DNA from: an uncultured Gammaproteobacteria bacterium
Lineage (GTDB): Bacteria > Patescibacteriota > Patescibacteriia > Patescibacteriales > UBA12465
Direction of reading: 5' to 3'
DNA: 64,000 nucleotides
NCBI GenBank assembly: GCA_964406935.1
Contig: CAYOTM010000001.1
Span: forward strand, 11,092 to 75,091
Shown: piece after piece, positions 1-64,000 of the stretch
How the letters are laid out: the number at the start of each line of letters is the position of its first letter
Position numbering within the stretch: the first letter of the stretch is position 1
Program-made: the position numbers and the translations under genes
The notes under the pieces: generated by a model
Told to the model about the DNA's origin: nothing
Database searches by the model: none
What the model saw: the letters and a program-made list of their open reading frames with translations, nothing else

Positions 1-309
1 AGCGGTGGCAACTGGTTGTTCGAGAAAAAAATAAGGTTTTTTATTAGCACTAGTTTGAAAAACTTTAAATAAACTATAGTTAACCGAATTGGCAACTTCT
101 TCAATTTTAGCATCTTGACTAACCACTACCTTGCGAGCATCTCGAATAATTAAATTAGAGCGATCATCAAGCAAATCAAACTCCCGAGTTAAAGTGAAGC
201 CGGCTAAATCTTGATTAAAATAAACATAAGCAATAATTTGCCCTGCTAAACCAGCGGCTAAACCAAAGAAAATAGCTAATAAAATTGTTAAAAAAAGTGG
301 ATTCTTCAT
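1..309 (-). CDS. N-terminal part of a membrane-anchored protein of unknown function; gene continues past the window start
   Basis: Reverse-strand ATG at 307-309 gives MKNPLFLTILLAIFFGLAAGLAG... (one N-terminal TM helix, then a soluble segment) and stays open to position 1. Absent from the ORF track because it is truncated. Confidence 0.35.
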   Translation of the reverse strand, partial: MKNPLFLTILLAIFFGLAAGLAGQIIAYVYFNQDLAGFTLTREFDLLDDRSNLIIRDARKVVVSQDAKIEEVANSVNYSLFKVFQTSANKKPYFFLEQPVATA

Positions 310-313
310 AAAT

Positions 314-1123
314 TTATAACCAGCGAGCGCTTAATAAAATAATTAAACTAGCGATTGCCGGAAAAGCAATAAACCATTTTAAACGTCGCCCTTTTAATTC
401 CCCGCTTAAACTAAAGCGAGTTAAATTAATCGCGGCATAAAAAATAATCGATAATAATAAGCCAGAAACTGAATAATTAAACGGCAAAAAGAAAAAGATT
501 ACTCCCAATTGCCAGATTGCCCAGGCCACCACCAACCAAAAAAAACGTTGATCAGGTCGTTCAAATAAACCGCTAACATTAGCGGCCGCTAAAGTTAAGG
601 AAAAAACGGCGATTGCTAATAAAAATAAAACTGGAAAAAACCCTAAACTTAAAAACGATTTAACCGCGAATAAGGAGGCACTACTTAAAAATAAAGCTAA
701 AAAATTAACGTATAAAGCTACGCCAATAAAAATATAATCAAAGCTCCGACTACTAAAAAGATCTAAAATATTTTGATTAATTGGTTTTGGCGATAAACGA
801 TGAAAAACTAAACGCCAATATTGATAAATAATAAAAGTAGAAATCAAAATTAAAATCTGAATAGTTAAGCGATTAACTAATAAGGAAGTAAAAACCAGGC
901 TACTAAGAGAAAAAATAGTAGGAACAATCACTAGTAAATAACGAGGCCAGATTGGTTTTTGCCAACCAGGAAGTAGATAAACATTAAATAAATTAATTAA
1001 AATAATAACAAGTAGCGACCAACCAAGCAATTTTGGCCAAAAAAAGATTACTTGAAAAATCAACCAAAAAATTAAGGCCGGCGAATAAACAACTAAATGA
1101 AAACTGCTATTTTTCATAACCAA
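314..1123 (-). CDS. polytopic integral membrane protein, unknown function
   Basis: 269 aa with 7-8 hydrophobic Trp-rich helices. Packed 3 bp after the lipoprotein gene and 5 bp before the next gene, so same operon. Confidence 0.5.
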   Translation of the reverse strand: MVMKNSSFHLVVYSPALIFWLIFQVIFFWPKLLGWSLLVIILINLFNVYLLPGWQKPIWPRYLLVIVPTIFSLSSLVFTSLLVNRLTIQILILISTFIIYQYWRLVFHRLSPKPINQNILDLFSSRSFDYIFIGVALYVNFLALFLSSASLFAVKSFLSLGFFPVLFLLAIAVFSLTLAAANVSGLFERPDQRFFWLVVAWAIWQLGVIFFFLPFNYSVSGLLLSIIFYAAINLTRFSLSGELKGRRLKWFIAFPAIASLIILLSARWL

Positions 1124-1125
1124 AA

Positions 1126-3573
1126 TTAATTTTCTAAATTATTATCCCCACCTTCTGAGTTATTCAAGGAAGAGTCGTTGTCGTCTAAATTAGTTTCTTC
1201 AGTTAAGGGAGAACTGTCAAGATTTTCTGAGTCAACTTGCTCGCCAGTCTCAATCACTGGAACCGGCTCGGGCTCTACTGGTAGAGCAGGGCCAATAATT
1301 GGATTTACTACTGATTCAGGTATTAAAGGTTCAACAATCGGTTCCTCAACTGGTGGAGTTTGACTGTCAATAATATTTTTCCATTCTAAATCAGCCGCAG
1401 AATCTGGTACAAATTTCAAACCACTAACCTCTGATAAATTATCAGCGGGGACCAAACTATTGATTCGTAAAAATTTATTAGACAGGGTATATAAATAATT
1501 ACCAATATATAAACTTCTTTTAACAGTATTATCAAAATAAGATAAACCGCGCCAAGAATCTGATCGACCATAAAGACCACCATCGGAATGATCAACCCGC
1601 CCTCTTTCCTCAAAGCGATCGTTAATAATACTAAAAACAATTGCTCCAGAAAAATCCAGGGACTGATAAAAATCGGAGCGTAGAGCTGTCGGAATGACTA
1701 ATAAATTTTTACTTAAACTAAATAAAAATGCTCGATGATCATCCAGGGCGATTGATTGACTGCCAGCTCCACCAAAAATATAAGCATCTAGTTCTCGCGG
1801 ATTATTAATATCTTGAACATCAAATAAAGACAACTTTAAACCACCCAAACGAACATTGCCATAAGGATCTAAAGTAGTATCGCGACCTAAGCCAATTAAT
1901 TTATTATCATCATAAGGATGCAAATAAGTGGAAAAACCAGGAATTTTTAATTCCCCTAAAACTTGGGGGCTTTTTGGATCACTAAGATCTAAGGCAAATA
2001 ACGGATCAATTTCTTTAAAAGTTACTAAATATCCACGGGGGCCCAAAAAGCGAACGGAATAAATTCTTTCACCCGGAGCAAGATTGCTGACTGACCCAAC
2101 AAGTTGTAGTTGATTATCTAAAATATAAACACCTGAGCTAGATTCTTGAGATTCTTGGAAGCGACTAAAACGACGATCTAGCGTTGTCGCTACTCGCAAA
2201 TGACCATTATACTCATCAAAAGAAAATTGATTTAAAACCCGACCAGGAATTTCACCACTGGCTTGGTGCTGAGACCCTTCTTTAGTGATCGCAATTTTAT
2301 GAATTAAGGTAGTTTGCCAACGATCAGCGACTTCTTGATATTTAGTTTTTAAACGCTCCTCTAGCAATTGTTCTAAACGGTAACGCTCATCACTTGATTG
2401 CTGATTAACAAAAGCTTCCAATACCTGATCAATTTTTAGTTTTTTTTCATGATTAGTTAGTAAAAAGGCGGGAGCTTGTTCAATGGCAACAATTTTTTCC
2501 TGCTCAGCCGGCGCCAAAAGAGGTGACAATACCGCAAATTTACTTTCTAAAATTAAATCATATTCGCTTAAATATTGCGTACCACTAATATAAATCGCTT
2601 CTTTAGAAACATATAAATTTTGAGCACCATTTAACAAATAAATCTGACTATCAACCGGGATTGTCTGATCTTGTAAGTTAATAATATTTAAAGAACTAAA
2701 CATTAATTGATCATAATCAATATCAAAATAAAAAACTTCCGGCGCAAAACAAGGGTTATCGCCAGTACAAGTATTGGGCAATAAACGACCCCCATCAACC
2801 AGGCGAGGAATCAAAGGCTCACCCTCAATATAATTACTATAATTATTTAAAAGCAAATAAACCTGGCCATCAATTAGGCGCGATTGGAAATAAGTACCTT
2901 CAAAGTTTAAATCGCGTAAAGTCTTGGGATTATTTTTATCGCTAATATCAAAAATTTTAAAAAAGGTATAAGGAGTTTGTCTTTTAAAGCTGCGGTAAAT
3001 ATCAGTGGCAATAATTTGCTCGTCACTGCCCATCACCGCTAAGCGGTCACCATCAATAAAAATATCAGACGGTCGTGAACGAAAAGAAATTTTTGACTCA
3101 ATTTTTAATTCTTCGGGAGGAAAGGCTTTAATAATATAAAGATCATTGTAAACTAGAGCATAAATATAGTTACCATCAGTTTTAATTAAATCAGCTTCAT
3201 CAACGCCGGCTACTTGAATATTAGTAGTAGAAAAATCTGAAGAACCTTCTTCTAGTTGTTGTTTCATGGCTGGGGCCGCCTCGCTAAAAACCATATCATC
3301 CATCATGACCATGTCGCCACGAAGATAATTCATCGCTGCCCCTTGATTAATTTTCCAAGAACTTAAAAAAGTTTGTAAGTCATTATAGTCAGTAAATTTC
3401 TGCAAACTACCATTAGGGGCCTCCAAACTAAAAATTTCCACCTCCCCAATTTGCGCTACTGGTGGTTTTGTCTCCGGCGTAATTGTCTTTGGTTTGCGAA
3501 AATTCAGCGAACAACCAGTCAGTAAAAAGGCGAGAATAAAAATCGACAAGATTAAAAATAATTTATTTTTCAT
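1126..3573 (-). CDS. large secreted lipoprotein, probable C-terminal beta-propeller, with Pro/Glu/Asp-rich low-complexity tail
   Basis: Signal peptide plus lipobox (LLTGC). 815 aa; body resembles the beta-propeller secreted-protein family (PF09826-like). C-terminus PVEPEPVPV...DDNDSSLNNSEGGDNNLEN. Confidence 0.5.
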   Translation of the reverse strand: MKNKLFLILSIFILAFLLTGCSLNFRKPKTITPETKPPVAQIGEVEIFSLEAPNGSLQKFTDYNDLQTFLSSWKINQGAAMNYLRGDMVMMDDMVFSEAAPAMKQQLEEGSSDFSTTNIQVAGVDEADLIKTDGNYIYALVYNDLYIIKAFPPEELKIESKISFRSRPSDIFIDGDRLAVMGSDEQIIATDIYRSFKRQTPYTFFKIFDISDKNNPKTLRDLNFEGTYFQSRLIDGQVYLLLNNYSNYIEGEPLIPRLVDGGRLLPNTCTGDNPCFAPEVFYFDIDYDQLMFSSLNIINLQDQTIPVDSQIYLLNGAQNLYVSKEAIYISGTQYLSEYDLILESKFAVLSPLLAPAEQEKIVAIEQAPAFLLTNHEKKLKIDQVLEAFVNQQSSDERYRLEQLLEERLKTKYQEVADRWQTTLIHKIAITKEGSQHQASGEIPGRVLNQFSFDEYNGHLRVATTLDRRFSRFQESQESSSGVYILDNQLQLVGSVSNLAPGERIYSVRFLGPRGYLVTFKEIDPLFALDLSDPKSPQVLGELKIPGFSTYLHPYDDNKLIGLGRDTTLDPYGNVRLGGLKLSLFDVQDINNPRELDAYIFGGAGSQSIALDDHRAFLFSLSKNLLVIPTALRSDFYQSLDFSGAIVFSIINDRFEERGRVDHSDGGLYGRSDSWRGLSYFDNTVKRSLYIGNYLYTLSNKFLRINSLVPADNLSEVSGLKFVPDSAADLEWKNIIDSQTPPVEEPIVEPLIPESVVNPIIGPALPVEPEPVPVIETGEQVDSENLDSSPLTEETNLDDNDSSLNNSEGGDNNLEN

Positions 3574-3635
3574 AAATTTTAAAATAGGGTTTGTTATTAT
3601 CTATTTTACCTTAAATTAACACTTTTAACAACTAA

Positions 3636-3653
3636 AACGCCAGGGGAGGCGTT
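3636..3653 (-). terminator. candidate stem-loop terminator after the wecA-queH fusion gene
   Basis: AACGCC-agggga-GGCGTT hairpin; U-run on the minus-strand transcript. Confidence 0.35.
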
Positions 3654-3684
3654 CTTTAAAAAAAATAAATTTACAGCTGAAATA

Positions 3685-5259
3685 TTAATTGTTTTTTTGA
3701 CTAAAATAACAGCCACAAAATTTTTGTAAATACCAACCCTTAGCTTTAGCAAAATTATAGGAGCGACGAAAACCATCGTTGGCTTGAAAATCAATATCAA
3801 GAAATTTAAGCTGATAATCTTGGGCTAACTGCTTGCCAATATTTTTTAAAGCCTGACTGTCTTTATAAGGACTAACCAACAAGCTACTACCAAAATAACC
3901 AAAACCCTGAGCCTTGGCTAGTTTAGCAGTTTTAGCTAAACGATCGCGATAACATAAACGGCAACGCTCCCCTCGTTCCAGATCTGCTTCATGGCCCTGG
4001 ACTAATTGTTGCCAAGGAGCCGGATCATAGGGTTCAATAATTAAATTAAAATTGTATTCATGGGCCGCCGCCTCAACCGCCTGCAAGCGCTTGTCATATT
4101 CTTCCTGAGAAACTAAATTAGGATTATAAAAATACCAAGTTAATTTAAACTCCTTATTTAATTTTTCTTTACTAAAATAACTAGCGCAGGGAGCGCAACA
4201 AATATGAAATAATAAGCTCGGTCGTTTATCAACATAATAAGAAAAATAAATAACAATCCCTAGCATTAATAAAAACAAGATTAATAAAGCTAAAATTTTC
4301 CCCTGACTTTGGAGGAATAAACCACTAATTCCAAAAAATATTGCTAGACCATAATAAAATAGAGCGGTCTGACGCTGACTAAAACCAGAGTCTAGCAGGC
4401 GATGATGAAGATGTTGACGATCAGCAAATCGCAAGGGATTTTTCCCAGCCTTTAAGCGTCGAATAATTGTCCAAGCAACATCTAAGGCGGGCAGACCAAT
4501 AATTAATAAAGTGATGGCAATCTTAGCGCCCGAAATAATCGCTAACACTCCCAAGCTATAACCAACCAGTAAAGATCCTCCGTCTCCTAAAAAAACTGAG
4601 GCTGGAAAAAAATTAAATAATAAAAATCCTAAACAGGCAGCACTAAAAATTAAAGCGGCTAAAGCAATGTCTGGTTGATAATAAGGAGTTAATAAAGTAA
4701 ATAGAAAAATGATAAACGCCCCAATTGTTCCTAGGCCGGTAACTAAGCCATCAATCCCATCTAGTAACTTAGTGGTATACATCATGCCTAGCAACCAAAT
4801 AATAATAATAGCGGAGCTTAGCCAATTAATATTCTCTAAAGAAATGACTCCACCTCCCGGATTACTCAGGCGAGCAATTTCTACCCCACCTAATAAAACA
4901 GCAATAATTGCTAACAAAGGAAAAATAATTTGCTGCCAAGGAGATAATTTAAAACGATCATCTAAAGTGCCGCCAATCATTAAAATTAAAGCCCCGATTA
5001 AAAATCCCAGCCAATGACGATAATCAAGGTCGCCAGCAATCAACTGAGGGGTCACTAAAATCAACCCAATTAAAAAAGCCAAAAAAATCGCCCAACCACC
5101 CCCCAAAGGAATCGCTTGGCGATGAATTTTTCGCTGTTTATCGGGAAAATCTAACAATTTAAAACGCAAAGCTAATTGTCGCCAAAAAACAGTAAAAATA
5201 GCAGAAACTGCTAATGTTAGGAAAAAATATAAGAGATATAGGTAATTAAACATAGGCAA
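3685..5259 (-). CDS. fusion protein: N-terminal GT4 MraY/WecA-family polyprenyl-phosphate N-acetylhexosamine-1-phosphate transferase (about aa 1-340) plus C-terminal QueH-like (DUF208, epoxyqueuosine reductase family) domain (about aa 345-524)
   Basis: N-part: about 10 TM helices with the motifs LDDRFKL, LDGIDGLVTG and VFLGDGGSL of MraY/WecA transferases. C-part: LLFHICCAPCASYF and KFCGCYFS, the two cysteine motifs of DUF208/QueH. Continuous reading frame across the junction with no internal start. Confidence 0.75.
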   Translation of the reverse strand: MPMFNYLYLLYFFLTLAVSAIFTVFWRQLALRFKLLDFPDKQRKIHRQAIPLGGGWAIFLAFLIGLILVTPQLIAGDLDYRHWLGFLIGALILMIGGTLDDRFKLSPWQQIIFPLLAIIAVLLGGVEIARLSNPGGGVISLENINWLSSAIIIIWLLGMMYTTKLLDGIDGLVTGLGTIGAFIIFLFTLLTPYYQPDIALAALIFSAACLGFLLFNFFPASVFLGDGGSLLVGYSLGVLAIISGAKIAITLLIIGLPALDVAWTIIRRLKAGKNPLRFADRQHLHHRLLDSGFSQRQTALFYYGLAIFFGISGLFLQSQGKILALLILFLLMLGIVIYFSYYVDKRPSLLFHICCAPCASYFSKEKLNKEFKLTWYFYNPNLVSQEEYDKRLQAVEAAAHEYNFNLIIEPYDPAPWQQLVQGHEADLERGERCRLCYRDRLAKTAKLAKAQGFGYFGSSLLVSPYKDSQALKNIGKQLAQDYQLKFLDIDFQANDGFRRSYNFAKAKGWYLQKFCGCYFSQKNN

Positions 5260-5351
5260 ACTAGGATAAATTAGTTGACAATTAGGGATATTTAGCCTAA
5301 AATAAGAGGACGTTCAAAAATAATGTTCATTTTAAAAAAGGAGGTCTATGT

Positions 5352-5726
5352 ATGAAGAAAAGAAACAGGCGGTTGCAACCGCTAATTGAGGCGTTTGAGA
5401 ATAATCAAAGCGCAGATTTTATTGAAAAACTCAACCCCCAAGACGTAGGGAATTTATTAAATCTGATCGAGCTCCGGGAAAAAGAGCTCACCAGCCATTA
5501 CCACCTAATGAGGGGAAAAGTTCACCAAGAAATCAGCACTCAACATGTTCTTAAATCGGCTTTGGCAACGATTGCCGACATTGAGCTCGCTCAATTTGAG
5601 CAGTTAGCGGCCATCAGGCAACTGCTTGTTGTAAAAAAACAAGCAAACCAAGAAAGAAAACAAGAAAGAATCCTCATGTATGAGGAAAATCAGCAAACAC
5701 CGCTGAGAATGGCTGCCGGCGCCTAA
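5352..5726 (+). CDS. hypothetical protein, predicted coiled coil
   Basis: 124 aa, charged and Gln/Glu-rich. A terminator follows. Confidence 0.4.
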   Translation: MKKRNRRLQPLIEAFENNQSADFIEKLNPQDVGNLLNLIELREKELTSHYHLMRGKVHQEISTQHVLKSALATIADIELAQFEQLAAIRQLLVVKKQANQERKQERILMYEENQQTPLRMAAGA

Positions 5727-5753
5727 GCTAAGGCCCGTGCCCCAAAACAACCA

Positions 5754-5782
5754 GAAGGCTTCAAGCAATTGAAGCCTTTTTT
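5754..5782 (+). terminator. rho-independent terminator
   Basis: AAGGCTTCAA-gcaa-TTGAAGCCTT followed by TTTTTC. Confidence 0.6.
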
Positions 5783-5787
5783 TCATT

Positions 5788-8469
5788 TTATAGATCCCTC
5801 CCTTTTTCTACTTCAATTTCTCCGCGATAATTAACAATCACCGTATCACGACGCTTGAGCTCACCAGCTAATAATTTATTAGCAATAATATTTTCTACTT
5901 TGTCTTGCAATAAGCGACGCAACGGGCGAGCGCCAAATTTGGGATCATAACCTTGACGGGCTAACTCTAAAACACCGTCACGATCAGCTCGCATAAATAA
6001 ACCCTTGCTAGTAATGTTTTGCTTAATATTTTTCAACATCAAGGTAGCAATTCTAAAAATATGATCTTCAGATAAAGGAGTAAAGACAATAATCCCATCA
6101 AAACGATTAATTAATTCCGGGCGCATATGTTGATTTAAGCGATTATCAACTAATTCTTGTCTGATTTCTTCAACTTTCGTATTTTTCTTAATTTCCTCTT
6201 GAATGTAGTTGGCTCCGATATTAGAAGTGGCGATAATAATTGATTCGGTAAAACTAATCGTTCTTCCCTGACCATCAGTTAAGCGTCCGTCATCAAGCAT
6301 TTGTAAAAATAAATTTAAAATATCGGGATGCGCTTTTTCAATTTCATCAAATAAAATTAGGGCAAAAGGTTTTTTACGCACCGCTTCGGTTAAATGACCC
6401 AAAGTACCGTCAACATCACCAATCATTTTGCGAACACTCTCCGGGCGCTGATATTCACTCATATCAATCCGGACCATATATTGTTCGCCGCCAAAGTAAA
6501 CCTCAGACACGGTTTTGGCTAATTCGGTTTTACCAACGCCAGTTGGCCCTAAAAAGAGAAAGCTAGCAATTGGCCGTTTATTGTCTTTAATGGCTGCTCG
6601 CGAGCGCCTTAAACTAGCTGCCACTGCCTTGACAGCTTCTTCTTGACCAATCATGCGACGATGAATTTCCTCTTCTAAATTTAATAATTTAACACTTTCA
6701 TCTTCGGTAATTTTTTGAATCGGGACACCAATTAAGTCAGAAATTGCCGCCGACACTTCCTCGCCCTGACATAGGGCTCGCTGAGGATCGTGACGAGCTG
6801 CTTTAGCGGAAATGATGGCGGCTGATCGTAAAAGATCAATTGCCTTGGCGGGTAAAAATTTATCGTGTAAATATTTGACTGACAATTTAACCGCCTGATC
6901 AAGGGCGCTATAAGAAAAAAAGATACCGTGGTTGGCTTCAATGCTAGCCACTTTACTTTCTAAAATTTGAATTACCTGATTATGACTGGGCTCCGCAACG
7001 CCCACGGTAGTCATCGCTTCACCCAAGGCCTGCCCCTCAACATAACGAGAATAATTTTCCGAATTAACCGTCGCTAAACAATAAACATGCCGACGCGTTA
7101 AGGCCTCGGCTAAAACTTCCGATAAATCTAAGCTTTGTTCTTGGCCGGCCGTAATCCCAATAATATTTTCAATGTTATTAATATACAAAACGATATTGCC
7201 AGCCCGACTAGCTTCACTAATTGAACTAAGCATTCTTTCCTGAGAAACATTGGGATTAGCGCCACTGACTAAGCGAGAAATATCCAGTTCAACCAAGCGA
7301 CGATCTTTTAAAAATTTTGGCACTTCTTCGCTAACCATTAATTGGGCGATACCTTCGACAATCGTTCGTTTGCCAACACCAGTATGTCCAACTAGTAAAA
7401 TTCCTGTTTGACCACTAGCCAAAGATTCAAAAACAGAATCAATTTCTTGTTGACGACCGACACAAAATTCTAAACGACCATTTTTAGCTGCTAAGGTTAA
7501 GTCATGTGAAAAGTGATCTAGGGTGGGTGTAGCAATCGCCGTATAGGCACGATTCATGCCGCTTGATGGTTTAAAAGCCGCTAGCTTCCGCCAAGAACGT
7601 AAACGATCTAACATTTTTTCATTGGTAAAGGCCCAAGCGACCACATTTTTTAACTTATCTTCATCAAGCTCTAAATCATACAAAATATCGGCTAATAATT
7701 TATCTTGAGACCAGCAAAAGGCCAAGAGATTAACTGGATTAACCGCTGGCTGACGCCGCCTAACTGTTTCTTGAAAAGCAAAAATTAATAATTCCTGTAA
7801 TTTATCAGACCACTTTAGTTTACCAGTAAATTCTTGAGGATCATTAATATTTAAATGTTTATCTAATTTAGTTACTAAGTCAGGAGCAGAAATGCCTAAG
7901 CGAACAAATAAAGCTTGGACTTCTTTATTTTTTAACAAAGCTCTAAATAAATGCAAAACACCCACTTCATTTTGTTTTAAACGATTAGTAAGCAGCCAAG
8001 CATCTTCTAAAACAATATCGGCCGCCTGACTATAGGCTTGACTAACATTATAGTCAATTAATTTACTGTTTAAGGGAACATCATCTTGATTAAATGGTTT
8101 GTGATGAATTTTATTAATCGCGGCCTGCTCTTCGCTTTGACGATAAATAAAAAAGAGGGCAAAGGACCAAGAAAGGAGAAACCATAAAACTAGTGGGTGG
8201 GGCTGTCGCCAAAACATTAAAAGTTCCCGGGGATCAAGTTGAATACTTTGGGTTTGTAAAAACAACCAAATAAGTAAAGCTAGCCAACCAGAAATTGCTA
8301 ACCCTAAAGAAATTTTTTTAATTAATTTATCAAGTTGGCGACGGCTACGAATTAAGACAATAAAAGCTAAGCTCAAATCTAACTTCCAATACAAAAAATG
8401 TTGACGCCAATTTAGACCCCAGTGATTACTCTCAGCTTGATGATAAAATTTAATCTCCACCTCATCCAT
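5788..8469 (-). CDS. membrane-anchored Hsp100/Clp-family AAA+ protein (ClpB/ClpC paralog) with a degenerate first nucleotide-binding domain
   Basis: 893 aa: 2-3 N-terminal TM helices, Clp_N-like repeats, then NBD1 with GHTGVGKR (Walker A Thr to Arg) and VLYINNIEN (Walker B DE to NN), then an intact NBD2 ([32 protein letters not shown]). No M-domain coiled coil and no IGF/LGF ClpP-docking loop. Confidence 0.8.
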   Translation of the reverse strand: MDEVEIKFYHQAESNHWGLNWRQHFLYWKLDLSLAFIVLIRSRRQLDKLIKKISLGLAISGWLALLIWLFLQTQSIQLDPRELLMFWRQPHPLVLWFLLSWSFALFFIYRQSEEQAAINKIHHKPFNQDDVPLNSKLIDYNVSQAYSQAADIVLEDAWLLTNRLKQNEVGVLHLFRALLKNKEVQALFVRLGISAPDLVTKLDKHLNINDPQEFTGKLKWSDKLQELLIFAFQETVRRRQPAVNPVNLLAFCWSQDKLLADILYDLELDEDKLKNVVAWAFTNEKMLDRLRSWRKLAAFKPSSGMNRAYTAIATPTLDHFSHDLTLAAKNGRLEFCVGRQQEIDSVFESLASGQTGILLVGHTGVGKRTIVEGIAQLMVSEEVPKFLKDRRLVELDISRLVSGANPNVSQERMLSSISEASRAGNIVLYINNIENIIGITAGQEQSLDLSEVLAEALTRRHVYCLATVNSENYSRYVEGQALGEAMTTVGVAEPSHNQVIQILESKVASIEANHGIFFSYSALDQAVKLSVKYLHDKFLPAKAIDLLRSAAIISAKAARHDPQRALCQGEEVSAAISDLIGVPIQKITEDESVKLLNLEEEIHRRMIGQEEAVKAVAASLRRSRAAIKDNKRPIASFLFLGPTGVGKTELAKTVSEVYFGGEQYMVRIDMSEYQRPESVRKMIGDVDGTLGHLTEAVRKKPFALILFDEIEKAHPDILNLFLQMLDDGRLTDGQGRTISFTESIIIATSNIGANYIQEEIKKNTKVEEIRQELVDNRLNQHMRPELINRFDGIIVFTPLSEDHIFRIATLMLKNIKQNITSKGLFMRADRDGVLELARQGYDPKFGARPLRRLLQDKVENIIANKLLAGELKRRDTVIVNYRGEIEVEKGRDL

Positions 8470-8473
8470 AAGT

Positions 8474-8914
8474 TTAGGCTAATAATTGTTCATAAATTGC
8501 CCAAGCTAAAGCTAGGGGCCAGGCAATCCATAAAATAACCAAAATTAAACAAGCGATTAACCAGGCGAGTAAAATAAAGGTACGGGCAACAATTTGTACT
8601 AAGCGAACCAAGAAACTAATAAGTCGACCAGTGATATCAAATTGACCATACATCGGGACAAAAATATTTTTGATCCACACCCAGACCCCTAAAGAATAAA
8701 ACTGATCTTGCCAAAAATAAAAAATTCGTTTGGAAAAACGAAGTAAGCCGGTGCTATACCACCAGACTGGAAAATATAAAAATTGACCAACGACACCCGC
8801 TAATAAAGAAAAACGGGTGGTAAAATAATTATCAGACTTCATACTTAAATAGTATACCACAAAAAGACTAGAGGATAAATATAAAAAAATTATTATTGCC
8901 CAATAATTAAACAA
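8474..8914 (-). CDS. small Trp-rich membrane protein co-transcribed with the Clp paralog
   Basis: 146 aa with 4 predicted TM helices. Its stop lies 5 bp before the Clp-paralog start. Confidence 0.5.
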   Translation of the reverse strand: MFNYWAIIIFLYLSSSLFVVYYLSMKSDNYFTTRFSLLAGVVGQFLYFPVWWYSTGLLRFSKRIFYFWQDQFYSLGVWVWIKNIFVPMYGQFDITGRLISFLVRLVQIVARTFILLAWLIACLILVILWIAWPLALAWAIYEQLLA

Positions 8915-8957
8915 CTGCTAGCAATTGACAAGCTATTTATTGTATATTATCATGGAC

Positions 8958-8984
8958 TTAGCACTCTCAAATTGAGACTGCTAA
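8958..8984. promoter_or_regulatory. CIRCE-like HrcA operator between the divergent clp-paralog operon and clpB
   Basis: TTAGCACTC-tcaaattga-GACTGCTAA against consensus TTAGCACTC-N9-GAGTGCTAA (1 mismatch). Confidence 0.6.
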
Positions 8985-9009
8985 TTACAAATTTAATTAA
9001 AATTCTAAT

Positions 9010-11637
9010 ATGTTCAATAAATTTACCGATAAATCACAGGAGGCGATTATTAATGCCCAAGTAATTGCTAGCAATTTTGGCCAAGCTAGCATTGAAGCCA
9101 TCCACTTATTATTATCTCTCTTGCAACAAAATGAAGGCCTAGTAAAGCCTGTTTTGGAAAAATTAAAAATTGACCCCGAGGTAGTGGAAACTTATGCTCT
9201 AGATGAAATTAAAAAATTACCCAGCAGTGAAATTACTCGACCCAGTGGTCCGATTCAGGCTGTCTCTGGAAACAATGAAACCGCCCTGGTTTTAGAAAGA
9301 TCAAAAAAAGAATCCGACGGCATGGGCGATGAATTTATTTCCACCGAACACATTTTCTTAGCTTTAATTGGCATCAAGTCAGCTGCCCAACAAATTCTTC
9401 TAAATTTTAAAGTGGAGTATCAAGAGGTAAAAACTATTCTTCAAGAATTACGCGGTGACGCTAAAATTACTGACCCCTTCCCTGAAACTAAATTCAAAGT
9501 TTTAGAAAAATATACCACTAACTTAACTGGACTAGCTCGTCAAGAAAAACTTGACCCAGTAGTTGGTCGCGACACCGAAATTAGACGCTTAATGCAAGTT
9601 TTACTTCGACGGACTAAAAATAATCCAGTCTTAATTGGTGAGGCGGGCACAGGAAAAACAGCGATTGTTGAAGGCTTAGCTCAAAGAATTGTTGATGGTG
9701 ACGTCCCAGAAAATTTAAAAAATAAAGAAATCATTACTCTTGATTTAGGATCTTTAGTGGCCGGCGCGAAATTTCGGGGCGAATTTGAAGATCGTTTAAA
9801 GGCAGTCCTTAAAGAAGTTCAAAGCCAGCAAGGAAAAATTATTTTATTTATTGATGAGCTCCATACTTTAATCGGCACCGGGGCTTCAGAAGGATCAATG
9901 GATGCTTCTAATATGTTAAAACCGGCCTTGGCCCGAGGTGAGCTTCGAACTATTGGCGCCACCACCACCAAGGAATATCAAAAATATATCGAAAAAGATG
10001 CTGCTCTGGAGCGCCGCTTTCAACCAGTTTTTGTAGCTGAGCCAAATATTGAAGATACCACTAATATGCTTCGCGGCTTAAAAGAAAAATATGAAGTTCA
10101 TCATGGAGTACACATTACTGACGATGCGTTAGTAGCGGCCGCTAAATTATCGGATCGCTACATTGCTGATCGCTTTTTACCCGATAAGGCCGTTGATTTA
10201 ATTGATGAAGCAACTTCTTCTCTGCGAATGGAAATTGATTCCATGCCCGATGAACTAGACCAGCTAAAAAGAAAGATCAAACAACTAGAGATCAACAAAG
10301 CAGCTTTATTATCAACTAACAAAAAAACTGTTAAGTTAAAAACAATTAATCAAGAATTAGCTAAAATTAAGGAGCGGGCCAAACAACTCGAACTTCACTG
10401 GACTAATGAAAAAAATATTATTTCCGATATTCGTCTCAAAAAGAAAGAGATTGAAGAATTACGTATTAAAGCAGAAATTGCCCAACGACAAGGCAGTGAT
10501 TTAACTGAAGTGGCCAAAATTAAATATGCCCTGATTCCAGAACTGGAAACCAGTATTAATAAACTTCAAGCTGATTTATTAAAAATTCAAAAGAAGGGTC
10601 AACGAATCTTAAAAGAAGAGGTTGATGAAGAAGATATTGCCAAAGTAGTTTCTCGCTGGACCGGAATTCCGGTTAACAAAATGTTAGCCGATGAAATTAA
10701 AAAATTATCCACCGCTGAAACTGAACTCCAGGCAGAAGTGATTGGCCAAGATGAAGCAATTGCCTCAATTGCTAAGGCCTTAAGACGCTCTCGCGCCGGC
10801 ATTAATGAAGAACAACGACCAATTGGCTCCTTCTTATTTATTGGTCCGACTGGTGTAGGAAAAACCGAACTAGCTAAAACCCTCACTCGCTTTATTTTTA
10901 ATGATGAAAGCGCAATGATTCGTTTAGATATGAGCGAATATATGGAAAAACATTCCGTCGCTAAATTAATTGGCTCCCCGCCCGGCTATATTGGCCATGA
11001 TGAAGGTGGCCAATTAACCGAAAAAGTCAGACGTCATCCTTACAGTGTGCTCTTGTTTGACGAAATTGAAAAAGCGCACCCCGATATGTTTAATATGCTC
11101 CTACAAATTCTCGATGATGGTCGTTTAACTGACTCCAAAGGACGAGTGGTGAACTTTAAAAATACCATTATTATTATGACCTCGAACTTAGGCAATGAAA
11201 TTATTAAACAATACTCCATTGGTTTTAGTGGCGATGAGGAAGTGTCTCTTGGCCGTGACAAGGAAATGCGAGAAAAGATTGACAAACTTTTACGTCAGCA
11301 TTTTAAATTAGAATTTATTAACCGAATCGATGAAATCGTTTTGTTTAAAAGTCTTAGCCCGGAATCTTTAGAAAAAATTGTTGATCTGGAACTAGCTAAA
11401 GTCGAGAAGCGCCTCCATAATAAAAATATTAGTCTCAAGGTTCACCAAAAAGTGAAAAAAATGTTAGCTGAAAAAGGCTATGATATTAGTTATGGCGTCA
11501 GACCCTTAAAACGAATTATTAAAACAGCTATTTTAGATGAACTAGCCAGTAAAATTATTGAAGGCAAAATTAAAGAAGGCCAAAAAGTGAAAATCGATGT
11601 TGGCCAAGAAGATAAAGTTGTCATGACGGCTGTTTAA
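9010..11637 (+). CDS. clpB: ATP-dependent chaperone ClpB
   Basis: 875 aa with a Clp_N domain, NBD1 ([27 protein letters not shown]), a long M-domain coiled coil, and NBD2 ([18 protein letters not shown]). Confidence 0.9.
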
Positions 11638-11690
11638 ATAAATGAGATTTACTTACCGATCGAAAAATCCCAATAAATAATTAGCCATTA

Positions 11691-11717
11691 GCCCCACTAG
11701 CATAGTGGGGCTTTATT
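11691..11717 (+). terminator. rho-independent terminator after clpB
   Basis: GCCCCACTA-gca-TAGTGGGGC followed by TTTATT. Confidence 0.6.
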
Positions 11718-11748
11718 AACGTTTAAAAAAATATTAATTAGTCTAGGT

Positions 11749-11777
11749 TTGTGAATTAAACCAAAATATACTATAAT
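11749..11777 (+). promoter_or_regulatory. sigma70-type promoter candidate
   Basis: TTGTGA, 17-bp spacer, TATAAT, ending 25 bp upstream of the ATG at 11802. Confidence 0.35.
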
Positions 11778-11801
11778 AGAGCTACTAAATACTTTAAAAT
11801 T

Positions 11802-13292
11802 ATGTTGAAAAAATTATTAATTGTTTTCCCAATTTTACTAATTATTATTAGTTTAAATGGAACTCGGGCGAAAGCTCAGATTGACCCTAATTTTGATCCT
11901 AATTTCATTATTAGTGACGAGGAAATGCTCAATTGGAGTAGTCTAACTTTATCAGAAATTCAAGCCTTCCTAGAAAGTAAAAATAGTTATCTGGCTACTT
12001 ATCAAACAATCAATGCTTATGGCACCCTAAAAACCGCCGCCGAAATTATTTATGAGGCAGCTGTGGCTAATTATGACTGCAAAGATGTAGAGATAGATGA
12101 AACCACCACGGAAGCGGAAAGACAACTTAAATGTCAACGAATTACTACTATTAATCCTAAAGTTCTACTGGTTCTTCTTCAAAAAGAATCTAGTTTAATT
12201 GAAAATCCTAACCCGATAGAAAGACTGCTTGATCAAGCTACTGGCTATGGTTGCCCAGATAGCGGTGGCTGCAATCCTCGCTTCGCTGGCTTTGGCAAAC
12301 AAGTCAACAGTGCCGCCCTGCAATTTTTAGCCTACCTACAAACTCCCTTAAGATATCCTTATAAAGCCGGGGTTGCCTATATTTTCAACAATCCTTATGG
12401 CACCATCTCTCAAGATACCTTAATGGTTGTCCCCACCAATCAAGCAACCGCCGCTCTCTACAACTACACTCCTCATGTTTTTAATGGCAACTATAACTTT
12501 TGGCGGGTTTATAATCGCTATTTCCCAGAAAGTGTTAATCATCGATTAGCTCGCTATCCTGACGGCTCACTCCTAAGAGCTGCCGGGGAACCCGGTGTCT
12601 GGTTAATTCAACGAGGTCAAAAACGACCCTTCTTAAGTTGGAGTTCCTTAACTTCCCGCTATAACCCCAATCGTATTTTAGTGGTTGATAAAATTGAATT
12701 AGAGGCCTATCCTAAAGGCGCTCCAATTAAATATCCAAACTATTCATTACTGAGATCGCCAATGGGTAATCTTTACTTAATTGTTGGTGATCAAAAAAGA
12801 TTATTTGTTAATCAAGAGGTATTTCGTAGTTTTGGTTTTCACCCCGACGAAATTATTGATGCTTCTCTCCAAGATTTAAACTATTACCAAGATGGTGAGG
12901 CAATTACCGCTGACTCAAGTTATTTAACGGGCGCTCTCCTTCAAGATCCTCAGAGCGGTGGCGTTTTCTATGTTCATGATAAATATAAAGCCCCCCTCAT
13001 TGACCGGGTATTTTTAACTACTAAATTCAAAAATGAAATAGTTAAAAAGGCAACAATTGAAGAATTGGCCAAATATGAAAAAATTAGTCCCGTCTTATTT
13101 GATGACGGCGAGCTCTTAAAATCCAGTACAGTTAGCACTGTTTATTTAATATCTAATGGCCAAAAACGAGCCTTTACTACCGGTCAAGTCTTTGAAAGTT
13201 TGGGTTATCAGTGGGCCAACATTATTGAAGTGTCGCCCCAACTCTTATCTCTTTATCCTTTTGGTGATTTAATTACTGATCAACATAATTAA
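11802..13292 (+). CDS. secreted protein with four ~50-aa tandem repeats (putative cell-envelope-binding modules)
   Basis: Signal peptide MLKKLLIVFPILLIIISLNGTRAKA. C-terminal half carries repeats of the pattern YLI.nGqKR.F.s..vF.S.G......i..vs...L..Yp.G..I. Confidence 0.55.
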   Translation: MLKKLLIVFPILLIIISLNGTRAKAQIDPNFDPNFIISDEEMLNWSSLTLSEIQAFLESKNSYLATYQTINAYGTLKTAAEIIYEAAVANYDCKDVEIDETTTEAERQLKCQRITTINPKVLLVLLQKESSLIENPNPIERLLDQATGYGCPDSGGCNPRFAGFGKQVNSAALQFLAYLQTPLRYPYKAGVAYIFNNPYGTISQDTLMVVPTNQATAALYNYTPHVFNGNYNFWRVYNRYFPESVNHRLARYPDGSLLRAAGEPGVWLIQRGQKRPFLSWSSLTSRYNPNRILVVDKIELEAYPKGAPIKYPNYSLLRSPMGNLYLIVGDQKRLFVNQEVFRSFGFHPDEIIDASLQDLNYYQDGEAITADSSYLTGALLQDPQSGGVFYVHDKYKAPLIDRVFLTTKFKNEIVKKATIEELAKYEKISPVLFDDGELLKSSTVSTVYLISNGQKRAFTTGQVFESLGYQWANIIEVSPQLLSLYPFGDLITDQHN

Positions 13293-13311
13293 ACAATTCA
13301 ACAAAGAAAAA

Positions 13312-13336
13312 GGCCGAAAATAAATCGGCCTTTTTT
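13312..13336 (+). terminator. rho-independent terminator
   Basis: GGCCGA-aaataaa-TCGGCC followed by TTTTTT. Confidence 0.7.
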
Positions 13337-13433
13337 AACTAATTCAAATATAAAAACATTTTTAATCAAATAAGTCAATATTTAGTCTTCCCTGGTTTTA
13401 TATTATACTAATATCATCTAATTAACTATATTT

Positions 13434-14243
13434 ATGCCTCAAACATTAGCTGCCATTTTACCTCATTCACCTTTACTAATTCCGGAGATCGGCAAAGACA
13501 ATCAAAAAATTTTAAATAATACTTTAACTGCTTATAATGAAGTAGCGGATAAGCTCCAACAATTAAACACTGAAGTAATTATTATCATTTCTTCTCATGG
13601 GTCTTCTTTACCTGATAGTTTTTCTTTGGGTTTAGCTCCCCAGTTTAATATTTCTTTTAAAGATTTTGGCTGTTTTTTAACCCGCCCCAGCATTAAACCG
13701 GCCCTCAAACTAGCTGATGCTTTTAAAGAGAGTCTTGATCGAGAAATTCCCTGCCAATTTGTTTCCCAAATTAATTTAGATTATGGAAGCGCGATTCCTC
13801 TCACCCTACTTAAAGCCCAAGAAAATCAACAAACAGTTCTACCAATTTTTCCAGCGAATAATTTAAACTGGCTAGAGCATTATAATTTTGGCGAAAAACT
13901 TGGTGAGTTTATCGCTAGTCGTCCAGAAAAAATTGCCTTGATTGCCTCAGGCGACATGTCCCACCGCCTAACAGTTAATAGCCCTGGTGGTTATTCAATC
14001 CACGGCAATCGTTTTGATAATAAAATTAAGGAATATCTTAATTACCCGACTAAAGTCAAAGAAAAATTATTAAACCTCGACCCCCAAAAAGTGGCCGAAG
14101 CTCAAGAATGTTTGCTAAAACCCCTCTTGATCACCCTAGGGGCAATTGGTCAAAAATATCAACCAGAACTACTAGCTTATCAAAAGGATTTTGGAGTTGG
14201 TTATTTAAGTTTTTTGTTTGACTCTAAGCCAATAAATTATTAA
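13434..14243 (+). CDS. class III extradiol dioxygenase (LigB)/MEMO1-like family protein
   Basis: AILPHSPLLIPEIG, IIISSHG and ASGDMSHRL match the metal-site motifs of the LigB/DODA/MEMO1 superfamily. Confidence 0.5.
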   Translation: MPQTLAAILPHSPLLIPEIGKDNQKILNNTLTAYNEVADKLQQLNTEVIIIISSHGSSLPDSFSLGLAPQFNISFKDFGCFLTRPSIKPALKLADAFKESLDREIPCQFVSQINLDYGSAIPLTLLKAQENQQTVLPIFPANNLNWLEHYNFGEKLGEFIASRPEKIALIASGDMSHRLTVNSPGGYSIHGNRFDNKIKEYLNYPTKVKEKLLNLDPQKVAEAQECLLKPLLITLGAIGQKYQPELLAYQKDFGVGYLSFLFDSKPINY

Positions 14244-14254
14244 GATTAATTAAT

Positions 14255-14509
14255 ATGGATAGCCTCTCTAGTCTAATTCAAAATCGTCAAACAATTAAAC
14301 CGCCGGCTTATCCCTGGCAAGATTTAGCTTTAGAAATAATTAAAGAATTAGGCATCCCTAATAATAAGCGATCAGCTGTCTTTAAGGTCTGCAAAGAAAA
14401 TTCCGAAGCCGTGATTAGACGAGCCTTAAATGATACCAAAGAATTATGTAAAACTGGTTTAGCTTGGCGTTATTTTTTTAAAATTATTGATCAAGAAAAG
14501 AAAAAATAA
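14255..14509 (+). CDS. hypothetical small protein
   Basis: 84-aa ORF packed tightly between the LigB-like gene and def; no recognisable motif. Confidence 0.35.
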   Translation: MDSLSSLIQNRQTIKPPAYPWQDLALEIIKELGIPNNKRSAVFKVCKENSEAVIRRALNDTKELCKTGLAWRYFFKIIDQEKKK

Positions 14510-14512
14510 TCT

Positions 14513-14977
14513 ATGAAAGGAAAAATTTTAGATATCAAACTTAATCCCGATCCGGTTCTTCGAAAAATTTCCTCAGCCATTAAAGGACTGGAGATTAAGG
14601 ATAAGAAATTTAAACAATTTTTAGCAGATATGGAAGCAACTATGCTCGCCAAGGATGGGGCAGGCTTAGCGGCGCCTCAGGTTGGGATTAACAAAAGAGT
14701 GGTTGTTTTAAGCGAAAATGGCCAAACTATTTTTATGATTAATCCGGAAATCACCCGTAAGTCATACGGAAAAATTACTGATGATGAGGGTTGCTTGTCA
14801 GTCGTTAATGATCAGGGGGAAATTTATTATCAACCAGTGGCTCGCCACAAATGGGTAAATTGTCGTTTTCTTGATCAAAAAGGTAAATTAAAAAAAATTA
14901 AAGCAAGTAATAATTTAGCCCGAGCGATTCAACATGAAATTGATCACCTAAATGGTATTTTATTTATTGATTATTAA
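14513..14977 (+). CDS. def: peptide deformylase
   Basis: GAGLAAPQVG, EGCLSV and QHEIDHLNG, the three PDF motifs. Confidence 0.9.
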   Translation: MKGKILDIKLNPDPVLRKISSAIKGLEIKDKKFKQFLADMEATMLAKDGAGLAAPQVGINKRVVVLSENGQTIFMINPEITRKSYGKITDDEGCLSVVNDQGEIYYQPVARHKWVNCRFLDQKGKLKKIKASNNLARAIQHEIDHLNGILFIDY

Positions 14978-15034
14978 TAAATAAAATAATAAACCCTTCT
15001 TTGCTCCCCCCTCACTACCTCTGATATTTTCTTT

Positions 15035-15069
15035 AAAAAAACACCGACTCTGATAATCGGTGTTTTTTA
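15035..15069. terminator. bidirectional rho-independent terminator (def / dedA convergent)
   Basis: AAAAAAACACCGA-ctctgataa-TCGGTGTTTTTT. Confidence 0.7.
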
Positions 15070-15078
15070 TTGACTATT

Positions 15079-15708
15079 TTATTTAATATTTTTAGATTTT
15101 TTTCGTCGATGTTTCAAAATAGTAAAACTAAGTACAAAGAAGAAAGTAAAAATTAATAACCAAAAAATTTCCTGATAATAGCGGCGCAATTGTTCATCAT
15201 GAGCCCCAAAAAAATAACCTAAAGCGGCCAAAACACTGCTCCAAATAAAAGCGCCTAAAAAAGTATAACCAACAAAAGGCAAAATTTTCATTTTAGCAAA
15301 ACCAGCTGGCAAAGAATTCAGCTGACGAACAATCGGTACTAAACGACCAAAAAAAGTAGAGGCGGCTTCATATTTAACAAAAAAACTCTCAGCTCGTTGA
15401 ATTTTTTCCTCAGTAATTAATAAAAATTTAGCCACTTTGGTTCTAACTAAGCGATAAACAATCGGGCGCCCTAAATAACGAGCTAGAAAGTAATTAATTA
15501 AAGCCCCCACTAAACTTCCGAGGGAGGAAGCAAGAATAATCAACCAAATATTTAGCTTTCCTTGAGCAGCTAAATAAGCAGCCGGGGGGACAACAATTTC
15601 TGAAGGAAAAGGAATAAAAGAACTTTCAATTACCATTAAGAAAAAGACCCCCCAATAATTAACGGTGGCAAAAAAATTTAAGAAGGCATCAAATAATTCC
15701 AGTATCAT
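15079..15708 (-). CDS. DedA/SNARE-associated family membrane protein
   Basis: VFFLMVIESSFIPFPSEIVVPPAAYLAA plus 4-5 TM helices; typical DedA. Confidence 0.8.
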   Translation of the reverse strand: MILELFDAFLNFFATVNYWGVFFLMVIESSFIPFPSEIVVPPAAYLAAQGKLNIWLIILASSLGSLVGALINYFLARYLGRPIVYRLVRTKVAKFLLITEEKIQRAESFFVKYEAASTFFGRLVPIVRQLNSLPAGFAKMKILPFVGYTFLGAFIWSSVLAALGYFFGAHDEQLRRYYQEIFWLLIFTFFFVLSFTILKHRRKKSKNIK

Positions 15709-15793
15709 AAATTTATTATAGCAAAAAAAAGATTAATTCAAAATAAACATCGGCCCTTTTGCTTTATTATCTAAAAACGGTTAAAATATTTTT

Positions 15794-16729
15794 ATGACAA
15801 ATATTTGGAAAACAATTTTCATGGGCACTCCCAAATTTGCTGAACCCAGCCTACAGGCCTTATTGGCGGCAAAAAATTTTCCAATTATTGGGGTGTTTAC
15901 TCAACCCGATAAGCCGGTAGGTCGCAAACAAATCATTACTCCCTCGGCAATTAAAGTTTTGGCACAAGCTCATAAAATACCGGTTTATCAGCCGGAAAAA
16001 ATTAAAACAGAGGTGGATATAATTAAAAGCCTCCAACCAGACCTAATTGTGGTAGTTGCTTATGGACAAATTATTCCTCAGGCAATTTTAGATATTCCCT
16101 CTTTAGGAATTATTAATGTTCACGCCTCCCTACTGCCTAAATATCGAGGAGCCGCTTGTTTAGCCGCACCAATTTTAAACGGTGACCTTGAAACTGGAAT
16201 AACCATTATGAAAATGGAAGCCACTTTAGATACAGGCCCCATCCTTAAACAAGCAAAAATTAAATTAACCGGGCAGGAATATTTAACTGAGTTGCATGAC
16301 AAGTTGGCAACTTTGGGAGCAGAAATCTTAATCCCAACATTAATTGATTATGCTCAAGGTAAAATTAAGCCCCAAGCCCAAGATGATAATCAGACTACTT
16401 ATGTTAAGCAAACTAACAAAGCGGAGGGAAAAATTGATTGGCAACAGTCAGCTAACCATATTGAACGACAAATCAGGGCTTATAACCCCTGGCCAGGAGC
16501 TTATTGCCAATTACCCAGCGGTCAAACTTTAAAGATTATTAAAGCTCAGGCACTTACTGGCCCAGACTCCACTGCTCCTGGAAAAATAAAAATTGACAAA
16601 GGAAGTCTTTTGGTTGGCACTGGACAGGGTAATTTACTTATATTAGAATTACAAGCGGCTGGTCAAAAAGTAATGTCGGCTTCAGAGTTTTTACGGGGCC
16701 ACAAGCTAGCTGATCAACAATTATTGTAA
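15794..16729 (+). CDS. fmt: methionyl-tRNA formyltransferase
   Basis: IIFMGTPKFAEPSL and INVHASLLPKYRGAA; adjacent to def. Confidence 0.9.
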   Translation: MTNIWKTIFMGTPKFAEPSLQALLAAKNFPIIGVFTQPDKPVGRKQIITPSAIKVLAQAHKIPVYQPEKIKTEVDIIKSLQPDLIVVVAYGQIIPQAILDIPSLGIINVHASLLPKYRGAACLAAPILNGDLETGITIMKMEATLDTGPILKQAKIKLTGQEYLTELHDKLATLGAEILIPTLIDYAQGKIKPQAQDDNQTTYVKQTNKAEGKIDWQQSANHIERQIRAYNPWPGAYCQLPSGQTLKIIKAQALTGPDSTAPGKIKIDKGSLLVGTGQGNLLILELQAAGQKVMSASEFLRGHKLADQQLL

Positions 16730-16740
16730 ATATTATCAAT

Positions 16741-16815
16741 GGCCCCTTCGTCTATTGGTTAGGACGTCTGGTTCTCAGCCAGGAAAGACGGGTTCGATTC
16801 CCGTAGGGGCTACCA
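16741..16815 (+). tRNA. tRNA-Glu (anticodon CUC) with encoded CCA
   Basis: Manual cloverleaf: acceptor GGCCCCT/AGGGGCT, D-arm GTCT..GGAC, anticodon stem TCTGG/CCAGG with loop TTCTCAG, T-arm ACGGG-TTCGATT-CCCGT, then CCA. Confidence 0.75.
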
Positions 16816-16835
16816 AATAAAAATATATAAGGAAG
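16797..16835 (+). repeat. 39-bp direct repeat copy 1 (tRNA-Glu 3' end plus 20 bp of flank)
   Basis: ATTCCCGTAGGGGCTACCAAATAAAAATATATAAGGAAG; exact second copy at 17016-17054. Confidence 0.85.
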
Positions 16836-17015
16836 TTATAATATTTTTATTAGGTCGACGTTAGTCGATGGGAATCGAACAGGTTGCAAGCGAGTCTTGA
16901 GCGAGAGCGGAAGACCGAGCGAAAAGGAGAGCGCCGGACGAAGCTCCGGGGGAGCTTCGGACGCCAACCCTGGACAAGTGAGCGAGCCGCATTATGGCGG
17001 CGAGTGAGCGCGATA
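16836..17015 (+). other. 180-bp insert between the direct repeats: 17 bp AT-rich plus about 163 bp GC-rich (~60% GC) with internal hairpins; candidate integration remnant or structured ncRNA
   Basis: Sharp GC jump relative to the ~33% background. Hairpins TCGAC-gtta-GTCGA and GAAGCTCC-ggg-GGAGCTTC. GAGCGAG-type internal repeats. Bracketed by copies of the tRNA 3' end. Confidence 0.3.
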
Positions 17016-17054
17016 ATTCCCGTAGGGGCTACCAAATAAAAATATATAAGGAAG
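17016..17054 (+). repeat. 39-bp direct repeat copy 2
   Basis: Exact copy of 16797-16835; followed by a C8T8 homopolymer tract at 17069-17084. Confidence 0.85.
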
Positions 17055-17121
17055 AAGCAAGCACGATACCCCCCCCTTTTTTTTAATAACTACTTAATAA
17101 AAATAAAAAATAATTAACTAT

Positions 17122-17199
17122 ATGAATAAAAAGAAAAAAGTGGCGAACAGAAAACATGCTAAGCGATCGGGCAAAAAAATTGCTAGCCTTAGACATTAA
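17122..17199 (+). CDS. candidate 25-aa highly basic small ORF (MNKKKKVANRKHAKRSGKKIASLRH)
   Basis: Locally GC-enriched patch inside an AT-rich spacer, stopping exactly at a strong terminator. No clear Shine-Dalgarno. Could equally be non-coding. Confidence 0.15.
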   Translation: MNKKKKVANRKHAKRSGKKIASLRH

Positions 17200-17227
17200 A
17201 AACACCGAGATTATTCGGTGTTTTTTA
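17198..17227. terminator. bidirectional rho-independent terminator
   Basis: AACACCGA-gattat-TCGGTGTTTTTT; serves the minus-strand methylthiotransferase gene and the plus-strand spacer. Confidence 0.7.
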
Positions 17228-17243
17228 ATTAAAAATTAAATTA

Positions 17244-18521
17244 CTAAGATGATAACTGTTTTTGAGAAATAGTTAATAGTTGTCCGACTTTAATTTTTGA
17301 TTTTTCTTCAGCGGTAATTTTAAAAGATAAAGGAAAATAAAATTCACTCCGAGAACGAATCACACTTCCCTGAATATCTTCCACAATTACCGTAAATTGA
17401 GAAAACTTCTTAAATATTTGAGCCTGATATTTAGCTTCTAGATCTAAAGACAAACTTCTTAATTCAAGAGACCTGTCTTTTTTTATTTTAGCAGAAACTT
17501 GATTGACCAAACTAAAAGCCGGAGTTTTAGGATGGGCTGAGAAAGGAAAAACATGAACTTTGCTAAAAGCAATTTTCTTAGCCAATTGATAGGTTTTTTT
17601 AAAATCAGCCGCAGTTTCTCCGGGAAAGCCAACAATAATATCAGTACTTAGGGCAATCTCGGGCATTAATTGACGAATTTTTTTCACCCGATCTTGAAAA
17701 TATTTTACTGAATAAGGACGCTTCATCGCCTGTAAAATTTGGTCACTGCCTGATTGCAAGGAAATATGAAGATGGCGACACAAACGACCACGAGAACTGG
17801 CTATTAACTTTAACAACTGATCATCGACCTCATTAATTTCAATCGAACTTAAACGAAAACGAGCCCCAGGAACTTCCTTTAGTAATTGTTTAAGTAAACC
17901 AACTAAATTAACTTTTTTCTTGACTGATTTGAAGTCTTGTCCATAACGACCTAGGTGAATCCCACACAAAACAATTTCTTGCCAACCATTCTTAGAAGCC
18001 TCTTTAGCTTCTTTAATTATCTCTTGAGACAAGCGACTACTCAGCCTTCCCCGGGCATAAGGAATAATACAATAAGTACAAAATTGATTACAGCCATCAG
18101 CAATTTTTAAAAAATAACGAGCCTTATCATTCGATACTAAATCATATGACGAATTTAAACCCTTAACTGACCAAAGAGGACTTGATTTTTTCTTAGTTAA
18201 ATTTAATAAATGACGACTCAGGGAAATTAAATTGCCAGTTTCCCAAACCAGATCGACTGGCAATTTTTTAGCCTCCGGATAAGTAGCTGGCCAGCAACCA
18301 AAAATCGCTATCTTAGCTTGAGGATGTTTTTTTTGTAAAAATTTCCAGACCTGCCTATCCTTACGAATGGCTGTCTGAGTCACCGCGCAAGTATTAATAA
18401 TTAACCATTCAGGATTTACTTGATTTTCTTGCCAACCCCGTTTTAACAGTAATTTCTTTAAATAAGAAGAGTCGTATTGATTTACTTTGCAGCCTAAAGT
18501 TTTAATTAAAAATTGAGACAT
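17244..18521 (-). CDS. radical-SAM methylthiotransferase of the MiaB/RimO/MtaB family (second paralog; MtaB- or RimO-like)
   Basis: N-terminal MTTase domain (KTLGCKVNQYDS), radical-SAM CNQFCTYCIIPYARG, C-terminal TRAM-like region. Confidence 0.8.
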   Translation of the reverse strand: MSQFLIKTLGCKVNQYDSSYLKKLLLKRGWQENQVNPEWLIINTCAVTQTAIRKDRQVWKFLQKKHPQAKIAIFGCWPATYPEAKKLPVDLVWETGNLISLSRHLLNLTKKKSSPLWSVKGLNSSYDLVSNDKARYFLKIADGCNQFCTYCIIPYARGRLSSRLSQEIIKEAKEASKNGWQEIVLCGIHLGRYGQDFKSVKKKVNLVGLLKQLLKEVPGARFRLSSIEINEVDDQLLKLIASSRGRLCRHLHISLQSGSDQILQAMKRPYSVKYFQDRVKKIRQLMPEIALSTDIIVGFPGETAADFKKTYQLAKKIAFSKVHVFPFSAHPKTPAFSLVNQVSAKIKKDRSLELRSLSLDLEAKYQAQIFKKFSQFTVIVEDIQGSVIRSRSEFYFPLSFKITAEEKSKIKVGQLLTISQKQLSS

Positions 18522-18634
18522 AGAAATAAAATTTCTTCAATATTATAGAAACTAACTATCCTCTTGTCAAAAAAAAACTTTTTTGGTAAGATAAAACTAA
18601 TTAATAAGCTGATTCAGCTTTTTTATTTGTTAAA

Positions 18635-18707
18635 GCGTCCATAGCTCAGCTGGTAGAGCAACTGCCTTTTAAGCAGAAGGTCGCAGGTTCGAATCCTGCT
18701 GGACGTA
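18635..18707 (+). tRNA. tRNA-Lys (anticodon UUU), no encoded CCA
   Basis: Acceptor GCGTCCA/TGGACGT, D-arm AGCTCAGCTGGTAGAGC, anticodon loop CTTTTAA, T-arm GCAGG-TTCGAAT-CCTGC. Confidence 0.8.
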
Positions 18708-18708
18708 C

Positions 18709-18735
18709 AAAAAAACACCTTAATCGGTGTTTTTA
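18709..18735. terminator. bidirectional terminator between tRNA-Lys and the convergent PHP gene
   Basis: AAAAAAACACC-ttaatc-GGTGTTTTT. Confidence 0.6.
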
Positions 18736-18751
18736 ATTATCTTCTTTAAAA

Positions 18752-19615
18752 TTAATTAATAATTTGGTTAATTCTTCGTAAGTAGCGACTGTCAATTTTA
18801 AACCATTGCCAGGAAAATCGAGGACCAAAATGGAAAAAACGTGGTAAATGAAAATCAGAGCCACCACTAGCAATAAAATCAAATTTTTGGGCCAAATTAG
18901 CTAACTGCAAAATATTGCTATAATTATGATGAGGTGATAAAACTTCAATTCCATCTAAACCAGCTTCCTTCAAGTCAACTAAAATATTATTTTTTAATTT
19001 ACGATTAACCGTTGGATGGGCTAAAATTAGTTGACCACCAATTTTTTTACGCAAATCAACAATTCGTTTAAAACTAACATAAGATTCCGGTAAACGAGAG
19101 CCATGCTTAGGATAAAAATAATGACGAATAATTTCTTCTTCTAAAGGATTATTATTTTGTAAATCCTGTTTAATTAAACGACGATTATGAGAATTGAGCC
19201 ATAGCTCACCAATTAAATGATTAATTGGTAAATAACCAGGATGCTTCTGACAAAATTTCTCTAAATCGAACTTAAATCCTTGCTTAGCTAAACGATCAAT
19301 TCCGCGACTAATATTTTTAATACGTTTCTTCCAAGTGCCAGCTAAAATATTATGTAAATCGGGAGAATCAAGGAGAAAATTATACCATAATAAACTAAAG
19401 CGATGTTGTTTATGTTTAACATAAAGCTCCAACCCAGGAATTGCCTTAATGCGATATTGACGACAAGCTCTAAAAAATTCTGCTTGACCAAATAATGAAT
19501 TATGGTCAGTTAAAGAAGCAACTTTTACTTGATGACTAGCGAGCATTTTAACTAATTTTTGGGGAGAATAGTAACCATCAGAATAAGTTGAATGCAACTG
19601 TAAATCAATCAGCAT
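18752..19615 (-). CDS. PHP-domain metal-dependent phosphoesterase
   Basis: MLIDLQLHSTYSDGYYSP (the H-x-H...SDG PHP signature); 287 aa. Confidence 0.75.
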   Translation of the reverse strand: MLIDLQLHSTYSDGYYSPQKLVKMLASHQVKVASLTDHNSLFGQAEFFRACRQYRIKAIPGLELYVKHKQHRFSLLWYNFLLDSPDLHNILAGTWKKRIKNISRGIDRLAKQGFKFDLEKFCQKHPGYLPINHLIGELWLNSHNRRLIKQDLQNNNPLEEEIIRHYFYPKHGSRLPESYVSFKRIVDLRKKIGGQLILAHPTVNRKLKNNILVDLKEAGLDGIEVLSPHHNYSNILQLANLAQKFDFIASGGSDFHLPRFFHFGPRFSWQWFKIDSRYLRRINQIIN

Positions 19616-19756
19616 ATAAATTATTATTAAAAAAATGATAATTTAATAATAACTTATTTGCTAGAAATTAACAAATTTTTTATCTTTCATAAAGAAGTAT
19701 CGATAAAGTCCTTGATATTTTTTTAAAAATTTTATATATTTAATCAAGTGTCAGTG

Positions 19757-19830
19757 GCCACCTTAGCTCAGCTGGCTAGAGCAGCTGTTTTGTAAACAGC
19801 AGGTCGTCGGTTCGAACCCGACAGGTGGCT
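19757..19830 (+). tRNA. tRNA-Thr (anticodon UGU)
   Basis: Acceptor GCCACCT/AGGTGGC, anticodon stem GCTGT/ACAGC with loop TTTGTAA, T-arm GTCGG-TTCGAAC-CCGAC. Confidence 0.75.
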
Positions 19831-19840
19831 CACTTCAAAC

Positions 19841-19873
19841 AAAAAATGACTAAAATTATTTTAGTCATTTTTT
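19841..19873 (+). terminator. rho-independent terminator after tRNA-Thr
   Basis: Near-perfect 14-bp inverted repeat AAAATGACTAAAAT-t-ATTTTAGTCATTTT. Confidence 0.7.
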
Positions 19874-19925
19874 ATAGTTAATTTTTTTGTGGGTAACCTC
19901 TTAATAATTAGTTAATAAAGTTAGC

Positions 19926-19954
19926 TTGAACTTATCCCCTAAATAAGTTAAGAT
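19926..19954 (+). promoter_or_regulatory. promoter candidate for dnaB
   Basis: TTGAAC, 17-bp spacer, TAAGAT, ending 10 bp before the ATG. The same GTTAAGATGGA -10 context recurs upstream of murA. Confidence 0.3.
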
Positions 19955-19964
19955 GGAATAAAAT

Positions 19965-21368
19965 ATGAACCCAAAAACTGAGAAACAACAACTAGAAAGA
20001 GTCCCCCCTAATAGTCTTGAAGCGGAAGAGTCTTTACTGGGCTGCTTATTATTAGATAAGGATGCCGTTATTAAAATTATTGACTCCCTACTGCCAGCTG
20101 ATTTTTATAAACACGCCCATCAAATCACTTTTGAAGCAATTGTTGATTTATACAATAGCCATGAGCCAATTGATATTATCACTTTAGCTAATCGTTTAGA
20201 AGAAAAGAAAATTCTGACAGAAATTGGTGGCCGAAGTTATTTAGCCAAACTGTCTAATTCAGTAGCTACTGCGGCTAACGTCGCTCACTATGCCGGCATT
20301 GTTCAGCGAAAAGCTACTCTGCGCCGACTCCAGCAAGCAGCTGCCGAAATCATGGATATTAGTTTTGCTGAAGAACGAGAAATTGATGAGATTTTAGATG
20401 AAACCGAAAAAAAGATTTTTAGTGTTTCCCGTAAATATTTAAAAAATGCCTTCTTACCAATTGATAACTTATTAACTCAAGCCTTTGATCGAATTGAAGA
20501 CCTTCATCGCGCTGGGGGAAAACTACGAGGACTACCCACTGGCTTTACTGACTTAGATAATTTACTAGCTGGTCTCCAAAAATCTGATTTAGTTATTTTA
20601 GCTGCCCGTCCGAGTGTTGGAAAAACTTCTCTGGCCATGGATATTGCCAGGCAGGCAGCCATTAAAAGTAAACAAGGGGTGGCCATTTTTTCTTTAGAAA
20701 TGAGTAAGGAACAATTAGTTGATCGGATGTTATGTGCCCAAGCCGGAGTTAGTTTATGGAAAATGCGTACTGGTAATTTATCAGACAAAAAGGATGATGA
20801 CGATTTTTCTCGAATTGGTCGAGCAATGGGTGAATTAGCGGAAGCCCCAATTTTTATTGATGATTCTGGCACCTTATCAATCATGGAAATTCGAGCTAAA
20901 ACTAGACGCCTACAGGTTGAAAAAGGATTGGGACTAGTAGTTATTGATTATTTACAATTAATGGAGGGCCGCGGTAGATATGGTGAAAATCGCGTTCAAG
21001 AAATTGGCGAAATTAGTCGGGGCCTAAAATCAATTGCCCGAGAATTAAATATTCCAGTACTCGCCTTAGCTCAGCTCTCACGGGCAGTTGAACAAACTAG
21101 CCCCTCTATTCCTAAGCTATCTCACTTACGTGACTCAGGCTCAATTGAACAAGACGCCGATGTCGTCATGTTTATTTATCGTAAGGCGGCTGATCGTAAC
21201 TATAAACCTGAAGAATTGCCGCTTGATGAACGCCATAAAGCCGAGGTCTATATTGCTAAACATCGCAATGGCCCCACTGGTCATGTTAATTTATTCTTTG
21301 ATGAATCAACCGTTAGCTTTCGTAGTTTAAGCAAACAAAACGTTGAGGAAAAATTACCAGAATTCTAA
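19965..21368 (+). CDS. dnaB: replicative DNA helicase DnaB
   Basis: N-terminal LEAEESLLGCLLLD, Walker A AARPSVGKTSLAMDIA, RecA-like C-terminal domain; 467 aa. Confidence 0.9.
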   Translation: MNPKTEKQQLERVPPNSLEAEESLLGCLLLDKDAVIKIIDSLLPADFYKHAHQITFEAIVDLYNSHEPIDIITLANRLEEKKILTEIGGRSYLAKLSNSVATAANVAHYAGIVQRKATLRRLQQAAAEIMDISFAEEREIDEILDETEKKIFSVSRKYLKNAFLPIDNLLTQAFDRIEDLHRAGGKLRGLPTGFTDLDNLLAGLQKSDLVILAARPSVGKTSLAMDIARQAAIKSKQGVAIFSLEMSKEQLVDRMLCAQAGVSLWKMRTGNLSDKKDDDDFSRIGRAMGELAEAPIFIDDSGTLSIMEIRAKTRRLQVEKGLGLVVIDYLQLMEGRGRYGENRVQEIGEISRGLKSIARELNIPVLALAQLSRAVEQTSPSIPKLSHLRDSGSIEQDADVVMFIYRKAADRNYKPEELPLDERHKAEVYIAKHRNGPTGHVNLFFDESTVSFRSLSKQNVEEKLPEF

Positions 21369-21409
21369 GTAAATACCTTAGTAAAAAATTAATAACTTAA
21401 ATTAATCTT

Positions 21410-21685
21410 ATGTTTAACAAGTTGAAACAATTTAGAGATTTGCGTAGTCAAGCAAAAACCATGCAAAATGCTCTTGCTCAAGAAACTATTAATGAGGAAA
21501 AAAACGGCGTTAAAATCGTTTTAAACGGTAATTTAGAAATATTAGAAGTAAATCTTAACCCGGAGCTTAATAAAGAAGACCAAGAAAGAACCCTAAAGTC
21601 ATGCTTAAATGAGGCCATTAAAAAAACTCAGAGAATTATGGCTAAAAAAATGCAAGAAATGGGTGGCCTAACGGGCTTAAGTTAA
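21410..21685 (+). CDS. ybaB: YbaB/EbfC-family nucleoid-associated protein
   Basis: 91 aa, typical length and sequence pattern, immediately upstream of recR in the conserved ybaB-recR pair. Confidence 0.75.
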   Translation: MFNKLKQFRDLRSQAKTMQNALAQETINEEKNGVKIVLNGNLEILEVNLNPELNKEDQERTLKSCLNEAIKKTQRIMAKKMQEMGGLTGLS

Positions 21686-21697
21686 TATCATAATTTA

Positions 21698-22291
21698 ATG
21701 AAATATCCACTAGCTATTCAAGAATTAATTGATGCCCTTTCCAAATTTCCCAGCGTTGGGCCAAAAACAGCCGAGCGCTATGTTTTTCATTTACTTAAAC
21801 AGTCACCAGAAGAACTAACTAATTTAGCTAGCAATATAAGTCAGTTATCAGAAAAAATTACTCACTGCCAAGATTGTCGCGTGTTAACTGACAGCAACCC
21901 TTGCTCGATCTGTCAAGATGATAAAAGAAATAAAAAATTAATTTGTTTAGTAGAAAATACTCAAGATCTGTGGGCCCTAGAAAACACTGGAAATTTTAAT
22001 GGTAATTATTTTGTTTTAGGGGGTTTAATTAACGCAATTGAAGATCAAGGACCAGATAAATTACCAATTCAAGAATTAGCTAATCTACTCAAAAAGAACC
22101 AGGCCGAAGAGTTGATTGTTGCTTTAAACTTTACAATGGAAGGCGAAAGTACAGTTTTATACCTAAAAAAGGCCCTTAGTGGCCTGAAGATCAGTCGATT
22201 AGCTCGCGGCCTACCCTCAGGATCAGACCTGGAATATGCTGATGAGTTAACTCTAAGCAATGCTTTAAAATTTCGCCAAAATATTAAATAA
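21698..22291 (+). CDS. recR: recombination protein RecR
   Basis: HhH (FPSVGPKTAERY), C4 zinc finger (CQDCRVLTDSNPCSIC), Toprim domain. Confidence 0.9.
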   Translation: MKYPLAIQELIDALSKFPSVGPKTAERYVFHLLKQSPEELTNLASNISQLSEKITHCQDCRVLTDSNPCSICQDDKRNKKLICLVENTQDLWALENTGNFNGNYFVLGGLINAIEDQGPDKLPIQELANLLKKNQAEELIVALNFTMEGESTVLYLKKALSGLKISRLARGLPSGSDLEYADELTLSNALKFRQNIK

Positions 22292-22306
22292 ACTGCTCAG
22301 CTATAC

Positions 22307-22337
22307 AAAAAAACACCCAATGAGGTGTTTTTTTAAT
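22307..22337. terminator. bidirectional terminator (recR / rplU convergent)
   Basis: AAAAAAACACC-caatga-GGTGTTTTTTT. Confidence 0.7.
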
Positions 22338-22360
22338 AGATTGCTAAGGGTAAAAAATGA

Positions 22361-22675
22361 TTAAGCAAATTGAGCGATCTTGACTGCGGTTTTTAGTTGA
22401 CGGTGACCCAGGGTTCTTTTATAACGAGTTTTATTTTTATATTTAACAACCGTCACCTTTTTATCTTGACTAGTGGAAATTACTTCACCGCTTATTTTAT
22501 TACCTAAGCTAGGTTTCCCTAATTCCAAGGAAGAACCATCGGTATCAGCGATTAATAGAGTGTCAAATTTAACCTTCGCCCCTGGTTCAGCGGCTAATTT
22601 CTCTACTTTAACTAAATCACCAGCTTTTACTTTGTATTGTTTGCCACCAGTGGCAATCACTGCGATTTTCGCCAT
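22361..22675 (-). CDS. rplU: 50S ribosomal protein L21
   Basis: MAKIAVIATGGKQYKVKAGDLVKVEKL; 104 aa. Confidence 0.9.
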   Translation of the reverse strand: MAKIAVIATGGKQYKVKAGDLVKVEKLAAEPGAKVKFDTLLIADTDGSSLELGKPSLGNKISGEVISTSQDKKVTVVKYKNKTRYKRTLGHRQLKTAVKIAQFA

Positions 22676-22748
22676 ATTGTTCAGTTTTATTTAAATTTTA
22701 TATAAAAAATCAGGCTAAAGCTGATTGTTTTTATATCATATCAAATAT

Positions 22749-22777
22749 TTGAAAAATGTCAATAAATAGGTTAAGAT
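22749..22777 (+). promoter_or_regulatory. promoter candidate for murA
   Basis: TTGAAA, 17-bp spacer, TAAGAT. The -10 hexamer overlaps the ORF-track ATG at 22776, which argues for the downstream start. Confidence 0.3.
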
Positions 22778-22808
22778 GGAGGAAGAACTAATAACTAATT
22801 TAAATCAT

Positions 22809-24071
22809 ATGGCTAAATTTATCATTACTGGGGGGCAATCTTTAGGAGGAGAGATTTCCGTTGGGGGGGCAAAAAATAACGCCCAAATTATCGTTGCGGC
22901 CGCTCTTTTATCAGCTGAAAAAATGTTACTTGAAAATGTTCCTAAAATTGATGGTATTGAAAAGTCAATTGAATTAATGGAGGACTTGGGGGCAAAAATA
23001 AGCTACCAAAATCATCAACTAGAAATTGACCCAGCAGAAATTAAAAAAACTGAACTGGAGGCAAAAATTGCTGATAAATTTCGAACTTCGGTAATGTTTG
23101 TTGGCCCGATGCTCGCTCGTTTTGGTGAGGTCAAATTTCCTCACCCTGGAGGCTGTGTTATTGGTGCCGCTGGTCGACCGATTGATTTGTTTTTAGAAGG
23201 TTTTAAAAAAATGGGAGCCAATATTAAAGAAGAAGAAAAAAGTTACCACATTACTGCTAAAAAACTCCAAGCTTGTGATTATTTTTTTTCTACCGTTAGT
23301 GTAACCGGCACCCAAAGTTTATTAATGACCGCTTGTTTAGCCCAGGGCACTAGTATTTTACGAAATTGCGCCATGGAACCAGAAGTAACTGCTTTAGCTG
23401 ATTATTTAAATCAACAAGGAGCTAAAATTAGTGGAGCGGGCACCCCAACAATTACTATTCAAGGAGTTGATCGCTTGCATGGTGGTCAATTTAAAATTAT
23501 CCCTGATCGAATTGAAACCGGTTCTTTTGCTTTAATGGCAGCGGCGGCTAAGGCTGAATTAAAAATTACTGATTGTAATCCTGAACATATTTTAAGTCTC
23601 TTAACAATTTTTGAAAAAATCGGTGTTCCCTTCGTTAAGGGACCAGACTGGCTCTTAATTAAACCGGCGACAAAAATTAAAGCCTATAATTTAAAAACTC
23701 ATGAATATCCGGGATTTTCCACAGATCTACAATCTCCCTATGTTGTTTTAATGACTCAAGCTGAAGGTAAGTGTTTAATTCAAGAAGCAATTTATGATCG
23801 TCGTCTAATTTGGACTGACATGCTGTCTCAAATGGGAGCTGATATCACAATGTGTGATCCTCATCGAATTGTGGTTTATGGTCCCAGACAACTCTATGGA
23901 AAAAGATTAATTAGTCCCGACATTAGAGCCGGAATCGCCCTAGTAATTGCCGCCTTAATCGCTCAAGGGCAGACTGAAATTGATAATATTTATCAAATTG
24001 ATCGTGGCTATGAATCTTTAGAAAAACGCTTGCAAGCGATTGGTGCCAAGATTGAAAGAAGTGAGGTTTAA
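22809..24071 (+). CDS. murA: UDP-N-acetylglucosamine 1-carboxyvinyltransferase MurA; probable true start 22809 (MAKFIITGG), while the ORF-track start 22776 adds 11 aa
   Basis: KFIITGGQSLGGEISVGGAKNNA matches the MurA N-terminus (E. coli MDKFRVQG...). The ATG at 22776 sits inside the predicted -10 box. About 420 aa. Confidence 0.85.
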   Translation: MAKFIITGGQSLGGEISVGGAKNNAQIIVAAALLSAEKMLLENVPKIDGIEKSIELMEDLGAKISYQNHQLEIDPAEIKKTELEAKIADKFRTSVMFVGPMLARFGEVKFPHPGGCVIGAAGRPIDLFLEGFKKMGANIKEEEKSYHITAKKLQACDYFFSTVSVTGTQSLLMTACLAQGTSILRNCAMEPEVTALADYLNQQGAKISGAGTPTITIQGVDRLHGGQFKIIPDRIETGSFALMAAAAKAELKITDCNPEHILSLLTIFEKIGVPFVKGPDWLLIKPATKIKAYNLKTHEYPGFSTDLQSPYVVLMTQAEGKCLIQEAIYDRRLIWTDMLSQMGADITMCDPHRIVVYGPRQLYGKRLISPDIRAGIALVIAALIAQGQTEIDNIYQIDRGYESLEKRLQAIGAKIERSEV

Positions 24072-24079
24072 ATAAAATT

Positions 24080-25417
24080 ATGTCTAAAAAACTGCGTGAC
24101 TGGCTATCGATAATTTTTATTATCTTATTTATTGTTTTAACGACTTTTACTTTTCTTTACGCGACTGGACATCGCTTTGCTTGGCGTTGGCCACCACGCT
24201 TTGACCAAATTCTTCAAAAAACTGGAATGTTAATTATTGAAACTACTCCCAGCGAAGCAATAATTTTTTTAGATGATCAAGAAAAAAATACCTTTTTTTG
24301 GCGAGAGTTAAAATCAGCCCCCTTAACGAGTCCAGCTAAAATTAAAAATCTCTTACCAGGCGAATATAAAATACGCTTAGAAAAAGAGGAATATTGGCCA
24401 CTAGAGAGAACGATTAAAATTTATCCTGGACAAACTACTTATTTAACAAATATTTTCATGTTTCGTCGTTCCCTGCCTTTAAATATTTTTTCTGGTGATC
24501 CGCAATCATTAAACCTTAGTCCTAATCGAAGAATTATTTTATTGCCAAATTCAGCTACGGCCATTTCTTTACGTAATAATGATTTAATTTCTTTACCAAT
24601 AACTAATAATTTAGAAACTATTCAGTGGTCCAAGGATGGTAAAAAAATTATGACCCAAGGAAAAGTTTATAATCTAGAAACTGGTCAGCTAATTACTGAT
24701 TTAATGACTAATTTAGGAACTCAAGCTAATAATTTATACTGGGATGAAAATACTAATAAAGTATTTTATCAATATGATAATGGCTTAGCCTATTTAACTA
24801 TCAACCAACAAAGTAGTGTTAATTTACTAACTGGCGGTAATTACTTAGATTTTTTAGTAAAGAGTAATTATTTACATGTTTTAGAAAAAACTGATAACAC
24901 TCTTTATTTAAACACCTATTCTTTGGGGGCAGCTTTAAGGCAACGATCAATTAGTTTACCAACTGGACAGTATTCTTTTTATTATCGCGACAATACTTGG
25001 CTTAATTTATATGACAATCAAAATAAAAGATTAATCCTGGTAGAGCCTGGCCTGTTAATGACTGAACAAAAAATCATTAATCAAGTAACTGATTGGATTT
25101 GGCCAAATAATAACTTTTTACTTTGGCATAATGGTCGCGAAATTTATTCTTGGAGTCCTGGCCAACCTGAAAAATTATTAATCAGAATTAGTGAAGAAAT
25201 TACTGGTCTGGCCTGGCATCCAGCCAAAAATTATTTAATTTATTCCACCAATAATTATCTACGGATTGTTTATTTTCAAGATAATCAGCTAGAAAACATT
25301 GATCTTTTGCGGGCCGAAAATATTAGCTCCTTAATTCTTGATGAAAAAAATAATCTACTATATTTTGCGGCTACTATTGGACAACAGGGCGGTATCTTTA
25401 AATTAATTATTCAATAA
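24080..25417 (+). CDS. membrane-anchored protein with PEGA-like domain and C-terminal beta-propeller (TolB/WD40-like) repeats
   Basis: N-terminal TM helix; IIETTPSEAIIFLDDQEK...LLPGEYKIRLEKEEY (PEGA-like); repeated blades (WSKDGKKIM, YWDENTNKVFY). Confidence 0.45.
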   Translation: MSKKLRDWLSIIFIILFIVLTTFTFLYATGHRFAWRWPPRFDQILQKTGMLIIETTPSEAIIFLDDQEKNTFFWRELKSAPLTSPAKIKNLLPGEYKIRLEKEEYWPLERTIKIYPGQTTYLTNIFMFRRSLPLNIFSGDPQSLNLSPNRRIILLPNSATAISLRNNDLISLPITNNLETIQWSKDGKKIMTQGKVYNLETGQLITDLMTNLGTQANNLYWDENTNKVFYQYDNGLAYLTINQQSSVNLLTGGNYLDFLVKSNYLHVLEKTDNTLYLNTYSLGAALRQRSISLPTGQYSFYYRDNTWLNLYDNQNKRLILVEPGLLMTEQKIINQVTDWIWPNNNFLLWHNGREIYSWSPGQPEKLLIRISEEITGLAWHPAKNYLIYSTNNYLRIVYFQDNQLENIDLLRAENISSLILDEKNNLLYFAATIGQQGGIFKLIIQ

Positions 25418-25435
25418 AAATAATTATACCGAATT

Positions 25436-25478
25436 AAAAAATCACCACCTAATTAATTTAGGGGGTGATTTTATTTTA
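25436..25478. terminator. terminator
   Basis: TCACCACCT-(10 nt)-AGGGGGTGA followed by TTTTATTTT. Confidence 0.5.
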
Positions 25479-25539
25479 TGATATTTTCCAACTAATAATT
25501 TTACTGAAGTCTTCTGCTATAATTAATAATAATTAATTA

Positions 25540-26412
25540 TTAAAGTTTAATCTCCTGAATAAATTTTTTCAAATCAGCGCCAATTTCCTGATCTTTTAAG
25601 CCCAACTTAATCGTCGCTTTAATAAAGTTTAATTTATTACCAGTATCCAACCATTCTCCTTGTAATTTACGACCGTAAAGATCTTGTTTCTTTTCCAGCA
25701 TAATCGCGTAAGCATCGGCTAAGCGAATTTCACCGGATTGGCCATTTTCCATAGTAGATAATACCTGAAAAACATCTGGGGTGATAATATTAATCCCCAC
25801 CTGCACTAAGTTAGAAGGGGCGTCTTCTTGTTTAGGTTTCTCAATAAATTTATTAATTTTATATTCATCGTTACCTAAATTATCGCCATCAATTACGCCG
25901 AACTGGCTAACTTCATTAGGTTTAACCTCTGATAAACCAATAACTGTTTTTTGATATTTAGCATAAGTTTCCATTACCTGTGATACGGGAGAAACAGGCG
26001 AATCATACAAAGTATCGCCAAACATAATTAAAACAGCCTCATCGTCATCCACTAAATGGGAGGCACATTTCACAGCATGACCATCGCCCAAAGGAATCGG
26101 CTGGCGAACATAGGAAAACTTAGCTAAATTTTCAATCGCTTGCACTTTTTTTACTAACTCTAGTTTATTTTTTTCCACTAAAGTTTTGGCGAGCTCAAAA
26201 GAATAATCAAAGTGATCTTCAATCGCACGCTTGCCACGACCAGTAACAAAAATAATTTCTTCAATACCAGCAGAGACTGCTTCTTCAACTAAATACTGAA
26301 TAACCGGCTTATCAACCACTGTTAACATTTCCTTGGGCTGAGCTTTAGTAGCGGGCAAAAATCGAGTCCCAAAACCAGCTACTGGGAAAATTGCTTTTTT
26401 AATTTTTTGCAT
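25540..26412 (-). CDS. galU: UTP--glucose-1-phosphate uridylyltransferase
   Basis: KAIFPVAGFGTRFLPATKAQPKEML; 290 aa. Confidence 0.85.
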   Translation of the reverse strand: MQKIKKAIFPVAGFGTRFLPATKAQPKEMLTVVDKPVIQYLVEEAVSAGIEEIIFVTGRGKRAIEDHFDYSFELAKTLVEKNKLELVKKVQAIENLAKFSYVRQPIPLGDGHAVKCASHLVDDDEAVLIMFGDTLYDSPVSPVSQVMETYAKYQKTVIGLSEVKPNEVSQFGVIDGDNLGNDEYKINKFIEKPKQEDAPSNLVQVGINIITPDVFQVLSTMENGQSGEIRLADAYAIMLEKKQDLYGRKLQGEWLDTGNKLNFIKATIKLGLKDQEIGADLKKFIQEIKL

Positions 26413-26421
26413 ATTTTTTAT

Positions 26422-27213
26422 TTAATTAAATTTCCATTTACGAAAATAACGCCACCAAGATTGAAGATGAATTCTAGCTAGTCGGCTAGTTAGTAAAGCA
26501 AGATACCAGGGCTGGCGAGCGCTGGCTCGCACATGATCATGAATAGCAATGGCTGGGGGATAATAAACTACTTGTTTGCCAACAAATTTAATCCGGCGAC
26601 ATAAATCAACATCTTCAAAATACATAAAAAATCGTTCATCAAATAATTTATCAGGGCCAATAAAAAACTCATCACGCCTCACTAAAAAACAAGCACCCAG
26701 CAACCAATCAACGGCTTTAATTGCCTGGTGCCCATCTGATTTCATTAAATATTTATTTAAAAATTCTGGAAATAAATTACCTAAGGCGGTCCGCCTTAGA
26801 AATGGTAAATAAATCTTAGGAAAACGAGCACAAGAATATTGTAAACTAGAATCAGGGTTTAATAATTTAGGCCCTAATAAACCAATTTCCGGGTGCTCTT
26901 TTAAATAACGAAGCAGAAGTTTAATGGCCGCTGATTGAAAAATAATATCAGGATTACTGATCAAGATGAAGCGACCAACAGAATTTTTAATCCCTAAATT
27001 ATTACCGCCCCCCATTCCTAAATTAGTTTCACTAGACACTAATTTAGTGTTGGGAAAAACCCTGACTAAGTCACTCAATTGATCGCCCGAGTGATTATCA
27101 ACTACTACTGTTTCCCAATTAATACCCGCTAAATCAGAGTTAGCAATTGAATGTAAACAATTACTTAGTTTGTCTTTACTATTATAGTTGACAATAATAA
27201 TTGATAAATCCAT
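26422..27213 (-). CDS. family 2 glycosyltransferase
   Basis: MDLSIIIVNYNSKDKL start; D..D and QxxRW-like architecture. Confidence 0.75.
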   Translation of the reverse strand: MDLSIIIVNYNSKDKLSNCLHSIANSDLAGINWETVVVDNHSGDQLSDLVRVFPNTKLVSSETNLGMGGGNNLGIKNSVGRFILISNPDIIFQSAAIKLLLRYLKEHPEIGLLGPKLLNPDSSLQYSCARFPKIYLPFLRRTALGNLFPEFLNKYLMKSDGHQAIKAVDWLLGACFLVRRDEFFIGPDKLFDERFFMYFEDVDLCRRIKFVGKQVVYYPPAIAIHDHVRASARQPWYLALLTSRLARIHLQSWWRYFRKWKFN

Positions 27214-27214
27214 A

Positions 27215-28276
27215 TTAAAAGCCTAAAATTCTTAAAATAAACCGACTAATTAAAAAATAAATATTAAATATTGGATTAACCACTCTTTTTAAAAGCGGAT
27301 TATCAATTTCTTGATGACTAATTTTGCCAGAAAAATAACGGATAATTTGGCTATCGGGTCGCTGACGTAATTTTTGACTAGTTCGCCTAGCTTGGATTAA
27401 ATAACGCCAAGTACTTGGTCTAAGAAAATAACCATAAACCCTAAGTTTTTCGGTTAACCAACCTGAGCGCCAAGCAAAAAATAGTAAGCCAAGTTCCATT
27501 AAGAAAAAGGTGGGAGCAAAAATAATCAGAGAAGCTATTGAATAATTTTTAAAAGCGGCCAATATCCGATTACGGTCTAAATAATAATTTTTTTTAATCG
27601 AACGACTAAATTCATAATAATGAAAAGCGACCGCTTGATAAGCTACTTGACATTCTAGACCAGCCAACCAAAAACGCCAACCTAAGTCCTGATCTTCATT
27701 ATACATCCAAAACTCTTCATCAAATAAACCTACTTGTCGCAAGGCCTCTACCCTCAATAAAACCGCCGCCCCTGAAGGATAAGCAATGAGGTCTGATAAT
27801 TTATTATAAAACTTATATTTTTCTTGATAAGCAGAGCAGTAACCAAAGCCAAGAAAATGAGTAACATTACCTAAGCTATTAATTTTTTCTGGTGATTGTC
27901 CTAACATCAACCTAGCTTGAATAGCCGCCGCTTGAGGCTGACTGCTGGCTAAATTAACCAATTCAGTTAAAGCATTGGGCGCTAAAGTGGCATCTAAATT
28001 TAAAAGAAAAACATAGTCAAACTGTTTATTCAAAAAATAATGAATGGCATCATTATTTCCTTTAGCAAAGCCGTCATTATTTTGATTACGAATAAGGTGG
28101 GCGGTTGGAGCTGCTTTTTTTAAATATTGATAAGTCTTATCAGAGCTTTGATTGTCAACAATTACTAACTCAAAGTGACCAGAATAATCCTGAGCAAAAA
28201 TTGAGCTTAGGCAAGCCACCAAATATTTTTCGGCGTAATCTTGATAATTGACTAAAATAATCCCTACTGATTTCAT
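27215..28276 (-). CDS. family 2 glycosyltransferase with C-terminal TM segment
   Basis: SVGIILVNYQDYAEKYL; C-terminal hydrophobic helices. Confidence 0.7.
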   Translation of the reverse strand: MKSVGIILVNYQDYAEKYLVACLSSIFAQDYSGHFELVIVDNQSSDKTYQYLKKAAPTAHLIRNQNNDGFAKGNNDAIHYFLNKQFDYVFLLNLDATLAPNALTELVNLASSQPQAAAIQARLMLGQSPEKINSLGNVTHFLGFGYCSAYQEKYKFYNKLSDLIAYPSGAAVLLRVEALRQVGLFDEEFWMYNEDQDLGWRFWLAGLECQVAYQAVAFHYYEFSRSIKKNYYLDRNRILAAFKNYSIASLIIFAPTFFLMELGLLFFAWRSGWLTEKLRVYGYFLRPSTWRYLIQARRTSQKLRQRPDSQIIRYFSGKISHQEIDNPLLKRVVNPIFNIYFLISRFILRILGF

Positions 28277-29133
28277 AAACGCTTAAATTTATTAATCACT
28301 AAAATAAGAGCCAAAACAATTTGCCAACTAATTTTTAAAATTAAAAACTGATAAGAAGGCTGCCACTTTTTAAAATAAGTGAGCATGGAATCACGAAAAT
28401 ATTTTTGTTTTTGGCTAATTTTTACTTGTTTAAAGCTTTGCCCCACCAAGTCTTTTACTTGCGCACTCGGTGTATACCAAACTTCCCCCTTATTTTCGTA
28501 TACTTGACGACAGAAGTCAACTTCCTCAAACCAAATAAAATAATTTTCATCTAGCAGGGGACGGGAATGACCACTAATTTTTTCCCAAGCTTGACAATTA
28601 ATTAAAAAATAAGAGCCTCGGACCGAATCAACCTGAGCCGCTTGAGTATAATCAAAATCCAAAAGCAAATATTGATGTAAAATTCGAGGTAAAAAATGAG
28701 GCAGTTTAAAAATGGTCGCCAATTGATCACCTAAGCGAGGAAACTGTCTAACCTGAGGAATATTTTTTCCCTGCTCATCAATTAATTGAATACCGGTAAC
28801 AACGGCTTGAGGATTATTTTTCGCCCACTTAAGAGATTTATTTAAAGTATCAGGTAACAGTTCCATGTCGGGGTTTAATAATAAAATAAAATCACCGCTA
28901 GCCCGACTGGTCGCTTGATTGCAGGCACGAGCAAAGCCCAGATTAGTTTGATTGCTAATTAACTTTACCTGAGGAAATTGCTGTTTAATCATTTCTTGGC
29001 TACCATCTTGGGAATTATTATCAACTACCAAAATCTCCCAGGAAAAATCTCCCTGGGAATTAATAATTGAACGTAAGTTATTGGCTAATTTTTCTCTCAC
29101 CTGCCAAGAAACAATGACAATCGATAAATCCAT
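28273..29133 (-). CDS. family 2 glycosyltransferase
   Basis: MDLSIVIVSWQVREKL; 4-bp overlap with the downstream GT2 gene. Confidence 0.75.
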   Translation of the reverse strand: MDLSIVIVSWQVREKLANNLRSIINSQGDFSWEILVVDNNSQDGSQEMIKQQFPQVKLISNQTNLGFARACNQATSRASGDFILLLNPDMELLPDTLNKSLKWAKNNPQAVVTGIQLIDEQGKNIPQVRQFPRLGDQLATIFKLPHFLPRILHQYLLLDFDYTQAAQVDSVRGSYFLINCQAWEKISGHSRPLLDENYFIWFEEVDFCRQVYENKGEVWYTPSAQVKDLVGQSFKQVKISQKQKYFRDSMLTYFKKWQPSYQFLILKISWQIVLALILVINKFKRL

Positions 29134-29134
29134 T

Positions 29135-29410
29135 TTATTTTTTTAAATAAATCTTTAGTAATTTAACGGCTGAACGTCGACCCTTAATAATTTTAATGTC
29201 TACCAACAAGGGCTTAAGCTTTTTTTGCAAAAATTTGATTAAGGCTTGGTTAGCCTGACCATCAGTTGGCTTAGCGGTTAAATAAATTTGTAATAAATAA
29301 TTCCCTTGTCCCGGTGACAATAAATTTTTAGGAGACTGGGGGGTCACTTTTACCAGTAAACTATAGCTCGACTGTTGGTTTAAAATTTCTTTAATAAAAT
29401 CAAGCTCCAT
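29135..29410 (-). CDS. DUF167/YggU (UPF0235) family protein
   Basis: LLVKVTPQSPKN...KPTDGQANQALIKFLQKKL...IIKGRRSAVKLLKI matches the YggU pattern. Confidence 0.6.
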   Translation of the reverse strand: MELDFIKEILNQQSSYSLLVKVTPQSPKNLLSPGQGNYLLQIYLTAKPTDGQANQALIKFLQKKLKPLLVDIKIIKGRRSAVKLLKIYLKK

Positions 29411-29412
29411 AG

Positions 29413-30675
29413 TTATTCAGTAAAAATAATAGCGTTGGGCAAATTACGCCCTGGGCCAAGCATATATTCACCATTATAAATCATCGCCGATGAATAGCCA
29501 CCATCAATATTTAAAGCATATTCGAAACCTAAATGTTGAAGAATTCGTACTAAATCATCTAAGCTAGCAGTATTTACCGAAATTAAAGATAATTTACCCT
29601 GACCAGGATTCTGAGGATCATCTCGATAGGCAATTGCATTACGTCGCAACCGACTATTACGTTGACTAACATCAACCTCCCAATCAATTAAAGTATTAAA
29701 GGAATTTTCCAGTAAGCGCGGCTTATTTCCTATAGCCGCTTGCAGTTTTACCCCATACTGAGTTTCAAAGTTGGCCTGACTTTTAAAGTCACGGGAGTCT
29801 TTAAAATAATAAAAGCGATTATTTTCATCAAAGGCAATCAACGGGCCAGTTGTCCAATATTTTAACTGATCATCATTAATCATTAACTGCCGCTGACTAT
29901 CATAAACGGGGAAAAAATAATAGTTATTACCGCCGCAAGAACTGCCGGTACAAAAATAACTACCAGTAAAACCGGTGAAGGCATTATGGGAAAAAACATA
30001 ATCAGCTAAAGATTTGGCCGGGCAAGTTCCCAAACAAGGAATATCTCCGGCGGCTAAAGTTTTAATTTTTAAATTAGGATTACTTAAATCAATCTCAATA
30101 ATATCTAAAGAAAAAGTGCTTCCCTCGAGGGTTAATTTTTGATGCTGATAAGAACTATACTGGTTGATTGATTCACTTCCCCCTGGTTTATGAATTTGCG
30201 CTAAATTATGACGACTAATTCCCAAGCCAAGTTGGCGCATAATATTAAAGGCATCGGTTGGACGACCCAAATAATATTTTTTAAGGTTAAGCGGATTAAT
30301 ATACCAAGCCTCACCATTTTTTTCAACTTGTAAAATAATTCGACCAGACAATCTCCTAGCTAAATCTAAATTACCACTAACTGGCATTTCGGCTTGAGCG
30401 ATTTGCTGAAAATCACTTTCCGTAATCCCTAAGCCAAGTTGGCGCATAATATTAAAGGCATCGGTTGGACGACCCAAATAATAACGGCGTAAATCAACGG
30501 GATTAACATACCAGGCCTCACCGCTCTCCTCAACGCTCAACAAAATTCGCCCCGACAATGACTTGGCTAGTGCCTGCGCATCCTGGGGATAAACCAAAAA
30601 TAAACTAACTATAAAGAAAAAAAATAATAAATAATAAGGTTTTTTCATAAAAAATGGGCTAATTTGACTAATCAA
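29413..30675 (-). CDS. secreted protein: two N-terminal ~57-aa repeats plus C-terminal phosphodiester glycosidase (NAGPA/DUF2233-like) domain
   Basis: Signal peptide. Repeats GRILLSVEESGEAWYVNPVDLRRYYLGRPTDAFNIMRQLGLGI and GRIILQVEKNGEAWYINPLNLKKYYLGRPTDAFNIMRQLGLGI. C-terminus ALNIDGGYSSAM resembles the phosphodiester-glycosidase family. Confidence 0.55.
   Translation of the reverse strand: MISQISPFFMKKPYYLLFFFFIVSLFLVYPQDAQALAKSLSGRILLSVEESGEAWYVNPVDLRRYYLGRPTDAFNIMRQLGLGITESDFQQIAQAEMPVSGNLDLARRLSGRIILQVEKNGEAWYINPLNLKKYYLGRPTDAFNIMRQLGLGISRHNLAQIHKPGGSESINQYSSYQHQKLTLEGSTFSLDIIEIDLSNPNLKIKTLAAGDIPCLGTCPAKSLADYVFSHNAFTGFTGSYFCTGSSCGGNNYYFFPVYDSQRQLMINDDQLKYWTTGPLIAFDENNRFYYFKDSRDFKSQANFETQYGVKLQAAIGNKPRLLENSFNTLIDWEVDVSQRNSRLRRNAIAYRDDPQNPGQGKLSLISVNTASLDDLVRILQHLGFEYALNIDGGYSSAMIYNGEYMLGPGRNLPNAIIFTE
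30218..30540 (-). repeat. intragenic tandem duplication (two ~110-bp units about 208 bp apart, ~58 bp identical core)
   Basis: AAGCCAAGTTGGCGCATAATATTAAAGGCATCGGTTGGACGACCCAAATAATA occurs at about 30226 and 30434. Confidence 0.85.
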
Positions 30676-30839
30676 CCGATCTTAGTAATTATCTCTATTT
30701 TAACCTCTTTAGCTAAAAAAATCAAAAAAAATATTTATTGATCATTGTCAATATTTGCTAAACAGTCAGTATATACTAAAATAGAATAGATGGTTTAAAA
30801 AATAAAAATAAATTAATAATTTTTTAAATAAGCAAATTT

Positions 30840-31352
30840 ATGACTGAGGACAAAACGATTAAGGATAAAAATTACCAACGCCCCAGCTGGGATGAATATT
30901 TTATTAAAATTGCTGACATGGTTGGCTCCAGGGGAACTTGCGATCGTGGACGAGCTGGCTGTGTAATTACTAAACACAAAAGAATTATCTCTACCGGCTA
31001 TGTTGGTTCGCCAGTTGGCCTCCCTCATTGTGATCAAGTCGGTCATGAAATGCATACTGTTTTACAAGAAAATGGTGAGCAATCTCGTCATTGTATTCGG
31101 ACTACTCATGCCGAGCAAAATGCTATTTGCCAAGCAGCTCGCTTTGGGATGTCTCTTGAGGGCGGGACTCTTTATTGTAAAATGACTCCCTGTTATGTCT
31201 GTGCTAAAATGATTATTAACGCTGGCATTAAACGAGTAGTCTGCGCCCAAGACTATCACGGTGGTAGTCGCAGTAAAGAAATATTTAAAGAAGCCGGTGT
31301 AGAATTTACTCAACTGTCAGCCGAGATGACTACTTATCAAGATATGAAATAA
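30840..31352 (+). CDS. dCMP deaminase (ComEB/CMP-dCMP deaminase zinc-binding family)
   Basis: HAEQNAI...[21 protein letters not shown] (H-x-E / PC-x-x-C zinc site). Confidence 0.85.
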
Positions 31353-31383
31353 AAAAAATTTCTTAATTTTATTTTTTAAATTT

Positions 31384-32199
31384 ATGAAACAATATTTAGA
31401 TTTATTAGCCGATGTTTTACATAATGGGCAAGGCAAAGATGATCGAACTGGTACAGGCACAATTAGTGTTTTTGGCCGCCAAATTCGCTGTGATTTACAA
31501 GCTGGCTTTCCGCTTTTGACCACTAAAAAGGTTCACCTTAAATCAATTATTTACGAATTATTATGGTTTTTAAAAGGTGATACCAACATTAAATACCTAA
31601 ATGACCATGGCGTTAATATTTGGAATGAATGGGCCGATGAAAATGGTGATCTGGGACCAATTTACGGGAAACAATGGACTGCCTGGGAAGGTCCAAACGG
31701 TCTAAAAATCAACCAAATTGCCGACGCAGTTAATACCCTAAAAACCAATCCTAGCTCCCGTCGAATTATTGTTAGTGGCTGGAATGTGGCTGATTTAAAA
31801 CAATTAATTGCTGGTCAAAAAACCGCTCCCCCACCTTGTCATACAATTTTTCAATTTTATGTTGATACTAACGATCGCTTATCTTGCCAATTATATCAAC
31901 GGAGTGCTGATATTTTCTTGGGAGTCCCTTTTAATATTGCCTCTTACGCCCTCCTCACGATGATGATTGCCCAAGTAACTGGCAAAAAATTAGGGGAATT
32001 TGTTCACACTTTTGGTGATTTACATATTTATAACAATCACCTGGAGCAAGTTAAAGAACAATTGAGTCGACAACCAAAAGATTTGCCCCAAATGAAAATT
32101 AATCCAGCAGTGAAAGATATTTTTGCTTTTCAGTACGAAGATTTCACTTTAGAAAACTATAATCCCGAGCCGGCGATTAAGGCGCCGATCGCTATTTAA
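31384..32199 (+). CDS. thyA: thymidylate synthase (ThyA, folate-dependent)
   Basis: [31 protein letters not shown] and [11 protein letters not shown] (active-site Cys). Confidence 0.95.
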
Positions 32200-32203
32200 T
32201 AAT

Positions 32204-32707
32204 ATGATTCCGGTTACTTTAATGATGGCGATAACCAGTGATGGTTTTATTGCCAAACACCAAGCTCATTTAGCCAATTGGACCAGCAAGGAAGACAAAC
32301 AATTATTTGTCGAAATATCCAAACAACACGGCGTAATTCTAATGGGAGAAAATACTTTTAACACTTTTAAACGGCCGCTTCCGGATAGATTAAATGTGGT
32401 TTTTAGCCGCCAAGCCAATCCGCCAGTGATTGAAAATGTTAAGTGGGTCCAGGGCGACCCAGAAAAAGTATTAAATGAGTTAGAGAAGATGGGCTATCAG
32501 TCAGCTCTTTTAGGGGGCGGTGCTCAACTTAATTCCCTGTTTTTAGAAAAAAAATTAATTAAAGAAATGATCATTACCGTTGAACCTAAATTATTTGGTC
32601 AGGGCTTATCATTATTTGCAGCTGATACAGATTTTAATTTAAAACTAATTAACCTCAAAAAAATTAATGATGATGCTTTTATGATGCACTATCAAATAAT
32701 TTACTAA
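32204..32707 (+). CDS. dihydrofolate reductase-family protein (RibD_C-like fold)
   Basis: MAITSDGFIA...VILMGENTFNTF...LLGGGAQLNSLFL; located directly after thyA. Confidence 0.55.
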   Translation: MIPVTLMMAITSDGFIAKHQAHLANWTSKEDKQLFVEISKQHGVILMGENTFNTFKRPLPDRLNVVFSRQANPPVIENVKWVQGDPEKVLNELEKMGYQSALLGGGAQLNSLFLEKKLIKEMIITVEPKLFGQGLSLFAADTDFNLKLINLKKINDDAFMMHYQIIY

Positions 32708-33270
32708 TGTCTATGAAAAAAATAATCTTTGGCTTAATTAGTGAAATGGCCGGCGGTAAAGATACTGCTAAAAAATATTTGGAAAAAAATTACCAAGCTG
32801 AGAGTTGTCGCTTTTCCTCAATTATGCGAGATATTTTGGATCGTCTTTACTTAGAACAAAGTCGTGTTAATATCCAACGTTTATCAACTAGTTTGCGTCA
32901 AACTTATGGTGAAGATATTTTAGCTAGAACCATTGCGTCTGAGGTCAATAACTTGCGAGCAAATTTGGTGGTGGTTGATGGCGTTAGACGACCAGCCGAC
33001 ATTAAATACTTAAGTGAGTTAAATAATTTTTATTTAGTAGCAATTAAAACCAGCCCCGAATTAAGATACCAAAGACTCGTTAAGCGAGCAGAAAATCCTG
33101 GTGACGCTGATAAAACTTGGGAAGGATTCTTAGCTGACCACAAAACTGAGGCTGATAAAGAAATTGCTAGCCTAATGACTAAGGCAAATTACTTTTTGGA
33201 TAATAATGGTAATTTAGCCGCTCTGTATTTACAAATTGACAAACTGATAAAAGAAGTGCAAAATAATTAA
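32707..33270 (+). CDS. deoxynucleoside monophosphate kinase (phage T4 gp1-like dNMP kinase family)
   Basis: P-loop GLISEMAGGKDT (GKDT, as T4 gp1 SGKDTT) and downstream VVVDGVRRP (D-x-R motif). Confidence 0.5.
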   Translation: MSMKKIIFGLISEMAGGKDTAKKYLEKNYQAESCRFSSIMRDILDRLYLEQSRVNIQRLSTSLRQTYGEDILARTIASEVNNLRANLVVVDGVRRPADIKYLSELNNFYLVAIKTSPELRYQRLVKRAENPGDADKTWEGFLADHKTEADKEIASLMTKANYFLDNNGNLAALYLQIDKLIKEVQNN

Positions 33271-33287
33271 CAAGAAAGTTAAATCAG

Positions 33288-33322
33288 GAGGAGCACAGTG
33301 ATCTAAATCACTGGCTCCTTTT
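33288..33322 (+). terminator. strong stem-loop plus T-run between the dNMP kinase and tmk-dut
   Basis: GGAGCACAGTGAT-ctaa-ATCACTGGCTCC (12 bp with 1 bulge) followed by TTTTAAT. Confidence 0.5.
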
Positions 33323-33335
33323 AATATCTAGGCTT

Positions 33336-34679
33336 ATGACTAATAATTTGGGGAAATTAATTGTGATTGACGGCACTGATGGCGCTGGTAAAACTACCCA
33401 GCTAAAATTATTGCGAGAAACTTTAGAGTACCAAGGCTACCAAATAGAGGAGGCTGATTTTCCCCAATATAATACCAAATCAGCTGGCTTGGTTGAAGAA
33501 TATTTGTCTGGTAAATATGGCGACTCAAAAAGTGTAACCGCCTATCAGGCTGCGATTTTTTATGCAGCTGATCGCTATGACGCTAGCTTTCAAATTAGAC
33601 AATGGCTAAAGGAAGGTAAAATTGTTTTATCTAATCGTTATGTTTCTTCGAGTCTAGGCCATCAAGGAGGAAAAATTGATAATCCCCTAGAGCGTCGTTT
33701 ATTTTTTAATTGGCTATATGATTTAGAATACAAAATTTTTAATCTCCCGCGACCCGATTTATCTTTAATTCTTTATTTAGAGCCAGAAATTGCTCAACAA
33801 TTAGCCAAAGAAAGACAGCGAGAAGACTGGAAAGGAAAAACTAAAGATATTCACGAAGACGATCTCAATCATTTGAAAAAGGCCGCTCAAATTTTCTTAG
33901 AAGTAGCCGACACTTTTCCCGACTTTCGCCTAATTCGTTGTAGTCACCACGGACAAATTTTAAGTCGCAGTGATATCCACTATTTAGTTGGCTTACAAGT
34001 AGCCAAAATTTTAAATGGTCAAAAAACAGTAGCTAAAAATAATTGGCAAGCAGTCGGTAATATCTTAATCAATAACAATGGCATGGTAAATTACGACAGT
34101 AAAATAATTGCTGTTAAAAAAAACATTGAAAATATTAATGCTCCCACAATTAATTCAACCCTTGACTTGGAAGAAGTGATCAAACAATCAAATGAGGAAC
34201 AAATTATTGAAAAACCGACCGACCAAACTATTAACCCCTCGTCAGAAAATAATTCTTTATCTTTAAAATTTGAAAAAATAGTCCCCCAAGCTAAAACGCC
34301 TGAGCGGGCTCATCCTGGTGATGCCGGTCTGGATTTATTTGCAAGTGATAATTATTCCATCCCTCCTTATGGACAGGCCTTAATTCAAACTGGCCTTAAA
34401 TTAGCAATTCCTTCGGGCTACGTTGGTCTAATTTGGGATAAAAGCGGACTCGCTAGCCAAGGTTATACTACAATGGGCGGTGTAATTGATGAAAATTATC
34501 GAGGAGAAATTAAAGTAATCTTTAAAAATTTAAGTGAAGATATTGTTAATATTCAAGCTGGCCAAAAAATTGCGCAACTCCTCATTCAAAAAGTTGAAAT
34601 CCCTGATATTATTGAAGAAAAAGTCGAAATTAATAGCCCACGAGGGGATCAAGGATTCGGCAGCAGTGGCCAATTTTAA
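33336..34679 (+). CDS. tmk-dut: bifunctional fusion protein: thymidylate kinase (about aa 1-215) plus dUTP diphosphatase (about aa 300-447)
   Basis: Tmk: LIVIDGTDGAGKTTQ, DRY, LSNRYVSSSLGHQ. An ~80-aa Asn/Ser-rich linker. Dut: AHPGDAGLDL, GLIWDKSGLASQG, IDENYRGEIKVIF, PRGDQGFGSSG. Confidence 0.85.
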   Translation: MTNNLGKLIVIDGTDGAGKTTQLKLLRETLEYQGYQIEEADFPQYNTKSAGLVEEYLSGKYGDSKSVTAYQAAIFYAADRYDASFQIRQWLKEGKIVLSNRYVSSSLGHQGGKIDNPLERRLFFNWLYDLEYKIFNLPRPDLSLILYLEPEIAQQLAKERQREDWKGKTKDIHEDDLNHLKKAAQIFLEVADTFPDFRLIRCSHHGQILSRSDIHYLVGLQVAKILNGQKTVAKNNWQAVGNILINNNGMVNYDSKIIAVKKNIENINAPTINSTLDLEEVIKQSNEEQIIEKPTDQTINPSSENNSLSLKFEKIVPQAKTPERAHPGDAGLDLFASDNYSIPPYGQALIQTGLKLAIPSGYVGLIWDKSGLASQGYTTMGGVIDENYRGEIKVIFKNLSEDIVNIQAGQKIAQLLIQKVEIPDIIEEKVEINSPRGDQGFGSSGQF

Positions 34680-34705
34680 AAGAGCTCTGAGCTAGCTCTT
34701 TTTTA
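34677..34705 (+). terminator. rho-independent terminator
   Basis: AGAGCT-ctgagct-AGCTCT followed by TTTTTT. Confidence 0.6.
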
Positions 34706-34758
34706 ATAATTAAGAACCGGCCTTCCAAGAAAGAGGTTTTTCCGTTAAAATAGAAGAT

Positions 34759-36267
34759 ATGAAGTATGATATTATTATCGGCCTAGAAATTCACGCCGAA
34801 CTCAATACTAAAAGCAAAATGTTTTGTGCCTGCTTAAATGACAGTGAACAAACAATTCCCAATTCTAATGTTTGTCCAATTTGCTTAGGTCACCCGGGAA
34901 CTTTGCCAGTGCCCAATAAACAAGCCATCGACTGGACTATTTTAGTAGGCATTGCTTTAAACTGCACGGTTAATCGTGATTCAAAATTTGATCGCAAAAA
35001 TTATTTTTACCCCGATCTCCCCAAAGGTTATCAAATATCTCAATATGATGAACCTTTAGCCTATAATGGTTATTTAGAAATTGATGAAGAAAAAATTCCG
35101 ATTACGCGCATTCATTTAGAGGAAGATACTGGTAAATCTTTTCACGCTAAAGATGGTGGGCAAACATTAATTGATTTTAATCGAGCCGGCACCCCTCTTT
35201 TAGAAATGGTTAGCCAACCAGTAATTAAAGATGCAAAGCAAGCTAAAAAATTCTGTCAAAGTTTTCAAAAAATCTTACGTTATTTAGAAGTAAGTCAAGC
35301 TGATATGGAAAAAGGAGAAATGCGCTGTGAAGCTAATATTAGTTTACAATTTCCAGGAAAATGGCAATTAGAAAATGGCATTATTGAGCCTTTAGGAAAA
35401 TCTGAGCTCAATCCTAAGGTTGAAGTTAAAAATATTAATTCTTTTCGAGCCCTAGAAAAAGCGATAAATTATGAAATTAAACGGCAGACCCAAAAATTAG
35501 ATAAGCAAGAAGAAATAATTGCGGAAACTAGGGGTTGGAATGAACAACTTGGAGAAACAGTAGCTCAACGTCGCAAAGAAAGCGCGGCTGACTATCGCTA
35601 TTTCCCTGAACCAGATATTCCTCCTTTAAAAATTAGCCAGGAACAAATTGAACAAATAAAAAATATGCTAGTTGAATTACCAGACACTAAAAAAAAGCGT
35701 TTTATGCGCCAATATGGCCTGCGAGAAGACAGCGCTGAGATTTTAGTTAGCGATAAATATTTAGCTGACTTTACAGAAAAAACCATATCAGAATTAGGAG
35801 CTTGGGTGACGGCTGAAGGCGATAATTTTGAACGTCAAGATCAAAAATTAGCCCAAGTAACCGCTAACTGGCTGAGTGGCGAACTACTCAAACATTTAAA
35901 TAATGAGGGTAAAAAAGCGAAGGACATTATTATTACTCCGGAAAATTTTGCCGAACTAGTATGTCTCGTTTGGCAGGGAAAAATTAATTCTAATACTGGA
36001 CAAAGAATTTTAGAAATTATGTATAAGGAAGGTGGGGACCCAACTGATATCATGGAGCAGTTAGGCTTAGAACAAATTGATAATAATGAGGAATTAAATA
36101 AAATAATTGAACAAGTTATTCGTGAAAACAACAAACAAGTAACCGCCTATAAACAAGGCAAGACACCGATTATTCAATTTTTAATCGGCAAAGCAATGGC
36201 CGCTACTCGAGGAAAAGCTAACCCAACAATTGTTAAAAAATTATTAGAAGAGCGCTTACAGAAATAA
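34759..36267 (+). CDS. gatB: Asp-tRNA(Asn)/Glu-tRNA(Gln) amidotransferase subunit B
   Basis: MKYDIIIGLEIHAELNTKSKMFC; 502 aa. Confidence 0.9.
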   Translation: MKYDIIIGLEIHAELNTKSKMFCACLNDSEQTIPNSNVCPICLGHPGTLPVPNKQAIDWTILVGIALNCTVNRDSKFDRKNYFYPDLPKGYQISQYDEPLAYNGYLEIDEEKIPITRIHLEEDTGKSFHAKDGGQTLIDFNRAGTPLLEMVSQPVIKDAKQAKKFCQSFQKILRYLEVSQADMEKGEMRCEANISLQFPGKWQLENGIIEPLGKSELNPKVEVKNINSFRALEKAINYEIKRQTQKLDKQEEIIAETRGWNEQLGETVAQRRKESAADYRYFPEPDIPPLKISQEQIEQIKNMLVELPDTKKKRFMRQYGLREDSAEILVSDKYLADFTEKTISELGAWVTAEGDNFERQDQKLAQVTANWLSGELLKHLNNEGKKAKDIIITPENFAELVCLVWQGKINSNTGQRILEIMYKEGGDPTDIMEQLGLEQIDNNEELNKIIEQVIRENNKQVTAYKQGKTPIIQFLIGKAMAATRGKANPTIVKKLLEERLQK

Positions 36268-36304
36268 AAATTATTAACGCTAGTAATTTAAATATTTTTT
36301 GATT

Positions 36305-36337
36305 TAAAAAAAACCGATGTCTAAACATCGGTTTTTT
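36305..36337 (+). terminator. terminator after gatB (overlaps the miaA stop codon)
   Basis: ACCGATGT-ctaa-ACATCGGT followed by TTTTTG. Confidence 0.6.
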
Positions 36338-37313
36338 GAAAATCTTTAATCAGCTGACGAGCCTCAGAATAATTATTTACCCAATAAATTTTTTGACCTT
36401 GTTTTTGCCAACGCTTAAACCAAGTTTTCTGACGTTTGGCAAAACGATAAATAGCAGTCGTTAATTTTTCCACCATTTCCGGATAAGTCATTGACCCTTG
36501 CAAATAATAACTAACAAATCGATATTCCAGGCCAAAAGAAATTAACCGCTTAAAAGAAATTCCCTGCTGCTGAAGGCGTTTTACCTCCTCTATGAGTCCT
36601 TCTTTAGACAAACGTGTTTCCAGGCGCTGGCTAATTCTTTTTCTTAAAACTTCATCGGGCGCCTCTAGACCTAAAACTAAAAAATCATACGGCAAAGTTG
36701 TTGACTGTTTTTTAAATAAACCACCAGATTCAATAATTTCTAAATAACGAACTAGACGACGATGATTGTGGCGATCACTATTATTTAATTTTTTAGCAAA
36801 ACTCGGTTTAAGTTCAAGCAGTTTTTCTAAAAGCTCCTGACTACTTAAACTTTCAAGCTCACGACGACGCTGAAGATTGGGTTTAGCCGAGCTTAACTTA
36901 TAATTATTAACCACGGCCTGCAAATAAAGACCGGTGCCTCCGACCAGTAGAGGCAATTTATCGTTTTCGATAATCTTATCTAAGGACTTAAAAGCTAATT
37001 TTTGATAACGAGCTAAATTAAATTTTGTTTTTGGCGAAACAATATCAATCAAATGATAGGGCACTTTATTTTTACCTTGTCCGTATTCAGCTAAGTCCTT
37101 ACCACTGCCAATATCCATCCCGCGATAGACCTGGCGACTATCAGCCGAGATAATTTCACCAGCAAACTGCCGAGCTAGTTTTACGGCCAATGCGGTTTTT
37201 CCACTAGAGGTTGAACCTAAAATAACCACTACTAATTTTGGTCGAAAACCAGCTGATTTAACTACTTTTTCCCCTTGATTTAACCGACTGATTTTTCCTC
37301 TTGACTTTTTCAT
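36321..37313 (-). CDS. miaA: tRNA dimethylallyltransferase
   Basis: VVILGSTSSGKTALAVKLARQF, ADSRQVYRGMDIGSGK. Confidence 0.9.
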   Translation of the reverse strand: MKKSRGKISRLNQGEKVVKSAGFRPKLVVVILGSTSSGKTALAVKLARQFAGEIISADSRQVYRGMDIGSGKDLAEYGQGKNKVPYHLIDIVSPKTKFNLARYQKLAFKSLDKIIENDKLPLLVGGTGLYLQAVVNNYKLSSAKPNLQRRRELESLSSQELLEKLLELKPSFAKKLNNSDRHNHRRLVRYLEIIESGGLFKKQSTTLPYDFLVLGLEAPDEVLRKRISQRLETRLSKEGLIEEVKRLQQQGISFKRLISFGLEYRFVSYYLQGSMTYPEMVEKLTTAIYRFAKRQKTWFKRWQKQGQKIYWVNNYSEARQLIKDFQKTDV

Positions 37314-37373
37314 AGACTATGTTATAATAATTATATGGACTACAAAAGTCCACCAAAAATATCCCAAACCTTA

Positions 37374-38696
37374 TCATAATGATGAGGTTTTTTTCTTTTC
37401 TAATAACTCCCCGCTGAGAATGAACTCTTTAACCTGAGTAATTTTTACTTCTACAAATTGGCCAATTAAGTTGGCTGATTTTTTAACTACTAGCGAATTA
37501 ATGATCACTGTTTTAAAACTAGAACTTTTTCCATAATATTGACCCTGTTTATTCTTAGCTTCAACTAGAATCTTAATCGTCTTCCCTAAATATCGCTGAT
37601 TATTTTTAAGGGCACTATTTCTCAAAATCGCCTCTAAAACCTGTTCGCGTCGTTTTTTTTCTAAACGATTAACATTATCCTTTAATTTCCAAGCGGCTGT
37701 TCCCGGACGAGGGCTGAATTGAGAAATATAAGCCATATCAAACTCTAATTCCTGAAAAATTTTTACTGTTTTTAAAAATTGAGACTTTGTTTCTCCGGGA
37801 AAACCAACAATCACATCAGTGGTGATAGCGATGCCTGGTTTAGCGCGACGAATTTTTTTAATTAAAGTTATAAAATCCTGGGCTGTATACTGACGATTCA
37901 TATTCGCTAAAACTTGATTATCTCCCGCCTGAAGCGCTAAGTGTAAATGATGACAAACCTTATCAGAATAGGCCATCACTTTAATTAAAGCCGGGCTCAA
38001 GTCTTTAGGATGACTAGAGCTAAAACGCAGCCAAAAATCTCCCGGAATCGCAATTAAATCTTGTAATAACTGAGGAAAATTTACTTGATCACTTTTATAG
38101 CTATTAACATTTTGAGCAATTAAATTAATTTCCCGATAACCCTGTTTAATTAATTTTTTAACCTCTTCAATAATCTCTTTAGCTGGACGATAAACTTCTG
38201 GACCACGAGCATAAGGCACCACACAATAAGCGCAAAAATTATTACAACCATTGCCAATCGGCACAAAAGCGCTAAAACTATTATTATGCTTGGGTTTAAT
38301 TTTTAAATATTTTTCTCCCTTAAGACGACTCTTAAGTTGTTGGTCAATATTAATAGCGGCTAGCTTAGTAGTTAATAAATTAAACAGATTAGGTAATTGG
38401 CTAATTGGTAAAAATAAAGTTACACGACCAGCTAAGCGACGCTGTACATCTAATCGATTAGCTAAGCAACCAGTAATAATTAAACGACCATTTTTATTTT
38501 TCTTTCTAATTTGATTAACCAAACCATACACCCGATCCTCAGCTGACTGCCGAATACCACAAGTGGTTAAAATCACCAAATCCGCTCGCTGATATTCCTG
38601 ACTAACAGTATATCCCCGAGCTTCTAAAAAAGCGGCTACCCGCTCACTATCAGCCTTATTCATTTGACAACCGATAGTAATAATATGATAAGTCAT
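37374..38696 (-). CDS. miaB: tRNA-2-methylthio-N6-dimethylallyladenosine synthase
   Basis: MTTase N-domain (TIGCQMNKADSE), radical SAM CNNFCAYCVVPYARG, TRAM domain; sits upstream of miaA. Confidence 0.85.
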   Translation of the reverse strand: MTYHIITIGCQMNKADSERVAAFLEARGYTVSQEYQRADLVILTTCGIRQSAEDRVYGLVNQIRKKNKNGRLIITGCLANRLDVQRRLAGRVTLFLPISQLPNLFNLLTTKLAAINIDQQLKSRLKGEKYLKIKPKHNNSFSAFVPIGNGCNNFCAYCVVPYARGPEVYRPAKEIIEEVKKLIKQGYREINLIAQNVNSYKSDQVNFPQLLQDLIAIPGDFWLRFSSSHPKDLSPALIKVMAYSDKVCHHLHLALQAGDNQVLANMNRQYTAQDFITLIKKIRRAKPGIAITTDVIVGFPGETKSQFLKTVKIFQELEFDMAYISQFSPRPGTAAWKLKDNVNRLEKKRREQVLEAILRNSALKNNQRYLGKTIKILVEAKNKQGQYYGKSSSFKTVIINSLVVKKSANLIGQFVEVKITQVKEFILSGELLEKKKTSSL

Positions 38697-38702
38697 AAAA
38701 TA

Positions 38703-40487
38703 TTAATTAAGGTCTTCGTTTGGCTCAACGGTGACAGGAATCAAGCGATAAAGACCGAAGCGTCCCTGACGTAATATTAACTCAATATTAAAGCCGGCCG
38801 TTGGTAAACGTCGTTCATTTAAATAATTAAGATCAGTCTCAGGAAAAGCAAAATTATAATAATAAACCGGATAATTATGCATAATCTTCCCTAGAGATTG
38901 ATTGGTCGTTTCATGATTTAAAAGGGCCACCACTACTCGTCTTTCCGGAAATAATTGTTTATCATGATATTGAGTAACAATAATTGACCCGTCTTCGGTG
39001 GCTGCTAAAACTCGCTGAATATTATCTTTGTCCTGAAAATGATTATAATAAAGATGAGCTAAACCTTCCTCTGAACCAAAAAAGACAAACAATAAAGAAT
39101 TAAAAACTAAGGCCATGACCACTAATAATTGGAGGCCATTGCTTAAAAAAATTCTCGCTCGATCATAACGACCCAGTAAACTGGGGCGACCGAAACTACC
39201 CGATAACAAGCGAGATAAACTGAAAATTGCTAAAGAAGCCAGCGGAATCGCTAATAAATAAATGGGCAACCAATAACGAGTATAGGAATTGCCAATTGTA
39301 TAACGACTAGGGTCAGGATTATCAAAAAATTGCCAACTACCATAATAAATAACTAAAATACAGGCCAAGGTGAACCAGCTGAGCAAATAAACCAAGCGCC
39401 AACGGCTTACCTTGCGCCACCAACCAATTAAAAAGGTAATTATGCCTAGAGCAGTGGCTAAGGATAAATAAGGAAACATTACTAAAAAATAATAATAAAA
39501 CATTTTTAGCGACTGGATTGGTTGATAGCCAAAATAAAAAATATTATCCCGTAAAACTGTCCAAAATTGATCTAATTTTTCAAATTTGCCAAATAAGGCG
39601 GAGCTGACAAAAGTGCTCCCTGCTTGAGAAATTTGCTGTAAAGAAGTGTTCATTTCTGAGTAACCACCAAACAGAGGAAAATCATAAAGTAATTGATTAA
39701 AATAAGCAACTGGTAAAAAAGCGAACCCGGCACCAGCTAAAATTAAAAAAATTCTTAAACCCAGGCGACGAGCATAAAATAACCAAGCGAGAAAAAGAGT
39801 TGGTCCTAGCCAAATAATTTCTGAGGTGCGCGTAGCCACCGCTCCACCCAAAGCTAAACCAGCTAAAAATGGCCATAAAAATCCCAACCAAGTATTCGCC
39901 CTCAACCTAAGTTTAAAGAATTTTTCTTTTAGGGAATATTTAGATTGTAAACTTAATTGCAAAAAATAAGCGACGATAATTAAAAAAACAAGGAATAAAA
40001 CATTATGAAATAAACTGCGAACACTATAATAAATATAAACCGGAAAAGAAGCTAAGAGGGCGGCACTAATAACACCAATTCGTTGATTAAATAAATTTCT
40101 TACAAATAAATAAAAAAAGATAATACCGAGAGCGGCTAAGAATGGGGTAAAATAAGGAATGGCTGCTGTTCCCAGCCAACTAGCTAACTCTCCATAAAAA
40201 ACAATAATTCCTAAAAAACTAACTGGTTTCAGCCAACCATGATCACTGCGCATACTCCGGGGACGAACTACTTCTTCGGCAATCAAATTAGCCGGCTCAA
40301 AAACTGCTAGCGTTTGATTACTAGTATAATTTTTAATAAAAAAATAATTAGCCGTCTCATCAGGTGACGACCACTTAACATAATCTTCTTGATGGACCAA
40401 ATAATTAAAGCCAGCCGTAACAATAAAAAATAGACAAGCAATTAGAATAACCGTAATAATTGGCCAATTTTTCTTAAAAAATTGCAT
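38703..40487 (-). CDS. polytopic membrane protein, possible GT-C-fold (ArnT/PMT-like) glycosyltransferase
   Basis: 594 aa with about 12 TM helices and an extracytoplasmic C-terminal domain. No definitive motif. Confidence 0.4.
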   Translation of the reverse strand: MQFFKKNWPIITVILIACLFFIVTAGFNYLVHQEDYVKWSSPDETANYFFIKNYTSNQTLAVFEPANLIAEEVVRPRSMRSDHGWLKPVSFLGIIVFYGELASWLGTAAIPYFTPFLAALGIIFFYLFVRNLFNQRIGVISAALLASFPVYIYYSVRSLFHNVLFLVFLIIVAYFLQLSLQSKYSLKEKFFKLRLRANTWLGFLWPFLAGLALGGAVATRTSEIIWLGPTLFLAWLFYARRLGLRIFLILAGAGFAFLPVAYFNQLLYDFPLFGGYSEMNTSLQQISQAGSTFVSSALFGKFEKLDQFWTVLRDNIFYFGYQPIQSLKMFYYYFLVMFPYLSLATALGIITFLIGWWRKVSRWRLVYLLSWFTLACILVIYYGSWQFFDNPDPSRYTIGNSYTRYWLPIYLLAIPLASLAIFSLSRLLSGSFGRPSLLGRYDRARIFLSNGLQLLVVMALVFNSLLFVFFGSEEGLAHLYYNHFQDKDNIQRVLAATEDGSIIVTQYHDKQLFPERRVVVALLNHETTNQSLGKIMHNYPVYYYNFAFPETDLNYLNERRLPTAGFNIELILRQGRFGLYRLIPVTVEPNEDLN

Positions 40488-40572
40488 ATTTTAGATAAAA
40501 AAACAACAAATACCTGTCTTTATCTTAGCTAAAATTACCCATTTCGGCAAGAATTAGATATAATAAAATAGT

Positions 40573-42507
40573 ATGCTTAGATTAACAAAAAAAATTCAAT
40601 CTGACCAGCTGTGGCTATTTTTATGCTGGTTTATTATTAGCGCTAGTTTAATTTATTTTTTTGATCGCCTAAATACGATTAATTTAATTTTAGCTCTGAT
40701 TATTAGTGGGGCTGGTTTAAAATTATTAAATCATTATCAACAAAAACCAACCATTCAGGAACAGGAAATACTTCCCCAGCAAGAAGTCTTGTCCGCTAAC
40801 TATCCCCATATAATTAAGAATATTTTTTTATTAATTTCTCTTAGTGCTTTAGTCGTCGCGATAATAATTTTAAATCAAGCAGCCAGTCAAGAAGCCTTAA
40901 TTTCTCCTTGGGAAGTAATCCCCAACACCTTTTTTTATTATTTTATTATCAGCGCCTGGTCGCTCCTAATTTGGTTATCTCAAAAAGAGACATCAACTAA
41001 ACTGGCAAGGGTTATGATTAGTCTTTTTTATTTTTTATGCTTAGGAGTTGCCCTAGTTATTTATCAAATCGGCTACGGCTTTGACCCATTTATTCATCAA
41101 GCCGCCAGCCAACACATTGCTGACTGGGGTTTTATTACTCCTAAAAATCCCTACTATATTGGTCAGTACAGCTTAATCTTATTAATAAATAAATTATTTG
41201 GCGGATCAATCGCTATCTTAAATAAATTTTTAGTGCCGGGGCTAGCTGCTATTATTTTACCTTGGATTACTCGCAAATGGTTGTTAAGTAATGCTAATGA
41301 CATAATATCTTCAAAGGCCATTCCCCTAACTATAATTTTAAGTTTAATCATTGGTTTTAGCCCCTTTATTGTCACCACTCCCCAAAATTTAGCCTATTTA
41401 TTTTTATTGGTAACGATTATTTTTGGTCTAAATGAGAGAACTTTAAAACTTAGTTTACTATCGGGTCTAGCAACTTTATTTATTCATCCCCTAGCTGGTA
41501 TTCCGGCTATTTTATTTATTATTTTAATACTAGGCAAAAAATATCTAAAAACTAAAAGGTTGTTGAGTGTTTGGTGGCCCTATTTAGTAGCTATTTTAAG
41601 TATTCCAATAATTCCCTTGGTTTTAAGTTGGGGGAGCGGCGCCCGCTGGCAATTTAATTTTAATGCTTGGCAAATAGTCGGTTTAAATTTTCAAAATCAA
41701 GAAAACTGGTTATTAAATATTTTATATTTCTGGGAAAAAAATTATTGGTATTTATTAATTATTCTGATTATTTTAGCTATTAGATTAATTTATCGAAAAA
41801 CAATTTGGCGCCAAGTAAAGGATTCTCTATTAATGGCGGCAGCAATGCTAGGAACAATGTTAATTAGTAAATTATTAGTTTTTAAAGATTTAATTTTCTA
41901 TGAACAAGGTGATTATACTAGCCGCCTACTAATCATTGCCCTAATTTTCACTTGGCCAGCCCTTAGTTTATTATTTTTAGAGGTGGCCAAAAAAATTCGC
42001 CAACAAGAAATGATTATTAAACTATTAATTTTACTAGCCACTAGTTTATTGCTGGCAACTAGTCTATATTTATCCTATCCTCGCCTGGATAATTATCACA
42101 ATTCTCGTGGCTATTCCTTAAGCGCTAGTGATTTAATAGCTGTTCAAACAATTGCTGACTTAACCAATAATGATTATATTGTGCTCGCCAATCAACAAGT
42201 ATCAGTCGCCGCCTTAAGCAAATTTGGTTTTAATAATTATTTTTCTAACCCCCAGGGAGAAATCTATTTTTATTCTATTCCCACTGGCGGTCCTTTATAT
42301 CAATATTATTTACGAATGGTTTATGAGGAAGCTAGTCGCAAAACCATGCTCCAAGCAATGGATTTAGTAGGGGTAGATGAAGCTTTCTTGGTAATTAATA
42401 AATATTGGTGGGCCAGTGATAAAATAATTAATGAGGCGAAAATTAGTAGTCACCGCTGGTGGAGTATTAATCAGGGAGATATTATAATATTTCAATATTT
42501 AAGATAA
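40573..42507 (+). CDS. large polytopic membrane protein, unknown function
   Basis: 644 aa with 14 or more TM helices and a C-terminal soluble domain; divergent from the 38703 gene. Confidence 0.4.
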   Translation: MLRLTKKIQSDQLWLFLCWFIISASLIYFFDRLNTINLILALIISGAGLKLLNHYQQKPTIQEQEILPQQEVLSANYPHIIKNIFLLISLSALVVAIIILNQAASQEALISPWEVIPNTFFYYFIISAWSLLIWLSQKETSTKLARVMISLFYFLCLGVALVIYQIGYGFDPFIHQAASQHIADWGFITPKNPYYIGQYSLILLINKLFGGSIAILNKFLVPGLAAIILPWITRKWLLSNANDIISSKAIPLTIILSLIIGFSPFIVTTPQNLAYLFLLVTIIFGLNERTLKLSLLSGLATLFIHPLAGIPAILFIILILGKKYLKTKRLLSVWWPYLVAILSIPIIPLVLSWGSGARWQFNFNAWQIVGLNFQNQENWLLNILYFWEKNYWYLLIILIILAIRLIYRKTIWRQVKDSLLMAAAMLGTMLISKLLVFKDLIFYEQGDYTSRLLIIALIFTWPALSLLFLEVAKKIRQQEMIIKLLILLATSLLLATSLYLSYPRLDNYHNSRGYSLSASDLIAVQTIADLTNNDYIVLANQQVSVAALSKFGFNNYFSNPQGEIYFYSIPTGGPLYQYYLRMVYEEASRKTMLQAMDLVGVDEAFLVINKYWWASDKIINEAKISSHRWWSINQGDIIIFQYLR

Positions 42508-42569
42508 CTATCTCTAAGCGACTATGTTCTAATAAGTACTGTTGCTGCAACAACCATCTCGATAAATAA

Positions 42570-42605
42570 CAAAAATTCGGAAACAATTTTTTCCGAATTT
42601 TTTTA
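42570..42605. terminator. bidirectional terminator
   Basis: AAAATTCGGAAA-caatt-TTTCCGAATTTTTTT. Confidence 0.65.
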
Positions 42606-42632
42606 AATATTTAAATTATTGTAGTAAGCAGT

Positions 42633-44984
42633 CTATTGTTTTTCGTTAAGATAAAATATGGGACTCAAAACAATAATTGGTTTGTTTTTAGTAGGATACA
42701 GTAAGATTAAAAATTTTAATTCACTTAGATCTTGAGTTAAGCTACCCCGATAATAACCAGAACTAACTAAGCGTTTACTTTCTAGTTTGTCAATTCGATA
42801 TAATTTAACAAAGTTACTTAAAATTAAACGGTCTTCTTCGGTTAGTTCCTCTTGATTAGCAGTTTTAGTAGCCAAAGAAGATAAAAATGCTAAATTATTA
42901 GCGGCTGAATATAGTCGGGAATTAATAAAACCTGATTTACTCTCTACTCCCAAAGCAGTTAACATGTTAGACAACATTCGAATATTGGCTAGCAAATCAT
43001 TAATTAAATTAATCGCTGGCTCTATATAAATATGCTCCGGGACATCAGCCGTATTTAAAGATAGGCTGCCATTAATCACATTAGATTCGCGGTAAGAAAA
43101 TTGATCCATTGGTAATTGAGAATCAATCAACGCCGCCCGAGCAGAATCTAAAGACTGAGCCTGCCAAGCGGATTTTTGTCCAAAACTAGTCACCGCTGGA
43201 TTAAAATTAATTAAGTGTCGATTTAAAGAACCAAGTAGAGCCCAGTAAGCATTGTGTCTCTGCTCTAAGGCTCGATTAGCTTCGCCTCGTAAAGAATTAA
43301 TCTGATCTGAATAGTTTTGATAAGCAGTATTTTCTTGCCAGTAATCACTAGCCGACCCTATGCCAAAAAAGGAAAATGGGTCGCCAGAAAAACTAAGACA
43401 ACGCTGCAAGGATTTATCTAAACGACAGGCAGTCACGTTATTATCGCTTGGTAAATCATTTAAATAAAGACTAACCTTAGGATAAGTTAATTGCTGATTA
43501 ATATAATCTAAGGGGCCAAAAGATTCAGCTAGTAAACGAAAACCAATTTTAGGTTGTTGATCAGTTATTTCAGGATCAAGTCCACCTTGCAAGGGGTCAA
43601 AACGATGCCCCAGTAAAGAGGTCCTTAATTTTTCTAAATTATTTTCTGCCTGAGGATTGCCGTCTCCTAGGGCGGTCGCAATCGTCGCTCCCTCAAATAA
43701 CTGAGAAAAATCTCGTTGATAATGAAGATAAGTTAAATTATCGCGCAGTCCTTGAAAAAAATAAATTAATTTATAAATTCTTGCCCATTCTGCCTTCAAC
43801 CAAATATTATTAGAAATTTCTTGAGTAATAATCATTGAAGCAGTTAAATTGATTCGCCAATCATATTTATCAAGCAAACAATCAGGACAGGATTCCTGGC
43901 GATAATTTAAGGGGAACAAAGAATTAAACCAACGAGCTGCTAAATAAAAATTATTTTGTCGAACATTTTGACGATAATCCAAAGGAACAGCAAATTCCCG
44001 ATAATCACGATCGTAAAACAAAACTGGCGATTTATCTACTCGAGAGGCTGCTCTAATTAACTCTACCTCACGACTAACATCATCTAATAAATAGCTGGGT
44101 AAATTAAATTGAAAAGTCTGCAAATCACTTAAATTAAACTTATTTTCATCGGGATTTTTAACACTTTCAATTTGATTACTTTGCGGTTTTAAGAGTTCTA
44201 AGGCAACTGCAAAATAAGCTAAAGCTAAACGCTCTGATTCTAAAATAGGGTCATTAATATTGCCAATTTCAGCTAAATGAGTTTCGTATTGGTGTCGCAA
44301 AGAATTATATAAAGTTAAGCTGATTCTCCATAAACTATCATAAAAAAAACTAGCTTCAATATCTTGATAAGCTTGCTTTAAATTTAAATTATAATAATAG
44401 ATGATAAAGTCACTAGAAATAAACAGAGGGATATCACGACTTTCTAATTTTTGAAGAGCGCTATAAAAATCTTTAACCTCTGACTCCCAAGGATTATCCA
44501 GGGTAGCGAATCCTTGATTATCTAAATCATTAATAATTGGGTCTAAATTAATTTTTCTCGCTAAATCATAATAATTAATTGTATCGGTTTTAATATTAGT
44601 TGGTAAAGAATACTGACCAATAAATAAATCATTAACCTCCTCATAGGGATGATAAAAATCTTGAAAAACTAAATACTCAACCTCTTCATCGGTGGCCAAG
44701 TCTGGTCGATAAGTAATAATGTCCTCAGCTGTGACTAATCCGGTAAATTCTGGTTTTTCTGGCTCCTCATTCACCTCTTCTTGAGTAGTCTCAATTATAA
44801 GGGGGTCAGAGGGGGGTTGTTTAAATAAATTAGGTCTGATAATTAATATCCCAATAATTAACAAAATAAAAACAGTAACTCCAATCATAATAAATGGTAA
44901 ATAATTACGACTTGAGGATTTTTCGGATAATTGACCATCGGTGGCCTTGTCTGTTTGATTTTTATTGAAAAAATTATCAAACAT
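42633..44984 (-). CDS. membrane-anchored large extracytoplasmic protein, unknown function
   Basis: 783 aa: N-terminal basic segment, one TM helix (IMIGVTVFILLIIGILII), then an ~720-aa soluble domain. Confidence 0.4.
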   Translation of the reverse strand: MFDNFFNKNQTDKATDGQLSEKSSSRNYLPFIMIGVTVFILLIIGILIIRPNLFKQPPSDPLIIETTQEEVNEEPEKPEFTGLVTAEDIITYRPDLATDEEVEYLVFQDFYHPYEEVNDLFIGQYSLPTNIKTDTINYYDLARKINLDPIINDLDNQGFATLDNPWESEVKDFYSALQKLESRDIPLFISSDFIIYYYNLNLKQAYQDIEASFFYDSLWRISLTLYNSLRHQYETHLAEIGNINDPILESERLALAYFAVALELLKPQSNQIESVKNPDENKFNLSDLQTFQFNLPSYLLDDVSREVELIRAASRVDKSPVLFYDRDYREFAVPLDYRQNVRQNNFYLAARWFNSLFPLNYRQESCPDCLLDKYDWRINLTASMIITQEISNNIWLKAEWARIYKLIYFFQGLRDNLTYLHYQRDFSQLFEGATIATALGDGNPQAENNLEKLRTSLLGHRFDPLQGGLDPEITDQQPKIGFRLLAESFGPLDYINQQLTYPKVSLYLNDLPSDNNVTACRLDKSLQRCLSFSGDPFSFFGIGSASDYWQENTAYQNYSDQINSLRGEANRALEQRHNAYWALLGSLNRHLINFNPAVTSFGQKSAWQAQSLDSARAALIDSQLPMDQFSYRESNVINGSLSLNTADVPEHIYIEPAINLINDLLANIRMLSNMLTALGVESKSGFINSRLYSAANNLAFLSSLATKTANQEELTEEDRLILSNFVKLYRIDKLESKRLVSSGYYRGSLTQDLSELKFLILLYPTKNKPIIVLSPIFYLNEKQ

Positions 44985-44995
44985 AAATTTAAAAA

Positions 44996-45973
44996 TTATT
45001 TTAAATATTTAGCTTTATTTTGCAAATGCTCATTATAAGTAACTGCATAAACGATATCTTTGGTACCCGTCGGAGTTAAAAAATAATTATAATTATTTTT
45101 AGTAGGATAAATAGCCGCCTCAATTGCTAAAATCCCGGGGCTAGCAATTGGCCCAGGCGGCAATCCAAGGTTAATATAAGTGTTATAAGGAGACTCAACT
45201 CGAGTATCCTCAAAAGAATATTGGGGCTTATTTACCCCTAAAATATAGGCTAAGGTGGCACAGGACTCAAGAGCTTGACGATTATTAATACGGCGCCAAA
45301 AAATATCAGCAATTACTTTGGCTTCCTGATTGTTGCCAGTAGTATAGTTAATCGGTGCTTCTTTTTCTAGTAAAGAAGCCATTGTTAAAACTTGATAAAT
45401 AGTTTCACCTTGTTCTTCAATTTCTTGTCGCATCTCAATAGTTAATTTACGATCAAAATTTTCTAACATTTTCATAATTACTTCTTGAGGGCTAGCATCA
45501 GCAAAAATCCGATAAGTATCCGGATATAAATAACCCTCTAAATCAACCGTTGTTGGTTTATCGGCTAAAAATTCAAAACGTTCAAGTAAATTAATCGTTT
45601 CTGAATCGTTATTATCAGCAACTTCTTCATTTGTTGTTTCAGATATTGAGGTGTTATTAGCTTTAGGAACAAGAAAGGATTCTGGCTTAGTAGCAGCTAA
45701 AAATTCTTCTTCTGGCCATAAACCTTCAGCCGCAAAATAACGAGCCATATCTTTTAAATTCCAGCCCTCAATTATACGAATAGTAATTTCCTCTCTAACA
45801 AGCGGAGCTGGGGGCGGATTGTCTTTGCCAAGTAGACGTTTAACGCAAACCTTAAAAGATGAATAGTTGCTATCAGCCCGTGATTGACAGGTGAACCTAT
45901 CTTTAAAAGCCCAGCCAAGTAATACCACAACGACTAGGGCAATAATAATTTTTTTAGAAGATAATATGTTCAT
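44996..45973 (-). CDS. mltG: endolytic murein transglycosylase MltG (YceG family)
   Basis: N-terminal TM anchor; ...ESPYNTYINLGLPPGPIASPG... characteristic of YceG/MltG. Confidence 0.8.
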   Translation of the reverse strand: MNILSSKKIIIALVVVVLLGWAFKDRFTCQSRADSNYSSFKVCVKRLLGKDNPPPAPLVREEITIRIIEGWNLKDMARYFAAEGLWPEEEFLAATKPESFLVPKANNTSISETTNEEVADNNDSETINLLERFEFLADKPTTVDLEGYLYPDTYRIFADASPQEVIMKMLENFDRKLTIEMRQEIEEQGETIYQVLTMASLLEKEAPINYTTGNNQEAKVIADIFWRRINNRQALESCATLAYILGVNKPQYSFEDTRVESPYNTYINLGLPPGPIASPGILAIEAAIYPTKNNYNYFLTPTGTKDIVYAVTYNEHLQNKAKYLK

Positions 45974-45977
45974 GAAT

Positions 45978-46448
45978 TTATTTTTTATTTTTTTTAGCCC
46001 TCATCTCAGCTGCCTTAGCAATCATTGCGGAGCTAGCCCGAATTTTTTTACCTAAACCGTCAACCATTTTAATCCCGTGTTTTTGACAAACAATATATTC
46101 AGGGACATCATTAAGACTTTTGCGGTCACCGCCATTAGCAAAAATGTCTGGCTTAACTTTTGCTAAAGATTTACCAACACTGGGATCACGATCAATTGAA
46201 ATAAAAACTTCATCAACATCTCGCAAGGCAGCTACGATTTTTGCTCGATCCTGAAGAGTCATAAAAGGAACGCTCCCTTTTAGTTTCACTTGATAATCAT
46301 TATTAATAATCGCAATTAAATAATCTCCTAATTTTTTTGCCTTACTAATCATTTCTAAGTGGCCAACATGTAAGGGGTTAAAATAACCAGAGACAACCAC
46401 TCTGGTAAGCTTCTTTTTTGATTTGACTAATTTCTTACTTTTTACCAT
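45978..46448 (-). CDS. cytidylyltransferase-like nucleotidyltransferase (TagD/RfaE-domain-II-like)
   Basis: GYFNPLHVGH (the H-x-G-H motif) and ISIDRDPSV; 156 aa. Confidence 0.6.
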   Translation of the reverse strand: MVKSKKLVKSKKKLTRVVVSGYFNPLHVGHLEMISKAKKLGDYLIAIINNDYQVKLKGSVPFMTLQDRAKIVAALRDVDEVFISIDRDPSVGKSLAKVKPDIFANGGDRKSLNDVPEYIVCQKHGIKMVDGLGKKIRASSAMIAKAAEMRAKKNKK

Positions 46449-46507
46449 AAAAAAAATAGTTATTTATAATACTTAATTATAGCAAAAATTATTAATAATT
46501 TGAAATA

Positions 46508-46541
46508 AAAAACGCCCCATAAAAAGGCGCCTTTTATTTTT
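46508..46541 (-). terminator. weak terminator candidate after groEL
   Basis: Short GC stem (CGCC/GGCG) within AAAAGGCGCCTTTT, followed by a U-run on the minus transcript. Confidence 0.35.
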
Positions 46542-46554
46542 TATAATTATTAAA

Positions 46555-48294
<1,740 letters not shown>

Positions 48295-48311
48295 TTATTA
48301 ATCTTATAAAT

Positions 48312-48614
48312 TTAATCTTCAATGATAGCGACAACATCGCTTTCACTTAAAACTAAGTATTCCTGATCATCGACTTTAATTTCATCAGGCGAATATTTTT
48401 TAAATACTATTTTGTCACCAACTTTTAGGGACATTTTTGACAATTGACCATTATCTAATAATTTACCAGGACCAACCGCAATTACTTCACCTTTTTCTGG
48501 TCTTTCCTTATCAACTGTATCTGGTAAAACAATCCCAGATTTAGTCATTTCTTCTTTACCCAATGTTTTGACAATGACATTGTTATGGAGAGGTTTTAAC
48601 TTCATAAAAAACAA
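48312..48614 (-). CDS. groS: co-chaperonin GroES
   Basis: LKPLHNNVIVK...GEVIAVGPGK; 100 aa. Confidence 0.9.
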   Translation of the reverse strand: MFFMKLKPLHNNVIVKTLGKEEMTKSGIVLPDTVDKERPEKGEVIAVGPGKLLDNGQLSKMSLKVGDKIVFKKYSPDEIKVDDQEYLVLSESDVVAIIED

Positions 48615-48698
48615 AAATCTCTTTAAAAAAGTGGTTTAAAAAACCCTATTTTTAAAGGATTTATTTAAAAATTATAATTTTAAATTGACAATTATAAA

Positions 48699-48725
48699 TT
48701 AGCAGTCAAGATAGTTGAGTGCTAA
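48699..48725. promoter_or_regulatory. CIRCE operator upstream of groES-groEL
   Basis: TTAGCAGTC-aagatagtt-GAGTGCTAA (1 mismatch), placed directly downstream of the -10. Confidence 0.7.
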
Positions 48726-48735
48726 TTATGTTATT

Positions 48736-48764
48736 ATTTTAAAGCTTAAAAGCTAGGCTGTCAA
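48736..48764 (-). promoter_or_regulatory. sigma70/sigmaA-type groESL promoter
   Basis: Minus strand: TTGACA (48764..48759), 17-bp spacer, TAAAAT (48741..48736), immediately followed by CIRCE. Confidence 0.45.
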
Positions 48765-48853
48765 GGGATAAAAACAAGCAAACAATAACTAAAATTTTAA
48801 TAAATTTTTGTCAAGGTAGAATAATTTATGAATTTATAGTAAAATAAAAAAAT

Positions 48854-49642
48854 ATGACTATTTGGCAAAGTATTATTTTAGGGATAGTAGAGGGAATTAC
48901 TGAGTTTCTCCCAGTTTCTTCTACTGCTCACCTCTTAATTAGTGCTGATTTATTAAAAATCCCTAGCTCTGATTTTTTAAAAAGTTTTACCATTTCTATT
49001 CAATTAGGGGCAATTTTGTCAGTGGCGATTTTATATTTAAAAACTATTTGGCGACATAAAAAATTAATCTTAAAAATCGCTGCTGCTTTTTTACCAACGG
49101 CTATAATTGGTCTAGCTGCCTATGGGATTATTCGTGGCATATTAATGGAAAATTTAGTAATTATTGCGAGCGCTCTAATAATTGGAGGGGTGTTCTTAAT
49201 TATTTTAGAAAATCGTTTTAAGAAAAAGTTTAGCGATAGCGATGATCAATTAAGTAAGCTAACTAATATTTCCTATAAACAAGCTGTATTGATTGGTGTC
49301 TGCCAATCTTTAGCCATTATTCCCGGAGTATCACGCTCAGCTGCCACCATTATGGGCGGTTTATCTCTCGGCTTAAATCGTCGTACTATTGTGGAGTTTT
49401 CTTTTATGTTGGCTCTACCAGTAATGTTAGCAGCGACCATTCTAGATTTTTATAAAACCCCAATAACATTAACTAATCAAGAATGGCTAGTTTGGGGAAT
49501 TGGTTTTATTATTTCTTTTATTGTTGCCGTTCTGAGTATTAAATTCCTTCTACACTTTATTAAAAATAATGATTTTAAAATTTTTGGCTGGTATCGTATA
49601 GTGATTGGAACAATTATTTTAGCAATTTATTATTTAGCCTAA
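48854..49642 (+). CDS. uppP: undecaprenyl-diphosphatase
   Basis: GIVEGITEFLPVSSTAHLLI, SRSAATI; 262 aa with 8 TM helices. Confidence 0.9.
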   Translation: MTIWQSIILGIVEGITEFLPVSSTAHLLISADLLKIPSSDFLKSFTISIQLGAILSVAILYLKTIWRHKKLILKIAAAFLPTAIIGLAAYGIIRGILMENLVIIASALIIGGVFLIILENRFKKKFSDSDDQLSKLTNISYKQAVLIGVCQSLAIIPGVSRSAATIMGGLSLGLNRRTIVEFSFMLALPVMLAATILDFYKTPITLTNQEWLVWGIGFIISFIVAVLSIKFLLHFIKNNDFKIFGWYRIVIGTIILAIYYLA

Positions 49643-49772
49643 CAATTATTTACGCTTCCAGCGACCCCAAAAGAGTCTTAACTTAATTGTTAGCTTTTGA
49701 AAAATTAATTTAATAGTCATCGACCGACTGCTCAAAATTAAACAACCGAGAAATCCATACTTGTGAAAAATC

Positions 49773-49799
49773 AAAAAGCCCTTTTTTAGGGCTTTTTTT
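49773..49799. terminator. bidirectional terminator (uppP / atpC convergent)
   Basis: AAAAAGCCC-tttttta-GGGCTTTTTTT. Confidence 0.7.
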
Positions 49800-49834
49800 A
49801 AGTGTTTATAAATTATTAATCCACTGGCTTAAAA

Positions 49835-50296
49835 CTAAGACTTACCACCACCAGGATTATTCAAGCGACGCCAACGGGTAACCGCTCGCAGACGAGCTAA
49901 TTCTCGTTCTAATTTAACAGCGATTTCCGTAAATTCAATCTGGTCTTGAGATTGCACTTGTTTTTTATATTCCTCAGCTCGCTGTTGCGCTTCAGCTACC
50001 GCCTGATCATCTAATTCAGACGCTCGCTCAGCTGAGTCAGCTAAAATAACTACTTTACTTTTTAAAACTTCCACAAAACCTCCAGAAACTGACATGATTT
50101 CCGTGGAATCATCATCTAATTTAGCCTCAATCACACCTGGTTTTAAAATGGAAACTAAGGGGGCGTGTTCAGGTAAAATAGTAATTTCGCCCTCAACTGT
50201 CGGGATAGTTACTTGCTTAGCTTGCCGTTTTAAAACTACTCTTTCAGGGGTGGCAATTTCAAATTTTATATTTTTAGCTGACATAATAACAAACAA
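49835..50296 (-). CDS. atpC: F0F1 ATP synthase epsilon subunit
   Basis: KFEIATPERVVL...ITILPEHAPLVSILKPGVI; 153 aa with a basic C-terminal extension. Confidence 0.85.
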   Translation of the reverse strand: MFVIMSAKNIKFEIATPERVVLKRQAKQVTIPTVEGEITILPEHAPLVSILKPGVIEAKLDDDSTEIMSVSGGFVEVLKSKVVILADSAERASELDDQAVAEAQQRAEEYKKQVQSQDQIEFTEIAVKLERELARLRAVTRWRRLNNPGGGKS

Positions 50297-50301
50297 AATA
50301 A

Positions 50302-51693
<1,392 letters not shown>

Positions 51694-51730
51694 TTATATT
51701 CGCTAAACGCGTTAAATTATCTTTAAATAT

Positions 51731-52684
51731 TTATTGAGCTAAAGCATTAGCACCAGCACTAATTTCAGCAATTTCCGAAGTAATGCTAGCTTGACGAGCT
51801 TTGTTGTAAAGCAAATTAAGTTCTTCTGATAAATCAGAAGCAGCCTTACTGGCTTTATTCATTGATGACATGCGAGCACTATGCTCAGAAGCATTGGACT
51901 CTAACATCGCCTGTAATAATTGAACCTCTAATAAGCGGGGGATAATTTGATCAAGCACGTCTTCGGGACTAGGTTCATAAGTAAAAATATAAGGAGCTTC
52001 ACTGCCGGCTAAATATTTTTTTTCTTTAGCCGCTACAAAATCTTTAGTGATCCCGATTCGCTCGTCTTGGCCAACAACTCCCAAGTATTCGTCTTCCACA
52101 TCAATTTCCACTGGTAAAATTTGTTTAACTCGAGGCATCTGACGAACGACATTAACAAAGTCAGTATAAGCAACAAAAACTTTATCATACTGATTATTTA
52201 AAAAACCATCAATCACCATTTTAGCTAAGGGACGAACAGCAGCAACCTCAAACATCGAGTCAGACTTTTCAAATTCAGCTACTACTGGATATTTATAGCG
52301 AGAATAAATAGCTAAGCCTTTCTTTCCAATAACAATAAATTCGGTTTCTAAATTACCATGTTTTTTAATTGATTCCCGAGCTTTATTTAAAATTGCGGAA
52401 TTAAAGCTGCCACACAAACCACGATTAGAACTAATTAAAATAATTACTATTTTTTTAATATCCGCGCGCTTAGCTAACAGGGGATGAAGATGTTTACTGG
52501 CATTAGATGAGGAAGCAATATTTAAAACCGTCATCCAACTTAAATTAGCATAAGTTCGAGTTTTTAAAACTGCTTCGGTTGCTTTACGCATTTTAGCCGC
52601 CGCCACCATCTCCATTGCCTTGGTAATCTTCTTAGTATTATTAATGGAACGTAAACGACGAGAAATTTCTTTAGTTTTAGCCAT
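51731..52684 (-). CDS. atpG: F0F1 ATP synthase gamma subunit
   Basis: MAKTKEISRRLRSINNTKKITKAMEMVAAAKMR... and C-terminal ITSEIAEISAGANAL. Confidence 0.9.
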   Translation of the reverse strand: MAKTKEISRRLRSINNTKKITKAMEMVAAAKMRKATEAVLKTRTYANLSWMTVLNIASSSNASKHLHPLLAKRADIKKIVIILISSNRGLCGSFNSAILNKARESIKKHGNLETEFIVIGKKGLAIYSRYKYPVVAEFEKSDSMFEVAAVRPLAKMVIDGFLNNQYDKVFVAYTDFVNVVRQMPRVKQILPVEIDVEDEYLGVVGQDERIGITKDFVAAKEKKYLAGSEAPYIFTYEPSPEDVLDQIIPRLLEVQLLQAMLESNASEHSARMSSMNKASKAASDLSEELNLLYNKARQASITSEIAEISAGANALAQ

Positions 52685-52695
52685 AATAAAAACAA

Positions 52696-54219
52696 TTAAA
52701 GAAGGTAATCAAGCGTGGCTTTATATTCTTCAATTAAATGCTTAATTTTACCCTCCACTTCTTCAGTTAACTCTTGGGTTTTATCGATTAACAGTAAACT
52801 TTCATTATTTAAATCAGCGAAAGAAAAGAGACCCGTTTCAAATTCCTTCATTTTTTCTACGGGCACATTGTCAGTATAACCATTAATGAGAGCGTAATAG
52901 ATTAATACCTGTTTAGCGACGGAAACGGTCTCATATTGATCTTGCTTAAAGATTTCGTATAAACGTTTGCCTCTTTCTAATTTATTTTTTGTATCTTCAT
53001 CTAAATCAGAGCCGAATTGAGCAAAAGCGGCTAATTCTCGATATTGGGCGGCCTCTAAACGCATTTTACCAGCCACTTTTTTCATTGCCTTAATTTGAGC
53101 GGCTGAGCCGACCCGCGACACTGACAAGCCAGCATTCACTGCTGGTCGGTTACCTTGATAAAACAAGTCTGGCTCTAAATAAATTTGACCATCAGTAATG
53201 GAAATTACATTAGTAGGAATATAGGCAGAAACATCACCGGCTTGAGTTTCAATAATTGGCAAGGCAGTAATTGATCCGCCACCGTAATCTTTGTTTAATT
53301 TGCAAGATCTTTCTAACAAACGAGAGTGTAAATAAAAAACATCACCCGGATAAGCTTCACGCCCCGGAGGACGACGCAGTAATAGAGAAATTTCTCGATA
53401 AGAGGAGGCATGCTTGGATAAATCATCATAAACAATTAAAACGTCCTCACCCTTATCTAAAAAGTATTCCGCAATCGCACAGCCAGCATAGGGAGCAATA
53501 TATAATAAAGAAGCTGGACTAGAAGCCCCTGCTAAAACAATAGTGGTGTACTCTAAAGCGCCACTTTCTTTTAGCTTCGCGACTATACCAGCAATTTTTG
53601 ATTCTTTTTGACCAATAGCGACATAAACGCATTTCATTTTTTTGCCTTTTTGATTAATAATCGTATCAATTGCAATCGCGGTTTTACCAATTTGACGATC
53701 ACCAATGATCAGTTCTCGTTGACCACGACCAATCGGAATCATCGCGTCAATCGCTTTAATCCCAGTTTGTACTGGCTGACTAACTGATTCACGAGTAATT
53801 ACGCCGGGAGCAATTTTTTCAATGGGATAAAATTTGGCTGGGTTAATATCACCCTGACCATCTAGAGCTTGGCCCAAAGGATTAACTACTCGGCCAACTA
53901 ATTCTTCGCCAACCGGAACTTCTAAAATACGGTTTAAACAAAGCACTTCGTCACCCTCACTAATCCCACTTGACTCTCCTAAAATAATGGCGCCGACACT
54001 ATCTTCTTCTAAATTTAAAACCACGCCATAAATTGAGCCCTGGGCAGTTTTAAATTCTAACATCTCCGACATCATCGCCTGAGAAATACCAGCAATTCGG
54101 GCAATGCCATCGCCGACTTCAACTACTTTGCCAAAATTTTGTTCTTTGACTTCTGGTTTAAAGTTTTCTAATTGACCTTTAAGTTGTTCGATAATAAAGT
54201 CTTTCGTGTTGTTCGCCAT
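52696..54219 (-). CDS. atpA: F0F1 ATP synthase alpha subunit
   Basis: [18 protein letters not shown] Walker A; 507 aa. Confidence 0.95.
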
Positions 54220-54240
54220 ATAAATATTTTTAGATTATAT

Positions 54241-54645
54241 TTATTTAATTTTTAAATATTGACGCCAAGCGCTTAAACGAGATTTGAGGCTGGCATCTAA
54301 AATTTTGTCACCAAATCGTAAAATAAAACCACCATATAACCTAGGGTCAACTTCTTCTTTCCAGTCTAGAACTGCTCCTGGTGATTTTGTTTGTAAATAA
54401 TTTTTAATTTGTTGTTTTAAGTCAGCGGATAACTGATGAGCTGACAATACCGTGGTTTCAATTGATAGACCTTCTTTTTGATATAAAGATTCTAAATAAA
54501 AAATCACTTTCCTAACTGATCCTAAACGATTATGGCTGTCTAATAGTTTAATAAAATTAGCAATAATTAACTTAGCTTCTTGAGGTGATTTTCCTCGAAG
54601 ACTTAAAAATAAAGCAATCGCGTATTTTTTAGGACTAATTTTCAT
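54241..54645 (-). CDS. atpH: F0F1 ATP synthase delta (OSCP) subunit, unusually short
   Basis: The C-terminal OSCP-like region is conserved (EVDPRLYGGFILRFGDKILDASLKSRL), but the protein is only 134 aa against the usual ~175-180; the N-terminal domain is reduced. Confidence 0.65.
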   Translation of the reverse strand: MKISPKKYAIALFLSLRGKSPQEAKLIIANFIKLLDSHNRLGSVRKVIFYLESLYQKEGLSIETTVLSAHQLSADLKQQIKNYLQTKSPGAVLDWKEEVDPRLYGGFILRFGDKILDASLKSRLSAWRQYLKIK

Positions 54646-54647
54646 AA

Positions 54648-55145
54648 TTATTTACCTAGATCATCAGTAATTTTTTTAATAATTTTAGCATCTTCTTGAG
54701 AATCAATTTTTTGAGCTAAAAATTTCTCCACGCCAAAAGTCAAAAGACTGGAAATTTCTCGTTTAATCTCTTGCAAAACTTCTTCCTTTTCTAAACGAAT
54801 TTTACCCCGTTCTTCATTAATAATTACGCCAATATCTTCTTTAGATTTTTTAATAATTTCTTGATATTTAAGCTCAGCTCGATCCTTGGCCTCCTCCACG
54901 ATTGTTAAGGCCTCTTTTTTAGCGGCAACAATAATTTCTTTTTGTTGATCTTCAGCCTCTTTTAGCTTAAGCTCCGCTGCCTCAGCCGATAATACTCCTT
55001 GCTCAATCTTCTTACGACGATCTTCCAGTAATTTCAAAATCGGCTTATAGGCAAAACGCCATAAGACAAAAACTAAAATTGCAAAATTTATAAATTGGGC
55101 AAATAAAATTTTTACATCTAAGCCCAAGGCATCAAATAATCCCAT
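54648..55145 (-). CDS. atpF: F0F1 ATP synthase b subunit
   Basis: Single N-terminal TM helix plus a long charged helix; correct position in the operon. Confidence 0.75.
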   Translation of the reverse strand: MGLFDALGLDVKILFAQFINFAILVFVLWRFAYKPILKLLEDRRKKIEQGVLSAEAAELKLKEAEDQQKEIIVAAKKEALTIVEEAKDRAELKYQEIIKKSKEDIGVIINEERGKIRLEKEEVLQEIKREISSLLTFGVEKFLAQKIDSQEDAKIIKKITDDLGK

Positions 55146-55214
55146 AGAAAAAAATTAAAAAACAAAGATATCTAACCCTTTAAAAAGAGTTAGACTGTCT
55201 TTATGTTTTAAGCT

Positions 55215-55454
<240 letters not shown>

Positions 55455-55486
55455 TTAAATATTAAAATTTTTATAATACAAATTTA

Positions 55487-56236
55487 TTAAGCTTTAACTG
55501 TTTCCTCTTCGCCTATATCTGAAGCCATCGAAATAAACACTAAGGTTAGCACTGAAAAAACAAAGGCTTGCACCACAGCTGTTAATAAGCCTAAAAACAT
55601 AAAAGGCAGAGGAACAAAAAACGGAACTAAAAATAACATCACTGCTCCTAAAACTTCGCCGGCAAAAATATTACCAAATAAACGAAAAGATAAAGAAATA
55701 ATTTTTGCTAACTCGCCAATTAAATCCATAATTCCTAAGAAAAATTTCAAAGGACTACGAAAATTAAGAAAACGACCTAAATAGGAAAAGGGGCCGCTGA
55801 CGGCAATCGCTACAATTTGGGAAGTAATGACGGCAATTAAAGTCATTATAAATACTAAACCATAATCAGCCGCAACGGCACGAAATACCGGAATAAATTC
55901 ACCTCCTTGATTTAAGGTAATAGCAGCTTGTCCGGGAATAAAAACTAGTAAATTAGCAATTAACACAAAGAAAAACATTGTTCCAACTAAAGGAAAGGCT
56001 CGCTCCGCCTTCTTGCCAGGACCAATAATTGATTCGGTAAAATCATAAGCGCCCCCAATTAACATTTCAATAACATTCTGCACTTTTCCGGGAATCATTT
56101 TTAAATTAGCCTTTAAAACAATTGCCCCAATAATTAGCAAGAGCCATAACCAAAAAAACCAAAAGAAGGAATTGGTAATTGGCCACGAACCAATATAGAA
56201 AAGCACCTGTGGCGCTAAAGAAATATTTAAGCCCAT
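55487..56236 (-). CDS. atpB: F0F1 ATP synthase a subunit
   Basis: SLSFRLFGNIFAGEVL (the conserved stator Arg); 5-6 TM helices. Confidence 0.85.
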   Translation of the reverse strand: MGLNISLAPQVLFYIGSWPITNSFFWFFWLWLLLIIGAIVLKANLKMIPGKVQNVIEMLIGGAYDFTESIIGPGKKAERAFPLVGTMFFFVLIANLLVFIPGQAAITLNQGGEFIPVFRAVAADYGLVFIMTLIAVITSQIVAIAVSGPFSYLGRFLNFRSPLKFFLGIMDLIGELAKIISLSFRLFGNIFAGEVLGAVMLFLVPFFVPLPFMFLGLLTAVVQAFVFSVLTLVFISMASDIGEEETVKA

Positions 56237-56333
56237 ATTACTACAAAAAAGGTTTAATCACCCGAAAAATTTATTTTTTTAATTATTTATTTGATTCACT
56301 TAAATTACCGGTTGAGATGTTGACAACTGACTA

Positions 56334-56645
56334 TTAAGCTTTAGGCTCAGCCAAATTATCGTTTAAAACACTATCTCTCTGCTCTTTGGCTTTGGCTTTT
56401 TCAGCTAAAGCTTCATCGCGAAATTTATCCATTAAACGGTTTATTTTTTTTATTTTTTTAAATAATAAAATATTAGTTACAACAAAAGCCACTAAAATAC
56501 TGAGCAATAAAATTAAGGGGTAAGTCTTAAAAACTTTGTCTAATAACAAACCAATTCCTCCGATAATTAATAATGGCCCTAAAATTGAGCCTAGACTATA
56601 CATGGCGCTGGCAATGGCGATTTCTCGTAATGATTTTTTGTCCAT
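56334..56645 (-). CDS. AtpZ/AtpI-like small membrane protein, first gene of the atp operon
   Basis: 103 aa with two TM helices, directly upstream of atpB. Confidence 0.45.
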   Translation of the reverse strand: MDKKSLREIAIASAMYSLGSILGPLLIIGGIGLLLDKVFKTYPLILLLSILVAFVVTNILLFKKIKKINRLMDKFRDEALAEKAKAKEQRDSVLNDNLAEPKA

Positions 56646-56688
56646 TTGATAATCAATTAAAGAATATAAGCTCCCTTTACCTAGTATT

Positions 56689-56717
56689 TATATAAAGCAA
56701 TTATAATAAAAAGTCAA
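56689..56717 (-). promoter_or_regulatory. promoter candidate for the atp operon
   Basis: Minus strand: TTGACT, 17-bp spacer, TATATA. Confidence 0.3.
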
Positions 56718-56741
56718 GATTATAAATAAATTATTGAAGTC

Positions 56742-57593
56742 TTAAATAGCAAACAAACGACGGGCATTAGCGGTGGTAACATCAGCTACTTTACTTAAAG
56801 GTATCCCCCTAATTTCAGCAATTCGATTAGCCACATATTGAACCAACATTGGCTCATTGCGTTGACCACGATAAGGCTCAGGTGTCATGTAGGGGGCGTC
56901 CGTTTCGATCATAATTTTTTCTAAAGGTACCTTTCTTAATAAATCATCCCAGTTTTTACTAAAAGTAATCAAACCGGTAAATGAAACCATTAGACCCAAG
57001 GAAAAATATTTCCAAGCCAAATCTTCATCTCCGGAAAAACAATGCATCACCCCCCAGGGCTGATTATCAGAAATAAGATCGGCATAATTCTTACGAAAAT
57101 CTTGAAGCATGGAAAACATATCATCATGGGCTTGGCGACAATGAATAATTACTGGTAAATTTAATTTTCTGGCTAATATTAGTTGTTTTAAAAAGACTTC
57201 TTGTTGTTTGCGCTTAAGAACGGCTGGGTCTTTTTCAGGATTTAAATGATAATAATCTAAACCAGTTTCACCAATCGCTACCACTTTTTGAAACTTGGCT
57301 AAATTTTCATAAGTTTCATAATTAAATTCTTCAGCTCGACCAGAAAAGGCGTAATCACCACTTTCATTTTTATCAATCACTCGCGAATCATCTAAATGGA
57401 TAGGATGTAGTCCGGCAGCCGCATAAACACCTCTTTCGTATTTATTAGCAAAACTTAAAGCTCGATTAGAAGTTTTATATTCTGAACCAACTAAAATCAT
57501 CCAAGTATCATTTTCTAAAGAGCGCCGAATCACAGCGTCAGCATCATCTTTAAAAGCAGAGAAATTAACATGAGTATGAGTATCAATAAACAT
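56742..57593 (-). CDS. tatD: TatD-family metal-dependent hydrolase/DNase
   Basis: MFIDTHTHVNF plus conserved His/Glu/Asp ligands (GETGLDY, HCFSG, ETDAPY). Confidence 0.85.
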   Translation of the reverse strand: MFIDTHTHVNFSAFKDDADAVIRRSLENDTWMILVGSEYKTSNRALSFANKYERGVYAAAGLHPIHLDDSRVIDKNESGDYAFSGRAEEFNYETYENLAKFQKVVAIGETGLDYYHLNPEKDPAVLKRKQQEVFLKQLILARKLNLPVIIHCRQAHDDMFSMLQDFRKNYADLISDNQPWGVMHCFSGDEDLAWKYFSLGLMVSFTGLITFSKNWDDLLRKVPLEKIMIETDAPYMTPEPYRGQRNEPMLVQYVANRIAEIRGIPLSKVADVTTANARRLFAI

Positions 57594-57603
57594 AAGTTAA
57601 AAA

Positions 57604-58686
57604 TTATAAACCAGCCTCTTCTAAAGCTTGGCGTTGTTTACGAGACAAACCACTGGGAACTTTAATTTTAATAAGCACAAAATGATCACCTTGACCCCGA
57701 CCATTAATTTTACTAATTCCTTTATCTTTTAAGCGAAAAATTGCCCCTGAAGGAGTGCCGGCCGGAATTTTTAATTTAACCGGGCCATGAATGGTTAACA
57801 CCTCTATTTTATCACCATCAGCCGCTTGGGAAAAATTAATTTGTTGTTCACTTTTAATATCATAGCCCTGACGATTAAAATTTTTATCCGGAGCCACTTT
57901 GATCCGTAAATATAGATCGCCAGCTTCACCTTGATCTAAAATTTCTCCCTTACCAGTTAAACGAAGACTACTGCCGTCATCAATTCCCGCTGGAATCTTT
58001 GCTTTAAAATTTACTTTTTCTTTGCTAGTGCCCGAACCGTGACAATCGCGACAAACAGTTTTAGGGATCTTCCCTTTACCCTGACAGTTAGGACAAGTAG
58101 ATTCCATTTGAACATTTCCTAAAATAGTTTGTTGCAAACGACTTACTCGTCCGCGACCATTACAAGTAGGACAGGTGTTTAATTCGCTTCCTGGTTCTGC
58201 TCCCTTTCCTTGACAGCGCTGACACAAGCCTTGACGAGTATAAGAAATTTCTTTTTCGGTACCAAAAACTGCTTCCGAAAAACTTAAGTTTACCGACATC
58301 TCTAAATCACGTCCGCGCTTAGCTGATCGTCGACCGCTAGAACGATTACCACCGAAACCAAACCAATCGCCAAAACCACCAAAAATATCATTTAAATCTT
58401 CAAAGTCAACTTGAAAACCGCCATTATTTTGAAAGCCAGAAAAACCACCCCAATTATGAGCGCCTCCCTGAGCACCATTAAAAGCAGCTTCACCAAATTG
58501 ATCGTATCGGCGACGCTTATCAGCATTATTTAAAACTTGATAAGCTTCATTGATTTCTTTAAACTTATCAGCGTCCCCGCCTTTATCAGGATGGTGTTGA
58601 TGAGCTTTTTTGTGAAAAGCCTTTTTAATTTCCTCTGAACTAGCCTGACGACCAATTCCTAAAATATCATAGTAATCTTTAGCCAT
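57604..58686 (-). CDS. dnaJ: chaperone DnaJ
   Basis: J domain (DYYDILGI...HPDK), Gly/Phe-rich region, four CxxCxGxG zinc-finger repeats. Confidence 0.9.
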   Translation of the reverse strand: MAKDYYDILGIGRQASSEEIKKAFHKKAHQHHPDKGGDADKFKEINEAYQVLNNADKRRRYDQFGEAAFNGAQGGAHNWGGFSGFQNNGGFQVDFEDLNDIFGGFGDWFGFGGNRSSGRRSAKRGRDLEMSVNLSFSEAVFGTEKEISYTRQGLCQRCQGKGAEPGSELNTCPTCNGRGRVSRLQQTILGNVQMESTCPNCQGKGKIPKTVCRDCHGSGTSKEKVNFKAKIPAGIDDGSSLRLTGKGEILDQGEAGDLYLRIKVAPDKNFNRQGYDIKSEQQINFSQAADGDKIEVLTIHGPVKLKIPAGTPSGAIFRLKDKGISKINGRGQGDHFVLIKIKVPSGLSRKQRQALEEAGL

Positions 58687-58712
58687 ATTTTATTATCTTT
58701 TAAATAGTCAAC

Positions 58713-58747
58713 CTCTCCGATAAACAGAGAGGCAGACCGATAAAAAG
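58713..58747 (-). promoter_or_regulatory. intercistronic stem-loop between dnaK and dnaJ
   Basis: CCTCTC-cgataaaca-GAGAGG; possible mRNA processing or attenuation site. Confidence 0.3.
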
Positions 58748-58761
58748 ACAATATTTTTTAT

Positions 58762-60690
58762 TTATTTGCTTTCCGGCTTGTCATCATCGACTTCGCCTTC
58801 AACTACTTCGCTGTCATCTTCATTTTTGGGAGATTCTTGCTTGGGAGTTTCTCCGGGATTATCTCCACTAGCTTGAGCACCAGCTTGATTGGCTGCCTGA
58901 TACATTGCCGCTCCAATTTTTTGAGCTAAATTATTCATTTCTTCTAATTTCTTTTTGAGATCCTCTAAATTATCAGCTTCTTGAGCGGTTTTTAATTCCG
59001 TTACTTTAGTTTCCAGTTCCGCTTTATCAGTATCCGAGATTTTATCAGCTGATTCTTTTAACATTTTTTCCGTAGTAGAAATAACGGCATCAGCTTGATT
59101 TTTAATTTCTACTTTTTCTTTTTTCTGACGATCTTCTTCGGCATGAACCTCAGCATCTTTCTTCATTTTTTCAACTTCCTCGGGTGATAAACCAGAAGAG
59201 GCGGTAATCGTAATTTTTTGCTGCTTATTAGTCGCCTTATCAGTCGCACTAACATTTAAAATTCCATTAGCATCAATATCAAATTTTACCTCTACCTGAG
59301 GGACACCCCGAGGGGCTGCCGGAATACCATCTAAAATAAAGCGTCCTAGGGTTTTATTGTCAGCGGCCATTGGTCTTTCTCCTTGAACAACATGAATTTC
59401 GACACTAGTTTGACCATCAGCGGCGGTCGAAAAAACTTGTGATTTTGAAGTTGGAATCGTGCTGTTTCTATCAATTAAAGTAGTGGCTACTCCACCTAAA
59501 GTTTCAATTCCTAAATTTAAAGGAGTAACATCTAATAAAAGAACATCTTTAACGTCACCCTGTAAAACACCAGCTTGAACCGCTGCTCCTAGAGCCACTA
59601 CTTCATCAGGATTAACACTTAAGTTTGGTTCTTTGCCAAAAAACTCCTTAACTTTTTGCTGAACAATCGGCATTCTGGTCATCCCGCCGACCAAAATCAC
59701 TTCTTCAATATCGGTAACCTTATAACCAGCGTCGGCCAAAGCTTTTTTGCACGGCTCAATTGTTTTCTCAACTAAATCGCTAACCAATGACTCTAATTTA
59801 GACCGACTAAGTTTCATTACTAAATGTTTAGGCCCATTGGCATCGGTGCTAATAAAAGGTTGGTTAATTTCTGTTTCCATGGCCGTGGAAAGTTCAATTT
59901 TTGCTTTTTCCGCCGCTTCTTTGATGCGTTGCAAAGCGAGAACATCTTTAGATAAATCAATTCCTTGATCTTTTTTAAATTCTTCGATAATCCAAGCAAT
60001 TATTCTTTGATCAAAGTCCTCGCCACCTAAGTGAGTATCCCCAGTGGTTGCTTTAACTTCAACCGTATCAGCTGAAATATCTAAAACCGAGACATCAAAA
60101 GTTCCTCCTCCTAAATCATAAACTACTACTTGTTGACCCTTCTTTTTGTCAAAGCCATAAGCTAAGGCGGCGGCCGTTGGTTCATTAATAATCCGCTTAA
60201 TTTCTAAACCAGCGATTTGACCAGCATCTTTAGTGGCTTGACGTTGAGAGTCATCAAAATAAGCCGGCACAGTAATGATGGCTTCAGTTATTTTTTCCCC
60301 TAATTTAGACTCAGCATCAGCCTTCATCTTAGCCAAAATCATGGCTGATACTTCTTGGGGAGAATATTCTTTGTCTCCCATTTTTACCTTAACACCTTCA
60401 CCTGATTTTACAATTTTATAAGGCGCAGTTTGTAAATCACGTTGCACTTCTTCATCTTCAAAGCGACGCCCGATTAAACGCTTAACCGCATAAACCGTGT
60501 TTTCAGGGTTAATCACCGCTTGGCGCTTAGCTGATTGACCAGCTAAACGTTCGTTATTTTTGGAAATAGCAACGATTGAAGGGGTGGTACGATTGCCTTC
60601 AATATTTTCAATTATTTTAGGACTACCTCCCTCCATAATCGCCATCGCACTATTGGTAGTTCCTAAATCAATTCCTAAAATTTTTCCCAT
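58762..60690 (-). CDS. dnaK: chaperone DnaK (Hsp70)
   Basis: [27 protein letters not shown]; 642 aa. Confidence 0.95.
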
Positions 60691-60804
60691 ACTTGTAAAT
60701 ACTTTGGGGCGTTACCAGAAATTGGTTAACGGAACAAAGTTAATTATTATAATTTATTTTTATGGGTCGAGGCCCCAAAAAGAGGCATCGATACGAAAAA
60801 CAAA

Positions 60805-61245
60805 TTATTTATTTTTAGTCTGAATTTTAATAGTTTTAGGCTTAACTTCAGCTGCCTTAGGAATAAAAATCTTTAAAATTCCATCCTCATTAACAGCGCT
60901 CGCTTTTTCGCCCTCAACTTTAGTTGGTAAGGGAACAGAGCGATAAAAAGAACCTCGACGAATTTCTTTACGATAATAATTTTTATCTTCTATCTCACTC
61001 TTTTTTTCACTTTCTCCTTTAATACAAAGGACATCGTTCTCAATAGAAATATGCACTTTCTCCGGATCAATACCGGCTAATTGGGTTTCGACAATGATGT
61101 TGTCTTTGTCTTCATACATATCCAAGGCGGGAGTAAAACCAAATTGATTGCCACGCACTGCGGGCAACATTTCATTAAAGGCCTTATCCATGTCATCAAA
61201 GCCAAAGCCATCATTTAAGAAGGGACTCCATTTAATTAATGACAT
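60805..61245 (-). CDS. Hsp20/alpha-crystallin small heat-shock protein
   Basis: Alpha-crystallin domain (...VETQLAGIDPEKVHISIENDVLCIKGE...GILKIFIPK); 146 aa. Confidence 0.85.
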   Translation of the reverse strand: MSLIKWSPFLNDGFGFDDMDKAFNEMLPAVRGNQFGFTPALDMYEDKDNIIVETQLAGIDPEKVHISIENDVLCIKGESEKKSEIEDKNYYRKEIRRGSFYRSVPLPTKVEGEKASAVNEDGILKIFIPKAAEVKPKTIKIQTKNK

Positions 61246-61255
61246 ATTATTATTA

Positions 61256-61305
61256 TTTTCTGCTTAAAACTTATTTTATTCAATAAGTAGATAAGCAGAA
61301 AATTT
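61256..61305 (-). promoter_or_regulatory. extended hairpin in the hsp20 5' leader (thermosensor/attenuator candidate)
   Basis: TTTCTGCTTA...TAAGCAGAAA (10 bp) nested with CTTATT/AATAAG. The 3' arm ends about 10 nt before the AUG, and no U-run follows. Confidence 0.35.
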
Positions 61306-61317
61306 CTAAATTATTTA

Positions 61318-62172
61318 TTATTTTTCATTATTATTTTCTAGTTCGGAAGCAACAATTACTTTAGCTGGTTTGAGCAAGCGACCATTCAATTTATAGCCAG
61401 GGGAAATTTCTTTAACCACTGCCCCTCCTTGTCCTTCAATTGCCTCCATAGTGTGATGATCAAATTGAGCACCAACGGTAGAAATTTCTTCAACTCCGTG
61501 ACTATTTAAAACTTCTTTAAATTGCCGTAAAACATGGTTAACTCCTGCCACCCAAGCATTATCCTGTTCAGCTGGCGGCAAGGAAGAAATTGATAATTTT
61601 AAATGATCATAAACGGGTAATAATTCATGCAAAAAATCATTTAAAGCAAACTTAGCAAATTCTTCTTTTTCTCGATTAGTTTTTTTCAATAAATTCTGAT
61701 AATCAGCTAAAGACCGCTGATATTTATCTTGATAATCTTCAGCTTGAACAGCTTGACAACTAAGCCAGTGCTTAATTAAATTGCTAGTCAAATCAGAAAT
61801 TTTTAAAGTAGTTAATTCTTGTTCATCTTTTAACCACCGATACCGCGTTTCATCCAACTTATCAGTCAATTTTTTATCATCAACGGCCACCGCAAAATTT
61901 AAAGAAATTAATGATTTATCTGACGAATAATCAGTAAGATTAAGATTATCTAAATTAGTGATAAATTCAATTTTTTCTGGCTTAAAACCAAAGTGCTCAG
62001 CAAAAATTCTATCAACTGCTTGTTCAATTGTTTCCCCTAACACAACCCGATCAGAGATTAATGACCAATCTTTATCTGCTTGATGATTTTTAGTTAATAA
62101 TACTTCTGGCTTATTATTATAAGGCAAAATATTAATAATTAACTGGGAATTTAAGTGTTTTTTTTCAATCAT
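61318..62172 (-). CDS. grpE: GrpE nucleotide-exchange factor with an N-terminal ~130-aa extension carrying a degenerate MutT-like Nudix box
   Basis: C-terminus FDHHTMEAIEG and GYKLNGRLLKPAKVIV are GrpE hallmarks. N-terminus LGETIEQAVDRIFAEHFGF against E. coli MutT GETPEQAVVRELQEEVGI. Confidence 0.8.
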   Translation of the reverse strand: MIEKKHLNSQLIINILPYNNKPEVLLTKNHQADKDWSLISDRVVLGETIEQAVDRIFAEHFGFKPEKIEFITNLDNLNLTDYSSDKSLISLNFAVAVDDKKLTDKLDETRYRWLKDEQELTTLKISDLTSNLIKHWLSCQAVQAEDYQDKYQRSLADYQNLLKKTNREKEEFAKFALNDFLHELLPVYDHLKLSISSLPPAEQDNAWVAGVNHVLRQFKEVLNSHGVEEISTVGAQFDHHTMEAIEGQGGAVVKEISPGYKLNGRLLKPAKVIVASELENNNEK

Positions 62173-62188
62173 AGGTGTTTAATAACAA

Positions 62189-62875
62189 TTATTTTAATTT
62201 TTCTTGAATCAAAGATAAAAGAGCTGCATTATGGCCATAATTCATTCGCATTGGACCTAAAATTCCACATAAACCAGAGTGATTCTTTTGACGATATTTT
62301 ATCATTGTTGTTCCTAAAAAAGGCCCAAAGGGATTATTAGTGCCGACTTTAAAATACAAGCCATCAGCTAATTCATCAAACAACTTGTCAATAATTTCTT
62401 CCATTCGATCAATTACTAAAGAAACATCATAAACAGCTTCTGATTGTTTAAACTCTGGTTGCATAAAAATATTAGACAAACCAGTATAATACAAATCATT
62501 TTTATGGAAGGCCCAAAAAATAGCATTACCGGCTAAATCTGCTAAAACTTTAGCTGTATTGCGTAAATCCCGATTTAAAGTATCTAAAGACTCAGCTACA
62601 CGACTAGCTTCGATAGTTTTTAGCTCGGGCAAATGATCACCTAAAGCTTCAATTTCCAATAAATAAGCCGCCTCGGTTGGCACTCTTCCGGCTGAGGTGT
62701 GCGGTTGATAAATGTAGCCTGATTCCTCAAGGGCCATTAAATCATTGCGAATAGTCGCTGGTGAGACCCCTAAGCGATAATTAGCGGCCAATCCTCCAGA
62801 GGACACTGGTTGACCAGTTTTGACATACTCTTTAATTAGAGTCCGCAAAATTAATTGTTGACGATTTTGACTCAT
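62189..62875 (-). CDS. hrcA: heat-inducible transcription repressor HrcA
   Basis: QRQQLILRTLIKEYVKTGQPVSSGGLA...ATIRNDLMALEESGYIYQPHTSAGRVPT. Confidence 0.85.
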   Translation of the reverse strand: MSQNRQQLILRTLIKEYVKTGQPVSSGGLAANYRLGVSPATIRNDLMALEESGYIYQPHTSAGRVPTEAAYLLEIEALGDHLPELKTIEASRVAESLDTLNRDLRNTAKVLADLAGNAIFWAFHKNDLYYTGLSNIFMQPEFKQSEAVYDVSLVIDRMEEIIDKLFDELADGLYFKVGTNNPFGPFLGTTMIKYRQKNHSGLCGILGPMRMNYGHNAALLSLIQEKLK

Positions 62876-62905
62876 ATATTTTTGATATTGTTATTATAAA
62901 AAAAA

Positions 62906-62932
62906 TTAGCACTCAAGTCAAGAGAGTGCTAA
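62906..62932. promoter_or_regulatory. CIRCE operator (perfect consensus) upstream of hrcA-grpE-hsp20-dnaK-dnaJ
   Basis: TTAGCACTC-aagtcaaga-GAGTGCTAA. Confidence 0.8.
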
Positions 62933-62952
62933 TTATTGAAAATTCACAGGTT

Positions 62953-63429
62953 TTACTCACTAAGATAATCAAAGTTATTATTATTTTTTAAATCTACCAT
63001 TTCGCTAACTAAAAAATTACGCTCAGCTCGATAAATAATTGAATAAAAACGAGGCGGTAATTGATTAATAAAACAGTCTGATACTAGATGAACAAATAAA
63101 GCCAGGGAAGCGGTAATCATAACGGCTTTGAAAATTTTGGATTGTTCTGATAAAAAAGCAACTACCAGCCCTAAAACAACCCACTCCCAAGCATGAAAAT
63201 AGAGAAAAAATTGACCACTATCAATAAATTGGCGACTAGCTAAAAATCCAGAAATATCAAAAGATTTAAAATGAAATAAATATTGTAAGGCATGATCAAG
63301 GTCAACAAAAAAACCAGCTAAAATCGCCACCAACATCATCAGGGCAGGCATTTTAAAATAACGACCAGCTAAATAACCAACTAAGATAGCTAGTAAGGCA
63401 TGAATTGCTAAATGAAGACTTAAAGGCAT
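62953..63429 (-). CDS. membrane-bound metal-dependent hydrolase-like protein (YdjM/DUF457-like)
   Basis: 158 aa with 4 TM helices; VDLDH motif. Confidence 0.45.
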   Translation of the reverse strand: MPLSLHLAIHALLAILVGYLAGRYFKMPALMMLVAILAGFFVDLDHALQYLFHFKSFDISGFLASRQFIDSGQFFLYFHAWEWVVLGLVVAFLSEQSKIFKAVMITASLALFVHLVSDCFINQLPPRFYSIIYRAERNFLVSEMVDLKNNNNFDYLSE

Positions 63430-63435
63430 ATAAAA

Positions 63436-64000
63436 TTATTCTTGATGACGCTGAGAAAAATACCACTCTAAAATTTCTCGAGCAATCGGCACAGAGACTT
63501 CGCTTCCCTCTCTTCCCTCTTCGACTAAAATCACAAAGGCAATTTCCGGATCTTCATAGGGAGCAAAACCAGCGAACCAAGCATGAGGCGCTTTTTGACT
63601 AGACCACTGAGCGGTCCCAGTTTTACCAGCTACGGCAACTGGTAAATAGTTTAGAGATTGGGCGCTGCCAGCGGTAACTGTTTGCCGCATTCCTTCACGC
63701 ACAATACGTAAATTATTATTATCAATAAAATTTTGACGAATAATTTGGGGTTCAATGGTCTTAATTAATTGACCATCTTCACTAACAATTTTGGTTACTA
63801 AATGAGGTTGATATAAAGTACCACTAGCAATTGCGGCAATAAAATTAACAATCTGTAAGGGGGTGGTTAAAACATCGCCTTGGCCAATAGAAAAATGATA
63901 AGTATCACCAATATACCAAGGTTCTTTTTTTAATTCCTGTTTCCACTCTCGCGTAGGCACTAGACCACTGGCCTCACTATTTAAATCAACTCCTGATTTT
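63436..64000 (-). CDS. penicillin-binding protein (transpeptidase), C-terminal part; gene continues past the window end
   Basis: ...AVAGKTGTAQW (KTG motif) and the conserved transpeptidase C-terminal region; reading frame open to position 64000. Confidence 0.7.
   Translation of the reverse strand, partial: KSGVDLNSEASGLVPTREWKQELKKEPWYIGDTYHFSIGQGDVLTTPLQIVNFIAAIASGTLYQPHLVTKIVSEDGQLIKTIEPQIIRQNFIDNNNLRIVREGMRQTVTAGSAQSLNYLPVAVAGKTGTAQWSSQKAPHAWFAGFAPYEDPEIAFVILVEEGREGSEVSVPIAREILEWYFSQRHQE

Follow-up and report, generated by a model that had tools for sequence, protein, structure and literature searches.

Several described systems bear on the gene cluster analysed here, which lies in a window of 64,000 nucleotides (the whole stretch of DNA that was studied). 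Bacteriophage T4 encodes precursor enzymes (cd, td, frd, gene 1 and gene 56) whose activities around dUMP, dTMP and dTDP are like those of the window. However, the window enzymes other than the kinase are universal cellular ones, and their genes form one chromosomal block that is inherited within Patescibacteria. Also, T4 gp56 is a dCTPase/dUTPase of a different fold, whereas the dUTPase of the window is of the trimeric type and fused to Tmk. The route through ComEB/DCTD, ThyA, DHFR, Tmk and Dut in Gram-positive bacteria and eukaryotes has the same enzymes and pathway logic as the cluster. It differs in that the genes of the window are all clustered, with Tmk and Dut fused, a DHFR of Thermotoga type and an additional kinase.

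This kinase has relatives in two other settings. [quoted passage not shown] The two DcdV domains are homologous to the kinase and deaminase of the window, and genomic coupling of these functions is common to both systems. In the window, however, the genes are separate (deaminase then kinase where such genes are adjacent), the deaminase is an ordinary ComEB-type enzyme and the context is housekeeping. The closest solved relative of the kinase is Sulfolobus SSO1041 of UPF0200 / PRK08356 (PDB 3lw7, 3h0k), described as an "adenylate kinase-related protein bound to AMP". The two proteins are equal in length and have the DGVR and RY.R...R motifs in common, but the identity is only about 22% and residues invariant in the kinase family, such as R41, are absent from SSO1041.

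We regard the locus, with a probability of about 0.7, as a housekeeping cluster for pyrimidine deoxynucleotides that is inherited vertically and is typical of Patescibacteria (CPR); the small kinase in it is a presumed (d)NMP kinase.

Organization of the Locus

The ORF list of the window places the deaminase, ThyA, DHFR, kinase and Tmk/dUTPase genes consecutively on the plus strand (Table 1), as the preliminary description had reported, and profile scans confirmed their identities. The successive spacers are 31, 4, -1 and 65 nt, the -1 being a TAATG overlap. For the kinase, gene callers and most homologs use the second ATG. The cluster is flanked upstream by NAGPA and yggU and downstream by gatB and miaA. 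The profile-scanned remainder of the window is also of housekeeping character (DnaB, RecR, MurA, GroEL, ATP synthase, DnaK/J, ClpB, Fmt).

Table 1. Positions of the cluster genes and neighbouring features in the window.
Feature	Position	Strand	Basis
dCMP (deoxycytidylate) deaminase, 170 aa, HAE and PCxxC zinc motifs	30840..31352	+	PF00383, TIGR02571, phrog_174
Thymidylate synthase ThyA, 271 aa, catalytic PPCH cysteine	31384..32199	+	PF00303, NF002497
DHFR, Thermotoga maritima type (DHFR/RibD_C superfamily), 167 aa	32204..32707	+	PF00186, PF01872, PDB 1cz3
P-loop kinase, 187 aa; probable start 32713 (185 aa)	32707..33270	+	profiles, fold, synteny
Putative hairpin then U-run in the kinase/tmk-dut spacer, 5' arm AGGAGGAGC	33286..33323	+	folding
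Tmk-dUTPase fusion, 447 aa	33336..34679	+	PF02223, PF00692, TIGR00576
gatB, downstream housekeeping anchor of the cluster	34759..36267	+	PF02934 and PF02637
miaA, convergent housekeeping gene, end of the syntenic block	36321..37313	-	PF01715, 202 bits

The hairpin in the spacer has a minimum free energy of -22.1 kcal/mol (z -4.9), which none of 200 shuffled sequences equalled. Relatives also carry a hairpin and T-run at the kinase/tmk-dut junction, with different stem sequences, and the Rfam search of the hairpin returned no family match. The hairpin and U-run thus described look like a terminator or attenuator, which would probably split or attenuate transcription ahead of tmk-dut and gatB.

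The Deaminase, ThyA, DHFR and Tmk-dUTPase

The deaminase was recognized by PF00383 (82 bits, cut-off 25), with both HAE and PCxxC present in its translation, and matched TIGR02571 (ComEB) over its full length at 122 bits (cut-off 219) and phrog_174 at E 2.5e-46. ThyA scored 403 bits with PF00303 and 452.6 bits with NF002497, above the cut-off of 327, and contains PPCH. Its best 120 database matches had 78-85% identity; the named ones were from Patescibacteria except for one MAG labelled Clostridia. The DHFR passes both PF00186 (52.8 bits, cut-off 25) and PF01872 RibD_C (68.5 bits), and its closest solved structure is the T. maritima DHFR 1cz3 (E 3.6e-24, nearly full length). At loci with gene order listed, the DHFR gene is usually right behind that of ThyA.

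In the fusion protein, the Tmk domain occupies residues 11-192 (about nt 33366-33911; PF02223, 84 bits, cut-off 27). It reached 81.0 bits with TIGR00041, whose cut-off is 83.25. Both the P-loop (DGTDGAGKT) and the DRY motif of this domain show conservation across 120 homologs. A poorly conserved linker of about 80 aa (residues ~225-305) leads to a dUTPase domain of the trimeric type at residues 319-445 (about nt 34290-34670; PF00692, 113 bits), which clears TIGR00576 (124.3 bits against 102.55) and NF001862 (112.9 against 103). AGLD, GVID..YRGE and RG..GFGSSG in this domain presumably correspond to dUTPase motifs 1, 3 and 5. In what we take to be motifs 2 and 4 (DKSG, QKIAQ), the window protein has lysine in place of the arginines of E. 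coli Dut.

The Tmk-dUTPase fusion is common in Patescibacteria: more than 120 fused full-length homologs were found at 55-63% identity, the named ones being from Patescibacteria or from MAGs called "bacterium". Baculovirus tmk-dut genes (pelu112, erel005, op031) likewise encode an N-terminal thymidylate kinase and a C-terminal trimeric-type dUTPase (PMC4895240). These were acquired independently in insect viruses, and the likeness to the Patescibacteria fusion lies in domain order. Unlike the baculovirus fusions, that of Patescibacteria has a long variable linker and is widespread in the phylum.

Relationships of the Kinase

The preliminary description had assigned the kinase to the T4 gene-1 family on the basis of a GGKDT P-loop and a D-x-R motif. 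The P-loop is present at residues 16-20, of which only G17 and K18 are invariant in the family, the following two positions being variable (GKD/GKG/GKE/GKS). In place of D-x-R the sequence reads VDGVRR, which falls opposite DGyPR of adenylate kinase 1 (3adk) in the profile alignment. Its equivalence to the D-T-R of T4 gp1 is not demonstrable, since the hhalign alignment of the two proteins is limited to 36 N-terminal columns (probability 74%). The kinship with gp1 is nevertheless detectable, as the kinase matches phrog_139 (E 1.5e-15, residues 1-185 on profile positions 79-264), the PHROG that T4 gp1 itself matches at E 1.8e-65. In the profile scan at E<=0.01, PF21448 DNMK (gathering score 27.1 bits) gave no match to the kinase; on some homologs it scored 27-36 bits, mostly over just the first ~50-65 residues. 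The gp1 structure, PDB 1dek, gave a weak match confined to the P-loop (E 2.8e-3, residues 5-40) and was not found among the top 50 Foldseek PDB matches of the kinase model. The kinase is only a remote relative of T4 gp1, and its closest solved relative is the archaeal protein. Nor is the family rare in cellular genomes, as had been supposed: it comprises 444 clusters at 50% identity (E<=1e-30), spread across Patescibacteria.

SSO1041 (3lw7, AMP-bound) matched the kinase family profile over its full length (E 1.8e-23), with a TM-score of 0.72-0.82. The kinase scored 62.9 bits with NCBIfam PRK08356, also over its full length (E 3.2e-17, cut-off 189), and by these profile matches it is a homolog of PRK08356/UPF0200 that stands outside the membership. 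We found no biochemical data in the literature on the kinase family or on UPF0200, and since UPF0200 has no known function, the link to SSO1041 gives the kinase no named activity. The family profile also gave a full-length match to adenylate kinase 1. In this profile alignment, R41, DGvRR and the RxxRxxxR LID of the kinase correspond to LLR, DGyPR and RLLKR of AK1. The AF2 model (pLDDT 92) has SSO1041 as its first fold neighbour, followed by adenylate and UMP/CMP kinases. The protein is most likely a (deoxy)nucleoside monophosphate kinase, whose substrate we infer.

Two other assignments were weighed. JGI and some NCBI records label homologs of the kinase as dephospho-CoA kinase (CoaE), which would make its position among nucleotide genes incidental. 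The matches behind this label are weak and confined to the P-loop and C-terminus (PDB 2grj/2if2, E 1e-5; TIGR00152, 19.4 bits). The TIGR00152 score is far from the cut-off of 65.55, and PF01121 is unmatched by the window protein, so that the JGI label is not borne out by the CoaE cut-offs. Instead, SSO1041, adenylate kinase and phrog_139 are the full-length matches, the kinase gene stands in a dTMP-pathway context throughout, and the cytidylyltransferase-like gene close by (45978-46448) does not encode CoaD. Identity as CoaE therefore appears improbable.

Somewhat less improbable, though still unlikely, is another role in nucleotide metabolism. The protein could turn dN into dNMP as a deoxynucleoside kinase, replace NDP kinase in the step from dTDP to dTTP, or bind nucleotides as a regulator without catalysis. 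Faint dNK (PF01712) matches were seen in some homologs, the kinase gene lies directly ahead of Tmk at many loci, the dTDP to dTTP step is not encoded in the cluster, and the DcdV kinase domain has no defined role either. However, the arginine pattern and the full-length alignment are like those of NMP kinases, and AMP is present in the SSO1041 crystal structure. Catalysis is also favoured by the Walker A lysine and the LID arginines, none of which varies across the family.

Conservation across Patescibacteria

We compared the kinase loci of 80 species-level Patescibacteria genomes. Genes of the dTMP pathway surround the kinase in all 80, and wherever at least 4 kb was available on either side (54 loci), a same-strand deaminase, ThyA or Tmk lies within 4 kb of it. 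Tmk was present at 60/80 loci, dCMP deaminase at 59, GatB at 54, ThyA at 43, MiaA at 40 (in the same position), DHFR at 34 and dUTPase at 32. The order dCMP deaminase-ThyA-DHFR-kinase seen in the window recurs in 11 of the 80 genomes, in most of which Tmk/dUTPase, gatB and miaA (opposite strand) come next as in the window. The cluster and both flanks (NAGPA, yggU; gatB, miaA) are collinear in related genomes.

The dCMP deaminase gene lies directly 5' of the kinase gene in 41 of the 80 genomes. This adjacency raises the question of whether the pair is a split DcdV-type anti-phage dCTP deaminase, devoted to defence rather than metabolism. The two proteins match one half each of the PADLOC dCTPase model PDLC02373 (kinase E 1.3e-17, deaminase E 2.3e-25) and of the anti-phage dCTP deaminase model NF041025 (42 and 75 bits, cut-off 400). 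At the level of such profiles, the kinase matches phrog_139 and the DcdV kinase domain about equally well, and the fused enzymes need both of their domains. We nevertheless find a defence function very doubtful. The two proteins of the window are unfused, encoded by separate genes of 187 and 170 codons with ThyA and DHFR between them, and the match of the deaminase extends along its whole length with ComEB but is confined to the catalytic core with the defence model. The pair is near-universal in the sampled genomes and is set among ThyA, DHFR, Tmk and gatB, housekeeping genes conserved across the phylum, not in defence islands or a mobile setting. Several genomes keep the kinase without the deaminase: it is retained at loci lacking the zinc deaminase (e.g., L003, L036, L037), and locus L001 has a dUTPase-superfamily dCTP deaminase in its place. 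Thus, the kinase is not strictly the partner of dCMP deaminase.

Inheritance of the Cluster

The preliminary description had proposed a dNTP-supply cassette, phage-like or gained horizontally, that mirrors T4 cd/td/frd/gene 1/gene 56. T4 does encode the same activities, the kinase matches the PHROG that holds gp1, and viral proteins with a dNMP kinase annotation are frequent among its close structural neighbours (query-normalised TM-score up to 0.83). Also, a published study reports transfer of thyA into the phylum (PMC12455944), and the GC content of the deaminase gene is slightly raised (z 2.3).

However, the best matches of all five cassette proteins are at syntenic Patescibacteria loci, with identities of 78-84% for ThyA, 70-78% for the deaminase, 60-70% for DHFR, 53-70% for the kinase and 63-74% for Tmk. 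The flanking genes fall in a similar range (GatB 64-68%, MiaA 55-62%). Against these values of 53-84% overall, identities to phage proteins were 26-68%, with 26% for the kinase, at most 48% for the deaminase and 68% for the top phage-labelled match of ThyA. One IMG/VR scan gave just one viral relative, a distant one with 28% identity. Gene order in the block and on both sides of it is shared with many species-level Patescibacteria genomes, and the profile-scanned parts of the window held only housekeeping or unassigned genes, none for mobility or phage structure. The comparison of composition with neighbouring genes was likewise unremarkable, GC being flat over the window and codon usage of the cassette (z -1.3 to +0.25) indistinguishable from that of the flanking housekeeping genes. 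The horizontal-transfer proposal also fails by the refuting condition that the preliminary description had set. An origin from phage or by other horizontal acquisition is very unlikely, and vertical inheritance is the reading that we retain.

The pairwise identities of each cassette protein correlated positively with those of GatB (all-pairs rho 0.28-0.74, window-versus-loci rho 0.46-0.90). For the deaminase, ThyA and DHFR the all-pairs values were moderate (0.28-0.38), and ThyA lengths within the phylum fall into several classes (264-360 aa); cassette genes may therefore have undergone replacement events within the phylum.

Proposed Pathway

The preliminary description had outlined a set of enzymes leading from dCMP and dUTP to dTDP, and the family profiles uphold this set and its logic. 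Following family membership, dUMP would be supplied by dCMP deaminase from dCMP and by the dUTPase domain from dUTP. ThyA would methylate it to dTMP with oxidation of methylene-THF to DHF, the Thermotoga-type DHFR would regenerate THF, and the Tmk domain would form dTDP. The lack of de novo nucleotide synthesis suggested earlier for this organism is in line with the literature on the phylum (PMC12455944).

The small kinase is the sole poorly understood component of the cluster, the remainder being ordinary. With its predicted adenylate-kinase-like fold and arginines that align with those of the adenylate kinase NMP site and LID, it would act as an ATP-dependent (deoxy)nucleoside monophosphate kinase serving the dTMP pathway. 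Its reaction would most likely be the interconversion of dCMP and dCDP or another dNMP phosphorylation, beside Tmk. Working next to dCMP deaminase, it would resemble phage dNMP kinases and the DcdV kinase domain, while the Tmk-dUTPase fusion would tie the clearance of dUTP physically to the phosphorylation of thymidylate.

Gene Content of the Cluster

The five consecutive forward-strand ORFs of the preliminary description were confirmed by ORF listing and profile scans. They are separated by 31, 4, -1 and 65 nt and are followed by gatB on the same strand, then by miaA in convergent orientation. The best solved relative of the DHFR/RibD_C-superfamily protein is the DHFR of Thermotoga maritima, an experimentally known enzyme, and the need for a DHFR fits the presence in the window of another enzyme that depends on folate, the methionyl-tRNA formyltransferase Fmt. 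Translation of the kinase probably starts at its second ATG (32713), the position used by nearly all of its homologs. The GGKDT P-loop ascribed to this protein is present, with G and K alone invariant in the family, but the D-x-R motif is not: the sequence reads VDGVRR, placed by profile alignment opposite DGyPR of adenylate kinase 1 (AK1, 3adk).

Features of the window, with identities of cluster and flanking proteins to syntenic homologs and to the best phage match
Feature	Position	Strand	Description	Syntenic homologs	Best phage match
ORF	314-1123	-	no Pfam match		
Glycos_transf_4-QueH ORF, 524 aa	3685-5259	-	MraY/WecA-like, residues 83-243; full epoxyqueuosine reductase, 349-522		
ORF	11802-13292	+	no Pfam match		
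Fmt	15794-16729	+			
MiaB-like	17244-18521	-	radical-SAM methylthiotransferase		
dCMP deaminase	30840-31352	+	PF00383, 82 bits; HAE and PCxxC motifs	70-78%	48%
ThyA	31384-32199	+	PF00303, 403 bits; NF002497, 453 bits (cut-off 327)	78-84%	68% (unannotated faecal 'Bacteriophage sp.' contigs)
DHFR/RibD_C-superfamily protein	32204-32707	+	1cz3, E 3.6e-24	60-70%	
P-loop kinase, 187 aa	32707-33270	+	profile scans	53-70%	26%
Hairpin, within spacer 33271-33335	33286-33323	+	16 bp, one bulge, loop CUAA, then UUUU		
Tmk-dUTPase fusion, 447 aa	33336-34679	+	Tmk, residues 11-192; trimeric-type dUTPase, 319-445	Tmk 63-74%; dUTPase 57-75%	
GatB (flank)		+		64-68%	
MiaA (flank)		-		55-62%	
MiaB-like	37374-38696	-	radical-SAM methylthiotransferase		
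ORF	38703-40487	-	no Pfam match		
ORF	40573-42507	+	no Pfam match		
Cytidylyltransferase-like gene	45978-46448				

The window also carries, among others, genes for DnaB, RecR, MurA, GroEL, an F-type ATP synthase, DnaK/DnaJ, two ClpB-like proteins, Fmt, MiaA, MiaB and glycosyltransferases. Its GC content is flat (0.32-0.40), Rfam retrieved three tRNAs only from the whole window, and no phage structural or mobility genes were seen in the profile-scanned parts. The odd domain pairing of the 524-aa ORF could result from two genes merged by the ORF caller. One of the two MiaB-like proteins carries a TRAM domain and the other does not. Four ORFs (269-644 aa) gave no Pfam match at E<=1e-5; a weak STT3-like oligosaccharyltransferase match was observed for one of them.

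Conservation and Origin of the Cluster

A genome scan with a 13-sequence kinase alignment as query returned 80 species-level loci, all from uncultured MAG or SAG records and sharing the cassette context, whose informative names were Patescibacteria lineages. ORF-by-ORF phmmer comparison of these loci detected Tmk in 60, dCMP deaminase in 59, GatB in 54, ThyA in 43, MiaA in 40, DHFR in 34 and dUTPase in 32, with Tmk and dUTPase fused in 17. The order dCMP deaminase-ThyA-DHFR-kinase was found in 11 loci, mostly continued by Tmk/dUTPase, GatB and a reverse-strand MiaA, and NAGPA and yggU lay upstream in several of them. Wherever the kinase had 4 kb or more of sequence on each side (54 loci), a same-strand deaminase, ThyA or Tmk lay within 4 kb of it. 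The commonest immediate neighbor was dCMP deaminase (upstream in 41/80, downstream in 8), then DHFR and Tmk. One Moranbacteria genome has a dUTPase-superfamily dCTP deaminase in place of the zinc deaminase and Dut, and retains ThyA-DHFR-kinase-Tmk-GatB-MiaA. Of the kinase relatives obtained together with their flanks, the closest (L003, JGI 3300027784 contig, 70% identical) has no dCMP deaminase gene at this position, ThyA following NAGPA directly; as the gene is present in the more distant L005, L013 and L015, the deaminase is an element gained or lost within the block. We found no account of the cluster in the literature on thymidylate, dUTPase or dCMP deaminase in CPR, Parcubacteria or Patescibacteria.

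Part of the 80 loci stand under other taxon labels. Many 'binchicken' TPA MAG records with the cassette are titled uncultured Gammaproteobacteria, Bdellovibrionales or Saccharibacteria; examples (L005, L008, L010, L022, L023, L029) show kinase identities of 45-59% and are likewise flanked by gatB and miaA. These labels are probably placeholders or errors.

The fused Tmk-dUTPase has more than 120 full-length homologs (405-482 aa, 55-63% identity), which, where named, belong to Patescibacteria or 'bacterium' MAGs. Conservation is good in both halves and poor in the linker between them (about 80 residues). The fusion is unusual but has a precedent, since three baculoviruses encode the same N-to-C architecture, active in vivo (PMC4895240).

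The set had been proposed as a phage-derived or horizontally acquired dNTP-supply cassette. This origin was not borne out by synteny, similarity, co-divergence or composition. By identity, the cluster and flanking proteins are all closest to their syntenic Patescibacteria counterparts. The best 120 ThyA matches in a collection of 5.8 billion proteins share 78-85% identity and, where named, come from Patescibacteria, except one MAG labelled Clostridia; named homologs of the kinase, the fusion and ThyA are likewise Patescibacteria (Parcubacteria, Falkowbacteria, Moranbacteria, Paceibacteria). NCBI and Logan contigs carry proteins 100% identical to those of the window. Pairwise identities of the cassette proteins correlated positively with those of GatB (Spearman rho 0.28-0.74 for all pairs, 0.46-0.90 for window versus loci), MiaA giving 0.80 and 0.87 as a control. 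For the deaminase, ThyA and DHFR the values are moderate, which would allow for gene replacements inside the phylum but does not point to phage. Such replacements would agree with a published transfer of thyA into Patescibacteria (PMC12455944) and with the several length classes of ThyA across the kinase loci. Codon usage did not set the genes apart from their flanks (log-likelihood z -1.3 to +0.25), and in GC the deaminase alone was slightly raised (z 2.3).

In IMG/VR, the sole viral relative of the kinase found was 28% identical (L004, IMGVR_UViG_3300026488_000022). On this phage contig, at 4977-7339, a 595-aa ThyX-like ORF is interrupted by an HNH/intein-like segment, and immediately after it comes a gp1-style kinase of 191 aa with a GKDT P-loop and a PDLR motif.

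Overall, the five genes form an ordinary cluster for thymidylate and deoxypyrimidine metabolism, typical of its lineage, in a Patescibacteria genome. Its novelty is limited to the membership of one gene in an uncharacterised kinase family with informative relatives.

A Hairpin Between the Kinase and Tmk-dUTPase Genes

The longest spacer of the cluster folds into a hairpin with an MFE of -22.1 kcal/mol (z -4.9; none of 200 shuffles folded as well), whose 5' arm, AGGAGGAGC, is Shine-Dalgarno-like. Relatives with the fused gene have a hairpin and T-run at the same junction (L005, L008, L010-L013, L015, L016, L019, L020, L045); their stem sequences differ, the 5' arm often being AGGAGGAG. L003 and L041 have no hairpin, and there the AGGAGG motif (AGGAGGAG) stands 8 nt ahead of the start ATG. 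Rfam gave no credible match at the hairpin. The simplest reading is a terminator or attenuator; a regulator that sequesters the Shine-Dalgarno sequence is possible. Hairpins of this kind are not the general terminator style of the genome, as only 1 was found among 18 AGGAGG sites in the window, and the idea that the AGGAGG of the hairpin serves a mini-ORF (GTG ATC TAA) was dropped, this arrangement not being conserved in relatives. We make no promoter claim because the number of matches in a consensus promoter/terminator scan of 30400-36600 did not exceed that in shuffled sequence.

Relationships and Function of the Kinase

The kinase had been described as T4 gp1-like and rare in cellular genomes. 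Profile libraries place it about equally far from UPF0200 (NCBIfam PRK08356, 62.9 bits), the phage family phrog_139 (58.4 bits, E 1.5e-15) and the kinase half of anti-phage dCTP deaminases (PADLOC PDLC02373, 61.9 bits; NF041025, E 4.9e-11). T4 gp1 itself (query 100% identical to X03016.1) matches phrog_139 at E 1.8e-65; direct hhalign of kinase and gp1 covered 36 columns only. Among solved structures, the family profile matched the archaeal UPF0200 protein SSO1041 (3lw7/3h0k) over its full length (E 1.8e-23), AK1 also over full length (E 1.9e-4), phosphomevalonate kinase (E 3.6e-4), and T4 gp1 (1dek) over residues 5-40 only (E 2.8e-3). In the PDB, the confident AF2 model (pLDDT 92) is closest in fold to SSO1041 (TM-score 0.72-0.82), followed by adenylate kinases, UMP/CMP kinases and CoaE, 1dek not being among the best 50. 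Among viral models, many neighbors carry the annotation deoxynucleotide monophosphate kinase (query-normalised TM-score 0.6-0.83). At E-value limits of 1e-3, 1e-10 and 1e-30, the family comprises 9490, 3927 and 444 cluster representatives, respectively, so that it is not rare in cells. Given the profile, fold and family-size results, 'gp1-like' is right at the superfamily level and fails as a sign of phage origin. Our full-text literature search for UPF0200 and SSO1041 returned nothing.

Across 34 aligned sequences (identity down to 42%), G17, K18, S37, R41, R53, R64, G92, R94, R95, R120, R123, R127 and N130 are invariant. In the AK1 alignment, R41 falls on the LLR arginine, DGvRR on DGyPR, and RxxRxxxR on the RLLKR LID. 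Together these are the arginines of an NMP kinase. A role as nucleoside kinase or NDP kinase is less probable.

The kinase is most likely an ATP-dependent (d)NMP kinase with deoxypyrimidine substrates or with dNMPs more generally, as suggested by the dTMP-gene context, the paralogs, the homology to DcdV, the AMP present in the SSO1041 crystal structure and the NMP-kinase arginines, taken together. Among 82 loci (the 80 of the genome scan and others), eight (L021, L030, L039, L045, L062, L076, L079, L082) have two or three kinase paralogs around the deaminase, typically as kinase-dCMP deaminase-kinase(-kinase), and two representative proteins of 379-395 aa (P0210, P0247) are apparent tandem kinase-kinase fusions; these arrangements suggest copies diverged in substrate. 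No second paralog was found in the window.

A dephospho-CoA kinase (CoaE) is less probable. CoaE is among the folds retrieved; its structures matched the family profile at about E 1e-5, confined to the P-loop or C-terminus, and the CoaE model TIGR00152 scored 19.4 bits, clearly missing its cut-off of 65.55. The cytidylyltransferase-like gene at 45978-46448, which as CoaD would have favored a CoaE role, was ruled out as such, being RfaE-domain-II-like or generic.

The kinase and deaminase could also form a split defence system. DcdV-type enzymes, unlike the proteins here, combine homologs of the kinase and the deaminase in one polypeptide, and mutations in either domain abolish depletion of dC nucleotides (bioRxiv 10.1101/2021.03.31.437871, 10.1101/2021.04.26.441389). 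Loci that lack the zinc deaminase (L003, L036, L037, L001) retain the kinase, which is thus not merely a deaminase subunit; we give the defence role a lower probability than that of a (d)NMP kinase.

Significance

Our findings are mainly corrective, as the claim of phage-to-cell transfer does not hold: where a reduced genome encodes a T4-like set of enzymes, this can simply be the thymidylate cluster of the lineage itself. They also provide a clear case of genomic context placing a large kinase family, whose members in Patescibacteria MAGs at present go under 'AAA family ATPase' or 'dephospho-CoA kinase', in deoxypyrimidine metabolism. This family is homologous to archaeal UPF0200, for which a structure is solved, and to the essential kinase domain of anti-phage dCTP deaminases. 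Given this context and these homologies, one enzyme assay could provide the annotation of thousands of proteins and clarify how CPR bacteria salvage nucleotides.

Tentatively, with a probability of about 0.3, the 185-190-aa kinase may be the first cellular representative of an enzyme family not recognised so far, a dNMP kinase present throughout Patescibacteria and expanded in some genomes to 2-3 paralogs near the dCMP deaminase. It would then let host-dependent bacteria directly phosphorylate deoxynucleotides scavenged from host DNA, and would share a common ancestry with phage dNMP kinases, archaeal UPF0200 and the DcdV-type kinase domain. Its characterisation would give UPF0200 a first activity and account for the need of DcdV for a kinase domain.

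What the first reader, a model, noticed from the sequence alone, without database searches (positions are those of the whole stretch)
33336..34679. Thymidylate kinase fused to dUTPase in one 447-aa polypeptide
The ORF is continuous. The Tmk P-loop, DRY and lid motifs are followed by an ~80-aa Asn/Ser/Gln-rich linker and a full dUTPase with motifs 1-5 (AHPGDAGLDL ... PRGDQGFGSSG). dUTPase is an obligate trimer and Tmk a dimer, so the fusion implies a higher-order assembly coupling dUTP sanitation to dTDP synthesis. A strong hairpin with a T-run (33288-33322) sits just upstream, between the dNMP kinase and this gene.
Basis: seen in the sequence. Interest (0 to 1): 0.55.

Follow-up and report, generated by a model that had tools for sequence, protein, structure and literature searches.

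The report
Thymidylate kinase–dUTPase fusion enzyme gene
One gene in this small-genome (Patescibacteria-type) bacterium really does encode two DNA-precursor enzymes, thymidylate kinase and dUTPase, joined by a floppy linker; hundreds of related uncultured bacteria share the fusion, so it is genuine but a modest curiosity rather than a new kind of system.

Summary
Window 33336-34679 (+) is one uninterrupted 447-aa ORF. It has a thymidylate kinase domain (aa ~5-229), a dUTPase domain (aa ~306-447) and a 76-aa linker predicted to be disordered. The same gene, identical in sequence, appears in two other independent assemblies. Full-length homologues (55-63% identity, linker 34-111 aa, always in frame) number in the hundreds in Patescibacteria/Falkowbacteria metagenome genomes, so it is not an artefact. 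Catalytic motifs of both domains are conserved, with lineage-specific changes: NRY replaces DRY in Tmk, and Lys replaces Arg in dUTPase motifs 2 and 4. The gene sits in a conserved dTTP cluster: dCMP deaminase, thyA, DHFR, dNMP kinase, tmk-dut, then gatB. Related lineages carry the reverse fusion (dUTPase-Tmk), Tmk-thymidine kinase and Tmk-ThyX-like fusions, so Tmk is a recurrent fusion partner for thymidylate enzymes. The upstream hairpin is real, conserved in sequence and found only at this site. It is therefore more than a generic terminator, but its role is unknown. The dimer-plus-trimer higher-order assembly idea is plausible but untested. In the papers searched, a Tmk-dUTPase fusion is described only for baculoviruses. 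Verdict: a bacterial member of a known kind; interest about 0.3.

The parts
33336..34679 (+). tmk-dut fusion gene, 447 aa plus stop codon
   Evidence: Continuous ORF. Both Pfam domains found. Identical in two other assemblies. Full-length homologues found.
33348..34022 (+). Thymidylate kinase domain (aa ~5-229), nearest to the M. tuberculosis TMPK type. Contains P-loop 33372-33398, FPQY 33459-33470, D79-R80 33570-33575, NRY..GHQGG 33633-33671 and LID 33813-33860.
   Evidence: Pfam PF02223 84 bits. Best PDB matches 4unp/1g3u, E ~1e-17. AF2 pLDDT mostly 80-96. Invariant residues. Coordinates.
34023..34250 (+). Inter-domain linker (aa 230-305), Asn/Ile-rich and predicted disordered. Contains a semi-conserved patch [F/W]-Q-A-x-x-x-I-L at aa 237-244 (34044-34067).
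   Evidence: AF2 pLDDT <50 over aa 230-305. Linker length is 34-111 aa (median 73) across 62 homologues, and the patch is 50-81% conserved with full occupancy. Composition.
34251..34676 (+). Trimeric-type dUTPase domain (aa 306-447) with motifs 1-5: 34308-34337, 34434-34454, 34476-34508, 34560-34586, 34638-34676.
   Evidence: PF00692 113 bits and TIGR00576 124 bits, above cut-off. PDB matches include vaccinia 2okd (E 3.8e-28), Mtb 1six and human 2hqu. AF2 predicts a beta-rich domain with pLDDT ~90.
33286..33322 (+). Conserved stem-loop between the dNMP kinase gene and tmk-dut. The 5' arm is AGGAGGAG (Shine-Dalgarno-like). The 3' arm is CUCCUUUU, followed by AAUAUC.
   Evidence: Fold -22.1 kcal/mol, z -4.9. 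The pattern occurs once in 64 kb against 0.03 expected, and once in each of 12 loci at the same site. Covariance model R1 hits only this site in the window and 13 loci across 466 kb. No Rfam family matches.
30840..33270 (+). Upstream dTTP-pathway genes: dCMP deaminase 30840-31352, thyA 31384-32199, DHFR 32204-32707, and a dNMP-kinase-like P-loop kinase 32707-33270.
   Evidence: Pfam, NCBIfam and PHROG hits. The order thyA-DHFR-dNMPK-fusion-gatB-miaA is kept in most fused loci.

Best explanation
The gene encodes a genuine bifunctional enzyme of dTTP synthesis. The N-terminal domain is a thymidylate kinase (dTMP + ATP -> dTDP). The C-terminal domain is a homotrimeric-type dUTPase (dUTP -> dUMP + PPi). 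They are tethered by a disordered linker of variable length. It belongs to a Patescibacteria (Falkowbacteria-like) lineage, where it is the fifth gene of a conserved dTTP cluster: dCMP deaminase, ThyA, DHFR, a dNMP kinase, then Tmk-dUTPase. Shown here: the ORF is continuous, the fusion is conserved, both motif sets are conserved, two independently folding domains are predicted, and the synteny holds. Inferred: both domains are active. The dUTPase domain must trimerise, because active sites in this family are built from three chains and the free C-terminal motif-5 arm is retained. The fusion mainly fixes 1:1 co-expression and co-localisation of the enzymes that flank ThyA, and it does not channel a shared intermediate. 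A further inference is that tethering dUTPase to Tmk keeps dUTP low where dTDP, and any dUDP made by Tmk's side activity on dUMP, is produced. Tmk dimerisation could link dUTPase trimers into hexamers or larger assemblies, but this is untested.
For: The ORF is continuous and identical in two further independent assemblies. All 120 listed homologues are full-length with both Pfam domains, out of 976 hits. Of 33 GTDB genome loci, 26 carry the same fusion. The linker varies from 34 to 111 aa yet always stays in frame, while the flanking domains have many invariant catalytic residues. Both domains score above the Pfam cut-offs and dut scores above the NCBIfam cut-off. Aligned to Mtb TMPK, the P-loop Asp/Lys, FPxY, the stacking aromatic, the dTMP-binding Arg, the R of the DRX motif and the LID arginines are all kept. 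AF2 predicts two confident domains and a linker below pLDDT 50. The dTTP gene cluster is conserved. Relatives carry independent fusions of the same two enzymes in the reverse order, made with a different dUTPase subtype. In baculoviruses, tmk-dut fusion genes inserted into AcMNPV accelerated viral DNA replication (PMC4895240).
Against: No activity, expression or oligomer data exist for any bacterial member. The Tmk domain scores just below the NCBIfam equivalog cut-offs (TIGR00041 81 vs 83.25; PRK07933 118 vs 193). It carries Asn instead of Asp in the DRX motif. The dUTPase has Lys where most family members have Arg in motifs 2 and 4, so the kinetics or even the activity could differ. The two reactions are not consecutive, so the selective advantage of the fusion is not obvious. 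I only have 64 kb of this genome, and it holds no second tmk or dut; copies elsewhere are not excluded.
Confidence: 0.85

Rival explanations
1. Assembly or sequencing artefact: two adjacent genes, tmk and dut, were joined by a missed stop or frameshift in the low-complexity linker.
For: The linker is AT-rich and low-complexity (GC 0.31), a sequence type prone to indel errors. Some relatives do have separate tmk and dut genes (L028, L029, L030).
Against: The gene sequence is identical in three independent assemblies from different runs. More than 100 homologues from NCBI, JGI, ENA and Logan assemblies all keep one frame despite linker lengths of 34-111 aa. The other two frames of the linker are full of stops.
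Confidence: 0.01
2. A fusion in which only one domain is catalytic. The other is a degenerate, regulatory or scaffolding domain, for example a dUTPase used as a signalling or oligomerisation module, or a Tmk weakened by the NRY substitution.
For: Family-invariant departures from the usual consensus occur in both domains: N100 for the DRX Asp, and K369 and K411 for Arg in dUTPase motifs 2 and 4. Tmk scores fall below the NCBIfam equivalog cut-offs.
Against: All other catalytic and substrate-binding residues are invariant across 62 sequences in both domains. The Lys variants also occur in a stand-alone dut in L028, which shows they do not result from the fusion. The stand-alone Tmk of L028 also has NRY. 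No other tmk or dut lies in the window.
Confidence: 0.08
3. A polyprotein or dual-product gene: the linker is cleaved after translation, or an internal start gives a free dUTPase, so the enzymes work as separate proteins.
For: The linker is long, disordered and poorly conserved, so it is exposed to proteases.
Against: The only in-frame Met in the linker is M250, in NNNGMVNY, and it is not conserved (Ile in the consensus). I saw no obvious Shine-Dalgarno-like sequence or start codon just before the dUTPase domain (read). No conserved cleavage-like motif is present. The only semi-conserved patch is close to the Tmk end.
Confidence: 0.05
4. One reading: the fusion exists to build a defined higher-order complex in which dUTPase trimers are cross-linked by Tmk dimers, possibly recruiting ThyA. 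This would be a thymidylate 'metabolon' that channels flux. It is an addition to the best explanation and does not exclude it.
For: Members of the two families usually form trimers and dimers (established knowledge). The linker is at least 34 aa in all 62 aligned members, long enough for Tmk domains to pair. A semi-conserved linker patch could be a docking site. Tmk in this group is repeatedly fused to other thymidylate enzymes: dUTPase in both orders, TK, and ThyX-like domains. ThyA and DHFR lie in the same cluster.
Against: Nothing here measures oligomeric state. AF2 gives no confident contact between the domains or for the patch (pTM 0.54, linker pLDDT <50). Co-expression alone can explain the fusions.
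Confidence: 0.25

Closest known systems
Baculovirus tmk-dut fusion genes (PeluSNPV pelu112, ErelGV erel005, OpMNPV op031; PMC4895240, PMC4192325)
   Same: The two enzyme domains are the same, in one polypeptide. PMC4895240 gives the same order, Tmk at the N-terminus and trimeric-type dUTPase at the C-terminus. Both active sites appear retained. The proposed role is the same: control of the dUTP/dTTP ratio together with the dTTP supply.
   Different: Viral rather than cellular. The paper places the viral Tmk part near nudivirus and apicomplexan genes, whereas the window's Tmk is closest to the M. tuberculosis type. The fusion events are therefore probably independent, though I could not compare the sequences directly. 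The bacterial proteins have a long disordered linker and sit in a thyA-DHFR operon.
Stand-alone bacterial dUTPase (Dut, TIGR00576/PF00692) and thymidylate kinase (Tmk, PF02223; M. tuberculosis TMPK, PDB 1g3u)
   Same: Each half is an ordinary member of its family by score, motifs and predicted fold.
   Different: The two are covalently joined. The DRX motif reads NRY. Motifs 2 and 4 of the dUTPase carry Lys in place of the usual Arg.
Other fused thymidylate-pathway enzymes: bifunctional DHFR-TS of protozoa and plants, bifunctional dCTP deaminase-dUTPase (DCD-DUT), herpesvirus thymidine/thymidylate kinase (from my own knowledge)
   Same: The general principle is shared: enzymes of dTTP synthesis joined or merged in one chain.
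   Different: The partners differ. DHFR-TS joins consecutive steps and channels dihydrofolate, whereas here the joined steps are separated by ThyA. DCD-DUT is one domain with two activities, and the window protein fails that model's cut-off (TIGR02274 38.6 vs 92.8).
N-terminally extended or fused trimeric dUTPases, such as the betaretroviral nucleocapsid-dUTPase fusion (from my own knowledge)
   Same: An extra domain is attached to the dUTPase N-terminus, which leaves the C-terminal motif-5 arm free. That arrangement is compatible with trimer formation.
   Different: The attached domain there is a nucleic-acid-binding protein and not a second enzyme of the same pathway.

Membership tests
Trimeric dUTPase (PF00692 / TIGR00576) | Score above the curated family cut-offs | tested here: met
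   PF00692 113.1 bits (cut-off 22). TIGR00576 124.3 bits (cut-off 102.55). PRK00601 112.9 bits (cut-off 103).
Trimeric dUTPase (PF00692 / TIGR00576) | Five conserved motifs, including the catalytic Asp of motif 3 and the C-terminal Gly-rich motif 5 with its Arg and Phe | tested here: met
   All five motifs are present. D385, R436, G442, S443 and G445 are invariant and F441 is at least 90% conserved in 62 homologues. Motifs 2 and 4 have Lys (K369, K411) where the aligned vaccinia and Mtb enzymes have Arg.
Trimeric dUTPase (PF00692 / TIGR00576) | Homotrimer with active sites shared between chains; dUTP hydrolysis | not testable with these tools
   Only a monomer model is available. No assay was possible.
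Thymidylate kinase (PF02223 / TIGR00041) | Score above the curated family cut-offs | tested here: inconclusive
   Pfam 84 bits against a cut-off of 27: met. NCBIfam equivalog models are narrowly or clearly missed: TIGR00041 81 vs 83.25, PRK07933 118.4 vs 193.
Thymidylate kinase (PF02223 / TIGR00041) | P-loop, dTMP-binding residues, DRX motif and LID arginines | tested here: met
   Aligned to Mtb TMPK: D15=D9, K19=K13, F42/P43/Y45=F36/P37/Y39, Y76=F70, R80=R74, R101=R95, and LID R160/R162 are kept and invariant. One exception: the Asp of DRX is Asn (N100), invariant in the family.
Thymidylate kinase (PF02223 / TIGR00041) | dTMP phosphorylation; dimer | not testable with these tools
   No assay or multimer model was available.
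Tmk-dUTPase fusion proteins as described in baculoviruses | Tmk at the N-terminus and trimeric-type dUTPase at the C-terminus in one ORF | tested here: met
   Domain order. The description of pelu112 is in PMC4895240.
Tmk-dUTPase fusion proteins as described in baculoviruses | Common descent of the fusion with the viral genes | not tested
   No baculovirus sequence was available to the tools. The paper's phylogeny and the Mtb-like Tmk found here suggest independent origins.
Bifunctional dCTP deaminase-dUTPase (DCD-DUT) | Match to the dCTP deaminase model at family level | tested here: not met
   TIGR02274 38.6 bits against a cut-off of 92.8. Pfam DCD 33.8 bits against dUTPase 113 bits on the same stretch.
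Intrinsic (Rho-independent) terminator, for the hairpin 33286-33322 | Stable GC-containing stem followed directly by a U-run | tested here: inconclusive
   The stem is strong (-22.1 kcal/mol). Only four U follow, and they are themselves paired with the AGGA of the 5' arm. The scan flagged only the inner stem. In the window only 13 nt separate the hairpin from the ATG, too few to hold a promoter. tmk-dut must therefore be transcribed through the hairpin.

The most novel reading that the evidence does not exclude
In Patescibacteria, Tmk acts as the hub of a physically organised thymidylate 'metabolon'. dUTPase trimers tethered to Tmk dimers would form defined hexamers or larger networks. The semi-conserved linker patch (F/W-Q-A-x-x-x-I-L) would recruit ThyA or another partner. 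Expression would be set by the locus-specific, sequence-conserved stem-loop in the leader, which pairs a Shine-Dalgarno-like arm with an anti-Shine-Dalgarno-like arm. The parallel Tmk fusions (dUTPase-Tmk, Tmk-TK, Tmk-ThyX-like) would be alternative hard-wired versions of the same complex.
Probability: 0.12. Interest if true: 0.6.

Novelty: new member of a known kind. Interest (0 to 1): 0.32.

Why it matters
If both halves are active, these very small-genome bacteria hard-wire the enzyme that removes dUTP to the enzyme that commits dTMP to dTTP. That gives a natural test case for whether enzymes of non-consecutive steps are fused for stoichiometry, for co-localisation or for assembly. It also has a practical side. 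Current pipelines name these proteins by one half only: 'dUTP diphosphatase' at NCBI and 'dTMP kinase' at JGI. Metabolic reconstructions of Patescibacteria can therefore wrongly score tmk or dut as missing. The wider pattern of Tmk fused to dUTPase in both orders, to thymidine kinase and to ThyX-like domains has not been described in the papers I could search. It suggests selection for physical linkage of thymidylate enzymes in this phylum.

Tried and rejected
1. Artefact by frameshift: rejected on three identical independent assemblies and more than 100 in-frame homologues.
2. DCD-DUT bifunctional enzyme: rejected, because the dCTP deaminase models score far below cut-off.
3. Phage origin: no record among 50,697 phage genomes covers at least 80% of the protein, only single domains. 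An IMG/VR scan gave one weak Tmk-only hit, but it used only two Tmk-derived patterns, so it is a limited test.
4. Second tmk or dut in the window: none.
5. A downstream terminator at 34678-34704: weak (-8.8 kcal/mol, z -1.07), not significant.
6. Known RNA family for the hairpin: none at gathering threshold. The only hit is a sub-threshold chance-level match on the opposite strand.
7. Covariation support for the hairpin: none. The outer stem is invariant, so the test is uninformative (0 pairs changed on both sides; 91.6% of cells paired against 48-66% when slid).
8. Hairpin as a generic lineage terminator: rejected, because both the pattern and the covariance model hit only this one site per locus.
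9. A leader mini-ORF after the AGGAGG: the window has GTG-ATC-TAA, but it is not conserved in other loci (read).
10. A Pfam scan of all 82 long Tmk proteins at once failed on the size limit. Thirteen were scanned instead.
11. Literature searches for the bacterial fusion, for Tmk-ThyX fusions and for 'bifunctional dTMP kinase/dUTP diphosphatase' found nothing beyond baculoviruses.
Full report
**Observation**

Window 33336-34679 on the + strand is a single ATG-initiated ORF of 447 codons with no interruption. Pfam places a thymidylate kinase domain at aa 11-192 (E 1.4e-23) and a dUTPase domain at aa 319-445 (E 9.6e-33). NCBIfam's dut model scores above its curated cut-off (124.3 vs 102.55). The dTMP kinase equivalog models are missed, narrowly in one case: TIGR00041 81 vs 83.25, PRK07933 118 vs 193. 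The other two reading frames of the linker are full of stops.

**Is it an artefact?**

No.
- The identical 447-aa protein is recorded on three contigs. The 1344-nt gene is identical in two contigs assembled independently from other sequencing runs (SRR8925735, SRR8925737). The longer of these differs from the window at 6 of 5344 positions outside the gene.
- A protein search returned 976 hits. The 120 listed all cover 98-100% of the query, are 405-482 aa long, share 55-63% identity and carry both Pfam domains.
- A scan of one genome per GTDB species gave 33 loci, and 26 of them have the same Tmk-then-dUTPase ORF.
- In an alignment of 62 members the two domains are strongly conserved. The segment between them varies from 34 to 111 residues (median 73) and stays in frame.

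**Anatomy**

AlphaFold2 with this alignment predicts two confident domains: an alpha/beta kinase fold at aa 5-229 and a beta-rich dUTPase at aa 306-~430. Residues 230-305 fall below pLDDT 50. The linker is Asn-rich (19%) and Ile-rich (14%), with Ser and Gln at 6% each. Its first part holds a semi-conserved patch, [F/W]-Q-A-x-x-x-I-L at aa 237-244, 50-81% conserved and present in all 62 sequences. The rest is essentially unconserved.

No solved structure contains both domains. The dUTPase half is closest to the vaccinia, M. tuberculosis and human enzymes. The Tmk half is closest to M. tuberculosis TMPK.

**Catalytic residues: Tmk domain**

Aligned to Mtb TMPK, with family conservation:

| Window residue | Mtb TMPK residue | Note |
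|---|---|---|
| D15, K19 | D9, K13 | P-loop |
| F42-P43-x-Y45 | F36-P37-x-Y39 | FPxY |
| Y76 | F70 | stacking aromatic |
| R80 | R74 | dTMP phosphate |
| R101 | R95 | Arg of the DRX motif |
| R160, R162 | (LID) | LID arginines |

All are kept, and nearly all are invariant in the family.

- The 'DRY' at aa 79-81 is the D73-R74 site.
- The canonical DRX motif reads N100-R101-Y102 here, with Asn invariant.

**Catalytic residues: dUTPase domain**

The catalytic Asp of motif 3 (D385) and the Arg, Phe and Gly residues of motif 5 are conserved. Motifs 2 and 4 carry Lys (K369, K411) where the aligned vaccinia and Mtb enzymes have Arg. The same Lys variants and the NRY motif occur in the separate dut and tmk genes of a Magasanikbacteria genome, L028. 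They are therefore lineage traits, not signs of decay after fusion. I infer that both domains are active, but nothing here measures activity.

**Genomic context**

The gene is the last of five same-strand genes for dTTP synthesis.

| Gene | Window coordinates |
|---|---|
| dCMP deaminase | 30840-31352 |
| thyA | 31384-32199 |
| DHFR | 32204-32707 |
| dNMP-kinase-like P-loop kinase | 32707-33270 |
| tmk-dut | 33336-34679 |

These are followed by gatB and, on the opposite strand, miaA. The order thyA-DHFR-kinase-fusion-gatB-miaA is kept in most fused loci. Record titles name Falkowbacteria, 'Patescibacteria group' and Parcubacteria. Several MAGs with the same synteny are labelled Gammaproteobacteria or Bacillota, which looks like mislabelling. 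The window holds no second tmk or dut.

**Relatives without this fusion**

- L028 has separate tmk and dut genes.
- L029 and L030 have dut immediately upstream of tmk as separate genes.
- One cluster, P0134, has the reverse fusion, dUTPase-then-Tmk. It lies in a dcd, dut-tmk, thyA, DHFR, gatB cluster. Its dUTPase is the ordinary Arg-containing subtype, so this is a separate fusion event.
- L026 and P0128 have Tmk fused to a thymidine kinase instead. In a rough neighbour-joining tree this Tmk nests inside the window's Tmk-dUTPase clade.

Among the 150 best cluster representatives in an exhaustive search:

| Architecture | Count |
|---|---|
| Tmk-dUTPase | 17 |
| dUTPase-Tmk | 1 |
| Tmk-TK | 1 |
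| Stand-alone Tmk | 40 |
| Tmk with a 200-550-aa C-terminal extension | 83 |

Of the 83, Pfam found a ThyX (Thy1) domain in 6 of the 13 I scanned. Tmk in this group is thus repeatedly fused to other thymidylate-pathway enzymes.

**How it most likely works**

The dUTPase domain must form homotrimers. This follows from established knowledge of the family, and the C-terminal motif-5 arm is left free by an N-terminal fusion. It hydrolyses dUTP to dUMP, which ThyA, encoded three genes upstream (31384-32199), converts to dTMP. The Tmk domain then makes dTDP.

The fused steps flank ThyA and do not follow one another, so direct channelling of a shared intermediate is not implied. The most economical benefit is fixed 1:1 co-expression and co-localisation in a very small genome. 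A further inference concerns Tmk's side activity. Tmk enzymes can phosphorylate dUMP to some extent, and PDB 5uiv is annotated as a bifunctional thymidylate/uridylate kinase. Tethering dUTPase to Tmk would keep dUTP low where dUDP could arise.

A linker of at least 34 residues would allow Tmk pairing between trimers. It could not be tested here, and AF2 shows no confident inter-domain contact.

**The hairpin**

The stem-loop at 33286-33322 is real (-22.1 kcal/mol, z -4.9). It is not a generic terminator. Its outer stem pairs AGGAGGAG with CUC(C/U)UUUU, and that stem is conserved in sequence in the window and 13 related loci, while the inner stem varies. The pattern occurs once in the 64-kb window (0.03 expected) and once per locus, always between the kinase gene and tmk-dut. 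A covariance model finds it nowhere else in 466 kb. It is absent where the two genes abut.

Because the outer stem does not vary, covariation tests are uninformative. No Rfam family matches. In the window only 13 nt separate the hairpin from the start codon, so tmk-dut must be transcribed through it. I therefore read it as a partial terminator, a processing or stability element, or a regulatory leader. Its function is unexplained.

**Comparison with what is known**

In the library searched, a tmk-dut fusion is described only for baculoviruses (PeluSNPV pelu112, ErelGV erel005, OpMNPV op031). Inserting such genes into AcMNPV accelerated viral DNA replication and progeny production (PMC4895240; PMC4192325). 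That paper places the viral Tmk part near nudivirus and apicomplexan genes. The bacterial fusion is therefore probably independent, though I could not compare sequences directly.

No paper combining Patescibacteria terms with dUTPase or thymidylate kinase was found. None was found on Tmk-ThyX fusions either. No phage record holds the fusion. Databases already contain hundreds of these proteins, each named by one half only: 'dUTP diphosphatase' at NCBI and 'dTMP kinase' at JGI.

**Verdict**

The assembly claim is untested. The protein is an ordinary pair of enzymes in an architecture already known from viruses and already abundant, though undescribed, in Patescibacteria. I rate it as a new member of a known kind, with interest about 0.3. 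The more interesting by-products are the family of Tmk-centred fusions and the conserved, locus-specific leader hairpin.

Noticed in passing
window 33286-33322; also L001-L010, L015, L018, L025 at the matching intergenic site: The hairpin upstream of tmk-dut is conserved in sequence (AGGAGGAG ... CUCYUUUU, resembling a Shine-Dalgarno arm paired with an anti-Shine-Dalgarno-like arm). It occurs only at this one site per locus, which is unusual for a plain terminator. No Rfam family matches and its function is unknown.
   Followed up: yes
L026 5989-7326 (CAZMEQ010000001.1); protein P0128: A close relative of the window's Tmk (58% identity) is fused to a thymidine kinase (TK1-type) instead of dUTPase. 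The same locus has a separate 236-aa dCTP-deaminase-like ORF at 3267-3974.
   Followed up: partly
P0134; L036 3496-4626 and L037 5001-6131: A reverse-order fusion, dUTPase-then-Tmk (376 aa, linker of about 10 aa), lies in a dcd, dut-tmk, thyA, DHFR, gatB cluster. It uses a different, Arg-containing dUTPase subtype, so it is an independent fusion of the same two enzymes.
   Followed up: partly
Proteins P0145-P0269, e.g. P0153 (HSX16488.1, 750 aa), P0207, P0145: A large clade has Tmk at the N-terminus and a 200-550-aa C-terminal extension; it makes up 83 of the 150 best cluster representatives. Pfam sees a ThyX (Thy1) domain in 6 of the 13 scanned and nothing in the others. NCBI names one 'FAD-dependent thymidylate synthase'. 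No paper on a Tmk-ThyX fusion was found.
   Followed up: partly
Proteins P0163 (477 aa, MMETSP transcript), P0256 (434 aa), P0265 (518 aa): These are single chains with three tandem dUTPase domains, apparently a trimer built into one polypeptide.
   Followed up: no
window 30840-31352: A dCMP deaminase gene sits directly upstream of thyA. The cluster therefore encodes two routes to dUMP (dCMP deamination and dUTP hydrolysis) plus ThyA, DHFR, a dNMP kinase and Tmk.
   Followed up: yes
window 33633-33641 (N100-R101-Y102), 34440-34442 (K369), 34566-34568 (K411): There are family-invariant departures from the usual consensus: Asn for the Asp of the Tmk DRX motif, and Lys for Arg in dUTPase motifs 2 and 4. 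They are shared with the unfused genes of L028. The effect on catalysis is unknown.
   Followed up: partly
window 38703-40487 (-) and 40573-42507 (+): Two large ORFs (594 and 644 aa) have no Pfam match at E <= 0.001.
   Followed up: no
Loci L004, L006, L011-L014, L016, L020-L023, L026, L030 (labelled 'uncultured Gammaproteobacteria') and L018 (labelled 'Bacillota bacterium'): These MAG records carry the same Patescibacteria-type fusion and synteny, so their taxonomic labels look wrong.
   Followed up: no
Database names: Annotation pipelines name the fusion by one half only: 'dUTP diphosphatase' at NCBI and 'dTMP kinase' at JGI. Pathway reconstructions could therefore score the other enzyme as absent.
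   Followed up: no

What the first reader, a model, noticed from the sequence alone, without database searches (positions are those of the whole stretch)
61318..62172. GrpE carries an N-terminal domain with a MutT-like but catalytically degenerate Nudix box
The C-terminal 150 aa is canonical GrpE. The first ~130 aa are not the usual disordered tail: residues 46-63 read LGETIEQAVDRIFAEHFGF, nearly superimposable on E. coli MutT GETPEQAVVRELQEEVGI. The catalytic R-E-x-x-E-E is changed to R-I-x-x-E-H. This suggests a Nudix-fold (pseudo)enzyme domain grafted onto the DnaK nucleotide-exchange factor, possibly a nucleotide-sensing module. The motif maps to nt 61984-62037.
Basis: seen in the sequence. 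Interest (0 to 1): 0.55.

Follow-up and report, generated by a model that had tools for sequence, protein, structure and literature searches.

The report
GrpE with a dead Nudix head
The DnaK co-chaperone GrpE of this candidate-phyla-radiation bacterium carries, in place of its usual floppy N-terminal tail, a folded Nudix-hydrolase domain whose catalytic residues have decayed; relatives across Patescibacteria carry the same fusion with an intact enzyme motif, and I found no paper that describes it.

Summary
Observation confirmed. ORF 61318-62172 (- strand, 284 aa) is one uninterrupted gene. Residues 141-275 are GrpE (Pfam E 1e-37). Residues 13-116 match Pfam NUDIX above its curated cut-off (31.9 vs 21.1 bits). 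AlphaFold2 (mean pLDDT 86.8) plus Foldseek give both a GrpE fold and a Nudix fold.

The Nudix box is degenerate at 3 of 9 signature positions (G->D41, E->I56, E->H60). Only 5 of 19 family-conserved polar/Gly/Pro positions survive, but 34 of 41 hydrophobic-core positions do. That pattern fits a pseudoenzyme.

This is a divergent, nearly orphan member of a large Patescibacteria family of Nudix-GrpE fusions (named sources: Falkowbacteria, Magasanikiibacteriota, Moranbacteria, Pacebacteria, Parcubacteria). In that family the box is usually intact (116/119 in one set, about 75% in the other). The fusion always sits in a CIRCE/HrcA-controlled hrcA-grpE-hsp20-dnaK operon, and often carries DUF1653 as well. 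The resemblance is not specific to MutT (E 1.4); intact relatives are nearest NudI/MutT-type enzymes.

Most likely this is a working GrpE whose Nudix head no longer hydrolyses and is kept as a structural or ligand-binding module. I found no paper describing the fusion. It is a new variant of a known kind, of moderate interest.

The parts
62893..62921 (-). sigma-70-like promoter of the operon (TTGACT-17-TATAAT, 11 of 12)
   Evidence: Consensus scan. It overlaps the CIRCE operator. A consensus match is not proof of function.
62906..62932 (.). CIRCE operator (HrcA binding site), perfect match TTAGCACTC-N9-GAGTGCTAA
   Evidence: 0 mismatches, 0.02 expected by chance. It lies 31 nt upstream of the hrcA start.
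62189..62875 (-). hrcA (short form, 228 aa), first gene of the operon
   Evidence: Pfam HrcA. Conserved at the same position in all 80 related loci.
61318..62172 (-). Nudix(degenerate)-GrpE fusion gene, 284 aa
61744..62145 (-). Nudix-fold domain, residues 10-143 (beta-alpha-beta sandwich plus C-terminal helix 127-143)
   Evidence: Pfam NUDIX 31.9 bits. AF2 secondary structure and pLDDT. Foldseek hits to GDPMH, NUDT12, RppH, Ap4A hydrolase, NudI, NrtR and AraR. hhalign probability 99.2% to the fused-Nudix profile.
61984..62052 (-). Degenerate Nudix box, residues 41-63 (D-RVVLG-E-TIEQAVD-R-I-F-A-E-H-F-G-F)
   Evidence: Alignment to 100+ homologues. G->D41, E->I56, E->H60; E47, R55, E59 and G62 are kept.
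61348..61734 (-). GrpE core, residues 147-275 (long helix 147-196, helix 206-224, beta domain 227-275)
   Evidence: Pfam GrpE E 9.7e-38. AF2. Foldseek to 9bls_C, 1dkg and 4ani. The window protein carries all 20 invariant columns of the 64-sequence alignment, 19 of them in the GrpE half.
60805..61245 (-). hsp20 (small heat-shock protein), third gene
   Evidence: Found in 79 of the 80 related loci.
58762..60690 (-). dnaK, the partner Hsp70
   Evidence: 76-90% identical to the DnaK of related loci.
57604..58686 (-). dnaJ, J-domain co-chaperone
   Evidence: J-domain HPD motif and Zn-finger CxxCxGxG repeats visible in the translation.

Best explanation
The gene encodes the GrpE nucleotide-exchange factor of the DnaK system. 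It is transcribed from a CIRCE/HrcA-repressed heat-shock operon (hrcA, nudix-grpE, hsp20, dnaK, dnaJ).

The usual disordered N-terminal tail is replaced by a folded Nudix domain. A short helix (127-143) and a three-residue break join that domain to the long GrpE stalk helix.

The domain descends from a Patescibacteria-wide Nudix-GrpE fusion whose typical members keep a complete Nudix box, and so are presumably active NudI/MutT-like pyrophosphohydrolases. In this lineage the catalytic apparatus has decayed: the first Gly and two of the three REx2EE glutamates are gone, along with a family-invariant His and 14 of 19 conserved polar/Gly/Pro positions. The hydrophobic core and the domain-to-GrpE spacing are kept.

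Shown: the domain identities, the fold, the motif decay, family membership and operon context.

Inferred: (a) the domain cannot carry out canonical Mg2+-dependent Nudix hydrolysis; (b) GrpE still exchanges nucleotide on DnaK; (c) the dead Nudix head is retained as a non-catalytic module at the tip of the GrpE stalk. That is where canonical GrpE tails meet the DnaK substrate-binding domain. The head would act as a structural or dimer-stabilising cap, or as a ligand-binding (nucleotide-sensing) regulator, as NUDT9-H does in vertebrate TRPM2 or the Nudix domain does in NrtR.
For: Domain identity and fold:
- Pfam NUDIX and GrpE both score above their cut-offs.
- The AF2 model has mean pLDDT 86.8, and most of the N-domain is near 90.
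- Foldseek finds both GrpE and Nudix structures at E 1e-7 to 1e-10. These include the non-catalytic Nudix sensors NrtR 3gz5 and AraR 5dd4.

Family membership:
- Full-length homologues share 38-46% identity over 90-97% of the length and have PF00293+PF01025 architecture.
- Their boxes read PGGHIExGExxEEALxREIxEETGL.
- A second set from Moranbacteria, Parcubacteria and Pacebacteria has 116 of 119 boxes intact.

Pseudoenzyme signature:
- 34 of 41 core columns are kept, against 5 of 19 conserved polar/Gly/Pro columns.
- The N-domain is 25-31% identical to intact ones. Intact-intact pairs at the same GrpE-domain identity share 48-52%.

Retention of dead domains elsewhere in the family:
- In the degenerate 'LGLTG' clade, pN is 0.13-0.21 against saturated pS of 0.68-0.80. 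This is comparable to intact domains.
- That clade is still homologous to Nudix by hhalign (98.8%).
- L025 keeps a partly decayed fused domain although an intact free-standing Nudix gene sits directly upstream.

Junction: the spacing from W113 to the GrpE motif is 39 residues, at the family mode of 38-40.

The GrpE half is not degenerate: its bit score equals those of relatives, and all 19 invariant columns that fall in the GrpE half are present.

Operon and CIRCE.

Precedents:
- TRPM2 NUDT9-H is catalytically inactive because of Nudix-box substitutions yet still binds ligand (PMC4974056), and it was active in ancestral lineages (PMC6461439).
- NrtR carries a Nudix-like effector domain (PMC2330246).
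- GrpE N-terminal tails act on the DnaK substrate-binding domain (PMC12915176).
Against: - No activity or binding data exist.
- The window lineage is an orphan. The nearest homologue is 46% identical. The N-domain alone has only 19 hits at E<=1e-3 among 1.84 billion representatives, the best at 30% identity. Selection on this particular dead domain therefore cannot be measured. The three contigs carrying it differ by at most one synonymous base.
- The roughly two-fold faster divergence of the N-domain fits relaxed constraint as well as it fits a new function.
- The AF2 confidence is driven by an alignment made mostly of intact homologues.
- The pTM of 0.53 means the position of the head relative to GrpE is not determined.
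- E47, R55, E59 and G62 remain, and His60 and Asp107 could still bind a metal, so residual or altered catalysis is not excluded.
Confidence: 0.55

Rival explanations
1. Evolutionary relic. The Nudix domain lost its enzymatic purpose and has no function of its own. It persists only because an unfolded or truncated N-terminus on an essential GrpE would be harmful, or because too little time has passed for deletion.
For: - Close relatives have repeatedly dropped the domain altogether. Plain GrpE and DUF1653-GrpE forms are interleaved with Nudix forms on the operon-protein tree.
- The window N-domain diverges about twice as fast as intact domains.
- 14 of 19 conserved polar/Gly/Pro positions are lost.
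- The lineage is an orphan with no sign of a newly conserved motif.
Against: - 34 of 41 core positions are still hydrophobic, against a 40% background.
- The domain-to-GrpE spacing is unchanged.
- Other dead-box clades keep the domain under purifying selection over long divergence.
- Loss looks easy, since many relatives lack the domain, so persistence suggests some benefit.
Confidence: 0.3
2. Still an enzyme with a non-canonical active site. Like GDP-mannose mannosyl hydrolase or other Nudix-fold enzymes with altered boxes, the domain uses the remaining E47, R55 and E59 plus H60, D41 and D107 to bind metal. It would hydrolyse, or otherwise convert, some nucleotide derivative.
For: - The best full-domain matches among solved structures are GDPMH, by sequence (E 0.007-0.02) and by fold (1rya E 2.4e-8). 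The best NCBIfam match is the GDPMH subfamily, E 2.4e-5. GDPMH is an active Nudix-fold enzyme with a modified box (own knowledge).
- His and Asp are competent metal ligands.
Against: - The GDPMH score is 24 bits against a cut-off of 146.
- The position aligned to the GDPMH catalytic base His124 is Asp107 here.
- In MutT, replacing the Glu equivalent to I56 or H60 by Gln lowers kcat by about 10^4-10^5 (own knowledge, Mildvan and co-workers).
- TRPM2 NUDT9-H, which also has substitutions in its Nudix box, is inactive (PMC4974056).
- The family-invariant His (S87 here) and the PGG motif are also gone.
Confidence: 0.12
3. Chance motif or annotation artefact. The N-terminal region would be a separate or spurious ORF, with only a local resemblance to a Nudix box.
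For: None found. The MutT-specific similarity alone is not significant (1mut E 1.4).
Against: - The ORF is continuous, with a stop two codons upstream of the ATG and hrcA ending 16 nt upstream.
- The match covers the whole domain in Pfam, hhalign and fold searches.
- The identical protein is found on three independent metagenome contigs.
- Both homologue searches returned full-length fusions at nearly every top rank.
Confidence: 0.01

Closest known systems
Canonical bacterial GrpE (E. coli GrpE, PDB 1DKG; Geobacillus 4ANI; human GrpEL1 9BLS)
   Same: It has the same GrpE core: stalk helix, bundle helix and beta domain (Pfam 129.9 bits; Foldseek E 8e-10 to 2e-7). It has the same operon partners (dnaK, dnaJ, hrcA/CIRCE) and presumably the same ADP/ATP exchange role.
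   Different: The canonical N-terminus is a disordered tail of roughly 30-50 residues that transiently occupies the DnaK substrate site (PMC12915176). Here only about 9 residues are disordered, followed by a 134-residue globular Nudix fold. The recent GrpE review PMC12987570 does not contain the words 'nudix' or 'fused'.
Patescibacterial Nudix-GrpE fusion proteins (e.g. KKT13008.1 of Candidatus Falkowbacteria GW2011_GWF2_43_32; MBU2474441.1; Moranbacteria homologues). They are deposited and auto-annotated, but I found no paper on them.
   Same: It shares the two-domain architecture, the operon position (hrcA-grpE-hsp20-dnaK) and the linker length. Identity is 38-46% over nearly the full length.
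   Different: Those proteins keep the full Nudix box and score 73-82 bits on Pfam NUDIX. The window protein scores 31.9 bits and has lost three box positions and most conserved polar residues. Many relatives also carry DUF1653, which this one lacks.
TRPM2 NUDT9-H domain (vertebrate)
   Same: A Nudix domain is fused to an unrelated functional module. It was catalytically active in ancestral lineages and inactivated by Nudix-box substitutions in one lineage, while the fold and ligand binding were kept (PMC4974056, PMC6461439).
   Different: The partner is a eukaryotic ion channel and the ligand (ADP-ribose) is known. Here the partner is a co-chaperone and no ligand is known. The two are analogous, not homologous beyond superfamily level.
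NrtR / AraR Nudix-related transcription regulators
   Same: A Nudix-like domain with a degenerate box serves as the effector-binding module of a two-domain protein (PMC2330246, PMC4666351). Foldseek finds 3gz5 and 5dd4 at E about 7-8e-7.
   Different: Their output domain is a winged-helix DNA binder, not GrpE. They match no better than the catalytic Nudix structures do.
E. coli MutT / NudI small Nudix NTP pyrophosphohydrolases
   Same: It shares the Nudix fold and the GETxEQAV...R...E..G core of the box. Intact relatives of the fused domain are nearest NudI (E 1e-12 to 1e-17) and MutT models.
   Different: The window domain scores far below every equivalog cut-off (MutT 14.7 bits vs 97.9) and lacks two catalytic Glu. 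It is not an orthologue of MutT.

Membership tests
GrpE nucleotide-exchange factor (PF01025) | Match to the GrpE profile above the curated cut-off | tested here: met
   129.9 bits against 25.8, residues 141-275.
GrpE nucleotide-exchange factor (PF01025) | GrpE fold: long stalk helix, bundle helix, C-terminal beta domain | tested here: met
   AF2 helices 147-196 and 206-224, strands 227-275, pLDDT above 90. Foldseek to 9bls_C, 1dkg and 4ani.
GrpE nucleotide-exchange factor (PF01025) | Genomic association with dnaK/dnaJ under heat-shock control | tested here: met
   hrcA-grpE-hsp20-dnaK-dnaJ operon with a perfect CIRCE and a promoter-like site. The same hrcA-grpE-dnaK order holds in 80 related loci, with hsp20 in 79 of them.
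GrpE nucleotide-exchange factor (PF01025) | NCBIfam GrpE equivalog cut-offs | tested here: not met
   The best is NF010750 at 91.5 bits against 194. These lineage-specific models are missed equally by the intact relatives, so this reflects CPR divergence, not loss of GrpE identity.
GrpE nucleotide-exchange factor (PF01025) | Dimerisation and acceleration of ADP release from DnaK | not testable with these tools
   Needs biochemistry or multimer modelling.
Nudix superfamily (PF00293) | Match to the NUDIX profile above the curated cut-off | tested here: met
   31.9 bits against 21.1 for the full protein, and 33.9 bits for the N-domain alone.
Nudix superfamily (PF00293) | Alpha/beta/alpha Nudix fold | tested here: met
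   AF2 strands 10-18, 24-28, 39-42, 67-75, 88-96 and 111-114, and helices 49-61 and 127-143. Dozens of Nudix structures at Foldseek E<=1e-6.
Nudix hydrolases (catalytically competent) | Nudix box G-x5-E-x7-R-E-U-x-E-E-x-G-U | tested here: not met
   D41, I56 and H60 replace G, E and E, so 6 of 9 positions are kept. The strict pattern is found nowhere in the window.
Nudix hydrolases (catalytically competent) | Mg2+/Mn2+-dependent hydrolysis of a nucleoside diphosphate derivative | not testable with these tools
   Requires an enzyme assay.
MutT (8-oxo-dGTP diphosphatase) orthologues | Equivalog model score, or significant similarity to E. coli MutT | tested here: not met
   TIGR00586 scores 14.7 bits against 97.9; NF008044 scores 13.5 against 148. 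1mut scores E 1.4.
GDP-mannose mannosyl hydrolase | Subfamily model score and the catalytic His124 | tested here: not met
   NF011963 scores 24.1 bits against 146. The aligned position is Asp107.
Patescibacterial Nudix-GrpE fusion family (defined here) | Full-length homology across both domains, and the same operon slot | tested here: met
   E 1e-68 to 1e-48 with 90-97% coverage. hhalign probability 99.2% for the N-domain. Operon conserved. Junction spacing of 39 residues against a mode of 38-40.
Patescibacterial Nudix-GrpE fusion family (defined here) | Intact catalytic motif, as in most members | tested here: not met
   Intact in 116 of 119 members in one set and about 75 of 100 in the other. 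The window protein is among the degenerate minority and decayed independently of the other dead-box clades.
Non-catalytic Nudix sensor domains (NrtR, AraR, TRPM2 NUDT9-H) | Ligand binding without turnover that controls a fused output domain | not testable with these tools
   Only fold similarity (3gz5, 5dd4) and an analogous decay pattern are available. No ligand can be inferred.

The most novel reading that the evidence does not exclude
Across Patescibacteria the GrpE N-terminus may be a modular platform (Nudix and/or DUF1653) that ties the Hsp70 nucleotide cycle to a stress nucleotide. Intact Nudix-GrpE proteins would destroy a nucleotide that interferes with DnaK. One candidate is Ap4A, which cross-links to DnaK, GroEL and ClpB in E. 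coli (PMC10148737); damaged ATP or ADP is another. Dead-box variants such as the one in this window would have become pure sensors that tune nucleotide exchange or substrate release according to that ligand, as NUDT9-H does in TRPM2.
Probability: 0.12. Interest if true: 0.75.

Novelty: new variant of a known kind. Interest (0 to 1): 0.5.

Why it matters
GrpE is the only nucleotide-exchange factor of bacterial Hsp70, and its N-terminus is normally a disordered tail that helps eject substrates. A whole radiation of ultra-small bacteria has replaced or extended that tail with a nucleotide pyrophosphohydrolase domain, usually with an intact active site. This points to a link between chaperone cycling and nucleotide or alarmone metabolism that I could not find described in the literature.

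The window protein is a natural 'catalytic-dead' version. Several other dead-box clades exist, as does one operon with a separate intact Nudix gene (L025). Together they give a ready-made comparison set for separating the enzymatic role of the domain from any structural or sensing role.

If the domain proves to be only a relic, the finding remains a tidy example of pseudoenzyme decay inside an essential fusion protein.

Tried and rejected
1. MutT orthology was rejected.
2. A GDPMH-like altered enzyme was considered because GDPMH is the best full-domain PDB and NCBIfam match. Scores are far below cut-off and the catalytic His is not conserved, so it is kept only as a low-probability rival.
3. 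I looked for a DUF1653 remnant or a separate upstream ORF. There is no room, since the spacer to hrcA is 16 nt.
4. I looked for another Nudix box in the 64-kb window. None was found.
5. dN/dS on the window lineage is impossible because there is no relative above 46% identity. In other clades synonymous sites are saturated, so only pN << pS can be stated.
6. Population variation among the three contigs carrying the gene is at most one synonymous difference in the CDS, which is uninformative. The whole-locus L001 comparison in that call was thrown off by an offset and is not used.
8. The NJ tree of concatenated DnaK+HrcA+Hsp20 is a rough proxy. I use it only to show that architectures are interleaved, not to count gains and losses.
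9. The regex-based architecture counts miss some GrpE motifs and are approximate.
10. Literature searches for any description of the fusion found nothing relevant. Only one unrelated paper mentions DUF1653.
Full report
WHAT IS THERE

The minus-strand ORF 61318-62172 encodes 284 aa. Its reading frame opens two codons upstream of the ATG, and hrcA (62189-62875) ends 16 nt upstream. The N-terminal part therefore cannot be a separate gene.

Pfam finds GrpE at residues 141-275 (129.9 bits, E 9.7e-38). It finds NUDIX at residues 13-116, covering profile positions 6-115 of 134, at 31.9 bits against a gathering cut-off of 21.1.

An AlphaFold2 model built on 64 homologues has mean pLDDT 86.8. The N-terminal strands (10-18, 24-28, 39-42, 67-75, 88-96, 111-114) and helices (49-61, 127-143) form a Nudix-type sandwich. 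A three-residue break leads into the GrpE stalk helix (147-196), the bundle helix (206-224) and the beta domain.

Foldseek against the PDB returns GrpE structures (9bls_C E 8e-10, 1dkg, 4ani). It also returns many Nudix structures at E about 1e-7: GDPMH 1rya, 3id9, NUDT12, RppH, Ap4A hydrolase 3i7u and NudI 3oga. Among them are the non-catalytic sensor domains NrtR 3gz5 and AraR 5dd4. Its only error is that the leading L is residue 45, not 46.

HOW DEGENERATE IS THE NUDIX BOX

Aligned to more than 100 homologues, the signature G-x5-E-x7-R-E-U-x-E-E-x-G-U reads D41 ... E47 ... R55-I56-F57-A58-E59-H60-F61-G62-F63. Three of nine positions are replaced: the first Gly, and the two Glu that correspond to MutT E53 and E57. 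By my own knowledge of the MutT mutagenesis literature, Gln substitutions at those two positions cost about 10^4-10^5 in kcat.

The decay extends beyond the box. Of 19 polar/Gly/Pro columns that are at least 80% conserved among the intact fused domains, the window keeps 5. The changes include PGG to ISD, an invariant His to S87 and an invariant Glu to D107. Of 41 columns that are at least 85% hydrophobic, it keeps 34, against a 40% hydrophobic background. A kept core with a lost active site is the classical signature of a pseudoenzyme.

NOT MutT IN PARTICULAR

E. coli MutT (1mut) scores E 1.4 and the MutT equivalog models score 13.5-14.7 bits against cut-offs of 98-148.

I ran an exhaustive HMMER search of the N-domain against 1.84 billion representative proteins. 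It finds only 19 proteins at E<=1e-3, and the best non-self hit is 30% identical. Roughly half are free-standing Nudix proteins of about 140 aa and the rest are longer, mostly GrpE fusions of about 290 aa. All 13 that I retrieved have intact boxes, for example GETIEQAVIRETKEETNL.

Intact relatives are nearest NudI and MutT models but fall below their cut-offs. This matches JGI's automatic label 'nucleoside triphosphatase'.

The protein belongs to a large family.

- A homologue search returns dozens of 90%-identity clusters with PF00293+PF01025 architecture. They share 38-46% identity over 90-97% of the length.
- A second search seeded with a divergent member (P0130) returns 119 further clusters, all but one with both domains.
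- Named sources are Candidatus Falkowbacteria, Magasanikiibacteriota, Moranbacteria/Moraniibacteriota, Pacebacteria, and the Parcubacteria and Patescibacteria groups.
- In all 80 species-representative loci fetched, the hrcA-grpE-dnaK order is the same, and hsp20 lies between grpE and dnaK in 79 of them.
- The box is intact in 116 of 119 members of the Moranbacteria-type set and in about three quarters of the Falkowbacteria-type set.

The N-terminus of GrpE in this group is strikingly modular:

- plain GrpE, about 155 aa
- DUF1653-GrpE, about 205 aa
- Nudix-GrpE, about 278 aa
- DUF1653-Nudix-GrpE, about 343 aa
- tandem Nudix-Nudix-GrpE, about 440-450 aa
- dead-Nudix-GrpE in several clades
- dead-Nudix-DUF1653-GrpE, with the order swapped

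On a rough tree of the neighbouring operon proteins these architectures are interleaved, so modules were lost or gained repeatedly.

The strongly decayed clades are no longer seen by Pfam above its cut-off (17 bits for P0102). They are still homologous to the intact domains by profile-profile comparison (98.8%, E 6e-17). The window domain matches the intact profile (99.2%, E 1e-19) but not the decayed clades. Its decay is therefore independent.

IS A DEAD NUDIX DOMAIN KEPT FOR A REASON

For the window lineage itself this cannot be measured. It has no relative above 46% identity, and the three contigs that carry it are nearly identical. Its N-domain has diverged about twice as far as intact domains do at a comparable GrpE-domain distance (25-31% against 48-52% identity). 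That fits either relaxed constraint or a change of function.

Indirect evidence favours retention.

- In the 'LGLTG' dead-box clade, non-synonymous differences (pN 0.13-0.21) are far below saturated synonymous differences (pS 0.68-0.80). This is similar to intact domains.
- The distance from the Nudix Y-x-W motif to the GrpE motif is tightly distributed, with a mode of 38-40 residues; the window has 39.
- In L025 an intact free-standing Nudix gene lies between hrcA and a grpE that still carries a partly decayed fused Nudix domain. That looks like catalysis moved in trans while the fused fold stayed.

MECHANISM

Shown: a complete GrpE core carrying every alignment-invariant residue, a folded Nudix head lacking the canonical catalytic set, and expression signals of an HrcA regulon. 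Those signals are a perfect CIRCE at 62906-62932 overlapping a TTGACT-17-TATAAT promoter-like site, with further CIRCE sites upstream of clpB and groES-groEL.

Inferred: the protein works as the DnaK nucleotide-exchange factor, and its Nudix head does not hydrolyse.

In canonical GrpE the disordered N-terminal tails sit near the DnaK substrate-binding domain. They transiently occupy its peptide groove to promote substrate release in a temperature-dependent way (PMC12915176). Here only about nine residues precede the globular domain. That tail function is probably either replaced or modified by the head.

I think the most likely role is a non-catalytic structural or ligand-binding module at the stalk tip (confidence 0.55). 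There are experimentally established parallels. TRPM2's NUDT9-H domain is inactive through Nudix-box substitutions yet still binds ligand, and was active in ancestral lineages (PMC4974056, PMC6461439). NrtR and AraR use Nudix-like effector domains (PMC2330246, PMC4666351).

Rivals:
- A functionless relic (0.30).
- A non-canonical enzyme (0.12). GDPMH is the best full-domain match, but at 24 bits against a cut-off of 146 and with Asp107 in place of its catalytic His.
- An artefact (0.01, refuted).

NOVELTY

The fusion proteins are in public databases and are labelled automatically as 'nucleotide exchange factor GrpE', 'ADP-ribose pyrophosphatase' or 'GrpE / MutT (NUDIX family)'.

Full-text searches of 8 million papers and preprints found none that connects GrpE and Nudix as a fusion, and none in a Patescibacteria context. 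A 2025 review of GrpE-like factors mentions neither 'nudix' nor 'fused'. The only extra-domain GrpE that surfaced is an HTH-GrpE of Anabaena (bioRxiv 10.1101/2025.04.14.648684).

I therefore rate it a new variant of a known kind. GrpE and Nudix are both familiar, whereas their systematic fusion, its modular partners and its repeated inactivation appear not to have been described.

Interest is moderate (0.5). For the Hsp70 field, an exchange factor physically tied to a nucleotide hydrolase is unexpected and directly testable. The specific window protein, however, is the decayed form, and no function can be assigned computationally.

The boldest reading not excluded is coupling of the Hsp70 cycle to an alarmone such as Ap4A, which cross-links to DnaK, GroEL and ClpB in E. 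coli (PMC10148737), with dead-box variants acting as sensors. I give that a probability of about 0.12.

Noticed in passing
window 8958-8984, 48699-48725 and 62906-62932: There are three CIRCE inverted repeats (1, 1 and 0 mismatches; 0.02 expected by chance). They lie upstream of clpB (9010-11637 +), of groES-groEL (48614-46555 -) and of the hrcA operon. Together they form a compact HrcA regulon covering ClpB, GroESL and the DnaK system.
   Followed up: partly
window 62189-62875 (-) and L004-L083: HrcA is only 228 aa here and in all 80 related loci. By my own knowledge, typical HrcA is about 340 aa. A short HrcA appears to be a lineage-wide trait of these Patescibacteria.
   Followed up: partly
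related loci, e.g. L013 3788-4441, L010 3764-4795, L063 3416-4399: In many relatives DUF1653 (PF07866; the only solved relative is the uncharacterised 3be3) is fused to the N-terminus of GrpE, alone or ahead of the Nudix domain. In P0078, P0090 and L063 the order is swapped (dead-Nudix, DUF1653, GrpE). I found no study of DUF1653 function; the only paper mentioning it is an unrelated proteomics report.
   Followed up: partly
L025 339-2371: The operon variant is hrcA, then a free-standing intact Nudix gene (1071-1508, 145 aa), then a GrpE with a partly decayed fused Nudix domain (RKIKDE; 1532-2371). It is a natural split of catalytic and fused copies.
   Followed up: partly
proteins P0047, P0203, P0206, P0208: These are tandem Nudix-Nudix-GrpE proteins of 438-451 aa. 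Pfam shows two NUDIX stretches in P0047.
   Followed up: no
window 5788-8469 (-): An 893-aa Clp/Hsp100-type AAA+ ORF with a hydrophobic, membrane-like N-terminal region lies divergently next to clpB. A 146-aa hydrophobic ORF (8474-8914) sits between them. I did not examine it.
   Followed up: no
L004, L007, L011 and many other loci: Many species-representative MAGs that carry this typically patescibacterial operon are titled 'uncultured Gammaproteobacteria bacterium' in their TPA records. This looks like a labelling artefact of the submission.
   Followed up: no
window 46555-48249 (-): GroEL ends in a GGM-repeat tail ([18 protein letters not shown]), as in many bacteria. This is ordinary.
   Followed up: no
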